Part shown: positions 1 to 64,000 of the stretch, piece by piece
Numbering within the stretch: the first letter of the stretch is position 1
How the letters are laid out: the number at the start of each line of letters is the position of its first letter
Source of the DNA: an uncultured Oscillospiraceae bacterium
GTDB taxonomy: Bacteria; Bacillota; Clostridia; Oscillospirales; Oscillospiraceae
DNA length: 64,000 bases
Direction of reading: 5' to 3'
Assembly: GCA_900764755.1 (NCBI GenBank)
Contig: CAAFPE010000046.1
Location: 30,964 to 94,963, forward strand
The notes under the pieces: generated by a model
What the model was told of the DNA's origin: nothing
What the model saw: only the letters and a program-made list of their open reading frames with translations
Databases searched by the model: none
Position numbers and translations under genes: made by a program

Positions 1-8662: not shown

Positions 8663-9430
8663 ATGTGGCCGGATTGGGAGCGGCTGACCCTGTTCCTCTA
8701 TATTACTGCGAGAATGAGCGGATTTGTCCTGTTTAACCCTCTTCTGGGACGAAGAAATCTGCCAGGGCTGTTCCGGGCGGGGCTGATTTTATCACTGTCA
8801 GCCTTTGTGTTTCCACTGGTACAGCAGCGTACGGCACTGCCCGGCGGAGCAACTCTCCTGGCACTCCGATTGCTTCTGGAGCTGGCTTTGGGTTTTGTTC
8901 TGGGTATGGTGATTGACTTTTTCTTCTACATTCCTCAACTGGCGGGACTGGTCATTGATACACAGATGGGCATGACCATGAATGAGATCTACGACGCTGG
9001 TGCCCAGGCCCATTTATCTGTTACCGGCCAATTTCTGAATGTGTTGATGATGGTCCTCTTTTTTGCAGCCAATGGGCATCATACACTTCTTCGCATTATA
9101 GTATCCTCTGGACAGGTAGTTCCATTTGGTGCAATTTCTTTTGGACCGGAGATTTCTAATGCTATGCTGTCGCTTTTTGTGGAGTGTACAGTTCTGGCTG
9201 TCAAACTATGTATGCCGATTTTGGCGGCAGAGCTGCTTGGACAGATCGGTATGGGAATCTTGATGAAAGCGATCCCCCAAATCAACGTGTTTTCCATCAA
9301 TATAGAGTTAAAAGTGCTGATTGGACTTGCTTTGCTGCTCATATTGGTAGCGCCGTTCAGCGAATTTCTTCTGGATGCAGAAATGGTGATGCTGGATAGT
9401 CTAGATGCTGTTTTGGAGTTGGCTGGGTGA
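8663..9430 (+). CDS. fliR: flagellar export apparatus protein FliR
   Basis: Polytopic membrane protein of about 255 aa, positioned after fliQ. Confidence 0.85.
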   Translation: MWPDWERLTLFLYITARMSGFVLFNPLLGRRNLPGLFRAGLILSLSAFVFPLVQQRTALPGGATLLALRLLLELALGFVLGMVIDFFFYIPQLAGLVIDTQMGMTMNEIYDAGAQAHLSVTGQFLNVLMMVLFFAANGHHTLLRIIVSSGQVVPFGAISFGPEISNAMLSLFVECTVLAVKLCMPILAAELLGQIGMGILMKAIPQINVFSINIELKVLIGLALLLILVAPFSEFLLDAEMVMLDSLDAVLELAG

Positions 9431-9460
9431 TGTGTGGCGTGATGTTAGGGGGGGCAGACC

Positions 9461-10516
9461 TTGGCAGACAGCTCTAAAACAGAAAAGGCAACACCGAAGA
9501 AACGACGGGATGAACGAAAAAAAGGCAATGTGTTTCTCAGCCAAGACGCAGTATCTGTTGCGACACTGCTGGCTTCTGTATTTGTTCTGCTCCTTATGGC
9601 GGATGCCTTAGTGACCCAATTAGGCAGTTTTTTTTCATATTGTGTAGCTAAGTGCGGGGAGAAGGCAGGCAGTGTGGAAATGCTGAAGGAGATCGGGATA
9701 CAGGCGGTCATTGTTTTTGTTAAGGCAGTTTTTCCAATTACGCTGGTGACCGCGTTTTGTGCGGTTGCTGCCACATTTGCACAGACGAGATTTCTGGTAA
9801 GCGGGGAGTTGCTGCGCCCCAAATTCAGCAGGATCAGTCCTATGCAGGGATTTAAGCGTCTTTTTTCCTTGCGAAGTGTCATTGATGCGCTGAAGGGAAT
9901 TTTGAAAATCACGCTGCTGTTGATCATCATTTTTCTAAGCCTGAAAAACCAGTTCTTAGAAAGCTCCAAGTATCTATATACGAGTTTGAGAGCATCGTGT
10001 GGGCACCTTTTTGAGAATGGAAAATGGATGGTCCTGTGGATCATCCTTGCATTCACCACGGTTGCGGCTCTGGACTTTATGTACCAGTGGTGGGATTATG
10101 AGCGGCAGCTGCGGATGAGCAAGCAGGAGGTCAAAGAGGAGTATAAACAGACCGAAGGTGATCCACAGATCAAGGGAAAAATCAAAGAGACACAGCGCAG
10201 AATGGCGCAGCGTCGTATGATGCAGCAGGTGCCACAGGCCGATGTTGTCATTCGAAATCCGACACATTTTGCAGTAGCACTTCGTTACCGTCCAGATTCT
10301 GATGATGCACCTGTGGCTGTGGCCAAAGGACAGGACGAGCTGGCTTTGCGGATCGTGCGCGTTGCAGAGGAGCATGGGGTTGCTGTGGTTGAAAATGTGT
10401 CCCTTGCCAGAGCACTGTATGCGCAGTGTGAATTGGATGGACAGATCCCACCAGAGTTGTACAGCGCTGTGGCGGAGGTGTTAGTATTCATTTTCAGACT
10501 GACAAAGAAAAGCTGA
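9461..10516 (+). CDS. flhB: flagellar export switch protein FlhB
   Basis: N-terminal DSSKTEKATPKKRRDERKKG, four TM helices and the NPTH autocleavage motif (VIRNPTHFAVAL). TTG start 8 nt after GGGGGGG. Confidence 0.9.
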   Translation: MADSSKTEKATPKKRRDERKKGNVFLSQDAVSVATLLASVFVLLLMADALVTQLGSFFSYCVAKCGEKAGSVEMLKEIGIQAVIVFVKAVFPITLVTAFCAVAATFAQTRFLVSGELLRPKFSRISPMQGFKRLFSLRSVIDALKGILKITLLLIIIFLSLKNQFLESSKYLYTSLRASCGHLFENGKWMVLWIILAFTTVAALDFMYQWWDYERQLRMSKQEVKEEYKQTEGDPQIKGKIKETQRRMAQRRMMQQVPQADVVIRNPTHFAVALRYRPDSDDAPVAVAKGQDELALRIVRVAEEHGVAVVENVSLARALYAQCELDGQIPPELYSAVAEVLVFIFRLTKKS

Positions 10517-10606
10517 GCTGTGTTGTTTTGTTTGATATAGGATTATGACTGCGCATTGTTTGAAAGTAGTTTATAAGTATATGCGGTACAGGGGGGTGAG
10601 CTGAAT

Positions 10607-12703
10607 ATGAAACGTATGTTGAAAATTGCGTTGGACAATGCTGTGGCGTTAGGCGTTATTATCATCATTTTGTTTTTGTTCATCCCTCTGCCAACATTTT
10701 TGCTGGACGTTTTATTGATTATCAATATTGGACTTTCCATCATGATCCTCATGATCACGATGAACATATCTGAAGCGCTCGAGTTTTCCATATTTCCATC
10801 GTTGCTGCTTGTGACGACGTTGTTTCGGCTCGGCTTGAATGTGTCCAGCACGAAGTTGATCCTCTCCACTGGCTATGCAGGCGAGGTCATTCAAAATTTC
10901 GGCCAGTTGATCACCAGTGGGAACATCGTGATCGGCGTGGTGATCTTCCTGATCATTGTTTTGGTTCAGTTCATTGTCATTACAAAGGGCGCGGAGCGTG
11001 TAGCTGAAGTGGCGGCTCGCTTTACTCTGGATGCCATGCCGGGTAAACAGATGGCCATCGATGCTGACTTGTCCTCCGGCCTCATCAATGAGCAGGAAGC
11101 TCGGATACGTCGTGGTAAGATTCAAAAGGAGGCAGATTTCTACGGTGCTATGGACGGCGCCACGAAAATCGTGAAAGGCGACGCTGTCATGTCCCTGATT
11201 ATCACGCTGATCAATTTTGTGGGTGGCGTGATCATTGGTGTTGTGATGGGCGGCGGCGACTTTAGTTCTGTACTTCAGAACTACTCGATTGTTACCATTG
11301 GCGATGGACTGGTTTCGCAGATGCCGGCCTTGATGATTTCCACGGCGACCGGCATGATTGTGACGCGGTCCGTTTCAGAGGGAAGCCTCAACAGGGATGT
11401 TGTGGGGCAGTTCAAGGCGCAGCCCCGCGCTTTCATGACCACAGGCGTCATTTTGATGTTCCTTGCGGCGATTCCTAACACACCCCATGTGTCTTTGGTG
11501 GTGGGTGGCATGGCGCTGATTGGCGGAGGCTATTTCATCAAGAAAAATATGGATCAGCAGCAGGCGGCCATAGAAGCGGATGCGGTTGAAAAGCAGGAGG
11601 AGCTTCCTCCAAGTGAGGGAGACTATTATAAGAATATCGACAATGTCTATACCCTTTTGAATGTAGAGCCTATTGAAATGGAATTTGGTTACAGCCTGAT
11701 TCCCATGGTGGATGAGAGTCATGGTGGAAAGCTGATCAACCGAATTGTGATTTTCCGCAGGCAGTATGCACAGGATATGGGGTTTGTGTTCCCATCGATT
11801 CGGATCCATGATGCATCTTCCCTGGGTACAAATCAATATGTGATTCGGATTCGAGGCGAAGAGGTGGCCAGAGGGGAAATCCTGGTGGATTACTATTTGG
11901 CACTGGAGCCGGCAAAGCCTTTGGGCGAGATCGATGGAATTGAGACCATTGAGCCGGCTTATGGGATTCCGTCCAGGTGGATCCTGCCGGAGGACCGGGA
12001 ACTTGCGGAGGTGTACGGATATACGGTGATCGATCCTCTGTCCGTTATGCTGACGCACCTTTCTGAGACGGTTAGAAAACATGCGTATGAACTGCTGAAT
12101 CGGGCAGAAACAATCCAACTGGTTGAAAATCTGAAGCGCTTTTCCCCTGAACTGGTTGAGGAAGCGGTGCCAGGTGTCGTTTCCTATGCGGTGCTGGAGA
12201 AGGTGCTCAGGAACTTGCTGAGAGAGGGAGTGCCGATCAAAGACCTGGGTACGATTCTTGAAACGCTTGTAGACGGGCTAAGTCAGGGCCGGGATATTGA
12301 GACTGCCACAGAGCAGGTGCGCGGAGCGCTGGCGCGGACAATCACACATCGCTTTTGTGAGGACGGGCAGCTGCGTGTTATCACACTGGATGCAGAAGTG
12401 GAGACGAAAATTGTGTCTTCGCTGACCCGCAACGAGCAGGGTGTCTATCTGGCACTTGGATCGGACCTGATGCAGCAGATCGTTGGACAGATGGGCGAGC
12501 ATATCCGGAAATTCAACGAGTTGTCACAACGGCCTATTATCTTAGTCAGCCAGGTCATTCGAGGGTATTTCAGCAAAATGATCACGCAGTTCTATCCGGA
12601 TGTCTATGTACTCTCCTTCAATGAGATAACAGGTTCCGTACAAATTCAGGCGATTGGTAACATTACCATGGACGCACCGGTCAGAAAGGCGGTGGGGACA
12701 TGA
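10607..12703 (+). CDS. flhA: flagellar export gate protein FlhA
   Basis: 698 aa with an FHIPEP family N-terminal TM domain and a cytoplasmic C-domain. Confidence 0.9.
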   Translation: MKRMLKIALDNAVALGVIIIILFLFIPLPTFLLDVLLIINIGLSIMILMITMNISEALEFSIFPSLLLVTTLFRLGLNVSSTKLILSTGYAGEVIQNFGQLITSGNIVIGVVIFLIIVLVQFIVITKGAERVAEVAARFTLDAMPGKQMAIDADLSSGLINEQEARIRRGKIQKEADFYGAMDGATKIVKGDAVMSLIITLINFVGGVIIGVVMGGGDFSSVLQNYSIVTIGDGLVSQMPALMISTATGMIVTRSVSEGSLNRDVVGQFKAQPRAFMTTGVILMFLAAIPNTPHVSLVVGGMALIGGGYFIKKNMDQQQAAIEADAVEKQEELPPSEGDYYKNIDNVYTLLNVEPIEMEFGYSLIPMVDESHGGKLINRIVIFRRQYAQDMGFVFPSIRIHDASSLGTNQYVIRIRGEEVARGEILVDYYLALEPAKPLGEIDGIETIEPAYGIPSRWILPEDRELAEVYGYTVIDPLSVMLTHLSETVRKHAYELLNRAETIQLVENLKRFSPELVEEAVPGVVSYAVLEKVLRNLLREGVPIKDLGTILETLVDGLSQGRDIETATEQVRGALARTITHRFCEDGQLRVITLDAEVETKIVSSLTRNEQGVYLALGSDLMQQIVGQMGEHIRKFNELSQRPIILVSQVIRGYFSKMITQFYPDVYVLSFNEITGSVQIQAIGNITMDAPVRKAVGT

Positions 12704-13518
12704 GTGATGAAACTGTTTGTGCAACGCAAACCTACACAGAGCAGGAGATTGCGTCAATGGATACCACTGACCTGCTGTTGCTCTATAAGCAGACTGGAGA
12801 TGCTACTCTTAAATGGCCGCTGGTCATGCGGTATGAGGATCTGATTCGAAATACAGCCCTTCGTGTTCGGAGTGTGTACAGCGGCTTTGCCCAGATTGAC
12901 GATATTGTGAACGAGGGTATTTTAACGCTGCTGAACGCGATTGATAAATTTGAACCAGAGCGAGGCGTTAAATTTGAAACCTATGTTGCGAAGCGGATTC
13001 GTGGAATGGTGTATGACCTTGCTCGAAAACAGGATTGGACGCCACGCAATATTCGTCAGCGTGCTGGGGAAATTGACCATGCAATGCAGGAGTTGACCGC
13101 TTCCTTGGGACGGTATCCAACGGAGGCTGAGTTGATTGCAAGCCTGGGAACGACGAAAGAACGATACCAGAAAGATGTAGCTGGGATTGTATTGAGCAAC
13201 ATCGTGTCGTTGGATATGCTTTTGGAGGTGAAGGATGCGGATGATTACAGAGTCGAGGTCCCGACTGGAGATGTCGCCGTGCAGCCTGAAAAAGCATTGG
13301 AGCGGAAAGAACTGCGCCGGACATTGGCGGAGGCCATCACGAAGCTGAAAGAGAATGAACAGATCGTGCTCTCGCTTTACTATGAAAAAAATCTGAGCAT
13401 GAAAGAGATTGCTCAGGTGATGCAGCTCAGTGGACCAAGAATCTCTCAAATTCATGCCAAAGCAATTGGAAAGCTGCAGGATTACATGAAACACTATCTC
13501 CAGGGCGAGGAGATCTAG
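12700..13518 (+). CDS. fliA: flagellar sigma factor FliA/SigD (sigma-28)
   Basis: Sigma-70 regions 2, 3 and 4 are present (region 4.2 HTH at KEIAQVMQLSGPRISQIHAKAI). ATGA overlap with the flhA stop. No flhF or flhG lies between flhA and fliA. Confidence 0.85.
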   Translation: MSDETVCATQTYTEQEIASMDTTDLLLLYKQTGDATLKWPLVMRYEDLIRNTALRVRSVYSGFAQIDDIVNEGILTLLNAIDKFEPERGVKFETYVAKRIRGMVYDLARKQDWTPRNIRQRAGEIDHAMQELTASLGRYPTEAELIASLGTTKERYQKDVAGIVLSNIVSLDMLLEVKDADDYRVEVPTGDVAVQPEKALERKELRRTLAEAITKLKENEQIVLSLYYEKNLSMKEIAQVMQLSGPRISQIHAKAIGKLQDYMKHYLQGEEI

Positions 13519-13547
13519 GCACACATATTATCGGGAAAGCAGAGGGG

Positions 13548-14303
13548 TTGAAGATGTTTAAGGGCTTTTATAACTTGACTTCTTCCATGCTGACACATCA
13601 GCAGAATTTGGATGTTATTGCCAACAATATGGTGAATATTTCCACCGCAGGCTATAAGCAGGGCCGGTATGTGGCCAGTACCTTTGATGAAGTGATGTAT
13701 AGCCGGGTGGGGAACAAGCAGCCTGCTGGGAGCGAAATTGGACGGCAGAGTTATATCAGGGCGGCCAGTCAGATCTATACCGACTATACGCAGGGTGTTT
13801 TGGAACCAACAGATATTCCATTGGACTTTGCTGTAAATGGAGATGGTTTTTTCGCCGTACAGGACGCAGATGGTGAAATCTCCTATACGCGGATGGGAAA
13901 CTTTTCTCTGGATGATGAGGGGTATCTCTGCTTGCCGGGATACGGTCAGATACTTGACCCTGAGATGCAGCCGATTTATCTGGGGACCGATAAAGTACAC
14001 GGTGGAGACCAAGGACTCATCTACTACGCCGATGGAGGCATCATTGGGCAGTTGGGGGTGTTCGCCTTTGACGATTTGGATGCTGTGGAGCATACAGCAC
14101 GCGGATTGTTGACAGGAAACGGTGCTCAGGCCATTCAAAACCCCAATGTGCTGAATGGATACTTGGAGCGTTCCAATACCGATATGGTGAAGCAGATGAC
14201 AGAAATGATCACATTTCAGAGAGCGCTGCAGAGTGCGGCACAGCTTTCTAAAATGTATGATCAACTGATGACCAAGGCAACGAGCGATGTTGGAAGACTG
14301 TAA
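13548..14303 (+). CDS. flagellar basal-body rod protein (FlgF/FlgG family)
   Basis: N-terminal rod motif (NNMVNISTAGYK) and C-terminal TFQRALQSAAQ motif. Confidence 0.8.
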   Translation: MKMFKGFYNLTSSMLTHQQNLDVIANNMVNISTAGYKQGRYVASTFDEVMYSRVGNKQPAGSEIGRQSYIRAASQIYTDYTQGVLEPTDIPLDFAVNGDGFFAVQDADGEISYTRMGNFSLDDEGYLCLPGYGQILDPEMQPIYLGTDKVHGGDQGLIYYADGGIIGQLGVFAFDDLDAVEHTARGLLTGNGAQAIQNPNVLNGYLERSNTDMVKQMTEMITFQRALQSAAQLSKMYDQLMTKATSDVGRL

Positions 14304-14321
14304 AGGTATGGGGATGAGAAC

Positions 14322-15068
14322 GTGAACCAGTCATTTTTTATTGGTGCGGTAGGAGCACATCAGCAGCAGAAGCGTATGGCTGTGCAGGGAAATAATATTG
14401 CGAATGTCAATACCTATGGCTTTAAGGCAGAGAAAGGCAGATTTTCTGCCCTGATGTACGAGAATGTAAAAGGTATTGACAATGCAGAACTTGCTTCTGG
14501 TGTTGGAGCCTGTCTATGGGCCACAGATACGGACTTTAGACCTGGAACGGCGGTCAGTACAGGGCAGGACCAGGATTATTTGATTGCTGGGGACGGTTTT
14601 TTTGCACTGGTGGATCTGGAAACCAATGAGGTGTCGCTGACCAGGAATGGGGCATTTAAAATTGCGGAGCTGCAACGTCCCTCTGAAGAAGTGGATGAGT
14701 ATGGGATGCCTGTGATGGAGAAGGTCATGTACCTTTCGGATGGAGATGGACGCTTTGTGCTGAGCAGTACAGGCGGTATGATTGAAGTGACGGACCGTAC
14801 AGCGGAGCAGCCGGTTGGTATTTTCGACTATATGAATTACAATGGCATGGAGCATATAGAAGGGACACGGTTTCTTGCGGTAGAAAAGAATGGCGGACTC
14901 CGCATGGGGCGCGGGACGCTGGTGCGCGGAATGCTGGAGACTTCCAACGTGGACTTGGCTGATGAAATCACAAAAGTGATCGAGTCCCAGCGTGCATACA
15001 GCATGGCACTGAAGATGGTTCAAACATCTGATGAAATTGAAACGACCATCAATAACCTGCGCGGATGA
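14322..15068 (+). CDS. flgG: flagellar basal-body rod protein FlgG
   Basis: N-terminal GNNIANVNTYGFK and C-terminal ESQRAYSMALKMV. GTG start. Confidence 0.8.
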   Translation: MNQSFFIGAVGAHQQQKRMAVQGNNIANVNTYGFKAEKGRFSALMYENVKGIDNAELASGVGACLWATDTDFRPGTAVSTGQDQDYLIAGDGFFALVDLETNEVSLTRNGAFKIAELQRPSEEVDEYGMPVMEKVMYLSDGDGRFVLSSTGGMIEVTDRTAEQPVGIFDYMNYNGMEHIEGTRFLAVEKNGGLRMGRGTLVRGMLETSNVDLADEITKVIESQRAYSMALKMVQTSDEIETTINNLRG

Positions 15069-15082
15069 TGGGGAGGAAAGCT

Positions 15083-15712
15083 ATGGCAATTCAAAGCTAT
15101 GATGAATTGAGTTCATTGGAACTCGATGCACTAAAAGAGATTGGAAGTATTGGAACTGGCAATGCGGCAACTGCGTTGTCCTCAATGATTGGAAAGCAGG
15201 TTCGGATTGAAGTGCCGGAAGTGCGTATCATGGGGTATAACGAAGCGATAGAATGGATCGGGGGTCCGGAGGAGATCACAGCGGGCGTCCTTGTAAAAAT
15301 CAGCGGCCAGATCAGCGGGATTATGTTATCTGTGCAGCAATTGGATTTTGTGAATCTGGTTTTGGGCAGTATGCTGGACAAATGCGTGGAGGACTATGGC
15401 GGACTGCATGAAATGGAATGCTCTGCGTTGATTGAGGTGGGGAATATCATGATCTCCACATTTATCAACGCTTTGAGTGATTTGGCTGGAATCAACATTG
15501 AACTGACCGTGCCGGCGTTTACTGTGGATATGCAGGGTGCTATTATGGCGGTGCCGATGGCTGAGTATGGCGGGCAGTCAGACTATATTATGACGATCGG
15601 CGGAGATTTTGTCTGTGAAGGAAAGAAAACTCCATGCCGCCTGCTTTTGTCCCCAGAGATCCGTTCCTTGAATTATCTATTGGGAAAGTTGGGCGTAATC
15701 AGTGGAAGATAA
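15083..15712 (+). CDS. cheC: chemotaxis phosphatase CheC
   Basis: Two CheC repeats (LDALKEIGSIGTGNAATALS and EVGNIMISTFINALS). ATG at 15083 follows a GGGGAGGAAAG RBS. An alternative ATG at 15065 overlaps the flgG stop. Confidence 0.8.
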   Translation: MAIQSYDELSSLELDALKEIGSIGTGNAATALSSMIGKQVRIEVPEVRIMGYNEAIEWIGGPEEITAGVLVKISGQISGIMLSVQQLDFVNLVLGSMLDKCVEDYGGLHEMECSALIEVGNIMISTFINALSDLAGINIELTVPAFTVDMQGAIMAVPMAEYGGQSDYIMTIGGDFVCEGKKTPCRLLLSPEIRSLNYLLGKLGVISGR

Positions 15713-16184
15713 ACTTGTTATTGGCATCGCTGATATGAAAATGGCAAAAGAACGCGGAATGCTGGTGACGTACGCTTTAGGTTCCTGCATCGGTATCTGT
15801 TTCTATGACGCAAAGATTAAATTGGGCGCTATGGTCCATATTATGCTGCCCATCAATATGGAAACCGGGCGCACTCATACCATGAAATACGCTGATACTG
15901 GAATTCGAGAGACCATAAGACTGATGGAAGCCAAAGGGGCACTGCGAAGCCGGATCACAGCAAAAATTGCTGGAGGTGCAAAAATGTTTTCGGTCAGCGG
16001 CGGCGGAGCCCTTGGAAATATCGGACAGCGAAATATTGAGAGTGTGCATTTGTGTTTGAAACGGGAAAACATTCGCATTCTCAGGGAGGATGTAGGAGGA
16101 AGCTCGGCCCGTACGCTGCTGTTTGATGTTTCAAATGGTATGGGCTGTGTGCGCTGCTATGGCAAGCCAGAACTCATTATTTGA
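15702..16184 (+). CDS. cheD: chemoreceptor glutamine deamidase CheD
   Basis: N-terminus LVIGIADMKMAK...ALGSCIGICFYD is collinear with B. subtilis CheD. GTG start overlaps the cheC stop. Confidence 0.85.
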   Translation: MEDKLVIGIADMKMAKERGMLVTYALGSCIGICFYDAKIKLGAMVHIMLPINMETGRTHTMKYADTGIRETIRLMEAKGALRSRITAKIAGGAKMFSVSGGGALGNIGQRNIESVHLCLKRENIRILREDVGGSSARTLLFDVSNGMGCVRCYGKPELII

Positions 16185-16213
16185 CGATTCACTCGGAAAG
16201 GAGCGTTACGGAT

Positions 16214-17128
16214 ATGTTGGAGGATAATAAAAAGGGGATCTTGTTGGAGTCCGGTACAAACGAAATCGAGGTCATGCAGTTTACCATTGATGGGAGCCTG
16301 TATGGGATCAACGTTGCGAAAGTGAAAGAGATCCTCGTTTCTGAGCCGGTGAAACCCATGCCGCACTCGCATCCTGCCGTCGAGGGAATTTTTAAGCCAC
16401 GCGATACCGTGCTGACGGTGGTAGATCTGCCGAAATACTTGTTGGGTGAACCCCACGAGAAGGTTCCGAAAGATCTGTTCATTGTCACCAACTTCAACAA
16501 AATGAATATCGCGTTTCGTGTTAATACCGTGGTGGGGATCAGCCGAATTTCCTGGAAGGACATACAGAAGCCGGATAAGACCGTGTCTGGTGGAGAAGAG
16601 GGGGTTGCCACCGGGATTGCACAGTGTGGAGAAGAGTTGGTTACGATTCTGGATTTTGAGAAAATCGTTGCAGAGATTGCGCCGGAGACTACCATCCAGA
16701 TGTCGGAAATCGACCGCCTGGGGAATCGGGAGCGGAGCGATGCTGCAATTTTGGTCGCTGAGGATTCTGTATTGCTCAGCAGGATGATCGAGGAGGCCCT
16801 GCACAAGTCTGGTTATGTCAATACGAAAATGTTTCCAGATGGTCAGGCACTGTGGGATTACCTGGAGACTCTTCGGGGCAGAGAGGATATGGGAGATCTT
16901 GTGGCGCTGATTATCACAGATATTGAGATGCCGCAGATGGATGGACACCGCCTTACAAAGCTGATTAAGGATGATAAGATGTTCAAGCATCTTCCCGTGA
17001 TTATTTTCTCCTCTCTCATTACTGAGGAGATGCGTAAGAAAGGCAAGGAAGTTGGGGCGGACGAGCAGATGAGCAAGCCTGAGATCGGGCATCTGGTTCA
17101 GGTGATTGACCACCTGCTGTACAGGTAA
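16214..17128 (+). CDS. cheV: chemotaxis coupling protein CheV (CheW-like plus REC domains)
   Basis: N-terminal CheW-like domain (ILLESGTNEIEVMQF...YGINVAKVKEIL) and C-terminal REC (ILVAEDS...ITDIEMPQMDG). AGGAG RBS before the ATG at 16214. Confidence 0.85.
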   Translation: MLEDNKKGILLESGTNEIEVMQFTIDGSLYGINVAKVKEILVSEPVKPMPHSHPAVEGIFKPRDTVLTVVDLPKYLLGEPHEKVPKDLFIVTNFNKMNIAFRVNTVVGISRISWKDIQKPDKTVSGGEEGVATGIAQCGEELVTILDFEKIVAEIAPETTIQMSEIDRLGNRERSDAAILVAEDSVLLSRMIEEALHKSGYVNTKMFPDGQALWDYLETLRGREDMGDLVALIITDIEMPQMDGHRLTKLIKDDKMFKHLPVIIFSSLITEEMRKKGKEVGADEQMSKPEIGHLVQVIDHLLYR

Positions 17129-17285
17129 ATAGGGTCCGTTCGCGGTAGCATGAAGCTTGCAAGGACTTCTTGCTTGGACATACCGCAGTTTAGTTGACAG
17201 GGATGTATCAGACGGTCAAGTCACCTGGCGTATGGGTTGGGAAGTGCTCCCTGCATAGAAAAAGTATATTGTGGAGGTAAGCGCC

Positions 17286-18590
17286 ATGGCCAATAAGTAT
17301 ATTGTGAGACAGGCAATCAAGGATGCGAAGGGCGAGATCCTTGGTTATGAGATCCTGTATCACGGAGAGAATCAGGCATTCGGCAGTGATGCTGGCGCCG
17401 CCAATGACTTCGCCGCGGCGGATACAATTTACAGCTTTCTGACTCAGAACAGCACAAGAGGATTGAAAGGGTCATTAAATTTTATGACCTTCACCACTAT
17501 GCTTTTGATGAAAAAAACCCCGAAGCTATTCGATAAATCGGAACTTGTGATCCAAATCGATGATAGTGTGATCATTCATCCACTGTCGATGCACTTTGTG
17601 CATCAGTATGCCAAAGAGGGCTATAAAATCGCGGTCAACGAGTTCCAGTTTGCTCCACGTTACCTGACGCTGCTGGATAGTATCGATTATATCAAGCTCA
17701 ATATCCAGACATCTGCCGATCTCGCCATGCATAATACGATCGATATTGCCCACAGCATGAATAAGAAGTGTATCGTCACAAACATCCGCACAGAGGAGGA
17801 GTATAACCGGGCGGTTACCTTGGGCGCGGATGCGCTGGAGGGGCCATACGTTGCAGATAGGCTGACAACGAAGGCGCACAGCGGAGCCTACCTTCAGAGC
17901 AATTTCTTCCGCCTGATGGTGGCGGTGACAAAGGATGAACCGGATGTGGATGAAATCGAACGGCTCATCTCCATGGATGCGGGACTGACCTATGGTCTTT
18001 TGAAAATAGCGAACTCCGTATACTTTGCACTGCGCCACCGGGCTACCACAATTCATCAGGCCATCATGACCCTTGGGCTGGGTCAGTTGAAGCAGTGGAT
18101 CTATCTCCTCAGCGCCAGCAACGCCAATGGCGAACAGGTGGATTCTGGGACAGAGGAGTTTTTGAAGCTTTCTTTCATGCGGGCTAACTTCTGCAGCGAG
18201 TTGATGAAGTATGCGGCAGATATGCCGATTTCCAAATCGGAAGCCTATCTTATGGGGATGTTCTCCACGCTGAATCATCTGATCGAGGCACCATTGGAGG
18301 AGATCCTGAACGAAGTTCCGGTTGCCGAGGAGATCAAGTCCGCACTGCTTCGGAAAGAGGGGCGCTGCGGAAAGCTGTATGAGTTGGTTTTGAGTTATGA
18401 GGCGGCGGATTGGAATGCCATCAGCAGCCTGGCCGAAGAGTTGGAAATTCCCAATCAGGTACTTACCAATGTGTATTTCGTGTGTATGGAAAACGTGAAT
18501 GTTTTGTGGGAGCAGTTAAACCACTCATACGTGGAGGCGGAGCCGGATCCCAATTCCAGTGCGCAGCAGGAAAAAAAGCCTGGCATTTAA
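17286..18590 (+). CDS. EAL-like (apparently degenerate) plus HDOD domain protein; putative c-di-GMP sensor or phosphodiesterase
   Basis: The N-terminus resembles an EAL domain (GEILGYEILYHG, with EIL in place of EAL). The DDFGTG-equivalent region reads NEFQF and the IKID-equivalent reads IKLN. The C-terminal half is HDOD-like (GLTYGLLKIANSVYF...). GGAGG RBS before the ATG at 17286. Confidence 0.6.
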   Translation: MANKYIVRQAIKDAKGEILGYEILYHGENQAFGSDAGAANDFAAADTIYSFLTQNSTRGLKGSLNFMTFTTMLLMKKTPKLFDKSELVIQIDDSVIIHPLSMHFVHQYAKEGYKIAVNEFQFAPRYLTLLDSIDYIKLNIQTSADLAMHNTIDIAHSMNKKCIVTNIRTEEEYNRAVTLGADALEGPYVADRLTTKAHSGAYLQSNFFRLMVAVTKDEPDVDEIERLISMDAGLTYGLLKIANSVYFALRHRATTIHQAIMTLGLGQLKQWIYLLSASNANGEQVDSGTEEFLKLSFMRANFCSELMKYAADMPISKSEAYLMGMFSTLNHLIEAPLEEILNEVPVAEEIKSALLRKEGRCGKLYELVLSYEAADWNAISSLAEELEIPNQVLTNVYFVCMENVNVLWEQLNHSYVEAEPDPNSSAQQEKKPGI

Positions 18591-18604
18591 TGCCAGGCTT
18601 TCTG
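18575..18604. terminator. bidirectional rho-independent terminator between the convergent EAL-HDOD and ComFB-domain genes
   Basis: AAAGCCTGGCAT-tta-ATGCCAGGCTTT forms a 12-bp stem with an A-run on one side and a T-run on the other. The EAL-HDOD stop codon TAA forms the loop. Confidence 0.7.
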
Positions 18605-18639
18605 TGCGTCGAAAATGGTGAACAGAGCGATGGAACTGC

Positions 18640-19554
18640 TCACTTGGCTTGGTCATGGCGGGGATTTTCCAGGACCTCTTTGCAGGCGTGCAGGATCTGA
18701 GCTGTGATAGTGGCGTTGAATCGGCTCTCATACATGGCGAGCCGAGGACGAATGTTGTTTTTTGGCATAACAACGTACTTGGGAGGCAGATGATTCAGAG
18801 CCAGGGCAATGACGTCTTTCCGACATTGTTCGCAGGGGCAGAGCCCAAAAAGCGAAATGTATTTTGCTGCCATCTCCTCCACCAGCAGTTCCATGATGTT
18901 TACGATTACTACCATATCGCCGGTATTGGCAGGCCTCCCTGCGTTGGAAGGTTCATCTGTACTGCTGTGAGAATTTTCTGACGCATGGGTCTGGATCTTA
19001 GGATCTTCGTCCTGTGATACGCCAACTGGTTCACGTTCAACGCCGGACAGAGGCACTGTATCAGCAGGAATGACTGGGTCGAGAGGGACATCTTCCCTTG
19101 ATATTTCCACAGGCTGGGGCGGCATCTCCTCTGGAGATGTGAGCTTGATTGACGGCTCCACATCGGGCTGATCGGATGGCTCGGTCTCTGCGGCGGCTTC
19201 GGCAGTCTCTTCCAACTGGGTTGACGAGGAGGACGGAAGTTCATCCTCTGAGGAGGCCTCAGGCGGTGTGAGAGCCGGTTCATTTTCAAAAAGCCCCTCA
19301 TGGTTCTCCAGGGCCTCCTCCTGCATAAGACTTGCTTCCAGCGCGTCCTTGATCTTGGAGGCTACGGCAAGGTCACTCTGCATGGAGGCGATGATAGGTG
19401 GTGTCGGTACAGGCATCTGAGGAGGCGGAACCTGAGAAGCTGCCGGCGCTTCACTGAGAGTTTGGGTGGAGATGGAGGTTCCACCGCGGCTTCTGCTGAG
19501 CAGATTCATGACGTGGGCAGTCTTGCTGGTGTTGGATTTCTTAGCTGACGACAT
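18640..19554 (-). CDS. ComFB-domain protein with a ~210-aa acidic Pro/Glu/Ser-rich disordered N-terminal region
   Basis: The C-terminal ~90 aa (NIMELLVEEMAAKYISLFGLCPCEQCRKDVIALALNHLPPKYVV...NPRH) matches the ComFB family Cys pattern C-x-C-x2-C...LALN.LPP.YV. The N-terminus is low-complexity and acidic. Confidence 0.55.
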   Translation of the reverse strand: MSSAKKSNTSKTAHVMNLLSRSRGGTSISTQTLSEAPAASQVPPPQMPVPTPPIIASMQSDLAVASKIKDALEASLMQEEALENHEGLFENEPALTPPEASSEDELPSSSSTQLEETAEAAAETEPSDQPDVEPSIKLTSPEEMPPQPVEISREDVPLDPVIPADTVPLSGVEREPVGVSQDEDPKIQTHASENSHSSTDEPSNAGRPANTGDMVVIVNIMELLVEEMAAKYISLFGLCPCEQCRKDVIALALNHLPPKYVVMPKNNIRPRLAMYESRFNATITAQILHACKEVLENPRHDQAK

Positions 19555-19590
19555 ATCAAAACTCCTTGTATGCGAAAGAACTGGAAGCGG

Positions 19591-20370
19591 TTAGCAGCTC
19601 GTCGAGGACGGGAAACGGGGGCCGGCGATGATGTCGACGACCTCTCTCAGGTCAGCGGCGGGTTTCGATGACGGTTTGTATGTCAATACGCTTTGACCGT
19701 GCGCGGGTGCCGTCGCAACGTGTACGCTCCGGCGTATTTTGGCCGAGAGCACGCGACTGTCCAGCTGGGCGGCAATTTCCTCCGCCATCTCCACGACCTC
19801 CCGGGACAGGGTGAGCCGGGCGTTGAATTTGTTGAACAGAAGGCCGATTACTTTTAAGTCTGGGTTGAAGGAGGCGCGGACCGCTTCGACGGTATCCTGA
19901 ATCTGAGAGATGCCAACCAGGCTGAGGATCTCCGCTTCCATGGGGATGATCAAGCCCGTGGAGGCGACGTATGCGTTGATGGTCAGAAGATTCAGTGCAG
20001 GAGGCGTGTCGATGATAAAAAAGTCATAATCAGGTTTCAGCGTACTGATCAGCTGATGAAGCATAAATTCACGACGGGGTGCGGTAAACTCAGCTTCTGC
20101 CGCGGAGAGCATGATGTCGGAAGAGAGCACGTCTCCATATTCTGTATGTGCAATGGCCTCATAGGGGCTTTTCGTGCCCTTTAAGACATCATAAATGGTA
20201 TAGCTGCCGCCGATGTCCAGACCAAGTGAAAAAGCCAGGTTTCCCTGTGGATCCAGATCAATGCCCAGCACCCGCGCACCGCGCTGGCGAAGGCCGCAGA
20301 CCAGGGCGGAGGCGACGGTGGTTTTTCCCACGCCGCCCTTTTGATTTGTAACGGTTATGACCTCTGACAA
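19591..20370 (-). CDS. ParA/Soj-family P-loop ATPase
   Basis: Deviant Walker A (TNQKGGVGKTT), and the GIDLDPQGN and FFIIDTPP motifs. Immediately upstream of, and co-oriented with, the ComFB-domain gene. Confidence 0.8.
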   Translation of the reverse strand: MSEVITVTNQKGGVGKTTVASALVCGLRQRGARVLGIDLDPQGNLAFSLGLDIGGSYTIYDVLKGTKSPYEAIAHTEYGDVLSSDIMLSAAEAEFTAPRREFMLHQLISTLKPDYDFFIIDTPPALNLLTINAYVASTGLIIPMEAEILSLVGISQIQDTVEAVRASFNPDLKVIGLLFNKFNARLTLSREVVEMAEEIAAQLDSRVLSAKIRRSVHVATAPAHGQSVLTYKPSSKPAADLREVVDIIAGPRFPSSTSC

Positions 20371-20523
20371 GGTTGATCCCTCCTGGAAGAAAAACTATGA
20401 ATTTTGCTCTTATTTTTATTGTACTATATGTCGATAGAAAAGCATAGAGGGAATAAGCATTTTTTTGAAAAGATAATCATAAGCAAGCAAAAAAATCAGC
20501 TTGTGCGAAAGGAGTAAATCACT

Positions 20524-22947
20524 ATGGCTTCTATCAATGGAGTAGGCAGCAGCAACATGAGAAGCATTTATGGGAACCGAAATGTGATTAGCGGCCTGGC
20601 CAGCGGCATGGATACGGAATCCATGATCGAAAATGCTGTTTCTGGCTATAAAATGAAGATTACCAGCCTTCAGCAAAAGCAGACAAAGGTGACCTGGCAG
20701 CAGCAGGCGCTGAGAAGCATCATTGACAAGCTGGCTGATTTCTCACAGAAATACACCTCCTATGCCTCCAGTACAAACCTGCTGAGTTCCAGTTTTTTCA
20801 ACAACTCACTCAAGATCTCAGCCCAAGGGACTTATGCGGACAAGGTCTCTGCCACCGGAAAGACCAGCAGCACAGTCCAGATCCTCGGCGTGAAGCAGCT
20901 GGCGTCTGCGGCCACCCATAATATACCTGCAAACTGGGCGGATGGGAGCATCGACCTGTCTGCGCTGACCTCGGAGCAGATGAAAGAGACGACAACGATC
21001 AGCAATCTGACCGGCAGTCTGACCATCGCCAATGGCAACAGCGATTCTGTCACCATCGATCTGACAGAAGAGGATATGGCCGGCGTGGATACGATGGAGA
21101 AGCTTGCGGCTAAGATCAACGAAAAGCTGGAGGAGGCTGGCTATAAGGAAAAAGGCGAAAACAAAGGAAAGATCTGGGTGGAGTGTACGGGTGACACCAT
21201 CAATCTCAAGGGCAACAACGCCACCTACATCAAATCAGCCAGCGGCAAGATCCGGGATACGCTGGGGATCCAGCCCGGAGAGAAGGCCGAGACTCTGAGC
21301 AAGTCCGCCGGCAAGGATCTGAGCACCGAGATCACCAGGGCGGAGCAGCTGGATGGCAAGGAGATCAGTGTGACCCTGGACGGTGTGACAAAGAAGTTCA
21401 CTCTGAAAACTCTGGACGATCAGAATCAACCGCTGGACCATCAAAAAGTAATGGAGAAGCTTGGGGAGGACTTACAGACTGCGTTTGGGAAAAACAAAGT
21501 GACCCTGCAACAGAATGGGGATGTCTGGGAACTGAAGGCCGCCGAAGGCGGGTCCACCCTGAGCGTATCCAGTTCTGTCGGCAAGCTGCTTGGCCTGGAG
21601 AGCAACCATGAGACCAGCTACATGAACATGAACAAAACGCTGGGCGATCTTATTGGGGAAGATACGCTGAAAAACAAAGACTATTGGATCAAGGCGGAAG
21701 GCAAAGTTACTGAGAAGGACGGTAAGTATCTGGACGAGAAGGGCAACCTGGTCAAGAAAGCCGATGATGGCACTTACTACCGAGTGGACGACAAGGGCGA
21801 ATACCTGTGCGACTTCAAAGTAAATGGAGAATCTGTCGGGACCTTCACCAAGGACAGCACGCTGGAGAGCGTGATGAGCGCCATCAATAAGAGCACCAAG
21901 GCGGGGGTAGACGTCACCTATTCCAAGATCACCAACGAGTTCCAGTTCACCTCCCGGGAGACCGGCTCTCAGGCTAAGATCGAGTTGGATGGACTGGCCG
22001 CCAAACTATTTGGCAAAGTGGAGACACAGGGCAAGGACGCTGTGTTCTCCATGGCTGTCAATGGGAAGGTATTTGACGGCATCAGCCGGAGCGGGAACAC
22101 CTTTGATGTGGACGGCCTTCAGGTCTCCTTGAAGGGGACTTTCGGCACCTATGGCGATGATAACGAACTCGATGTTATGAAGGATAAGGGCACTCCTGAA
22201 GAGAAAATTGCGGCTGTAGGTAAGGACGCCGTTTCCTTTACCTCTGCCGCCGACTCGGATAAGATCGTGGACGCCCTCAAGAAATTCGCCGAGGATTACA
22301 ACGCCATGGTGAAGGAGATCAAGGACGCCTATTCCACCCTGCCGCTCCAGAAGTCCAACGGATCGTCCTATGAGCCGCTGACCAGCGATGATCTGGAGGG
22401 TATGTCCGAGACAGAGATCAAAAACTATGAGGAAAAGGCAAAGCAGGGCCTTCTCTTTGGCGACCGGGATCTGTCCAATCTGTATAACCAGCTGACCAGT
22501 TCTATCACGTCCAACACCGATCTGAAAAAAATCGGGATCGAAGTGTCGTACAGCAACGGCATGAGCACCCTGACGGTGAATGAGGAAAAGCTGCGCGCCG
22601 CTCTGGACAGTGATCCGGAGCAGGTCCAGGAAGTCTTTAATTCTGCCACAGGGAATGGAAAGACGATGATGGAGTCCATGAAGTCCACGCTGGACCGGTA
22701 TGGCAGTGTGATGGGCAAGAAGGGGATCCTGGTGGATCGGGCCGGCTCTACCAAGGCCTCCAGCACGCTGCTCACCAATACCATGCAAAAGACGATTGAC
22801 AACTATGAATCGCAGATCCAAAAGTGGAAGGATAAGATGACCGACCAGGTGGATCGCTATACCAGACAGTTTTCCCAGCTGGAGCAGCTGATCGCGCAGA
22901 TGAACGCCCAGAGCTCGTCGCTCAGTGGACTGATGGGTGGATTTTGA
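20524..22947 (+). CDS. fliD: flagellar filament capping protein FliD (hook-associated protein 2), long 807-aa form
   Basis: N-terminal SGLASGMDTESMI motif and C-terminal FliD_C (RYTRQFSQLEQLIAQMNAQSSSL). Extended central domain. Confidence 0.85.
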   Translation: MASINGVGSSNMRSIYGNRNVISGLASGMDTESMIENAVSGYKMKITSLQQKQTKVTWQQQALRSIIDKLADFSQKYTSYASSTNLLSSSFFNNSLKISAQGTYADKVSATGKTSSTVQILGVKQLASAATHNIPANWADGSIDLSALTSEQMKETTTISNLTGSLTIANGNSDSVTIDLTEEDMAGVDTMEKLAAKINEKLEEAGYKEKGENKGKIWVECTGDTINLKGNNATYIKSASGKIRDTLGIQPGEKAETLSKSAGKDLSTEITRAEQLDGKEISVTLDGVTKKFTLKTLDDQNQPLDHQKVMEKLGEDLQTAFGKNKVTLQQNGDVWELKAAEGGSTLSVSSSVGKLLGLESNHETSYMNMNKTLGDLIGEDTLKNKDYWIKAEGKVTEKDGKYLDEKGNLVKKADDGTYYRVDDKGEYLCDFKVNGESVGTFTKDSTLESVMSAINKSTKAGVDVTYSKITNEFQFTSRETGSQAKIELDGLAAKLFGKVETQGKDAVFSMAVNGKVFDGISRSGNTFDVDGLQVSLKGTFGTYGDDNELDVMKDKGTPEEKIAAVGKDAVSFTSAADSDKIVDALKKFAEDYNAMVKEIKDAYSTLPLQKSNGSSYEPLTSDDLEGMSETEIKNYEEKAKQGLLFGDRDLSNLYNQLTSSITSNTDLKKIGIEVSYSNGMSTLTVNEEKLRAALDSDPEQVQEVFNSATGNGKTMMESMKSTLDRYGSVMGKKGILVDRAGSTKASSTLLTNTMQKTIDNYESQIQKWKDKMTDQVDRYTRQFSQLEQLIAQMNAQSSSLSGLMGGF

Positions 22948-22968
22948 GGGAAGTGGTGACTGTCAGCC

Positions 22969-23346
22969 ATGGATATGAAAGGGTACCAAAAGTACAAAAT
23001 CCAGAGCATCAATACCATGACGAAGGGAGAACTCCTTCTGCTTCTGTATGACGAACTGGTCAAGAGGCTGACACAGGCTGAACTTGCTTTGGAACAGAAG
23101 GAGTTTGAGCCTTATGAAGCGTCCGTGCAGCGTGGAATTGAGATCATCACGTATTTGGATGACACCCTGGATCAGAAGTATGATGTCAGCCACAGCCTGA
23201 CAAAACTCTACGATCATTTCACCTATGAACTGGGCCGGGCGAAGATCGGTCGGAATCCGGAGCCGCTGACCCGAGTCAAAGGGATGGTGTGCGAGCTGCG
23301 GGACGCATTTCGTCAGGCTCAGAAAACTGGAGACTCAGGCAGGTAG
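22969..23346 (+). CDS. fliS: flagellar export chaperone FliS
   Basis: N-terminal KIQSINTMTKGELLLLLYD motif, 125 aa. Confidence 0.85.
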   Translation: MDMKGYQKYKIQSINTMTKGELLLLLYDELVKRLTQAELALEQKEFEPYEASVQRGIEIITYLDDTLDQKYDVSHSLTKLYDHFTYELGRAKIGRNPEPLTRVKGMVCELRDAFRQAQKTGDSGR

Positions 23347-23352
23347 CAGACA

Positions 23353-23742
23353 ATGGATGAAACAGTTATTCGGACTTCACTGGTTTTGGAGAAGCGGATG
23401 TATGCCCTTTTGGTTGAAGGGCTGGATCTGACCAGACAGCTGGCCGATGCGGTGGATCGGGGCGATCCGGTGGCGATGCGGCTGGTGTTGAGTATGCGTG
23501 CGGAGCCCGTCGAAAAGCTGCGCAGTGTGAGACAGCTTCTGGAGGAGCAGAAAAACGCTCTTCCGGCAGAGGATTCCGTCCGGCTGGCTGCCCTCCTCAA
23601 CGGAGAGGCAGCTCAGCGGGCGGAGGAAGGCCCGCTTGCTGAGCAGGTGGCGGCCAACCGTCGGCTGCTGACACAGCTCTTTGAGATGGATAAGGTGGTC
23701 AGCCTCAAATTGGGGAAAGACGAATCATACTATCAAAAATGA
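23353..23742 (+). CDS. hypothetical helical protein downstream of fliS (possible FliT-like chaperone)
   Basis: 129 aa, predicted all-helical and acidic. The position after fliS matches fliT in Bacillus. No diagnostic motif. Confidence 0.35.
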   Translation: MDETVIRTSLVLEKRMYALLVEGLDLTRQLADAVDRGDPVAMRLVLSMRAEPVEKLRSVRQLLEEQKNALPAEDSVRLAALLNGEAAQRAEEGPLAEQVAANRRLLTQLFEMDKVVSLKLGKDESYYQK

Positions 23743-23743
23743 A

Positions 23744-23777
23744 CCGGACAACAGCCTGGTATCGGGCTGTTGTCCGG
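23744..23777. terminator. stem-loop between the convergent fliT-like and peptidase genes
   Basis: CCGGACAACAGCC-(8)-GGCTGTTGTCCGG forms a 13-bp stem. The U-tract is weak. Confidence 0.45.
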
Positions 23778-23798
23778 GAGTCCGGCTCTATGTGCAGT

Positions 23799-24656
23799 TT
23801 AAGCTTCAGGATGAGAAATGGCCCATAGAGGAGCGCCGTTGCTGGTGCTTGCAGATAGTTCGTCCAGAATCAACTGCGGGTCCCATTCCATAAGGCTGTG
23901 CTCTGTGCTGTTGGGGTCTGCCACCAGGAGCGTGCCGGAGAGGGTGACGCCGCGGAGCAAAATAAAATGACCTGTCGAAGTGAAGTGTCCCGGACCCATC
24001 AATGCTACCACCAGTTTTCCAGAGAGCAGGGCTTCCTGAAGGGAGTCCGGAGTTTGATTTTTGAGTGGGATGGCGGTCAGACCATAAGCGGCGGAAATAT
24101 CCTCCACAATGGAAAGATGTGATCCGCTTTTTGGGGCCCAGTGGCCGTCTTGATAAGCGCGTTCCGCCATCTGTGCCGGGTCGATGTCATGTGCGGTCAG
24201 ACTTGTGACCACCATCGACATGGCGGTTGGTCCACAGCCATATCGGCCGATGTCATCGGTGCCATAGGGCTGGCTTGCCCAGGGGGCCTCTGACTGGTTA
24301 TAATAAGTGATCTCCGTGATGCCGCCGGTGAGAATGCTGTGTCCATCTGCGGGCTTCAGTTCTGTAAGCGCGGGGTCAGACAACGGCGTGTCTGTGCGTA
24401 TGGACGGGGCGTCGGCAATTTGAATATCCATCTCTGTGCCACCATCGTTTTTCTCGGCAAGCCCTGACCACCAGGATGAGATGCTGTCCGCCGCCTGCTC
24501 CCCGATTTCAGCAGCTGAGTGGATGCATTGGCGAACAGGTGCGGTGATCTGCTGGTAGACGGGAGGGGCAAAAAAATAACAGGCAAAGAGTTCGGCCCCG
24601 CCGATACAGAGTGCGGCAAGCAGCAACAGCTGCAAGATAGGTTTCTTTCGTTTCAC
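23799..24656 (-). CDS. secreted or membrane-anchored papain-like cysteine peptidase (Peptidase_C39-like / YvpB-like)
   Basis: GTG start at 24656 after an AGAGGTG RBS. N-terminus KRKKPILQLLLLAALCIG is signal- or anchor-like. Catalytic-Cys motif YGCGPTAMSMV and a downstream His (GHFILLRG). The longer ORF in the track, reaching 25391, overlaps the FtsE-like gene and is rejected. Confidence 0.6.
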   Translation of the reverse strand: MKRKKPILQLLLLAALCIGGAELFACYFFAPPVYQQITAPVRQCIHSAAEIGEQAADSISSWWSGLAEKNDGGTEMDIQIADAPSIRTDTPLSDPALTELKPADGHSILTGGITEITYYNQSEAPWASQPYGTDDIGRYGCGPTAMSMVVTSLTAHDIDPAQMAERAYQDGHWAPKSGSHLSIVEDISAAYGLTAIPLKNQTPDSLQEALLSGKLVVALMGPGHFTSTGHFILLRGVTLSGTLLVADPNSTEHSLMEWDPQLILDELSASTSNGAPLWAISHPEA

Positions 24657-24764
24657 TGGTTCACACCTCTGTCCTCTGATCTGTCGATCACATATCATTA
24701 TATCAAGACTGCATCGGATTTCAAGAGGCGTGCGCAGGCATATCAACAGACAGGAGCGCCAATT

Positions 24765-25493
24765 ATGCCCACAATCACGTTGGAAAACGCAGCCAAATAT
24801 TATAAGCAGGACAAAAACAGCGGGAGAGGGAAGCGAACAGAAATCGGGGTGATCGACGTTACCCTGACGGTTGAGCAGGGGGAATTTGTTTTTGTTACCG
24901 GGAGCAGCGGAGCGGGAAAAAGCACACTGCTCAAGCTGATCACTGGGGAGTTGAAAGCAGATCGCGGCACGGTATTTCTGGGTGGAAAGGATTTGACGAA
25001 GCTCCTGCGCTGGAGCGGAAATCGAGTCAAAGGGATGTTCGGAATTGTGACGCAAACGGGCTCTCTTGGCAGAAAGCTGACCGTGGAGGAGAATCTGATG
25101 CTGGCCGCGAGAATTGGTCGAGGCCGATTTGAGACCACGAAGCAAGTGAACGCACGCATAGAAAAGGTACTGGGTCTTGTCGGTATGAGGGGGGTAGAAA
25201 AGCACCATCCTGTGGAGTTGTCGATTGGAGAGTGTCGGCGTGTGGAATTGGCGCGAGCGCTGATCAACAGCCCGCCTGTTCTGGTGCTGGATGAGATCAC
25301 AGCAGGTTTGGATGACGATAATATCTGGGACATCTTTCATCTGCTCACTGAGGTCAACCGAAGGGGCAGCACTGTGATCATGGCGACTCATGCCGGTGCC
25401 TATGTCAATATCATGCGCAAAAGGGTCATAACGCTTGTGGATGGACGTATTTTAGGTGATGTACAAAGAGGAAGATACGGGGACGTAATGTAG
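24765..25493 (+). CDS. FtsE-like ABC-type ATPase with a degenerate signature motif, and no adjacent ftsX
   Basis: Walker A (GSSGAGKST) and Walker B (VLVLDEI) are present. Collinear with B. subtilis FtsE through the C-terminus (MATH...VDGRILGD). The ABC signature LSGGQ is replaced by LSIGE(CRR). AGGAG RBS before the ATG at 24765. Confidence 0.75.
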
Positions 25494-25552
25494 CACAGTC
25501 AGCATTTCGCAACCGATCGTATATTAAAGGAATAAAAAAGGAAGTGGGATCC

Positions 25553-27340
25553 ATGCTTGAAAACATGAAGATCAAGAAGAGCCTTATTCTGGGGTTCGCA
25601 GTTACCATTGTTGCCGCTTTGGCGCTGATCATCGGTTCTTTGACGATGATGAATGTACAGCGCAAATCCTATCAGGAGATCCTTGACAGCTATGTCCGTG
25701 CAAACGAATTGGTTGCGACTTGCCGGGTGAGTTCCAACATTGCGGCGCGGAATGTGCGGGATATGGCTTTGCGTCCGGAGGATCGCGGCAATGCGGAGCT
25801 TCAAAACCGGTCCAATGAGGTTTTGGAAGATTTGGACGCTACACTTGTTGAACTGAGTGATGTCTATCCTCTCTCTGATCGTCAAATGCTGAACGAATAT
25901 ACGGATGCGGTACATGACTGGATCGGGGCGATCCCGGAGATTTTTACCGCCATCAATGCCGGACGTGGGGAGGATGCGGTCCGCCTGCTTAAAAATGAGT
26001 GTACCCCACGTCTGAATGCTATGGCCTCCATGGCCATTCAAATCGACGATGCGCTGACTGAAGCACAAAATAATGCGATCGAGCAGCAGAGCCGCAACAG
26101 TGTGATGATGGTCATTGTGTTCATCGTGGTTATGGTCATTGCGACCATCGTTGTGGTCGTGATTGCGGGGAAGCTGATCCGCAGCATTGTGGTGCCGACG
26201 GAAGAGGTGCGGAATGCGCTGATGGGCTTCAGTGAGGGCAATTTTGATATTGAGGTCGAGTTTGAAAGCGAAAATGAGCTTGGCGATATGTGTGAGGCAC
26301 TGAGAACCAGCCAGAGAGTCCTGCGGGCACTGGTGGATGACGAGTGTTATCTGCTGGAGGAGATGGCCCGGGGCAATTTTGATATTAAGAGTAAAGATAG
26401 GAATATTTATGTGGGTTCTCTGAAGTCTGTCCTCCAGTCGATCAGAACGATCAACAGCAACCTCAGCGATACGCTGGCCCAGATCGACCTGAGCGCAGAG
26501 CAGGTGGCGGCTGGATCTGAGCAGGTTTCTACCGGAGCACAGGCACTTGCTCAGGGTGCGACAGAGCAGGCCAGCGCGGTGGAAGAATTGTCCGCGACGA
26601 TTTCTGAGATTTCCAGCAATGCAAGAAAGAATGCGGAAAACAGCCAGAGTGCGATGGAGTATTCCAAGGCTGCGGGTGACCGTGTAGATGAGAGCGCCAG
26701 GTACATGGAGGAAATGGTCAGTGCGATGCAGGATATTTCCGAGGCATCTCAGGAGATCGGAAAGATTATTTCCACGATTGAGAATATTGCATTCCAGACC
26801 AATATCCTTGCACTGAATGCGGCTGTGGAAGCAGCGCGAGCCGGGAGTGCAGGTAAGGGCTTTGCGGTGGTTGCAGATGAGGTTCGCAACCTTGCCACCA
26901 AGTCTGATGAGGCCGCAAAGGCAACAAAGGAATTGATCGACCGCTCTATCGCATCGGTACAAAATGGAAATCATATTGTCAAACAGGTGTCGGAGTCTCT
27001 TGGACGGACCGTGGAGGCTGCAGAGCATACTCTGGAGCTGATCCAGGCGATCTCCAGCGCCGCAGGAGAGGAAGCCGAGGCAATCGCTCAGGTCACCGAG
27101 GGTATCGATCAGATTTCTGCTGTTGTCCAGACTAACTCTGCAACCAGTGAGGAATCTGCCGCTGCCAGCGAAGAACTGTCCAGCCAGGCTGCTCTCATGA
27201 AAGAACTGATGGCCAAATTTAAGCTGCGGACTATGGATGACCACTACTCGGCCGGGAATCCTGCCGCGGGGGCAAATCGAGGGACTCCGGGGGAAGCTGG
27301 GGACACTTCCGGTTTTGCGTCTGCGTTCAGTAAGTATTGA
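25553..27340 (+). CDS. methyl-accepting chemotaxis protein (4HB-type sensor, HAMP, MA domain)
   Basis: N-terminal TM helix, periplasmic helical sensor, second TM helix, HAMP, and a highly conserved MCP signalling hairpin ([37 protein letters not shown]). Confidence 0.9.
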
Positions 27341-27395
27341 GGAAAAGTGAACACTATTGTACCCTAAGCTTCTGAATGTGTTCATGGTGACGGCT

Positions 27396-27428
27396 GCCGG
27401 AGAGTGGAAAAAATGACCGCTCTCCGGC
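27396..27428 (+). terminator. stem-loop downstream of the MCP gene
   Basis: GCCGGAGAG-(15)-CTCTCCGGC forms a 9-10 bp stem. The trailing U-tract is weak. Confidence 0.35.
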
Positions 27429-27488
27429 ATTGCCCTTTCTGCAGAACAGGCAGTAGATAGACAAAGATAGAAAGGAGGAATACAGAAC

Positions 27489-29225
27489 ATGGCGAAGAAA
27501 GGATTCTTTGGGAGAATTTTCGGGAGTATCTCTGGAAATCCGCCTCTTATGGAAACAGAACAGGAGCAAGTTGAACTGCAGTCTGAAAAGAACATTACGG
27601 AACAGGTGACTGCCACACAGGATCTGCCTGATGCTGCTCGTGACTCAATCAAGGTGCAAGGTGCTTTGCTTGAGCTATGGAATCTCTGGAGCGGAGACGA
27701 TTCTCCGCCGGATATTTCCATACTTGCTGGAAAGAACGCAGAGGATCTTCATGTAGATGAACAGATGCTGGAACGGGAGAAGGTCCGGTTGGCTCTGCAA
27801 TTGGAAAAGGACGCCCAAAAAAGGCTGGAAGCCGTGAAGAAAGCGGAGACCGGCGGGCAGTCTCTTGACGCCTTCTGTCAGATATATCTCTCGAGAAGCA
27901 AGATGCTGGCTTGGAGTTTTATATTCCCTCCGGCTGGTCCGGATGGGAAGATGTGCGGGGAATCTGTGGGAAAAGCACTTGCACAGAGCGGGGTGACCAC
28001 AGGGATTGACTCCGGGACGATCGTGAGCATTTTCCAGGGGCCTCTGTATTTCAAATTACTGCCCATTGCAATTGGTACACCGGCAATAGAGGGGAAAGAT
28101 GGAACCGTCACAGAGCGCTTTCCCCGAACACTTGCCAAAGAGGTGAAGGTGGATGAGAACGGTGTGGCAGATTACCGCGCCGGGAGTTATGTGCAGCTGA
28201 TTGAGAAAGATACGGTCATCTGCGATGTGGAGCCACCGCAGCCTGGCACAGCTGGAGTTCGGGTGGATGGGAAAATCATTGAGCCGAAGCCGGTAAGTCC
28301 GGCCCGAATTCCAGCTGGGGCGAATACTGTGCTCTCAGAGGATGGAAAAAAGTTGGTTGCGGCCCGTGAGGGGCATTTGGAATTTGCAAACGGGGCATTC
28401 CAGGTCCGTGCCCTGCTGGAGATCAAGGGAGATGTAGATTATTCCACAGGAAATATTGATTTTCCAGGTAATGTCCATGTTTGCGGTGACATCCGGGAAA
28501 ATTTTACGGTGCGCTCCAGCGGTTCTATCGCCGTGGATGGAATCGTGGAGGCTGCCACTGTGGAAGCAGGAGGCGACATTGTCATTACCAGAGGTGTGGT
28601 GGGTGATAACCGGGCGCTTCTGAGGAGCCATGGGACCGTGCGTGTCAAATATCTGGAGAATTGTGTGGTGTATGCAGCGAAGGGCGTCTATGCCGACTGT
28701 ATCATGAACTCTCAGATTTTCAGTGATGATGTGATCAGCGTTTTGAGCGGAAGAGGAAGTGTGATCGGAGGAGCCTTAACAGCGGCTCATTTGATCCGAG
28801 CTCGCATGATTGGTGCGCAGTCCGGGCGTCGAACAGAGCTGACACTTGGCATTCTGCCATACGTACAAAGTGAGCTGCAGAACATGAAAGAGGATATGAG
28901 AGTTCTGGAGCATGAACGTGAGCAGCTGGACAAGGAACTTTCTTATCTGGAGAGCAAGCAGGGGCTGGAGGGCAGCAGTGGAAAGCTGGCAAAGGCACGC
29001 ATACGCAGGTCTGTACTGGGGATCAAGGAGCAGCAGCTGAAAAAGCATAAGGAACAGCTTGCACCTATGGAGGTCGATATTGCGAAATGCTGTATGGAGT
29101 GCGATATGGCCTATCCGGGAACCAGTCTGAAGGTGGGAACCTTGGGCTGGACTGCCAAGCAGATCAGAAGGCATTGCAAGGTAGTATATGATGTCAAAAC
29201 AGGAGAATTGAAAGAAATTAACTGA
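27489..29225 (+). CDS. FapA/DUF342-family protein (flagellar assembly protein A-like)
   Basis: Central beta-helix-like repeats (GNVHVCGDI...GSIAVDGIVEAATVEAGGDIVITRGVVGDN...) and a C-terminal coiled coil. The architecture is typical of DUF342 proteins found in che/fla loci. Confidence 0.6.
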   Translation: MAKKGFFGRIFGSISGNPPLMETEQEQVELQSEKNITEQVTATQDLPDAARDSIKVQGALLELWNLWSGDDSPPDISILAGKNAEDLHVDEQMLEREKVRLALQLEKDAQKRLEAVKKAETGGQSLDAFCQIYLSRSKMLAWSFIFPPAGPDGKMCGESVGKALAQSGVTTGIDSGTIVSIFQGPLYFKLLPIAIGTPAIEGKDGTVTERFPRTLAKEVKVDENGVADYRAGSYVQLIEKDTVICDVEPPQPGTAGVRVDGKIIEPKPVSPARIPAGANTVLSEDGKKLVAAREGHLEFANGAFQVRALLEIKGDVDYSTGNIDFPGNVHVCGDIRENFTVRSSGSIAVDGIVEAATVEAGGDIVITRGVVGDNRALLRSHGTVRVKYLENCVVYAAKGVYADCIMNSQIFSDDVISVLSGRGSVIGGALTAAHLIRARMIGAQSGRRTELTLGILPYVQSELQNMKEDMRVLEHEREQLDKELSYLESKQGLEGSSGKLAKARIRRSVLGIKEQQLKKHKEQLAPMEVDIAKCCMECDMAYPGTSLKVGTLGWTAKQIRRHCKVVYDVKTGELKEIN

Positions 29226-29263
29226 TAGCCGAACAGAATCCAGTAGAAGGGGGGCAAAACGCA

Positions 29264-29770
29264 TTGGTGACGATCTGCAGCGACGAATGGGTGAAAAAAA
29301 TGGCCGAAGCGCTGGTCTGCGAGATTTTAGAAGTCATGTCTGACATTCATCTGCGGCTTGCCCAGAGGCAGGAAGAAGTGGACAGTCGGAAGTTGGAGGC
29401 AATCTACGGCTTCGTGGAAGGTGAATACCAGATCGAACTGAGATTTTTAGCAGAACCAAGATTCTTTTTCAGACTGGCGCAGAATATGGCTGGTTCTCAG
29501 TTGAGCAGCGAAGAAATCCAGGAATATGCAATGGAATTTTTTAACGTGTTGTGCGGCAGGTTTCTTTCTGAACTGTATAAGGCGGCGAATACTGCTGCCA
29601 AGTTCTATCCTACGAAATATGAACTATACCCTGACTTGATGTGCCTTAAAGATCAGGTCATGTTGAGTACCCTGTATTTTATCAGTGATGAGCAGGAGCT
29701 GGCCGCATTTTCCTGGTCAGCCAAACCAATTATTGATCTGCTGAGGAGGAGCATGAATGTTGAAGCGTAG
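29264..29770 (+). CDS. CheX/CheC-like chemotaxis phosphatase family protein
   Basis: Contains the E-x2-N-x22-P signature of the CheC/CheX/FliY family (EFFNVLCGRFLSELYKAANTAAKFYP). TTG start 8 nt after GAAGGGGGG. Its stop overlaps the following cheY-like gene. Confidence 0.5.
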   Translation: MVTICSDEWVKKMAEALVCEILEVMSDIHLRLAQRQEEVDSRKLEAIYGFVEGEYQIELRFLAEPRFFFRLAQNMAGSQLSSEEIQEYAMEFFNVLCGRFLSELYKAANTAAKFYPTKYELYPDLMCLKDQVMLSTLYFISDEQELAAFSWSAKPIIDLLRRSMNVEA

Positions 29771-30140
29771 AATCATGGTTGTGGACGATTCCCGTGTCGT
29801 ATATGCAGAAATGCGGAAGATGCTGGAGGGCAGCGAAATAGAGATTGCAGCTTTCTGTCGGAGCGGAGAGGAAGCATTGGAGCAGTATGAAGCGGTTAAA
29901 CCGGAATTAGTGACACTTGATATTGTGATGCCCGGCATGGATGGTTTGGAGACCTGTGAGAGGCTGAAAAAGAGTCATCCTGATGCAGCGATTTTTATGG
30001 TGTCTTCCATGGCCTACGATGATATTATCGACCAGTCAGTCTCTATGGGGGCGAAAGGATTTTTGTTTAAGCCGTTTACCAAGGAAACACTTTTAGAGGG
30101 GCTGCGAGGAGCGTTTAAAGCAATCGACGGTGCGGAGTAA
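29757..30140 (+). CDS. CheY-like single-domain response regulator
   Basis: RIMVVDDSRVVYAEMRKML, the LDIVMPGMDG phosphorylation-site region and KGFLFKPF. GAGGAGGAG RBS. Confidence 0.85.
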   Translation: MLKRRIMVVDDSRVVYAEMRKMLEGSEIEIAAFCRSGEEALEQYEAVKPELVTLDIVMPGMDGLETCERLKKSHPDAAIFMVSSMAYDDIIDQSVSMGAKGFLFKPFTKETLLEGLRGAFKAIDGAE

Positions 30141-30184
30141 TGCAGGTTTTGTCCTGGCTTGACAGGGAAGGGAGTTATAACGGT

Positions 30185-32032
30185 ATGGCGGAGAGAAAGT
30201 CACAGGAAAACGATTTGATCTTTGCGTTGGACATCGGCACACGAAGTGTTGTCGGCGTTGTTGGGAGGGCGGTTGAGGACCGGTTTAAAGTCCTTACGGT
30301 CGAAGCTGAGGAGCACAAAAAACGCGCAATGCTGGATGGGCAGATCGACAATATACAGCAGGTGGCTGCTTTGGTCCAAGCCGTAACGGAACGCCTGGAA
30401 CGAAAAGTGGATGTCAGGCTGGAGCGGGTTTGTGTAGCGGCTGCGGGCCGGGCGCTGCGGACGCAGGCCGGAAGCTTTGCGCTTGAACTGAATCTGGAGC
30501 AGACGATCAGCGAAGAGCAGATTAGCCAGTTGGAAGCCGGTGCAGTGTCTGCTGCTGAAGATGCGATGCAGATGGACGAGGAGAGCCGCCAACAGTTTTT
30601 CCTTGTGGGATATACAGTTGCGCAGTACCGACTGGACCACTATCCACTCTCTACCCTGATGGGCCATAAAGGCAGGCTGGTCGAGGCGGATGTGGTAGCC
30701 ACTTTTTTGCCTTGCGAGGTGGTGGAAAGCCTGTACTCAGCCATGCGTGCGGCCGGTCTTCAAGTGGCAAATATGACATTGGAACCGATTGCCGCCATGA
30801 ATGCAGCAATTCCGGCGGAGCTCCGCCTGTTGAATCTGGCGTTGGTTGATATAGGCGCCGGAACCACTGACATTGCCATCTGCCGAGATGGCAGTGTGGT
30901 CGGTTATACGATGGTGACGATGGCAGGTGATGAGATCACAGAAACACTTATGCGGGCATTTTTGGTAGACTTCAAAACAGCAGAGGACCTCAAACGCGGT
31001 ATTCAGAACGGTGGGGACCTGCGATATACGGACATCTTGGGCATCGAAACGACAAAAACTCATGAGGAAATATGTGCTGTGATCGACGAACCAATGCAGC
31101 GTCTCGCAGAGGCGATCTCTGAGCAGGTGTCTATGGTGAATGGCGGTGCGCCGTCTGCACTTTTTCTTGCTGGCGGTGGAAGTAAACTGCTGGGGCTTCG
31201 TGAGAAAATTGCCGGCTGCCTTGATATGGATGAGAAACGCGTAGCGATCGCCGGGAATAACTATGCTAAGAGTGCTTTTTCCGATGATCTGAAGATTGAG
31301 AATCCTGAATATGCTACACCGCTTGGTATTGCGATCTCCGCTGGTCTGGGCCTTCTGAATGACAGCTACATGGTGACACTCAATGGTAAGACAGCAAAGC
31401 TGTTCCGGAGTGGGACGCTGACCCTGCGGGACATCCTTTTGATGAACGGATATACCTATGGAGATATGCTGGGGAAGTCCGGAAAGAGTCTGAGCGTTGT
31501 CCTGGATGGCAAGCACATGGTTTGGCGCGGCGAGCCCTTTGTCCCTGCGGTATTGTCGATCAATGGAGCAGAAGCGGCGATCACCACAGTGGTTCATGCC
31601 GGCGATCAGATCAGTTTTATTCCAGCGAGACCAGGTGCCGATGCAGAAAAGACACTGGCAGATGTATTGGGGCGTGATTTTTCAGGTCAGGTGCTGGTGA
31701 ATAACCAAAAAGCTGAACTGGATACACCGCTGCGGTCGGGCGATGTCATTTTGACTTTGAAACGGGAACCAACAGAGAAACTCCAGGAGAAGCAGACATC
31801 TGCACCGGTAACGGAACGTGGAAAGTCGATTGCTATTATGTTCAACGGTGAGGAGCTGCATCTGCCAGGTAAGGAAAGCGGACTTCCGTATTATCTGATG
31901 GATCTTCTTCAGTATGCGGACTTGGACTTTGAGAAAATAGAGCATCCTGTGCGCCTTGAGGTTAACGGCGTGGAGAGTGGATTCCGGCAGCTGATTCGTG
32001 ACGGGGATTCTGTTACTATCTGCTGTACTTAG
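30185..32032 (+). CDS. FtsA-like actin-fold ATPase with a C-terminal extension of three ThiS/MoaD-like beta-grasp repeats
   Basis: Phosphate-1 motif (FALDIGTRSVVGVVG), phosphate-2 motif (LALVDIGAGTTDIAI, FtsA-type DIGxGTTD) and adenosine motif (LFLAGGGSKLLGL). The C-terminal ~210 aa holds three (I/V)NG...GD.(I/V) units (VLSINGAEAAITTVVHAGDQISFIP; VLVNNQKAELDTPLRSGDVILTLK; LEVNGVESGFRQLIRDGDSVTICCT). An alternative ATG at 30140 overlaps the cheY-like stop. Confidence 0.6.
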   Translation: MAERKSQENDLIFALDIGTRSVVGVVGRAVEDRFKVLTVEAEEHKKRAMLDGQIDNIQQVAALVQAVTERLERKVDVRLERVCVAAAGRALRTQAGSFALELNLEQTISEEQISQLEAGAVSAAEDAMQMDEESRQQFFLVGYTVAQYRLDHYPLSTLMGHKGRLVEADVVATFLPCEVVESLYSAMRAAGLQVANMTLEPIAAMNAAIPAELRLLNLALVDIGAGTTDIAICRDGSVVGYTMVTMAGDEITETLMRAFLVDFKTAEDLKRGIQNGGDLRYTDILGIETTKTHEEICAVIDEPMQRLAEAISEQVSMVNGGAPSALFLAGGGSKLLGLREKIAGCLDMDEKRVAIAGNNYAKSAFSDDLKIENPEYATPLGIAISAGLGLLNDSYMVTLNGKTAKLFRSGTLTLRDILLMNGYTYGDMLGKSGKSLSVVLDGKHMVWRGEPFVPAVLSINGAEAAITTVVHAGDQISFIPARPGADAEKTLADVLGRDFSGQVLVNNQKAELDTPLRSGDVILTLKREPTEKLQEKQTSAPVTERGKSIAIMFNGEELHLPGKESGLPYYLMDLLQYADLDFEKIEHPVRLEVNGVESGFRQLIRDGDSVTICCT

Positions 32033-32097
32033 AAAGAACTGGGGCTGTTTCGCCATGGCTGTGAAGCAGAGAACCATGGTAAGCGGAGGGAGACCTT

Positions 32098-32910
32098 TTG
32101 AAACGTAAAAAGTTGATTGTAATTCTTGCGGCGGTCGCTTTGATTGGAGCAGCTTGCGCAGCCGTATTTTTTTTGAAAGGCCGGGGCGATGGTGAAGAGA
32201 GCAGAAAAGAAATTGCTCCCCCGATGAGCTACCGCATTGGTGGTGTTGATGTTGCTGCACTTCCCGTTTTGAATGAGAAAATTTCTGTTTATCGGGAAAA
32301 GGTGAGACAAGAAGCAGAGCGTGTCGAAGAGACTGGGGAGGATTCAGGCGCGAGCGATGCGGTTGTATATTACTATGAGGGCCTTGAAGCACCTGGGTCT
32401 CTTGTTGCCGCATATACAGCGCTGATGGATACGGCGGATACAGGTTTTTGCATCGTGGATGACACGCTTGCAAAAACGGCCCCACCAGACTATGAAGTTG
32501 AGGAGGGCTCAGTTCATCTTGCTCGAGATGGAGCGGAGGAGGGCAGGGTGATGTCCATCCAGATGACGTGGTCGAAAGAGGGATGCACTGTGACAGCAGG
32601 AACATTGCCGGGCGAGATCGCGGAACCGCCGGCTCCGGAGGCAATGACTATTTCGGAGGTAGCAGACTATGTGCGCTCGATCCCCCCAACCACGCTTGGC
32701 CTGGAGGGAGCGTCTATGAAGGAATATAATATCTATGTCATAGACGGAACTGTTCTGGTAGATGGCATCCCCTGTATCCGCTTGAATGTGTGCCGCGATG
32801 ACGGTGAGGCAGCCACGAATGAGGTTGCGGGAAACTACTTCATTTCCGCGGATAAGGAGCATATTTATAGGTTGGACGTGGAAACGGGAATCGCTGAGGA
32901 AGTGGGCTGA
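32098..32910 (+). CDS. hypothetical N-terminally anchored secreted or membrane protein
   Basis: TTG start after a GGAGGGAG RBS. N-terminal KRKK plus hydrophobic helix. No recognisable domain. Confidence 0.45.
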   Translation: MKRKKLIVILAAVALIGAACAAVFFLKGRGDGEESRKEIAPPMSYRIGGVDVAALPVLNEKISVYREKVRQEAERVEETGEDSGASDAVVYYYEGLEAPGSLVAAYTALMDTADTGFCIVDDTLAKTAPPDYEVEEGSVHLARDGAEEGRVMSIQMTWSKEGCTVTAGTLPGEIAEPPAPEAMTISEVADYVRSIPPTTLGLEGASMKEYNIYVIDGTVLVDGIPCIRLNVCRDDGEAATNEVAGNYFISADKEHIYRLDVETGIAEEVG

Positions 32911-34295
32911 TCAGGGGCCAATTTGAGGCTGCCAGGTATACCAGAGAGCCTGAGAAAGTGATGAATGGCAGGTAACCGCGCTGCCTGAGAAAAGGCAGGG
33001 GTCAGGATACCTTCCAGTACACTGACGGCGGAGCGGGCCGAGAGTGCATTTTTACACATGGAGGACACGGCTTGAATGGTGGATGGATCTACACGAGTGA
33101 TTTGCAGTCCATATTCACGGCCAAGTGCCATGATTTGCTTCGCAATTACAGCGAAACTGGCTGATTCATTTAACGCTTGAAATCCAATAAAGCTGCTGAA
33201 ACGGCCAGCGATCTCCGCAAGTACGCCGTGGCGTATCATGGCTCGCCTGGCCGATTCATTGGAAAGGAACAGCTGCTCCGACAGCTCTGCTGGCGTGGCA
33301 GCTGTTTTATATTGTGAACCAGCTGTCTCCTGATGACAGGAAAATCCCATTGGACGCATACCGGATGAAGTTAGATCAGCGTTTGTGGTAAAAATAAACA
33401 CGCACTTCCGAAAGTCCAGCTCACGCCCTCCTGTGGCATCCGGGCGATGGGCTGTACAGCGGCCCTCATCCAGGATAGACATAAATACTTTCAAGACCTC
33501 TGGGTGTGCTTTTTCTAATTCATCGAACATGAACACTGTATATGGTGCTTCCCGCACCGCTTCAAAGATGGCTTGGTCCTCATAACCGACGTAACCAGGA
33601 GGCGCACCAGTCAGACGGTGTACAGAGTGAGGCTGAGTAAAGGTGTTCAGGTCTGTCCAGATAAATTGATAGTGTTTGTTGCAGCAGTGCTCCAGTGCGG
33701 GGACCAGTGCTTTCCCAAGTTCTGACTTTCCAACTCCGGTGGGGCCGTAAAAAACCAAGGAGAGCGGCCTGGCTGGCTCCCGCTTTTCCAGATGACTATA
33801 TAGGCGGAATGCTGTAGCTGCTACGGCCTGCTCCTGCCCAAGGACCACCTGTCGCAGCGCATCAGCCAGACGAAGATAAAGCGGAGGCCACACGTCGCAA
33901 GACTGAACCGCCTCACGGAGAGGAGCAGCGGATTCTGTGCGGCAGGGGGGCGGGACATCTTCCACCGCAATTCGGTTCATTTCCCAAACCAAAGAGCGCA
34001 GGCGGTCAGACATGGCGGTAAAAGACGGAAAACGCCAGATATTACGCTGGAACAGGGAAAACAGGACACGGCTGGGACCATGGTAATCTACTGCTGGCCG
34101 CCAATACAGAAGATAGGACCCATCCCGCTGGCGGGAAAAGCCTACAAGGGCAGAACTTGGATGACAGCCGGGTGGCATGGAGCATTCTGCATACTCATAG
34201 CTTCTCTCCCGACGGGCGCAGAAATCAATATGTTGCTGCAGTATGGCCCAGTCGGGTTCGGGTGCGCTGCAGATTTTACTGAAATTTACAGACAT
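32865..34295 (-). CDS. AAA+ ATPase with a Clp/Hsp100 D2-type (AAA_2) module and a unique Cys-containing N-terminal domain
   Basis: LGQEQAV...FYGPTGVGKSELGKAL (Walker A), FDELEKAHPEVLKVFMSILDEG (Walker B / sensor). GGAGG RBS. The 3' end overlaps the convergent 32098..32910 gene by 46 nt. Confidence 0.7.
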   Translation of the reverse strand: MSVNFSKICSAPEPDWAILQQHIDFCARRERSYEYAECSMPPGCHPSSALVGFSRQRDGSYLLYWRPAVDYHGPSRVLFSLFQRNIWRFPSFTAMSDRLRSLVWEMNRIAVEDVPPPCRTESAAPLREAVQSCDVWPPLYLRLADALRQVVLGQEQAVAATAFRLYSHLEKREPARPLSLVFYGPTGVGKSELGKALVPALEHCCNKHYQFIWTDLNTFTQPHSVHRLTGAPPGYVGYEDQAIFEAVREAPYTVFMFDELEKAHPEVLKVFMSILDEGRCTAHRPDATGGRELDFRKCVFIFTTNADLTSSGMRPMGFSCHQETAGSQYKTAATPAELSEQLFLSNESARRAMIRHGVLAEIAGRFSSFIGFQALNESASFAVIAKQIMALGREYGLQITRVDPSTIQAVSSMCKNALSARSAVSVLEGILTPAFSQAARLPAIHHFLRLSGIPGSLKLAPDQPTSSAIPVSTSNL

Positions 34296-34537
34296 AGAGA
34301 CCTCCGTTCCACATATCGGAAAATGGGTGGATCAACTGCGCCAGGGCTTGGTGCGATGTGTTAGTGAGAAATATTCCACCTATTCCTAGTCTTTCCAGAA
34401 TTGAAGGAAAATAAAATCTTTCTCTGCCTTCCAGAGAAAGAAGCGCCATATTATAGAGCAGCAGAAGCGTTCCCACTTCGAATGGTTCTAAATGAATGGG
34501 GAAGTTTTCCATTCTGCTTATTTTTTGGAGGAAATTC

Positions 34538-34545
34538 GCCGATAT
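34538..34545 (+). promoter_or_regulatory. exact sigD/sigma-28-type -10 element GCCGATAT about 95 nt upstream of the PilZ (MotI-like) gene
   Basis: GCCGATAT lies in a 345-bp divergent intergenic region. The upstream -35 is T-rich (CTTATTTTTT) rather than a canonical TAAA. B. subtilis motI is sigD-dependent, which is consistent. Confidence 0.35.
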
Positions 34546-34640
34546 ATAAATTATATACCGTGTCTTTCAACTGCAGGCCACGGATGGTGGTCAGACTCTG
34601 CATGACACCTGCGGTTTTATGCGGCAGATGTTAATTTTAT

Positions 34641-35291
34641 ATGGAAAGGGGATGGAAGCCTTTTATGGGGCAGTTGTTCCAATATTGTAAGAAAGCGGAG
34701 CTTCCCGGTCTCTGTGGAGGGGCCCCAGTTAAGGTAGAGGTGACAGTCGGACTGAAGGAAGGCCTGCTTCTGGAGGTGCCCTATGAGTTCAATTATCCGG
34801 TCAGGACTCCGATAGAGGTTGACTTTTTGGATCCAATCATGGGTACGGTTACCTGCCTGGTGGAGCTTCATTCTCCATTGGTCACAAAGGGAAGGATCAT
34901 GCGCTCCTATCGTTGCAATATTCTGCGCCGGATTCAACAGCAGCAGCGGCGTGAGGATGTGAAAGTGCCAGTATCCAATGTAGTTTTCGTTAAACTGAAT
35001 GATGAGGAAAATGAAACGGAGGCCACGCTGCGCAATATCAGCGCAGGAGGTGTCCTCCTTGAGACCAGACTGCGTGCGCTGCCTGGCGAATATCTGAATT
35101 TTACTTTCCAGTGTGACGGCCTGGAGATCCCGCTTACTGCGGAGGTTTTGCGGGTAGAGCCACAGAAAGACAAGCAGGGCAAGCCACTGTTTGGCTATGG
35201 GTGCCGTTTTATACAGCTTTCCAGTGTGCATGAATCTGCGTTAAGGAGCTATGTGTTCCGGATAGAGCGCATGATCTACGGCAGGAAATAG
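34641..35291 (+). CDS. PilZ-domain c-di-GMP receptor, YcgR/MotI(DgrA)-like flagellar brake candidate
   Basis: 216 aa (B. subtilis MotI is 217 aa). RxxxR motif (RRIQQQQRR) and D/NxSxGG motif (LRNISAGGVLLE). Confidence 0.7.
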   Translation: MERGWKPFMGQLFQYCKKAELPGLCGGAPVKVEVTVGLKEGLLLEVPYEFNYPVRTPIEVDFLDPIMGTVTCLVELHSPLVTKGRIMRSYRCNILRRIQQQQRREDVKVPVSNVVFVKLNDEENETEATLRNISAGGVLLETRLRALPGEYLNFTFQCDGLEIPLTAEVLRVEPQKDKQGKPLFGYGCRFIQLSSVHESALRSYVFRIERMIYGRK

Positions 35292-35359
35292 TTGTGGGCC
35301 GAATCGTGCCATGATTTTTTCGCCGCCGTTTTCATCAAAATAAAGGAGGTAGCTAAGCT

Positions 35360-35677
35360 ATGTCAAAGATGTGCAAAGGCTGTGGCGCTCAAAATGGAGA
35401 TGAGCGGATCTTTTGTTACTGCTGCGGGGAACCGCTGGATGCAGAGTTGAGATTCAGAATGGCGATGGATCAATATCAGAAGGATCACAAAGACAAAGGA
35501 CAGTCGCCCACGAGTATGAGAGACTCCTCGAACCGGGGCAAGAGACAAGAGATAGACGATGAGGATGAAATGATGCCTATCCGTATGGCCGAACAGAAAA
35601 AGTCTGCCAAGACGCCATGGATCATCCTTGGCCTGCTGATTGCAGCAGCTGCCATATATTTCTTTATCTTCCGTTGA
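35360..35677 (+). CDS. small zinc-ribbon protein with a C-terminal TM anchor
   Basis: CKGCG...CYCCG zinc ribbon and a C-terminal hydrophobic helix. Good AGGAGG RBS. A 43-aa ORF (35677..35808) starts in an overlapping ATGA context, and a 98-aa membrane ORF (35818..36114) follows. Confidence 0.45.
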   Translation: MSKMCKGCGAQNGDERIFCYCCGEPLDAELRFRMAMDQYQKDHKDKGQSPTSMRDSSNRGKRQEIDDEDEMMPIRMAEQKKSAKTPWIILGLLIAAAAIYFFIFR

Positions 35678-36170
35678 TGGAGAGGATGGCCAATAGAGCG
35701 GATGTCCTGATTGAGTGGAGAAAAGATCCTCTGGATATGCTGATTGGATGTCTGGATCGGCAATTTGGTAATAAAACAAGGCAAGAAATCCATTGTGAAG
35801 AGATATAACAAGATCCTGTGTTCCGGCTGATGATGTTCTATCCATGTCTCGTTTTAGTTAAACCAGCAGGAGAAGTAAGGAATTTGGAAGAGTTCCTTGG
35901 TAACAGAATATACAAGACACTGTTTTACTTATCTGGAGATACAGAGACGATTCCCAATGCAGTGCCTGGAGTTTTTAGATCTGCAATTTATTGGTTGCGG
36001 ATCTTTTTATATGTGATTCCTGTTATCCTCTGGTGTCTCCTTGTGCCATACAAAGCGGCTTGGATCGAGATGTCCTGTTTTTACCGTTCAGAATCGTGGA
36101 TTTATTTCGGATAAAATTAGAAGATGAACAGTGACTGGACGAAGAGGGAGGGGGGAGTTGAGCAGAGAAA

Positions 36171-36209
36171 TACCCCGGCAGGTATTATGAAACACAATAC
36201 CTGCCGGGG
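36171..36209 (-). terminator. rho-independent terminator downstream of the hemerythrin gene
   Basis: ACCCCGGCAGGTATT-(9)-AATACCTGCCGGGGT forms a 15-bp stem. A T-rich tract follows on the minus strand. Confidence 0.5.
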
Positions 36210-36255
36210 TTAACGAGGTCAAATTTTTATCAGGTCGAGAGGGATATTGCCGGAA

Positions 36256-36651
36256 TCACACTTTCAGGAAAGCGCCCAGCCGTTTGTCTTCCGTCTTGAT
36301 ATGGCTCACCAGTGTCGCAATGTGGCCATTCAGTGCTCCCACGTCCGCTATGCTGGGCCCAGCAGCAGGAATCTTGCTGGCAATCTCGCGCAGCTTGCGC
36401 TTGTAGTTCTCATGGAACTGCTTATGCGCAGCCATGTTGGGGTAGCCACTCTTGGCCTGGAACTGCTCCTCATGGGCAAAATGCTTATTCACATAGTCCA
36501 GCAGGAATTTGATGGCGGGTTCCATGGCAGCACGGCCCTGGCCCTTCCCGCAGGCATCCATCAAAGTATTAACAGCGCGAAACAGCTCCCGATGTTCTCC
36601 GTCGATAATTGCGTTTCCAGTTTCCAGATCCTTCGTCAGTTCATATTTCAT
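36256..36651 (-). CDS. hemerythrin-like metal-binding protein (bacteriohemerythrin)
   Basis: H...HxxxE...H...HxxxxD iron-ligand pattern (EHRELF, HFAHEEQF, HKQFHENY, HIKTED). AAAGGAAG RBS before the ATG at 36651. Confidence 0.8.
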   Translation of the reverse strand: MKYELTKDLETGNAIIDGEHRELFRAVNTLMDACGKGQGRAAMEPAIKFLLDYVNKHFAHEEQFQAKSGYPNMAAHKQFHENYKRKLREIASKIPAAGPSIADVGALNGHIATLVSHIKTEDKRLGAFLKV

Positions 36652-36805
36652 ATCAGACGCTTCCTTTCTCGCGGCTGTCAATGGGACTTACTATCAACTG
36701 ATGGAAGTCCGTTCCTGCTATCAAGGTGGCTTGAAACCAGGGATATGCCGCAACAGCCTTTACTTTGTTTATCGGACATATTCCACAAAAAATTAAGAGC
36801 CACAG

Positions 36806-37639
36806 TCAAATTAGTCCATATTTGCCAAGCAGCCACTCCAGATCCAACTCCACTGGAAGGAGTTCCACATCCGGCTTTACCGTTTCCCCATGGAAGTCAC
36901 TGCCGCCGGTGATGGACAGGCTGAAACATTTTGCCAGCTTCAGGTAAAATACTGTCTGCTCAGCGCTGTGCTTAGGGTAATAGCACTCAAGACCGTCCAG
37001 ACCACATTCCCGCAGGTGGGACACGAGCTCTGTCAGCTGTGCGTCGCCATATCCGAGCTGGTATGGGTGCGCCAACACCGCTTTTCCTCCGGCGGCGTGA
37101 ATGGCGCGAATGCACTCGACCGCCGATGGTTTGTGCTCTTTCACACTCTCATGATACTCCAGCGTGTCCAACAGGTGGTCAAATACCTCCCGATTGGTGG
37201 AAGCATAACCGTGGCGGACGATGACTTGCGCAAAGTGGGGACGGCCCACAGCGGCATTTCCGGCCTGCCGCTCCACCTCTTCCAGGGGAATATGGATCCC
37301 TTTCTGTTTCAAGAAGTCCATGATCCGGTGCTTTCGCTGTTCCCGTTCCTGCCTCATTTTCTGGCAGAGCGCGCTTAACGGTGTATGTCCCGTCTGGACA
37401 TTCAGGCCCAGGATATGCAGATGCCGGTCCTCTGAGGCACTCAACTCCACCCCTGGGATGACCTGGATCCCCAGTTTTTTCCCTGCTGCCATAGCCTCCG
37501 GCAGGCCGCGGAGGGTATCATGGTCTGTGACAGCCATGTACTCCAGCCCAGCGTCCCTTGCCAGTCCTACCAACGCCGCTGGGGAATACTGGCCGTCGGA
37601 GGCCGTGGTATGGGTGTGTAAATCAGCAGGGTGCTTCAT
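36806..37639 (-). CDS. PHP-domain metal-dependent phosphoesterase (TrpH/YciV-like)
   Basis: N-terminal DLHTHTTASDG and VTDHD motifs of the PHP family. Confidence 0.8.
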   Translation of the reverse strand: MKHPADLHTHTTASDGQYSPAALVGLARDAGLEYMAVTDHDTLRGLPEAMAAGKKLGIQVIPGVELSASEDRHLHILGLNVQTGHTPLSALCQKMRQEREQRKHRIMDFLKQKGIHIPLEEVERQAGNAAVGRPHFAQVIVRHGYASTNREVFDHLLDTLEYHESVKEHKPSAVECIRAIHAAGGKAVLAHPYQLGYGDAQLTELVSHLRECGLDGLECYYPKHSAEQTVFYLKLAKCFSLSITGGSDFHGETVKPDVELLPVELDLEWLLGKYGLI

Positions 37640-37704
37640 AATATTACCTCGAAATGCTTCCTCTCAACCATGGAGACGCTGTCCTTGGCATAAGCGGCAG
37701 TCTG

Positions 37705-39723
37705 TTAACTGTAAGTCTCAGCACTGTGATGGATGGATGATGTCTGTGCTTCCGGCAGGTTGTCTGCATCGCTCATGGCCTGATCCAGCTTGTACTGTGC
37801 CACCAGACGTTTCAACAGATCAGCCTGACCGGACAATTCCTCTCCGGATGCCGCATTTTCTTCCGCAGTGGCGGTGTTGCTCTGCACTACCTGTGAGATA
37901 TGGTCCAGCTCCTGAGTGACTTGGGTCAAATGCTCCGCCTGAGCAGTCGCGGCAGTAGAGATATGATGGATGCTCTCAATGACTTCCTCTGCACCCGAAA
38001 CCGCTGTGATCAGACTCTTTGCAGTTTGATCCGCGATCCTTGTACCATTTTTAACGGCCTGCAGCGAGCGTTGGATCAAGGCAGTAGACTCATGGGAGGC
38101 CTCGGCGGATTTGCCGGCCAGGCTGCGTACTTCATCTGCCACAACGGCGAAGCCCTTCCCGGCTGTACCGGCACGCGCGGCCTCCACAGCGGCATTCAAA
38201 GCCAAAATGTTGGTTTGGAAGGCGATATCCTCGATGGTTTTGATAATTTTCTCGATCCCCTGAGAACTCTTGGAGATCTCGTCCATAGCCTGGATCATTT
38301 CCTTCATTTCGTTGTTGCTCGCGGTCATCTCGCCGCCTACGGCATTGGCTTTCTGGGTGGCTTGCTCAGCATCCTGAGCCATGTACTGCATTTTTTCATG
38401 TATGCTGTTGACGACCTCGGCCAATTTTTCGACAGAACTTTCCTGCTCGAAGCAGCCCTGGCTCAATACCTGGGCTCCGGTGGCCACATTTTTCGAGCTC
38501 ATCATCACGACCTCGGCAGCTTCATTGATTTTTCCCAAGGTATGGTTCAAATTGAAGATCAGTTGATATATATGATCTCTCAGTGCGATAAAATCACCCT
38601 TATATTCGATCTCTGGCCGGACGGTCAGATCGTTGTCCGCGATAGCGGAGAGTCCACGGCTCAGGTCAGAGATGTAGGCATTCAGGTCAGCAAAAGCGGT
38701 CCTTACGTTATCAGCAAGCAAGCCAAGTTCGTCCTTGGAGTGATATGTAACTTCCGTGTTCAAAATACCCTCAGACAGCTTGCTGGTGGCTGTTTGGATC
38801 TCAAGTACAGGCATAGAGATCATACGGGCCAGCCGCATTGTAATAACGAAGGATATGGCGATCATCATCAGCACGACTGCGAAGGTGACTACAAGACTCA
38901 TGTCCAAAAAGGTCTTAAATTCACCGTGGCTGATCTCAACACCGACACTCCATCCCTGCTCACCGCCCACCGGCGTATATCCAAAGCATTTATTGTCCCC
39001 ATCAAAGCGGTAAGAGGCGACGCCGGTCTCTCCAGCGATCATCGACCGATGAACCGCCGCCACCTGCGCCAAGCCTGGATCTTTTTCCGCCTGCTTGATA
39101 AAATTGACGCCATCTGACACATAGCTGGAATTGGGATGCCCGATTACATTTCCTTTTGCGTCCAGAATATATGCCTGTCCCTCTTCGCCCACGGACAGGC
39201 CACTGACGATATCATTTAAAAAACCGGCGCTCACTCCGCCGTAGACAATACCGTCAAAACGTCCGTTTTTCAGGATGGGGACTTCCAGCAGGAATATCGT
39301 CTGGTTACCGTCATAGATAAGGTCGGAGATGACGGGCCGCAAGGTCTCTTTGCACTTCAAGAAGTAATCGGTGTTTCCGTAATCAGCCCCGCCAAAGGCG
39401 ATCCCAGTTGCATCCATCTTCCCGACATATAGAAACCCATTCCGGGACGCGATTTCTTCCGTGAACGCAATCAACTCCGGATCCGTGGGCTGAGAGTTTC
39501 GGAAGATTTCTAAAGAGGCGGCCTCTGTCAAAGGCGCCCAATAATTATCCAACCGCCATTTTACCGCTTTGGCTGTAATTTTGGAAACAGGGGCTACTGT
39601 AGTTTCCATCATTCTGTCGATTCCTTTGACGTTTAGCAAAGAAGTGATTACGCCGATCAGAACAGAGTTGACCACAATAAGCGCGAGCACAATCACCCCG
39701 ATTTTGGATTTGATAGACTTCAT
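37705..39723 (-). CDS. methyl-accepting chemotaxis protein (Cache-type extracellular sensor, HAMP, MA domain)
   Basis: TM helix, ~270-aa periplasmic domain, TM helix, HAMP and a conserved MCP signalling domain ([37 protein letters not shown]). ATG at 39723 lies 8 nt after GGGAG. Confidence 0.9.
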
Positions 39724-39952
39724 AATTCCAACTCCCACACATTTTTTTGAAATGATCCTCTCTTCTTAACAGAAATTACAACACATATTAACTGATTTAA
39801 TTATAGCAATGTATTCGAACATTTTCAACACTCAAAATAATACGGAGATGTTCAAGCTGGAAAAAATTCAGACAACAGGGCTGCCTTTCAGGGAAGTGCC
39901 GGGAAAAACTGGGGATTGGGGCAAGAGCCGACAGGATGCGGCCAAATCTGCC

Positions 39953-39997
39953 TGGGACATCCCCTATAATTGGGACATCCAGAATATGGGTGTCCCA
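39953..39997 (+). promoter_or_regulatory. direct repeat TGGGACATCC x2 flanking TATAAT, plus a hairpin TGGGACA-(13)-TGTCCCA followed by TTTTGCTT, in the spoIIA leader/promoter region
   Basis: Seen directly at 39953-39962 and 39971-39980 (direct repeats) and 39971-39977/39991-39997 (inverted repeats). TATAAT at 39965-39970. Confidence 0.35.
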
Positions 39998-40036
39998 TTT
40001 TGCTTGACCGGGACGCCAGGAAAGGAGAGACGAGAC

Positions 40037-40342
40037 GTGGCAGTGATATGTGAGGAGGAAAACCGCTGTCTGACCGCGGCGGTGTCGGGGGAACTGGACC
40101 ACCATCGTGCAAAGGAAGTGATGGAGGAGCTGGACCGACAGATCGACGCCGCCCTCCCCAGAAAGCTGACCCTGGACCTGTCTGGGCTGACCTTTACAGA
40201 CAGCTCCGGTATCGCGGTCATCCTGCGCACCTACCGGAGGATGAGCCAGCTGCAGGGCGGGATGACCGTGGTCCATGCCCCGGACCAGGCCCGGCGGGTG
40301 TTCCGGGCGGCCGGGCTGGAAAAGCTGGTCCGATTTGAATAA
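40037..40342 (+). CDS. spoIIAA: anti-sigma F factor antagonist SpoIIAA (STAS domain)
   Basis: GTG start after an AAAGGAGAG RBS. STAS domain with the phosphorylatable Ser in DLSGLTFTDSSGIAV. The longer ORF from 39809 is rejected as a 5' extension. Confidence 0.8.
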   Translation: MAVICEEENRCLTAAVSGELDHHRAKEVMEELDRQIDAALPRKLTLDLSGLTFTDSSGIAVILRTYRRMSQLQGGMTVVHAPDQARRVFRAAGLEKLVRFE

Positions 40343-40360
40343 GTCAGGAGGCTGTACATC

Positions 40361-40798
40361 ATGAAAATAGAAAACTATTGCACCCTGGAGTTTCCCAGCT
40401 GCTCGGCCAACGAGGGGTTTGCCCGGGCGGCGGCGGCCTGCTTCGCCGCCCAGCTGGATCCTACCCTGGAGGAGATCAACGACGTTAAGACGGCAGTGAG
40501 CGAGGCGGTGACCAACGCCATCGTCCACGCCTACCCCGACCGGATCGGGAAGATCGTGATGAAGCTGCGGCGGAAGGAGGGACAGGTGCTGGAGATCGTG
40601 GTGCGGGACTGGGGGGTGGGCATCGCGGACGTGACGCAGGCCAGGACTCCGCTCTTCACCACTGGCAGCGAGGAGCGTGCCGGAATGGGCTTTACGATTA
40701 TGGAGAGCTTTATGGATGAATTGAAGGTCCGCTCCACGCCGGGAAAAGGGACCACCGTTACCATGCGGCGGCAGATCGCCCGCCGCATCTCAGGTTGA
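40361..40798 (+). CDS. spoIIAB: anti-sigma F factor / serine kinase SpoIIAB
   Basis: GHKL ATPase motifs (EAVTNAIVHAY, RDWGVGI, GMGFTIM). 145 aa. Confidence 0.85.
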   Translation: MKIENYCTLEFPSCSANEGFARAAAACFAAQLDPTLEEINDVKTAVSEAVTNAIVHAYPDRIGKIVMKLRRKEGQVLEIVVRDWGVGIADVTQARTPLFTTGSEERAGMGFTIMESFMDELKVRSTPGKGTTVTMRRQIARRISG

Positions 40799-41538
40799 AT
40801 GGGACGCCCACCGCCCCCCAGCTGCTGGAGGCGGCCCGGCTGGGGGACGAGCGGGCCTGTGAGCAGGTGCTGGAGGAGAACAATGGGCTGATCTGGTCCA
40901 TCGTGCGCCGCTACTACGGCCGCGGCGTGGAGCCGGATGACCTGTATCAGCTGGGCTGTCTGGGCTTTTTGAAGGCGGTGCGGGGGTATGACCCCGCCTT
41001 TGGGACTCAGTTTTCCACCTATGCTGTGCCCAAGATCGCCGGGGAGATCCGGCGGTTCCTGCGGGACGACGGGGCGGTAAAGGTGAGCCGGGGCATGAAG
41101 GAGCGGGGCGTTCTGGTGCGGGGGCTCCGCAGCCGCCTGTGTGCCGAACTGGGCCGGGAGCCCGCCCTGTCTGAGCTGGCGGAGGCCGCCGGCCTCACCC
41201 CGGAGGAGGTGGCGGCGGCGGAGACGGCCACCGAGCCGGTGATCTCTCTCCAGACGGAGACCGGAGAGGGCGGCCTGACTCTGGAGGGGATGCTGTCCGG
41301 CGGCGGTATGGAGGACGGGCTGGTGGAGCGGCTGGCCCTGCGGGGGGCGTTGGAGGAGCTGCCACAGCGGGAGCGGGAGGTGCTGCTGCTGCGGTATTAC
41401 AAGGGGCTGACCCAGACCCGGGTGGCCCGGGTGCTGGGGGTGTCCCAGGTGCAGGTCTCCCGTTTGGAGCGCCGGGCGGTGGAGCGTCTGCGGCAGATGC
41501 TGGCGACGGAGAGGGGACAGGCCCCGCCGGGCGGATGA
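40795..41538 (+). CDS. sigF: sporulation sigma factor SigF
   Basis: Sigma-70 regions 2-4 (LIWSIVRRYYGRGVEPDDLYQLGCLGFLKAV; region 4 TQTRVARVLGVSQVQVSRLERRAV). Follows spoIIAA-AB. Confidence 0.85.
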   Translation: MNGTPTAPQLLEAARLGDERACEQVLEENNGLIWSIVRRYYGRGVEPDDLYQLGCLGFLKAVRGYDPAFGTQFSTYAVPKIAGEIRRFLRDDGAVKVSRGMKERGVLVRGLRSRLCAELGREPALSELAEAAGLTPEEVAAAETATEPVISLQTETGEGGLTLEGMLSGGGMEDGLVERLALRGALEELPQREREVLLLRYYKGLTQTRVARVLGVSQVQVSRLERRAVERLRQMLATERGQAPPGG

Positions 41539-41558
41539 CACACTTTCCTATCTGGATG

Positions 41559-41595
41559 CAAATATCCCCTGATGCTGTGCATCAGGGGATATTTG
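41559..41595. terminator. strong stem-loop between convergent sigF and the MarR-family gene
   Basis: CAAATATCCCCTGATG-ctgtg-CATCAGGGGATATTTG forms a 16-bp perfect stem. The flanking U-tracts are poor. Confidence 0.5.
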
Positions 41596-41619
41596 TATGG
41601 TCTGATGCCGCCGGAGGGG

Positions 41620-42081
41620 TCACAGGTCACTCCGTGCGGACAGGGTTGGGTCCAGCTCAGGCATCAGCTCGTTGGAGATGATGTCCAGCATCTCCTCCAG
41701 CTTGGCCACATCCTCTTCCGGAAAGCGGTTTTTGATCCGCTCCATGACAGTAGAGAGATAGCGGTAGCTGACGTTGTAGTAGTCAATATACTTCTGGGTG
41801 ACGTACAGGTGGTACTCCCGCTTGTCATCCGGAGACTGCTTCTTGGTCACATAACCCTTCTGGATCAGGTTATTGATCTTGTAGGCCGCATTGGGAGGAG
41901 AGATGTTGACAAAGCTGGAGAACTCGTTGATAGTGGGGTGGCCCAGGGCATTGATGATCTCCATGCAAAAGCTTTCTACTGTGGTGAGACTGGCCTCCCG
42001 GTTCTGAAAGCGGGCGAATACGGCACGGTAAAAGTGGAGCTTGAATTTGGTATACACGCGGTCAAAAGCACGGTCCAGCAT
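41620..42081 (-). CDS. MarR-family transcriptional regulator at the distal end of the fab cluster (FabT-like candidate)
   Basis: Winged-helix MarR-type region. AGGAGG RBS 7 nt before the ATG at 42081. Co-oriented with the fab operon. Confidence 0.65.
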   Translation of the reverse strand: MLDRAFDRVYTKFKLHFYRAVFARFQNREASLTTVESFCMEIINALGHPTINEFSSFVNISPPNAAYKINNLIQKGYVTKKQSPDDKREYHLYVTQKYIDYYNVSYRYLSTVMERIKNRFPEEDVAKLEEMLDIISNELMPELDPTLSARSDL

Positions 42082-42153
42082 AAATCTGCCTCCTGTATCA
42101 TTTCGTGGCACTCGTTGTCATTAGAATACCAAATTTACAGGCGGAAAGCAAAT

Positions 42154-42579
42154 TTATTGGATGACAAAGGTCAATTCGCAGCGGGCGGCCAGTTTGCCGT
42201 CCACCTTTGCCGCCGCCTTGCCGAAGCCTACCGGCCCGTGCTGCTCCACCAGCTCACAGGACAGCTCCAGCACGTCGCCGGGGCGCACCGGCTGCTTGAA
42301 GCGGGCGTTCTTCACGCCGCCGAAGATGGCCAGCTTTCCCTGGTTCTCCGGCAGGGAGAGGGCGGCCACCGCTCCGGTCTGAGCCAGGGCCTCCAGGATG
42401 AGCACCCCGGGCATGATGGGGTTGCCGGGGAAGTGGCCCACGAAGAAGGGCTCATTCATGGTGACACATTTGATACCTGTGGCCTTTACACCGGGCTCAC
42501 AATCGGTGATCCGGTCCACCAGCAGGAAGGGGGGGCGGTGAGGAAGGATCTCCATGATCTGCTGAATGTTCAGTTCCAT
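42154..42579 (-). CDS. fabZ: 3-hydroxyacyl-ACP dehydratase FabZ
   Basis: Hot-dog fold motifs [11 protein letters not shown] and [13 protein letters not shown]. Confidence 0.9.
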
Positions 42580-42582
42580 GAC

Positions 42583-43824
42583 TCAGCCCTCCCACTTCTG
42601 AAAGACCAGACAGGTGTTGTGACCGCCGAAGCCCAGAGAGTCGGACAGGGCGCAGTGGATGTCAGCCTGTCGGCCTTCGTTGGGGACGATGTCCAGGTCA
42701 CAGGCGGGATCGGGGACCTGGTAATGGATGGTGGCGGGGACGAAGCTGTCCTTCAGCGCCAGGACGCAGAACACCGCCTCTACCGCGCCGCTGGCTCCCA
42801 GCAGGTGGCCGGTCATGGACTTGGTGGAGCTGACCATCAGCCGGTCAGCGTGGCCGCCGAACACCTTGCGGATAGCGGCGGTCTCGCCGCTGTCGTTCAA
42901 GGGGGTGGAGGTCCCGTGGGCGTTGATGTAGTCCACCGCCTCGGGGGCGGTGCCAGCGTCCGCCAAGGCCTGCTCCATACAGGCGGCGCTCCAGGCCCCT
43001 GCGGGGTCGGGGGCGGTGATGTGGTAGGCGTCGCAGGTGGCGCCGTAGCCGGTGATCTCACCCAGGATCTGAGCGCCGCGAGCGAGGGCGTGCTCCAGTT
43101 CCTCCAGCACCAGAATGGCGGCACCCTCGCCCATGACGAAGCCGCTGCGCTCCGCATCAAAGGGGATGGAGGCCCGGGCCGGGTCAGAGGCAGTGGTCAG
43201 GGCGCTCATGGAGGTGAAGCCGCCAATGGCCAGGGGGGTGATAGAGGCCTCCGCGCCGCCAGCCACCATGACCTCGGCATATCCGTCCCGGATGTGGCGG
43301 AAGGCGTCGCCTACCGCATTGCTGCCGCCGGCACAGGCGGCCACAGGGGAGATGCACATCCCGTGCAGGCCGAAGCGGATGGCGATGTGTCCGGCAGCCA
43401 GGTTGGAGATGGCCATGGGGATGAAGAAGGGGGAGACCTTGTCAAAGCCGCGGCTCTGGCCGGACTCACAGCAGCTCTGAATGGTGCTGATCCCGCCGAT
43501 GCCGCTGGAGACGGACACCCCCATGCGGCTGGTGTCCTCCCGCTCCAGATCCAGGCCGCTCTGGGCCATGGCCTCCACTGCGGCAGTGACGGCGAACTGA
43601 GTGAAGCGGTCCATCCGGCGGGCCTCTTTTTTATCCAGGACCCGGGTGGGGTCGAAGTCCTTCACCTCTGCGGCCAGGGATACCTTCTGGCTGCTGTGGT
43701 CGTACAGGGTGATGGGGGCGATGCCGCACGCGCCGGCCCGGACCGCGTCCCAGGTCTCCTGGACGGTGTGGCCCAGGGGAGTGACGGCCCCCATGCCGGT
43801 GATCACTACGCGTCTTTTTTCCAT
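42583..43824 (-). CDS. fabF: 3-oxoacyl-ACP synthase II FabF
   Basis: RVVITGMG N-terminus, active-site Cys region (VSSGIGG / ACAGG) and His-His (HGTS..., GHLLGASG). ATG at 43824 after AAAGGAA. Confidence 0.9.
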   Translation of the reverse strand: MEKRRVVITGMGAVTPLGHTVQETWDAVRAGACGIAPITLYDHSSQKVSLAAEVKDFDPTRVLDKKEARRMDRFTQFAVTAAVEAMAQSGLDLEREDTSRMGVSVSSGIGGISTIQSCCESGQSRGFDKVSPFFIPMAISNLAAGHIAIRFGLHGMCISPVAACAGGSNAVGDAFRHIRDGYAEVMVAGGAEASITPLAIGGFTSMSALTTASDPARASIPFDAERSGFVMGEGAAILVLEELEHALARGAQILGEITGYGATCDAYHITAPDPAGAWSAACMEQALADAGTAPEAVDYINAHGTSTPLNDSGETAAIRKVFGGHADRLMVSSTKSMTGHLLGASGAVEAVFCVLALKDSFVPATIHYQVPDPACDLDIVPNEGRQADIHCALSDSLGFGGHNTCLVFQKWEG

Positions 43825-43846
43825 AGCTCTGTTTCCTTTCTGCGGC

Positions 43847-44590
43847 TTAAACCGCCATGCCGCCGTCGACACACAGCACCTGGCCGGTGACATAGGCGGT
43901 CTCGTCCGCAGCAAAGAAGGCCACGGCCCGGGCCACATCCTCCGGCTGACCCAGACGGGCCATGGGGATGGTCTTGAGCAGGGCTTCCTTCGCCGCCTCC
44001 GGCAGGACTGCGGTCATATCCGTGTCGATAAAGCCGGGGGCCACCGCGTTGACGGTAACTTTTCGGGCGGCCAGCTCCTTGGCCAGAGATTTGGTCAGGC
44101 CGATGAGGCCGGCCTTGCTGGCGGAGTAGTTGGCCTGACCGGCGTTGCCACGGAGGCCCACCACGCTGCTCATGTTGATGATGCGGCCATAGCGCTGGCG
44201 CATCATGGGGCGGTAGGCTGCCTTGCAGCAGCAGAAGGCCCCCTTCAGGTTGGTGTCCAGCACGGCGTCGAAGTCGGCCTCGCTGATGCTCAGGGCCAGA
44301 TTGTCCCGGGTGATGCCGGCGTTATTCACCAGGATGTGGAGGCTTCCGAAGGAGGAGATGACCTCCTTGACCATGGCCTCACAGGCGGCGGCGTCGGCTA
44401 CGTCGGCCTGGATGGTCACAGCCTGGACACCCAGCTCCCGGCAGGCGGCGGCGGTCTCTTCGGCGGCCTGAGCGTTGCCGGCGTAGTTCACCGCCACATT
44501 GGCGCCCTGGCGGGCCAGCTCCAGGCAGATGGCCCGGCCGATCCCCCGGCTCCCGCCGGTGACCAGCGCGTTTCTTCCTTGCAGACTCAT
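43847..44590 (-). CDS. fabG: 3-oxoacyl-ACP reductase FabG
   Basis: SDR family: TGGSRGIG and YSASKAG. Confidence 0.9.
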   Translation of the reverse strand: MSLQGRNALVTGGSRGIGRAICLELARQGANVAVNYAGNAQAAEETAAACRELGVQAVTIQADVADAAACEAMVKEVISSFGSLHILVNNAGITRDNLALSISEADFDAVLDTNLKGAFCCCKAAYRPMMRQRYGRIINMSSVVGLRGNAGQANYSASKAGLIGLTKSLAKELAARKVTVNAVAPGFIDTDMTAVLPEAAKEALLKTIPMARLGQPEDVARAVAFFAADETAYVTGQVLCVDGGMAV

Positions 44591-44594
44591 GGAA

Positions 44595-45524
44595 TCACGC
44601 TCCTTTCAGGGCGGCGATGGCGGCCTCCAGCTCCTCCGCCGTCTCCACCGGATAGCATTTGATTTGTTTGGCAGTTTTGCGGACGAAGCCGGACAGGGTC
44701 CGGCCCGGGCCGATCTCCACCACCGTATCCACGCCCAGCTCGGCCAGGCGGCGGATGGTGTCCTCCAGATAGACGCTGGACTGGACCTGCTGCTCCAGAA
44801 GATCGGGAATGGTGTCCCGCTCACCCTTCAGATCGCCCAGGCAGTTGAAGAGCACGGGGATCTCCATCTCACAGAAGGGTACGTTCTGGAACTTCTCCCG
44901 CAGGGCGTCACCGGCGGGGGCCATGAGGGAGGTATGGAAGGGGCCGCTGACCTTGAGGGACAGCACCCGCTTGGCTCCCGCGGCCTTGGCCAGCTCCCCA
45001 GCCCGGTCTACTGCAGCGGCATCGCCGGAAATGACGATCTGACCAGGGCAGTTGAAGTTGGTGCACTCCACCACACCTGCGTCGGAGGCCTCCTCACAGA
45101 CCTGCTTCAGGGTATCCCGGTCCAGGTTCAGCACTGCCGCCATGCCGCAGGGGCGGTCCTTCACCGCGTCGGCCATGGCCTGGCCCCGGAAGGCCACTAA
45201 GGAGATGGCGGAGGGCGCGTCCAGCACCCCGGCGCAGTGCAGCGCGGAGTACTCCCCTAGGCTGAGACCGGCGGTATAGTCGGGGACGATGCCCGCATCC
45301 TTCAGCAGGGCGGTGACCCCGGCGGCGAAGGCCACCATGCAGGGCTGGGTGTACCGGGTGTCATTCAGGCGCTCCTCCGGCCCGTCAAAGCACAGCTGCT
45401 TCAGGTCGAAGTCCACTGGGGCGCTGTCCAGCACCTCACGGAAAGCGGGATAGGTCTCATACAGGTCCCGGCCCATGCCCACGTGCTGGGCGCCCTGGCC
45501 GGCATACAAAAAGGCAAGCTTCAT
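44595..45524 (-). CDS. fabD: malonyl-CoA:ACP transacylase FabD
   Basis: LAFLYAGQGAQ and GLSLGEYSAL active-site Ser motif. ATGA overlap with the upstream fabK stop. Confidence 0.9.
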   Translation of the reverse strand: MKLAFLYAGQGAQHVGMGRDLYETYPAFREVLDSAPVDFDLKQLCFDGPEERLNDTRYTQPCMVAFAAGVTALLKDAGIVPDYTAGLSLGEYSALHCAGVLDAPSAISLVAFRGQAMADAVKDRPCGMAAVLNLDRDTLKQVCEEASDAGVVECTNFNCPGQIVISGDAAAVDRAGELAKAAGAKRVLSLKVSGPFHTSLMAPAGDALREKFQNVPFCEMEIPVLFNCLGDLKGERDTIPDLLEQQVQSSVYLEDTIRRLAELGVDTVVEIGPGRTLSGFVRKTAKQIKCYPVETAEELEAAIAALKGA

Positions 45525-46585
45525 GCAAAAGCCCTCCAATCCTTCATCAATTCGTCCATCAGCTCCCGCACATGGAGCATCCGGTCCAGCTTCCCCACAT
45601 TGGAGCCGCTGAAGAACAGGCCCTCCTCCCGGTTGCCCTTCACCGCCTGGATCAGGGCGTGGGTGATGCAGAAGGGGACCTGGGCCGGCTGGCAGCCGGC
45701 CATACACAGGGAGCAGTGCTTCGGAGGGAAACGCAGTCCCTGCTCCAGACGCTGGATCAGGGGGGTGCGCACCGCACGGCCGGGCATCCCAACGGGGCTG
45801 TGGATGATGGCCAGATCCTCCTCCCGGGCCTGGAGCAGCACGTCCTTGAAGCCCTGGGAGGCGTCGCACTCATAAGTGGCGATGAAGCGGGTGGCCAGCT
45901 GGACCCCCGCTGCCCCCAGCCGGGTGTACCGGGCCATATCCTGTCCGGTGAATACCCCGCCTGCTGCAAAGACCGGGATGGAGTGGCCGTATTTCTCCTC
46001 GTAGGGCCGGACCTCGGCCAGCACGCCGGGGAGGATCTCCTCCAGAGTGGGACACCGGCCCTCCAGCAGTTCATCCTCATGGAAGCCCAGGTGGCCGCCG
46101 GCCTGTGAGCCCTCCACCACCACAAAGTCGGCGGTGGTCTGGTATTTCCGGTCCCAGGTCTTTAGGATCAGCTTGGCCGCCCGCGCGCTGGAGACAATGG
46201 GGGCGATGGCGGTCCTGCTGCCCTGGGTGAGGGCGGGGAGCTCCAGGGGGAGCCCCGCGCCGGACACCACCGCGTCCACCCCGGCGGCTACGGCGGTTCG
46301 TACCGCGTCTGCGAACTGCCGGGTGGCCACCATAGCATTGATCGCTATCATACCAGTTCCATGGGCCAGCTCCCGGGCCTTTTGGATCTCGGCCTTTAAG
46401 GCACGCAGGTTGGCGGTCAGGGGATCCCGGTCAAAGTCTGGCTCCTGAAAGCCCACGTCGGCGGTGCTGATGGTGCCCATGCCGCCGCAGGCGGCCACAG
46501 CGCCGGCCAGGCCGCCCATGGAGACTCCGACCCCCATGCCTCCCTGTAAAATAGGGACAGTTAGCTCATGTCCGCAAATCTGCAT
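45521..46585 (-). CDS. fabK: enoyl-ACP reductase II FabK (FMN-dependent NPD family)
   Basis: NPD/FabK family protein with a glycine-rich FMN-binding region. Confidence 0.8.
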   Translation of the reverse strand: MQICGHELTVPILQGGMGVGVSMGGLAGAVAACGGMGTISTADVGFQEPDFDRDPLTANLRALKAEIQKARELAHGTGMIAINAMVATRQFADAVRTAVAAGVDAVVSGAGLPLELPALTQGSRTAIAPIVSSARAAKLILKTWDRKYQTTADFVVVEGSQAGGHLGFHEDELLEGRCPTLEEILPGVLAEVRPYEEKYGHSIPVFAAGGVFTGQDMARYTRLGAAGVQLATRFIATYECDASQGFKDVLLQAREEDLAIIHSPVGMPGRAVRTPLIQRLEQGLRFPPKHCSLCMAGCQPAQVPFCITHALIQAVKGNREEGLFFSGSNVGKLDRMLHVRELMDELMKDWRAFA

Positions 46586-46588
46586 CTC

Positions 46589-47515
46589 TTACAACTCCAG
46601 TTCTGCCAGCCGCTTGGCGCAGCCGCGGTTCAACTCCTCAAAGATCTGGCGCAGAGGCTTGACCTCATGGAGCATTCCGGCCACCTGGCCGGCCATCAGG
46701 CTTCCAGTCTTGGTGTCGCCGTCAAAGACTGCCCGGCGCAGGCTGCCCAAGGTGTAGTGCTCCAGCTCCATCCGGTCGGCGCCAGCCTTCTCCCGGGCCA
46801 GATACTCCCGGGACATCTGGTTGCGCAGGATGCGCACCGGGGCGTCCACGGAACGGCCGGTGACCACCGTGTCGCGGTCCTTGGCCTTGAGCACGGCCTT
46901 CTTATAGTTCTCGTGGATGGGGCACTCCTCACTCACCAGCAGGCAGGTGCCCACCTGAGCGCCAATGGCGCCCAGGGCATAGGCGGCCAAAAGCTGCCGC
47001 CCGTCGGCAATGCCTCCGGCAGCGATGACGGGGATGCCCACCGCGTCCGCCACCTGGGGGACCAGGGCCATGGTGGTCAGCTCGCCCACATGGCCGCCGC
47101 TCTCGGTGCCCTCGGCGATGACTGCGTCCGCCCCGGCCCGGGCCACGACCTTGGCAAGGGCCACAGCAGGGACCACGGGGAACACCTTGGCGCCGGACTC
47201 CTTCCAGGCGGGGATGAACCGGGCGGGGTCGCCCGCGCCGGTGGTGACCACAGATACCTTTTCCTGGGCGGCAATGGCGGCCAGCTGCTCCACCTGGGGG
47301 TGCATCAGCATGATGTTGACGCCGAAGGGCTTATCTGTCAGCGTCCGGCAGCGGCGGATGCTGTCCTGAAAGACCTCGGGGCTCATGCCGCCCGCGCCGA
47401 TCAGGCCCAGTGCCCCGGCGTTGGACACTGCGGCGGCAAATTCAGCGGTGGCGATGTTGGCCATGCCGCCCTGGATAAAGGGAAACTCGATCCCAAGAAG
47501 TTCGTTCAATCTCAT
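46589..47515 (-). CDS. second NPD-family protein (FabK paralog / nitronate monooxygenase-like)
   Basis: FPFIQGGMANIATAEFAAAVSNAGALGLIG. Tandem with fabK. Confidence 0.8.
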   Translation of the reverse strand: MRLNELLGIEFPFIQGGMANIATAEFAAAVSNAGALGLIGAGGMSPEVFQDSIRRCRTLTDKPFGVNIMLMHPQVEQLAAIAAQEKVSVVTTGAGDPARFIPAWKESGAKVFPVVPAVALAKVVARAGADAVIAEGTESGGHVGELTTMALVPQVADAVGIPVIAAGGIADGRQLLAAYALGAIGAQVGTCLLVSEECPIHENYKKAVLKAKDRDTVVTGRSVDAPVRILRNQMSREYLAREKAGADRMELEHYTLGSLRRAVFDGDTKTGSLMAGQVAGMLHEVKPLRQIFEELNRGCAKRLAELEL

Positions 47516-47518
47516 TGT

Positions 47519-48478
47519 TTATTTCTCCTCCCTGGCCTGCCACTGGAACAGGGCTCCGCCCCAGGTCAGGCCTGCGCCGAAGCCCAGGCACATGATCCAC
47601 TGGCCCGGCTGGAGCAGGCCGCGCTCCGCCATCTCGTCCAGCGCGATGGGGATGGTGCCGGCAGACGTGTTGCCATATCGCTCGATGTTTTCATAAAAGC
47701 GGTCCAGCGGGACCTTCAGCCGCTTGGCCACAGACTCCACGATGCGGTGGTTGGCCTGGTGGGGTACATACCAGTCCACCTGATCCTTGTCCAGACCAGC
47801 CTGATCCAGCAGCTCCCGGGCCAGCCTGGGGACAGTCTCCAGCGCGAACTTAAAGACCTCCTGACCGTTCATGTGGAGATAGGGATGCTCCACCTGGCCG
47901 GGACCGGGGGCCCACAGGACCTCGCGGCAGCCGCGGGCGCCCAGTCTGGCGAACCAGGGGGCGTTGGGGTCAGCCTTGACCACCGCAGCGCCGACGCCGT
48001 CACCGAAGATGATGCAGGTGGAGCGGTCGTCCATGTCGGTGATCCGGCTGAGCAGTTCGCCGCCCACCAGCAGGGCGTATGGCCGGGCCATCCGGGGCAG
48101 CAGGGCGGCGGAGGTCTCCATGGCGTAGAGAAATCCGGTGCAGCCGGCGCTCAGGTCAAAGGCAGGGCAGTCCTCCGGCAGGTGCAGCTCCTGGTGGATC
48201 AGGCAGGCCTGGGAGGGGGTGGCGCAGTCAGGGGATACAGTGGCAGTCAGGCACAGACCCAGCTCCTGGGGGGAGACGCCCGCCCGCTCCAGGGCGGTGC
48301 GGGCGGCCTCTACGGCCAGCTGAGTCAAGGTCTCGTGGGTGGCGAAGCGGCGCTCCCGGATGCCGGTTCGGCTGACGATCCACGCGTCGTTGGTCTCTAC
48401 CCGGAGGGCCAGGTCATCGTTTGTGACGATGTTCGCCGGCAGGGCCCGGCCGGTGCCGAGGATGTGCAGTCCATTCAT
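47519..48478 (-). CDS. fabH: 3-oxoacyl-ACP synthase III FabH
   Basis: ILGTGRALP N-terminus, active-site Cys (DLSAGCTGFLYA) and C-terminal WGGALF. Confidence 0.9.
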   Translation of the reverse strand: MNGLHILGTGRALPANIVTNDDLALRVETNDAWIVSRTGIRERRFATHETLTQLAVEAARTALERAGVSPQELGLCLTATVSPDCATPSQACLIHQELHLPEDCPAFDLSAGCTGFLYAMETSAALLPRMARPYALLVGGELLSRITDMDDRSTCIIFGDGVGAAVVKADPNAPWFARLGARGCREVLWAPGPGQVEHPYLHMNGQEVFKFALETVPRLARELLDQAGLDKDQVDWYVPHQANHRIVESVAKRLKVPLDRFYENIERYGNTSAGTIPIALDEMAERGLLQPGQWIMCLGFGAGLTWGGALFQWQAREEK

Positions 48479-49284
48479 GTTTCGGTCTCCTCCAGGACCG
48501 CGCCCATGGCGCGGAATTTCTGATAGCGGTGGGCGGCCAGGTCCTTTTCCCGCAGAAGCTGGCCCAGATGCCGGGTCAGGGCCCGGTCTACTGCGGCGAA
48601 CACCGCCTTGGGGTCGTTGTGGGCGCCGCCCTCCGGCTCGGGGATCACCTGGTCGGCCACCCCGAGGTGCAGCAGGTCGGCGGCGGTGAGTTTCATGACT
48701 CCGGCGGCCTCATCGGCCCGGCCGGCGTCCTTCCACAGGATGGAGGCGAAGCCCTCGGGGGAGAGGACGGAGTACACCGCATTCTCCAGCAGGAGGACCC
48801 GGTTGCCCACCGCCAGGGCCAGCGCCCCGCCGCTGCCCCCCTCGCCGATGACCACGGAGATCACCGGCACAGTGAGGGAGCTCATCAGGGCCAAGGAGGA
48901 GGCGATGGCCTCGGCCTGGCCCTCCGCCTCTGCCTCCAGGCCGGGGTAGGCGCCCGGCGTGTCGATGAAGGTGAAGATGGGGCGGCCGAACTTATCCGCC
49001 TGGCGCATGAGGCGCTGGGCCTTGCGGTAGCCCTCGGGGCTGGGCATCCCAAAGTTGCAACGCATATTCTCCTCAAAGGTGCGCCCCTTCCGGTGGCCCA
49101 GCACGGTGACCGGCCGGCCGTGAAAACGGGCGATGGCTCCGAAGATACTGGGGTCCTCCCGGTGGAGCCGGTCTCCCTTGCAGACAAATACGTCGGTGAA
49201 CAGGGCGTTGACAAAATCCAGTGTCCCGGGACGGCCCGGGGTGCGGGCGATCTTCACCCGCTGGGCCGCAGTCAATTCGCTCAT
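48475..49284 (-). CDS. accA: acetyl-CoA carboxylase carboxyltransferase alpha subunit AccA
   Basis: FIDTPGAYPG motif. Overlaps the accD stop. Confidence 0.9.
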   Translation of the reverse strand: MSELTAAQRVKIARTPGRPGTLDFVNALFTDVFVCKGDRLHREDPSIFGAIARFHGRPVTVLGHRKGRTFEENMRCNFGMPSPEGYRKAQRLMRQADKFGRPIFTFIDTPGAYPGLEAEAEGQAEAIASSLALMSSLTVPVISVVIGEGGSGGALALAVGNRVLLLENAVYSVLSPEGFASILWKDAGRADEAAGVMKLTAADLLHLGVADQVIPEPEGGAHNDPKAVFAAVDRALTRHLGQLLREKDLAAHRYQKFRAMGAVLEETET

Positions 49285-50165
49285 CGGTGCAGGACCCCCT
49301 TTCGATGGAGAGCCAGCAGCTGGGCCAGCGTGTCCCGCAGCTGCCCGCGGGGGACAATCTGATCCACAAAGCCGTGCTCTGCCAAATATTCCGCCCTCTG
49401 AAAGCCATCGGGCAGCTCCTGGCCGATGGTCTGCCGGATGACCCGGGGGCCGGCAAAGCCGATGAGGGCGCCGGGCTCGGCCAGAGTGACATCGCCCAGC
49501 GAGGCGAAGCTGGCGGTGACGCCGCCGGTGGTGGGATGAGTAAAGACCGAGATGTACAGGCCGCCGGCGTCGGAGAAGCGGCGGATGGCGGCGCTGGTCT
49601 TGGCCATCTGCATCAGGGAGAGGATCCCCTCCTGCATCCGGGCCCCTCCGCTGGCGGAGAAGATGATCAGGGGGAGGCGGTGCTTCTGGGCGTACTCCGC
49701 CGCCCGGGTGATCTTCTCGCCTACGGCCACTCCCATGCTGCCCATGAAAAAGCGGCTGTCCAGCACCGCGAACACGGCGCTGATCCCGTCCAGCTTGCCG
49801 ACAGCGGCCACCACAGCGTCACACAGGGCGGTCTTTTCCCGCTGGGCGGCCAGTTTATCCTCATAGCCCGGGAACTCCAGGGCGTTGGGGGCGGTAAGGC
49901 CGGGCCAGAGCTCCCGGAAGGTGAAGGGGTCCAGCAGCAGGGACAGCCGCAGATAGGCCCCGATGGGCAGATGATAGCCGCAGTGGGGGCAGACATATTC
50001 AGAGCGGACCAGGTCCTGGTTGGCGCACTCCGCGCCGCAGCCGGGGCAGGTCTGGCTGCCGCTGGGCGGGACCGCGGAGCGGCGGGCGGCGGCCTCGACG
50101 GCCTCCTCCCGCTGCCGGCGCAGCCGGTCCAGCCGGTCCCGGCGGGAACGAAACAGTGGCTGCAT
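49281..50165 (-). CDS. accD: acetyl-CoA carboxylase carboxyltransferase beta subunit AccD
   Basis: N-terminal zinc ribbon (CPGCG...CPHCG) and CT-beta domain. Confidence 0.9.
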   Translation of the reverse strand: MQPLFRSRRDRLDRLRRQREEAVEAAARRSAVPPSGSQTCPGCGAECANQDLVRSEYVCPHCGYHLPIGAYLRLSLLLDPFTFRELWPGLTAPNALEFPGYEDKLAAQREKTALCDAVVAAVGKLDGISAVFAVLDSRFFMGSMGVAVGEKITRAAEYAQKHRLPLIIFSASGGARMQEGILSLMQMAKTSAAIRRFSDAGGLYISVFTHPTTGGVTASFASLGDVTLAEPGALIGFAGPRVIRQTIGQELPDGFQRAEYLAEHGFVDQIVPRGQLRDTLAQLLALHRKGVLHR

Positions 50166-50166
50166 A

Positions 50167-51534
50167 TTACTCCTCCTTCTCCCAGTTCAGAAGCTCCTCC
50201 TGATGGGCGGCCAGAAAACCAGTGTCGTACTGCCCCTTGATAAAGTCGGGGTGGTGCAGGATCAGGTGGCAGAAGTCGGCGGTGGTGGGATAGCCCTGAA
50301 TGACCAGCTCCTCCAGCGCCCGGCGCATCCGGCGGATGGCCTCCAGGCGGGTGGGGGCGTGGACGATGATCTTGGCTACCAGAGAGTCGTAGTAGGGGGA
50401 GACAGCGTAGCCGTTATAGAGCAGGGAGTCCACCCGCACGCCGGGACCGCCGGGGAGATGCAGGAACTCCGTGGTCCCTGGGCAGGGACGGAAGTTGGCT
50501 GCGGCATCTTCAGCATTGACCCGGCACTCGATGGCGTGCCCGGTGAGGGATACCTCTTCCTGAGTGAGGGAGAGGGGCAGGCCGGCGGCAATGCGCAGCT
50601 GCTCCCGCACCAGATCCAGGCCGGTGACCATCTCGGTGACCGGGTGCTCTACCTGGATGCGGGTGTTCATCTCGATGAAATAGAACTTCCCCTCCTGGTC
50701 CAGCACGAACTCGATGGTGCCCGCGTTCTCATAGCCTGCGGCCCGGGCGGCGGCCGCTGCTGCCGCGCCCATCGCCTCCCGCAGCTGGGGGGAGAGGGCC
50801 TTGGAGGGGGATTCCTCCACCAGCTTCTGATTTTTGCGCTGGATGGAACAGTCCCGCTCCCCCAGGTGGATCACAGCTCCGTGGCGGTCGGCCAGGATCT
50901 GAAATTCGATGTGCTTGGGATTCAGGATGAGCTTCTCCAGATAGAGCTGTCCATCGCCGAAGCAGGCCAGGGCTTCCGCCCTGGCCTCCTCGAATTTGGC
51001 GACTAGCTCCTCAGGCCGGTCAACCCGGCGCATTCCGCGGCCGCCGCCGCCGGCACTGGCCTTCACCAGCACCGGGTAGCCGATGGACTCTGCCACAGCC
51101 TGGGCCTCCTGGGCGGTGGCAACCGGACCGTCGGAGCCGGGGACCACAGGGACACCGTGGGACTGCATCAGGGCCCGGGCGGCCGCTTTGTTGCCCATGG
51201 TCCGGATCACATCCCCGGAGGGGCCAATGAAGGTCAGCCCCAGGTCGGCGCACCGCTGGGCAAATTCCGCGTTTTCAGAGAGAAAGCCGTAGCCGGGATG
51301 CAGGGCGTCGCATCCGGTCTGGCGGGCCACTGTCAGCAGGGCGTCCACATTCAAATAGCTGTCTGCGGCCTTGGCCGGACCGATGCAGACGGCCTGGGTG
51401 GCCAGCTGGACATGGAGGGCGTCTGCGTCGGCGGCGGAGTACACCGCCACTGTGTCCACCCCCAGCTCCCGGCAGGCCCGGAGGATCCGTACCGCGATCT
51501 CGCCGCGGTTGGCGATCAATACACGCTGAAACAT
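50167..51534 (-). CDS. accC: biotin carboxylase AccC
   Basis: RVLIANRGEIAVRI N-terminus and ATP-grasp domain. Confidence 0.9.
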   Translation of the reverse strand: MFQRVLIANRGEIAVRILRACRELGVDTVAVYSAADADALHVQLATQAVCIGPAKAADSYLNVDALLTVARQTGCDALHPGYGFLSENAEFAQRCADLGLTFIGPSGDVIRTMGNKAAARALMQSHGVPVVPGSDGPVATAQEAQAVAESIGYPVLVKASAGGGGRGMRRVDRPEELVAKFEEARAEALACFGDGQLYLEKLILNPKHIEFQILADRHGAVIHLGERDCSIQRKNQKLVEESPSKALSPQLREAMGAAAAAAARAAGYENAGTIEFVLDQEGKFYFIEMNTRIQVEHPVTEMVTGLDLVREQLRIAAGLPLSLTQEEVSLTGHAIECRVNAEDAAANFRPCPGTTEFLHLPGGPGVRVDSLLYNGYAVSPYYDSLVAKIIVHAPTRLEAIRRMRRALEELVIQGYPTTADFCHLILHHPDFIKGQYDTGFLAAHQEELLNWEKEE

Positions 51535-51537
51535 CGC

Positions 51538-51987
51538 TTAAAGCCTCCGGACCCGGAACAGGGGGGCGTCAAAGCCCGCCAGACTCCCGTTATCCATCAG
51601 AACTTCCTCGATCACGCAGTCCATAGGGGCGGGGATCTCGCTCATCATCTTCATGGCCTCCAGGATGCACACCGTCTGGCCCTTCCTGACCTGATCCCCC
51701 GCCTTCACAAAGGGGGCGGAGTCCGGTCCGGAGGCGGCGTAGAAGGTGCCCACCAGGGGGGCCTTGATGTACTCAGCCCTGTCCTCCTGGGCGGCCTGGT
51801 CAGCGGGAGGGGCGGAAAGGACGGGGGGCGCGGCAGGGATGGGAGCGGCCGCCGCCGGGGCGGCGGTCACAGTCCGGTCCAGCTTGAGCCGGGTCCCGTT
51901 CTGCTCCAGCTCCAGTCCAGTGAGAGAAGAGCGCTCAAAGCGCTCCATCAGGGCATAAATGGATTCCAGATCCATGGGAACAGTCAC
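51538..51987 (-). CDS. accB: biotin carboxyl carrier protein AccB
   Basis: Biotinyl-lysine motif EAMKMM. The Pro/Ala-rich linker is present. Confidence 0.85.
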   Translation of the reverse strand: MTVPMDLESIYALMERFERSSLTGLELEQNGTRLKLDRTVTAAPAAAAPIPAAPPVLSAPPADQAAQEDRAEYIKAPLVGTFYAASGPDSAPFVKAGDQVRKGQTVCILEAMKMMSEIPAPMDCVIEEVLMDNGSLAGFDAPLFRVRRL

Positions 51988-52001
51988 CTCTCGCGTTGAA
52001 A

Positions 52002-52229
52002 TCAGGCCTCCTTGGCCTCCAGATAGCGGACGATGTCGCCCACGGTCTTCATGTTGGGGCGGTCCTCATCGGCGATGGACAGACCCAGCTGCTCCTCCAG
52101 AGCGATGTTCAGCTCTACGGCGTCCAGGGAATCGGCGCCCAGATCCTCGGTCAGGGTGGCCTCCATGGTCACGTCCTCCAGCTCACAGCTCAGGGTGTCA
52201 ACAATAATATCGCGTACTTTCTCAAACAT
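52002..52229 (-). CDS. acpP: acyl carrier protein AcpP
   Basis: 75 aa with the LGADSLD phosphopantetheine attachment motif. Confidence 0.9.
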   Translation of the reverse strand: MFEKVRDIIVDTLSCELEDVTMEATLTEDLGADSLDAVELNIALEEQLGLSIADEDRPNMKTVGDIVRYLEAKEA

Positions 52230-52270
52230 GGGAATGCTCCTCTCATTTTCGACATAATTTGTTCAAATAT

Positions 52271-52294
52271 TTTAGTTAAACTTTTTTAACTAAA
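52271..52294. promoter_or_regulatory. perfect palindrome TTTAGTTAAA-cttt-TTTAACTAAA immediately upstream of acpP (candidate operator for the fab operon)
   Basis: 10-bp arms, 4-bp spacer, 42-65 nt upstream of the acpP start. A TACAAT-like element (rc of 52308-52313) sits just upstream on the coding strand. Confidence 0.4.
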
Positions 52295-52420
52295 AATATT
52301 TAAGCGTATTGTACCAGCTTTCCGGAGAAAGTCAATGGGGATTTTCTACAAATTGGAACGGGAGAGAGGGTTCGGATTTGGAATCTACCGGGGAGGATAG
52401 ACGGGATAACGGGAACGAAA

Positions 52421-52465
52421 AGCATAAAAAAGTTGTGCAGAACCTAAAAAAAGACTCTGCACAAC
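52421..52465 (-). terminator. rho-independent terminator downstream of the response-regulator gene
   Basis: GTTGTGCAGA-(14)-TCTGCACAAC forms a 10-bp stem. On the minus strand TTTTTTATGCTTTT follows. Confidence 0.6.
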
Positions 52466-52508
52466 ATTTGTTTCATAAAATATTCGGGAGATACAAGTCT
52501 GGAGAAGG

Positions 52509-53213
52509 TCAGTCCTCCAGCATCCGGTAGCCGATGCCCAGCTCTGTCAGGACATACTTGGGTTCAGAGGGGTTTTCCTTCAGCTTCCGACGGATATTGG
52601 CCATGTTGACCCGGAGGATCTGGTTGCTGCTGCTGCCATAGGGGCCCCATACGTGCGCCTGGATAAAGTCATAGGTCAGGACCTTTCCGGCGTGGATGCA
52701 CAGCAGTTCCAGGATCTTGAACTCGTTTTGGGTGAAGTGGACCTCCCCGCCATCCAGCAGGACCTGGTGCTTGGCAATGTCCACCGTCAGATCCTTGATG
52801 TGGTAGACATCCTTCTGGGAGCCGCGGCTCAGCTTCAGCCGGTCGGCCCGGCGCAGGGTGGTGCGGATGCGGGCCAACAGCTCCGGGACGCCGAAGGGCT
52901 TCACGATATAGTCATCTGCCCCCATGTCCAGGGCCTTCACCTTTTCCGACTCCCGGTCCCGGGCGGAGATGATAATGACAGGGGTCTCCTGGGGCAGGCC
53001 GCTGAGCTCGCGCAGTACCTCGATCCCGTCCATATCCGGCAGACCGAGGTCCAGCAGGACCAGGTCCGGTCCGTGGGAGAAGTAGAGAGACAGGCCCTCT
53101 TTCCCGGTAAAGGCAGGAATAGGCTTGTAGTCGTTAGCGCTCAGGGCGCGGCAGATAAAGTTGCTGATGGTATGCTCATCCTCAATGACCAGGATCACAC
53201 GTTTTTCATTCAT
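52509..53213 (-). CDS. OmpR/KdpE-family response regulator
   Basis: REC domain (VILVIEDEH...LLDLGLPDMDG) and winged-helix domain (VLTELGIGYRM). ATG at 53213. Confidence 0.85.
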   Translation of the reverse strand: MNEKRVILVIEDEHTISNFICRALSANDYKPIPAFTGKEGLSLYFSHGPDLVLLDLGLPDMDGIEVLRELSGLPQETPVIIISARDRESEKVKALDMGADDYIVKPFGVPELLARIRTTLRRADRLKLSRGSQKDVYHIKDLTVDIAKHQVLLDGGEVHFTQNEFKILELLCIHAGKVLTYDFIQAHVWGPYGSSSNQILRVNMANIRRKLKENPSEPKYVLTELGIGYRMLED

Positions 53214-54387
53214 CTTTGATCTCCTCCATAGGAAGGCCGAAGCGGAACACGGCTCCACCCCCTGGATCATTTCCGGCGGCGAAGAAGCCGTTGTGGGCCT
53301 TGATGATGCTCTGGCAGACGGACAGGCCGATCCCAATGCCCCGGGACGAATCGCCGGAGAGGTTGTCGGTGAGCTGCTGTCCGCTCTGTACGGCGCGGCT
53401 GACCTCTGGGGAGATGCCATGCCCCCGGTCACGCACCTCCACCACCGCCCAGTCGTCCTGTCGGAAGAGGTGCAGCTGGATGTGCTCCCGATCCCCTGAA
53501 TGGCGGATGGCGTTTTCCAGCAGGTTGACGATCACCTGCTTGATGAGCATGGGCTCCATGGGCAGATAAAGGATGTCCTCCGACAGGTTCAGGGCGATGG
53601 GAAAGTCGGGAAAGCGGCGGCGGATGGTGATGAGGGCGTCGCCGGCCACCTCCTCCAGCATCTCCTCCTGCTTGTTCAGCGGCATGGTGCCGTCCCGGAT
53701 CTTGGTGATAGACAGCAGGTTCTCTACCATGGCGATCAGGGCATCGGCATCACTTTTGATGTCCTGGACCAGGGAGAGATTCTTTTCTGATTGGGCAATC
53801 TCCTCACTGGAGAGGAGGACGGAGGCCGCGCCGGAGATAGCGGTGAGAGGGGTGCGCAGATCATGGGAGACCGCCCGGAGGATGTTGCCGCGGATGGTTT
53901 CCCGGGCGGCCTCCAGCTGAATGGCGGATTTTTCTTCATTCAGCTTGGCGTTGAGTTCATACAGAGCCTTGGTATCCTGCTCCCGCTTCATGGCCTCCAT
54001 GGCCTGGAGTTTGATCCGGGAGGTGAGGGCACAGACTATGCCGGAAATAAGGGTCATGCTGACCATAGCCACCGGATAGCCGCTGTAACTAAGGGAAAAG
54101 GCGCGGTAGGGGTACATGAAAAAATAGTTGATGCAGAAGGCGCCCACCAGCGAGGCGGCCAGCCCATAAAGGTATCCCTCGGTCAGCAGGGAGATGAACA
54201 TGACCGACAAGACAAAGACCAGAGCGGAATTGTTCTCTGCTCCAGTATGTCCGATCAGGGCATTACTGACCAGATAAGCGGCGCATAGAAACAGCAGGGT
54301 GGTAAAAAGATTGCGGGGCAGGGGTGGGAGGAAGCGCGTGACACGGAGATACCAGTGATACAGCCGGATCAGGGGATTGAACGACAT
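53206..54387 (-). CDS. membrane sensor histidine kinase (multi-TM N-domain, HisKA, HATPase_c), possibly a KdpD-like truncated sensor
   Basis: H-box (AVSHDLRTPLTAI), N-box (NLLENAIRHS) and G-boxes (DRGHGI, GIGIGLSV). ATG at 54387 after AGAGGGAA. The kinase gene precedes the regulator gene. Confidence 0.75.
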   Translation of the reverse strand: MSFNPLIRLYHWYLRVTRFLPPLPRNLFTTLLFLCAAYLVSNALIGHTGAENNSALVFVLSVMFISLLTEGYLYGLAASLVGAFCINYFFMYPYRAFSLSYSGYPVAMVSMTLISGIVCALTSRIKLQAMEAMKREQDTKALYELNAKLNEEKSAIQLEAARETIRGNILRAVSHDLRTPLTAISGAASVLLSSEEIAQSEKNLSLVQDIKSDADALIAMVENLLSITKIRDGTMPLNKQEEMLEEVAGDALITIRRRFPDFPIALNLSEDILYLPMEPMLIKQVIVNLLENAIRHSGDREHIQLHLFRQDDWAVVEVRDRGHGISPEVSRAVQSGQQLTDNLSGDSSRGIGIGLSVCQSIIKAHNGFFAAGNDPGGGAVFRFGLPMEEIKDE

Positions 54388-54587
54388 AGATGGTTCCCTC
54401 TTTCTGGGTATGGTTTGGCGAGGAACACCTGGGGACGGGCGGTGGACGCTGTCCCCAGCAGGGAAGCGGCCAGCCTGTGGAATATTTCTATTATAGCAGA
54501 AACCGAAAAGACCGTAAAGGGAGGAGAAAAAAGTCTTACCCAGGGGGTAGGGGGGACCATGGAGAGCGGGAAAAATCGAATAAGACC

Positions 54588-54617
54588 TTGCATCTATGCC
54601 TCGGTTTGGTGTAGAAT
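54588..54617 (+). promoter_or_regulatory. candidate sigma-A promoter for glnS (TTGCAT-N18-TAGAAT)
   Basis: The -35 TTGCAT is at 54588-54593 and the -10 TAGAAT at 54612-54617, about 45 nt upstream of the glnS ATG. No T-box features were recognised. Confidence 0.3.
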
Positions 54618-54661
54618 AACATGGTATTATCTTGTTATAAAGGAGACGAGGAGGGATCATC

Positions 54662-56374
54662 ATGGCTGAAGAACGGATCAATGGCGCCCCCGCCGCGGAG
54701 GGCCCGGCTCCCAGCCAGAATTTTATCCATGAGTTTATTGCGGAGGACATTGCCCCCGGCGGACGGTGCGCCGGGATGCAGGTCCACACCCGTTTCCCGC
54801 CGGAGCCCAACGGCTATCTGCACATCGGGCACTGCAAGGCGCTGATCATCGACTTTGGCTCTGCGGAGAAGTTCGGCGGCATCTGCAACCTGCGGATGGA
54901 CGACACCAACCCTGCCAAGGAGGACACCGAGTTTGTTGAGGCCATCCAGGAGGACATCCACTGGCTGGGCTTCGACTGGGGCGACCGCTTTTTCTATGGC
55001 AGCGACTATTTTGATAAGACCTATGAGCTGGCGGTGGGCCTCATCAAAAAGGGCTTGGCCTATGTGTGTGAGCTGACTCCGGAGCAGTTCAAGGAGTACC
55101 GGGGCGATGTGAACACCCCCGCCCGCTCTCCCTGGCGGGACCGCCCCATTGAGGAGTCTCTGGACCTGTTCCAGCGCATGAAGAACGGGGAGTTTCCCGA
55201 GGGCAGGTATACCCTTCGAGCCAAGATCGACCTGGCCAGTGGAAACTTCAATATGAGGGACCCGGTGCTCTACCGCATCCGGTATATCGAGCATCACCGC
55301 CAGGGCACCAAGTGGTGCATTTTCCCCATGTACGACTTTGCCCACCCCATCCAGGACGCCCTGGAGGGCATCACTCACTCCCTCTGCTCCCTGGAGTACG
55401 AGGACCACCGGCCCCTGTATGACTGGGTCATCAACAACACCGACGTGCCCAGCAAGCCACGGCAGATCGAGTTTGCCCGTCTTGGCATCAACTACACCGT
55501 CATGTCCAAGCGGAAGCTGCGCAAGCTGGTGGAGGAGCATTATGTCTCCGGCTGGGATGACCCCCGTATGCCCACCCTGTGCGGCTTGCGCCGCCGGGGC
55601 TATACCCCCGCCTCCATCCGGAACTTCTGTGACCGGATCGGTGTGGCAAAGAACCCCTCCACGGTGGAGTACGGCTTCCTGGAGCACTGCCTCCGGGAGG
55701 ACCTGAACGAGCACGCCCAGCGGGCTATGGCGGTGCTGCGCCCCATCAAGCTGACCATCACCAACTACCCAGAGGGGGAGAATGAGATGGTGGAGGTGGA
55801 GAACAACCCCAACGACCCCGATGCCGGCACCCGCCCGGTCTCCTTCTCCAAGCATCTGTATATTGAGCAGGATGACTTTTTGGAGACACCCATCCCCAAG
55901 TATAAGCGTCTGTATCCCGCCGGCCCCGAGTGCCGCCTAAAGGGCGCTTACTTGATTAAGTGCACCGGCTGTGTCAAGGACGAGGCAGGCAATGTGGTAG
56001 AGGTCCTGGCGGAGTACGATCCGGACTCCCGTGGGGGCAATCCCGCCGACGGCCGCAAGGTGAAGGGGGCTACCATCCACTGGGTGGACGCCGCTGCTGC
56101 GGTGGATGCTCAGGTGCGCCTGTACGACAACCTCTTTGCTGATGAGGCCCCTGACGCCGGGGACAAGAACTTCCTGGACTGCCTGAATCCCAACTCCCTG
56201 GAGGTGCTGGAGGGCTGTAAGCTGGAGGCCTCTCTGGCTCAGGCCCAGGCGCCGGCCCAGTATCAGTTCCTCCGCCTGGGCTACTTCTGTGTGGACAGCA
56301 AGGATTCCAAGCCCGGGGCCCTGGTGTTCAACCGGGCGGTCAGCTTGAAGGACAGCTTCAAGCCCGGCAAATAA
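54662..56374 (+). CDS. glnS: glutaminyl-tRNA synthetase GlnS
   Basis: HIGH motif (PNGYLHIGHCKA), KMSKS motif (VMSKRK) and a class I Gln/Glu-RS core with the GlnRS-type C-terminal anticodon-binding domains. Confidence 0.9.
   Translation: MAEERINGAPAAEGPAPSQNFIHEFIAEDIAPGGRCAGMQVHTRFPPEPNGYLHIGHCKALIIDFGSAEKFGGICNLRMDDTNPAKEDTEFVEAIQEDIHWLGFDWGDRFFYGSDYFDKTYELAVGLIKKGLAYVCELTPEQFKEYRGDVNTPARSPWRDRPIEESLDLFQRMKNGEFPEGRYTLRAKIDLASGNFNMRDPVLYRIRYIEHHRQGTKWCIFPMYDFAHPIQDALEGITHSLCSLEYEDHRPLYDWVINNTDVPSKPRQIEFARLGINYTVMSKRKLRKLVEEHYVSGWDDPRMPTLCGLRRRGYTPASIRNFCDRIGVAKNPSTVEYGFLEHCLREDLNEHAQRAMAVLRPIKLTITNYPEGENEMVEVENNPNDPDAGTRPVSFSKHLYIEQDDFLETPIPKYKRLYPAGPECRLKGAYLIKCTGCVKDEAGNVVEVLAEYDPDSRGGNPADGRKVKGATIHWVDAAAAVDAQVRLYDNLFADEAPDAGDKNFLDCLNPNSLEVLEGCKLEASLAQAQAPAQYQFLRLGYFCVDSKDSKPGALVFNRAVSLKDSFKPGK

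Positions 56375-64000: not shown

Follow-up and report, generated by a model that had tools for sequence, protein, structure and literature searches.

In a flagellar/chemotaxis locus of Oscillospiraceae-type Clostridia, a gene for a ParA/Soj-type ATPase and a gene for a ComFB-family protein form a lineage-specific two-gene operon, which suggests, on the basis of its sequence, an undescribed link between c-di-GMP and flagella. Within the window, which is the whole 64,000-nucleotide stretch of DNA that was analyzed, the two open reading frames (ORFs) lie co-oriented on the minus strand inside the flagellar cluster, and an ORF list with translation placed both at the coordinates given in the initial annotation. 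The neighbors named there were also correct by Pfam and ORF scan, with CheV and EAL-HDOD genes on one side and FliD and FliS genes on the other. The features of the operon and its surroundings are as follows.

20407..20450, minus strand: conserved promoter/operator block upstream of the ParA gene (consensus TaCCTCTaTntTTTTTTATCGACaTnTAGTATAaTaAAntTAAGAg; window copy CCTCTATGCTTTTCTATCGACATATAGTACAATAAAAATAAGAG)
20378..20384, minus strand: AGGAGGG, the ribosome-binding site for ParA, 7 nt before its TTG start, read from the sequence
19591..20370, minus strand: ParA/Soj-type deviant Walker A ATPase gene, 259 amino acids, TTG start (Pfam AAA_31, 159 bits)
20317..20340, minus strand: deviant Walker A motif KGGVGKTT, residues 11 to 18, with signature lysine K11 (from the translation; invariant in 74 sequences)
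19562..19567, minus strand: AAGGAG, the ribosome-binding site for ComFB, 7 nt before its ATG start and inside the 36-nt intergenic gap
18640..19554, minus strand: ComFB-family protein gene, 304 amino acids, ATG start, encoding a basic helix, helix 2, an acidic linker and a ComFB domain
18571..18601, minus strand: predicted intrinsic terminator hairpin AAAGCCUGGCAU-UAA-AUGCCAGGCUUU followed by a U run, overlapping the 3' end of the convergent EAL-HDOD gene
17271..18590, plus strand: convergent EAL-HDOD gene with a degenerate EAL domain, a possible third component (Pfam HDOD, 71.5 bits)
16181-17128: CheV gene (Pfam and ORF scan)
12700..12703, plus strand: 4-nt overlap of flhA (10607-12703) and a sigma-28-type (sigD-like) gene (12700-13518), at the usual flhF/flhG slot
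20524-22947: FliD gene, divergent from the pair, with the FliS gene also near
34641-35291: PilZ gene, a conserved neighbor 15 kb from the pair

Signs of an operon were the 36-nt gap between the ParA stop and the ComFB start, a ribosome-binding site before each gene, and a terminator after the ComFB gene. Across 75 loci, the gap ranged from −4 to 109 nt with a median of 35, which is consistent with an operon. The terminator hairpin was absent from a simple terminator scan and was confirmed by RNA folding, in which the 86-nt stretch that holds it (18560-18645) reached −36.1 kcal/mol (z = −5.9 versus shuffles); no known RNA was matched in or around the operon in Rfam at E ≤ 1. Independent gene calls on metagenome scaffolds that carry the identical protein gave the same gene pair (259 and 304 amino acids). 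In NCBI, adjacent records from an Oscillospiraceae bacterium are named "ParA family protein" (MBS6532734.1) and "late competence development ComFB family protein" (MBS6532733.1), and other members of the protein cluster carry the name Intestinimonas sp.

Upstream of the ParA gene, the block of approximately 45 nt was kept in 67 of 67 related loci (61 with an exact ATCGAC and 6 with one mismatch), at a fixed distance of 93 to 107 nt (mode 96) from the Walker A lysine codon. Its core, CTATCGACATATAGTA, lies at 20422-20437, and the sole other match in the window has 3 mismatches (0.1 expected by chance). The block contains a TATAAT-like −10 element, while neither a TTGACA-like −35 element nor a sigma-D consensus was found in it. 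TAAA-N15-CCGATA did not occur anywhere in the window or in the 67 ParA upstream regions; by contrast, a perfect GCCGATAT lies upstream of the PilZ gene. With no sigma-D promoter ahead of ParA, the operon does not stand out as a late gene of the sigma-28 class. Overall, the pair has its own conserved predicted promoter and terminator.

The pair was found to be strictly kept with flagellar genes in a gene neighborhood survey of Oscillospiraceae-type genomes. All 75 informative loci had the ParA gene immediately ahead of the ComFB gene, fliD was divergent from the pair in 64 of 64, and an EAL-HDOD gene was convergent and less than 800 nt from ComFB in 65 of 71; placement in the flagellar locus was kept in every locus with sufficient flanking DNA. 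These loci came from Intestinimonas, Flintibacter, Oscillibacter, Lawsonibacter, Flavonifractor, Acutalibacter, Pygmaiobacter, and Neglecta. Because all sampled loci belong to one lineage and were retrieved using patterns built from this same ParA/ComFB family, the 75/75 adjacency reflects conservation within the family, not independent recurrence. A database search returned 640 homologs of the ComFB protein, and a scan of GTDB species-representative genomes returned relatives in 246 stretches.

The upstream product scored 159 bits against Pfam AAA_31 (cut-off, 27), 97 against CbiA (cut-off, 25.4), and 46 against ParA. Its best solved relatives were the orphan ParA of M. smegmatis (4PFS, 148 bits) and 8RAY (142 bits), followed by Soj of T. 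thermophilus (126 bits) and of H. pylori (113 bits), versus 38 to 68 bits for MinD and 24.6 bits for FleN (5J1J). Its assignment to the Soj/ParA type and not to MinD/FleN was thus upheld by both Pfam and scores against solved structures. In an alignment of 74 distinct sequences (the window copy and orthologs 55 to 91% identical to it), K11, K16, D40 of the Walker A' motif DLDPQGN, and D121 of the Walker B motif IIDTPP were all invariant, and the catalytic motifs of a ParA/Soj-type ATPase, as read from the alignment, are all intact. Of the DNA-binding arginines of B. subtilis Soj, R189 aligned with R185, which was 99% conserved, while the position of R218 was a variable, nonconserved His or Gly. 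The window copy ends in AGPRFPSSTSC and has no basic or amphipathic tail, whereas about one-third of the orthologs terminate in F[KR]QKYISKFFN, which presumably resembles a MinD-like membrane-targeting helix, and Oscillibacter copies terminate in RSKWF. These mixed C-terminal tails and the variable R218 position count against a role of the neighboring ComFB protein as an adaptor of this ATPase.

Two established identities were rejected for the ATPase. As in its orthologs, just 10 residues precede the Walker A lysine, and identity as an FlhG ortholog was dismissed on the lack of a DQAxxLR FlhF-activating N-terminal extension, the scores against FleN (24.6 bits) and MinD (38 to 68 bits), and the absence of an FlhF-type GTPase among the scanned ORFs of the 40-kb locus. 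ParABS partition of the Soj-Spo0J type was likewise rejected: the downstream product matched only ComFB in Pfam, with no ParB, and ParA_partition, although the top NCBIfam model, scored 102 bits versus a cut-off of 180.

The downstream product is a composite protein with the following parts.

19489..19533, minus strand: motif 1, residues 8 to 22 (SNTSKTAHVMNLLSR), a basic amphipathic helix and candidate ParA-interacting peptide (conservation and AF2)
19297..19401, minus strand: motif 2 or helix 2, residues 52 to 86 (PPIIASMQSDLAVASKIKDALEASL...), conserved across the family (AF2)
18925..19296, minus strand: acidic Pro/Glu/Ser-rich linker, residues 87 to 210, predicted disordered (pLDDT < 50)
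18661..18906, minus strand: ComFB domain, residues 217 to 298, with invariant Cys239, Cys241, Cys244, and Cys291 (Pfam PF10719)

That the C-terminal domain is ComFB, as first proposed from its sequence pattern, was established by profile search and by fold. It matched the whole Pfam ComFB profile (PF10719, positions 1-83 of 83) over residues 218 to 298 with 65.9 bits (cut-off, 25), and phmmer aligned the protein to 4WAI with an E value of 1.4e-6. The AF2 model of the domain (pLDDT of ~90) was matched by Foldseek with probability 1.00 to 4WAI (B. subtilis ComFB; target TM of 0.70 to 0.76) and to 8HJA, which is Synechocystis CdgR (Slr1970) with c-di-GMP. We compared the domain with the contact and dimerization residues listed for ComFB (N4, E7, D33, A36, L37, N40, K/R41, Y46, V47, and Y55; PMC12448109). 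Equivalents of B. subtilis N4, D33, A36, Y46, and V47 were 90 to 100% conserved among orthologs and that of N40 was 76% conserved; the E7 equivalent was mostly Gln, the K/R41 position was His or Asn and not basic, and Y55 was without an aligned counterpart, with an invariant Tyr275 sitting 6 residues downstream. The domain thus keeps most residues that contact c-di-GMP in characterized ComFB proteins and is a probable c-di-GMP receptor. The proposed binding of a c-di-NMP accordingly stood in part, with D33, A36, Y46, and V47 at 90% or more and N40 at 76% in its favor, and K/R41 and Y55 not kept. The loss of K/R41 and Y55 also counts against the adaptor role mentioned above.

We know of no downstream target of ComFB, even for B. 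subtilis. ComFB proteins of four phyla bind c-di-GMP, and c-di-GMP-bound B. subtilis ComFB inhibits flagellar function, swimming, and swarming (PMC12448109, PMC12265714). B. subtilis is a published case of a ComFB gene adjoining flagellar genes, and T. denticola has been noted as another (PMC12448109, PMC12265714), so the proposed connection between ComFB and motility is not in itself new, and a motility role is to be expected here. Compared with ComFB/CdgR (4WAI, 8HJA), the present protein has the same Pfam domain and fold and most dimerization and ligand-contact residues. It differs in being always paired with a ParA ATPase in a predicted operon without comFA or comFC, in its nonbasic position 41 and a fourth invariant Cys (291), in scoring below the NCBIfam equivalog cut-off, and in a 216-residue N-terminal extension, an architecture that the ComFB family survey does not list in its main text. 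Identity as the Bacillus late-competence ComFB was rejected, with 38 bits for the NCBIfam equivalog NF052654 versus a cut-off of 120 and with ParA and EAL-HDOD, not comFA/comFC, as neighbors; transformation of B. subtilis does not need ComFB in any case (PMC12265714).

The N-terminal portion of about 210 residues had been described as disordered throughout. This held for residues ~87 to 210, which are acidic and modeled with low confidence, while residues 10 to 22 and 53 to 86 are conserved predicted helices (pLDDT of ~73 and ~84, respectively, in AF2). Motif 1 is the most conserved part of the whole ComFB protein and, judged from sequence, its most informative feature for mechanism. Its core is SKTAHVMNLLS, with K11 to S20 invariant in one family alignment, and the pattern [ST]KT[AS][HR][VI][ML]N[LV]L occurred in essentially all 75 loci; single substitutions (e.g., S in place of N) were rare. 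Residues 1 to 25 carry a net charge of +5 and no acidic residue, in a protein that is otherwise strongly acidic; among orthologs, the median charge was +4.5 for the N-terminal stretch versus −17.5 for the linker. Candidate roles of motif 2 are dimerization or a second binding surface. The linker has a net charge of −24, 19 prolines, and no tandem repeats at the DNA level, and ranges from 59 to 206 residues among orthologs.

The N-terminal module always begins at residue 1, and ComFB was the sole C-terminal domain found fused to it. A profile search among 1.84 billion representatives returned 178 clusters at E ≤ 1e-3; ComFB was present in 96 of the best 150 of these, and nearly all others among the best 150 look like truncated or frameshifted fragments. 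A profile search of the module against the PDB, including ParB- and MinE-type peptides, gave nothing at E ≤ 10, and this lack of a match counts against a function as an adaptor of ParA.

With regard to the flagellar locus, the absence of flhF and flhG from their usual place between flhA and the sigma factor gene was confirmed both in the window, where flhA overlaps the sigD-like gene by 4 nt and neither gene lies between the two, and in 63 related loci, where this gap was −1 to 113 nt. The ORFs scanned in the first 40 kb of the window included neither an SRP-type GTPase gene nor another MinD-like one. The EAL domain of the EAL-HDOD protein scored 34.2 bits (cut-off, 31.3) over only the C-terminal half of the profile, and, relative to the EAL consensus, its catalytic motifs are replaced (ELTE by QIDD, DDFGTG by NEFQFA, and EGVE by NIRT) in a manner conserved in 68 orthologs. 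This gene may be a third component of the ParA-ComFB system, and the EAL-HDOD and PilZ neighbors speak for a link to c-di-NMP.

The explanation that we favor, if tentatively and at somewhat under an even chance, is that the ComFB protein is a partner or adaptor of the ParA ATPase that couples c-di-GMP to flagellar/chemotaxis placement, number, or activity. We infer this from the operon, the synteny, the intact ATPase, the partner-like architecture, the ComFB residues, and the missing flhF/flhG. The ComFB protein would then be a dedicated partner that uses its basic N-terminal helix to dock on the ParA dimer in its ATP-bound state and to stimulate hydrolysis, in the manner of ParB, MinE, McdB, ParP, and TlpT with their own ATPases. 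The acidic flexible linker would act as a tether, and the ComFB domain would bind a flagellar or chemotaxis component under the control of c-di-GMP (or c-di-AMP). Cycling of the ATPase on a matrix, which is probably the nucleoid for the window copy and may be the membrane in orthologs with a basic amphipathic C-terminal tail, would distribute or sequester whatever target the ComFB domain has bound. A second messenger would in this way control the placement, number, or activity of flagella, in the niche of FlhF/FlhG in other Firmicutes. As a published generalization, a ParA/MinD partner contacts its ATPase through a charged stretch at the N terminus and its cargo through the remainder of the protein, and the ATPase genes lie near cargo loci (PMC10241942). 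In a bolder form of this proposal, which we regard as somewhat unlikely, FlhF/FlhG would have been replaced in Oscillospiraceae by second-messenger-gated ParA positioning, with the ComFB receptor firing the ATPase through its invariant N-terminal helix and engaging the flagellar basal body or chemosensory array at a given c-di-GMP level only; if true, a reaction-diffusion ATPase that answers directly to the nucleotide would determine the number, placement, or engagement of flagella.

A literature search, which covered the ComFB family survey by its main text, found no paper on a ParA-ComFB pair, in agreement with the initial annotation, which had not recognized the pairing as a described system. 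The nearest known systems share parts of it. In ParP, a proline-rich linker joins the N-terminal region that interacts with the ATPase to a cargo-binding domain at the C terminus, a layout like that of the ComFB protein. ParC-ParP of Vibrio and PpfA-TlpT of Rhodobacter sphaeroides likewise combine a ParA-like ATPase with an adjacent partner gene in a motility/chemotaxis locus (principle, PMC10241942); they differ in that here ComFB replaces the CheW-like or MCP cargo domain, and the present system belongs to a Firmicute, implies a second-messenger input, and is known from sequence. Membership in ParC-ParP was rejected, as Pfam detected only ComFB in the partner and no CheW-like array-integration domain. 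McdA-McdB and the type Ib ParA-ParB systems (ParF-ParG, delta-omega) also combine a small ParA that lacks a DNA-binding domain at its N terminus with a partner encoded just after it, and their McdB and ParB proteins have a basic N terminus, a largely disordered body, and an ATPase-stimulating peptide such as would be expected here; the cargo here, however, would be neither DNA nor a microcompartment, and the partner has a folded nucleotide-receptor domain. FlhF/FlhG (FleN) occupies the same flagellar-locus niche, where a ParA/MinD-superfamily ATPase is expected to govern flagellation, but the present ATPase is Soj type (126 bits versus 24.6 for FleN) without an N-terminal activator extension, its window copy is without a membrane-targeting helix, and no FlhF GTPase was found in the scanned locus.

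Alternatively, the ComFB protein could be a simple c-di-GMP flagellar brake as in B. subtilis, with the co-transcribed ParA doing a separate job (chemoreceptor-cluster spacing or another nucleoid-associated task) and no contact between the two. B. subtilis ComFB does inhibit swimming and swarming on its own when c-di-GMP-bound (PMC12265714), and most ComFB proteins are stand-alone, with no ATPase partner reported in the main text of the family survey. MotI/YcgR PilZ brakes have the same expected outcome, with c-di-GMP lowering motility, and this locus likewise encodes a PilZ protein; their receptor fold is unrelated and they have no ATPase. Beside such brakes, the ComFB system here would form a separate, second route. 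A brake by itself is unlikely, as it leaves unexplained a near-invariant basic helix and long tether found only with ComFB, the 75/75 adjacency with short gaps, and the shared conserved promoter, and orphan ParA ATPases mostly have their partner gene adjacent (PMC10241942).

Comparably unlikely is a transcriptional or anti-activator switch in which nucleoid-bound ParA holds the ComFB protein, which would sequester or release a flagellar regulator (e.g., a sigma-28-type factor) according to c-di-GMP level. FleN-FleQ of Pseudomonas, a MinD-like ATPase with a c-di-GMP-binding regulator, is a precedent both for this switch and for pairing an ATPase with a c-di-GMP receptor, and the operon is placed between the late genes fliD-fliS and the sigma gene cluster. 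Cyanobacterial ComFB-family receptors (CdgR/ComFB) also reportedly work via transcription factors (PMC10068817, bioRxiv 10.64898/2026.03.27.713163). Against this, Pfam detected no DNA-binding or sigma-binding domain in either protein, the ATPase is distant from FleN, and B. subtilis ComFB alters flagellar function, not flagellar abundance (PMC12265714).

The promoter block raises the further prospect, which we rate as quite improbable, of a developmental switch, linked to Spo0A or to a sporulation sigma factor, by which motility would be shut down or reorganized at the onset of sporulation or stationary phase; control through the unusual promoter would be central and c-di-NMP sensing secondary, and such a switch is mechanistically compatible with the other explanations. 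The block, which all 67 loci share, does not resemble a sigma-D promoter, whereas a perfect GCCGATAT precedes the PilZ gene. The reverse complement of the block, TGTCGATAAAAAA, matches the Spo0A box TGTCGAA with one mismatch, and GACATATAGTA fits a −10 element of the CATAnnnTA type. These candidate matches are short, and several genera in the set are not known as spore formers, which counts against this prospect. Finally, a leftover DNA-partition (parA) or competence (comF) module unconnected to flagella, as the public names and the best NCBIfam model for the ATPase (ParA_partition) would have it, is most improbable given no adjacent ParB-like, HTH, or RHH gene, no comFA/comFC nearby, NCBIfam scores far under cut-offs (102 versus 180 and 38 versus 120), a flagellar-locus position kept in every locus with enough flanks, and the dispensability of ComFB for transformation even in B. 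subtilis (PMC12265714).

ParA/MinD ATPases organize chromosomes, division sites, carboxysomes, chemoreceptor arrays, and flagella, through partners that are diverse and often unidentified. If the ComFB protein is an adaptor of ParA, this would be the first ParA/MinD system with a cyclic-dinucleotide receptor in that role, tying spatial organization directly to second-messenger signaling, and the ComFB family would gain a concrete interactor to test. Since the system is small, comprising just two genes, a single invariant motif of 10 residues, and one conserved promoter, the hypothesis is directly testable. Its carriers, which include Oscillibacter, Flavonifractor, Intestinimonas, and Lawsonibacter, are abundant, little-studied flagellated gut Clostridia, whose motility and flagellin exposure matter for host immunity.

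The first ~40 kb of the window hold a Firmicute-type flagellar and chemotaxis locus. With gene names taken from our reading of Pfam hits, the order runs flgD, a flgE-like gene, motA, motB, fliM, fliY, cheY, fliO, fliP, fliR, flhB, and flhA, followed by a gene for a sigma-28-type sigma factor, two rod genes, cheC, cheD, cheV, and a gene encoding an EAL-HDOD protein; after an inverted pair of genes, it resumes with fliD, fliS, a 129-aa ORF, an MCP gene, fapA, a CheX-like gene, a receiver-domain gene, an FtsA/PilM-like gene, and a PilZ gene. The inverted pair thus lies between EAL-HDOD and fliD, the order read in the initial annotation, and its two co-oriented minus-strand reading frames were found exactly at the positions reported there (18640-20370). 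The features concerned are as follows.

10607-12703: flhA, overlapping the sigma gene by 4 nt
12700-13518: sigma-28-type sigma factor gene, its start overlapping flhA
18571-18601, after the ComFB gene: hairpin with a U run, a strong fold
18640-19554, minus strand: ComFB protein gene, 304 aa, ATG start, AAGGAG 7 nt upstream
19591-20370, minus strand: ParA gene, 259 aa, TTG start, AGGAGGG 7 nt upstream
20407-20450, minus strand: conserved block of ~45 nt upstream of ParA, consensus TaCCTCTaTntTTTTTTATCGACaTnTAGTATAaTaAAntTAAGAg

The two genes form an operon with a spacing of 36 nt, and the 86-nt stretch bearing the hairpin folds at -36.1 kcal/mol (z = -5.9 versus shuffles). The same genes were called independently on metagenome scaffolds bearing an identical ParA protein, and in NCBI they correspond to two consecutive entries of an Oscillospiraceae bacterium, named "ParA family protein" and "late competence development ComFB family protein"; further members of the cluster are named Intestinimonas sp.

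Related loci were collected by scanning one genome per GTDB species with patterns derived from an alignment of homologues, which returned 246 stretches with an encoded relative. The best 80 of these 246 were analyzed, with the window's proteins mapped by tblastn and ORFs extracted. Those named to family or genus were all Oscillospiraceae-type Clostridia (Intestinimonas, Flintibacter, Oscillibacter, Lawsonibacter, Flavonifractor, Acutalibacter, Pygmaiobacter, Allofournierella, and Neglecta). In 75 of the 80, the gene immediately upstream, in the same orientation, encodes a ParA orthologue, and the other 5 all end at a contig edge there; fliD is divergent within 500 nt in 64/64 loci with enough DNA, and EAL-HDOD is convergent within 800 nt in 65/71, numbers that denote tight conservation within one lineage rather than independent recurrence, as the loci were retrieved with family-derived patterns. 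The ParA-ComFB gap ranges from -4 to 109 nt (median, 35). The supposed association of the pair with flagellar genes was therefore borne out. Four loci depart from the downstream synteny: L018 carries ~9.6 kb inserted between ComFB and EAL-HDOD, L031 and L064 carry an additional MCP gene there, and in L077 the 10 kb that follow ComFB contain no flagellar genes.

The 259-aa protein matches AAA_31 in Pfam with 159 bits, with CbiA and ParA also matching, and has a deviant Walker A motif (KGGVGKTT) preceded by merely 10 residues. Residues K11, K16, D40, and D121 are invariant in 74 aligned ParA sequences with 55-91% identity to the window copy. Against solved structures, it scored as follows.

M. 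smegmatis orphan ParA (4PFS): 148 bits
ParA family protein (8RAY): 142 bits
T. thermophilus Soj: 126 bits
H. pylori Soj: 113 bits
MinD proteins: 38-68 bits
FleN: 24.6 bits

Judged by these scores, the ATPase is a Soj/ParA-type enzyme, as initially called, and not an FlhG/FleN orthologue; it is also without the N-terminal extension that bears the FlhF-activating helix. Since flhA overlaps the sigma gene by 4 nt, flhF and flhG are indeed missing from their usual place, and in 63 loci the flhA-to-sigma gap is at most 113 nt. Among the scanned ORFs of the locus, neither an SRP-type GTPase nor another MinD-like protein was seen. R185, 99% conserved among the aligned ParA sequences, aligns with R189 of B. 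subtilis Soj, one of the two arginines with which Soj binds DNA; the position equivalent to the second, R218, is not conserved in this family. C-terminal tails vary by clade. About one-third of the orthologues end in ...RPK..F[KR]QKYISKFFN (L016, L021, L024, L034, L041, L042, L058-L060, L066, L070, L073, L075, L078-L080, and others), where F[KR]QKYISKFFN resembles an amphipathic membrane-targeting helix of the MinD type; in the Oscillibacter clade the tail reads ...RPAPRSKWF, and the window copy, ending AGPRFPSSTSC, has neither. Because the tails differ, the working surface of the ATPase, nucleoid or membrane, may differ between clades.

ComFB is the only Pfam match in the 304-aa protein, covering the whole profile at residues 218-298 with 65.9 bits against a cutoff of 25. 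In an AlphaFold2 model built with 18 homologues, the C-terminal domain (ComFB fold at 217-296; pLDDT, ~90) was matched by Foldseek to B. subtilis ComFB (4WAI; target TM, 0.70-0.76) and to Synechocystis CdgR with c-di-GMP (8HJA), in agreement with the profile, so the ComFB assignment stands. The description of the entire N-terminal region as disordered holds for residues 87-210, modeled at very low confidence, but not for two conserved predicted helices at 10-22 (pLDDT, ~73) and 53-86 (~84). Residues 10-20 (SKTAHVMNLLS) were invariant in a first alignment, and [ST]KT[AS][HR][VI][ML]N[LV]L recurs in essentially all of 75 loci, single substitutions being rare; a second conserved stretch, PPI..S...DAAVS.QIK.ALE..L, follows in the protein. 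Residues 1-25 carry a net charge of +5 with zero acidic residues, and the linker carries -24 with 19 prolines; orthologue medians are +4.5 for the N terminus and -17.5 for the remaining protein, with linkers of 59 to 206 residues. When 1.84 billion representative proteins were searched with a profile of the N-terminal module, 178 clusters were returned at an E value of ≤1e-3. Among the best 150 of these 178, nearly all matched at residue 1, 96 had a ComFB domain, nearly all others looked truncated or frameshifted, and no other C-terminal domain was seen; the module is thus found only with ComFB. It had no match in the PDB.

The ligand site was mapped through a phmmer alignment to 4WAI and an alignment of 78 distinct domain sequences, using dimerization and c-di-GMP-contact residues (B. 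subtilis numbering) from a ComFB survey (PMC12448109).

BsComFB N4: N219, 99% conserved
BsComFB D33: D247, 97% conserved
BsComFB A36: A250, 99% conserved
BsComFB N40: N254, 76% conserved
BsComFB K/R41: position 255, His or Asn, not basic
BsComFB Y46: Y260, 100% conserved
BsComFB V47: V261, 90% conserved
BsComFB Y55: R269, aligned aromatic absent; invariant Tyr275 six residues further

In B. subtilis ComFB, according to the same survey, D33A and N40A weaken binding and K41A keeps submicromolar affinity (PMC12448109). Given this residue conservation and these mutant effects, binding of c-di-GMP or c-di-AMP by the domain is likely but not assured. Cys 239, 241, 244, and 291 are invariant, an arrangement compatible with a metal site.

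Taken together, we tentatively favor a reading, held at slightly less than even confidence, in which the ComFB protein would serve the ParA ATPase as its adaptor, and together the two would link c-di-GMP to where flagella or chemosensory arrays are placed, how many there are, or how active they are. Operon structure, domain identities, motif conservation, and synteny were observed directly; contact of the N-terminal peptide with ParA, ligand binding, cargo, and phenotype are predictions of this reading. Vibrio ParP consists of an N-terminal ATPase-interacting region, a linker, and a C-terminal CheW-like domain; the ComFB protein has the same layout, with ComFB where ParP has its CheW-like domain. 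In ParA/MinD systems, the ATPase gene lies near the cargo locus (Pulianmackal et al. 2023, PMC10241942). The ComFB protein closely fits the partner template of that study, in which a charged N-terminal stretch serves the ATPase and the remainder the cargo: its gene directly follows that of the ATPase, its basic N-terminal helix, which would contact ParA, is its best-conserved part, and a long flexible tether leads to a folded C-terminal domain.

According to PMC12448109 and PMC12265714, ComFB proteins of four phyla bind c-di-GMP, and c-di-GMP-bound B. subtilis ComFB inhibits the function of flagella rather than their synthesis. ComFB could likewise be a stand-alone c-di-GMP brake here, with an unrelated ParA gene cotranscribed; we regard this as unlikely, as it accounts for neither the invariant N-terminal module nor the tether nor the strict adjacency. 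A transcriptional switch of the FleN-FleQ or CdgR kind seems improbable to a similar degree, since a DNA- or sigma-binding domain is not detectable by Pfam in either protein and the ATPase is distant from FleN.

All 67 of the 67 loci that extend far enough upstream carry the block preceding ParA, its distance from the Walker A lysine codon being fixed at 93-107 nt, and the window contains no close second copy. It has a TATAAT-like -10 and no TTGACA-like -35; it does not fit the sigma-D consensus, of which no full match occurs anywhere in the window. From its occurrence, fixed spacing, and departure from sigma-D, the operon is predicted to have its own strongly constrained promoter or operator. 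As leads only, TGTCGATAAAAAA, present in the block as its reverse complement, resembles a Spo0A box, and GACATATAGTA resembles a CATAnnnTA-type -10. The block suggests a role in developmental shut-down, which would be compatible with either molecular mechanism but which we consider distinctly improbable. A remnant of DNA partition or competence is scarcely credible, there being no adjacent ParB gene and no comFA or comFC nearby, scores far below equivalog cutoffs, and a fixed position in the flagellar locus.

In the EAL-HDOD protein (17271-18590, plus strand), the catalytic motifs of the EAL domain are replaced (ELTE by QIDD, DDFGTG by NEFQFA, and EGVE by NIRT), identically in 68 orthologues; it looks like a noncatalytic c-di-GMP-related protein and is possibly a third member of the ParA-ComFB module. 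A 216-aa PilZ-domain protein (34641-35291, plus strand), close in size to MotI/YcgR, has a perfect sigma-D-type -10, GCCGATAT, at 34538-34545, ~100 nt upstream of its gene, and suggests that the motility region encodes a second c-di-GMP receptor, distinct from the ComFB protein. Downstream of fapA (29264-32032, plus strand) lie genes for three proteins: one of 168 aa that is CheX-like, a stand-alone receiver domain of 127 aa, and an FtsA/PilM/MreB-like protein of 630 aa with an actin fold. Such an actin-like ATPase is unusual in a flagellar locus. The 129-aa ORF directly after fliS (23353-23742, plus strand), without a Pfam or NCBIfam match, is kept at this position in most related loci and is possibly a chaperone of the FliT/FlgN kind. 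Within 23799-25493, after the fliS group and before the MCP gene, are a minus-strand Peptidase_C39_2-like gene, given as 285 aa by independent gene calls, and a plus-strand ABC-type ATPase gene of 242 aa, in a stretch where long overlapping ORFs on both strands swell the mechanical ORF list. GC content breaks sharply, from 0.47-0.54 in the flagellar/chemotaxis locus (1-40000) to 0.63-0.68 in adjacent housekeeping genes (40001-52000 and 60001-64000; FabF, 42583-43938; FabD, 44595-45869; AccC, 50167-51534; minus strand), and in composition the entire motility locus may be foreign to the genome.

That ComFB is a c-di-NMP receptor affecting motility and that ComFB genes lie near flagellar genes is already published. 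The initial annotation recognized no described ParA-ComFB system, and a literature search likewise found no paper on the pairing; within its main text, the neighborhood and domain-architecture sections of the ComFB survey mention neither a ParA neighbor nor this N-terminal architecture. New here are the architecture of this likely ComFB receptor and, with confidence just short of an even chance, both its ParA partner and a novel kind of adaptor for a ParA/MinD positioning pair. The prediction that the ComFB protein would act as the ParA adaptor is sharp and cheap to test.
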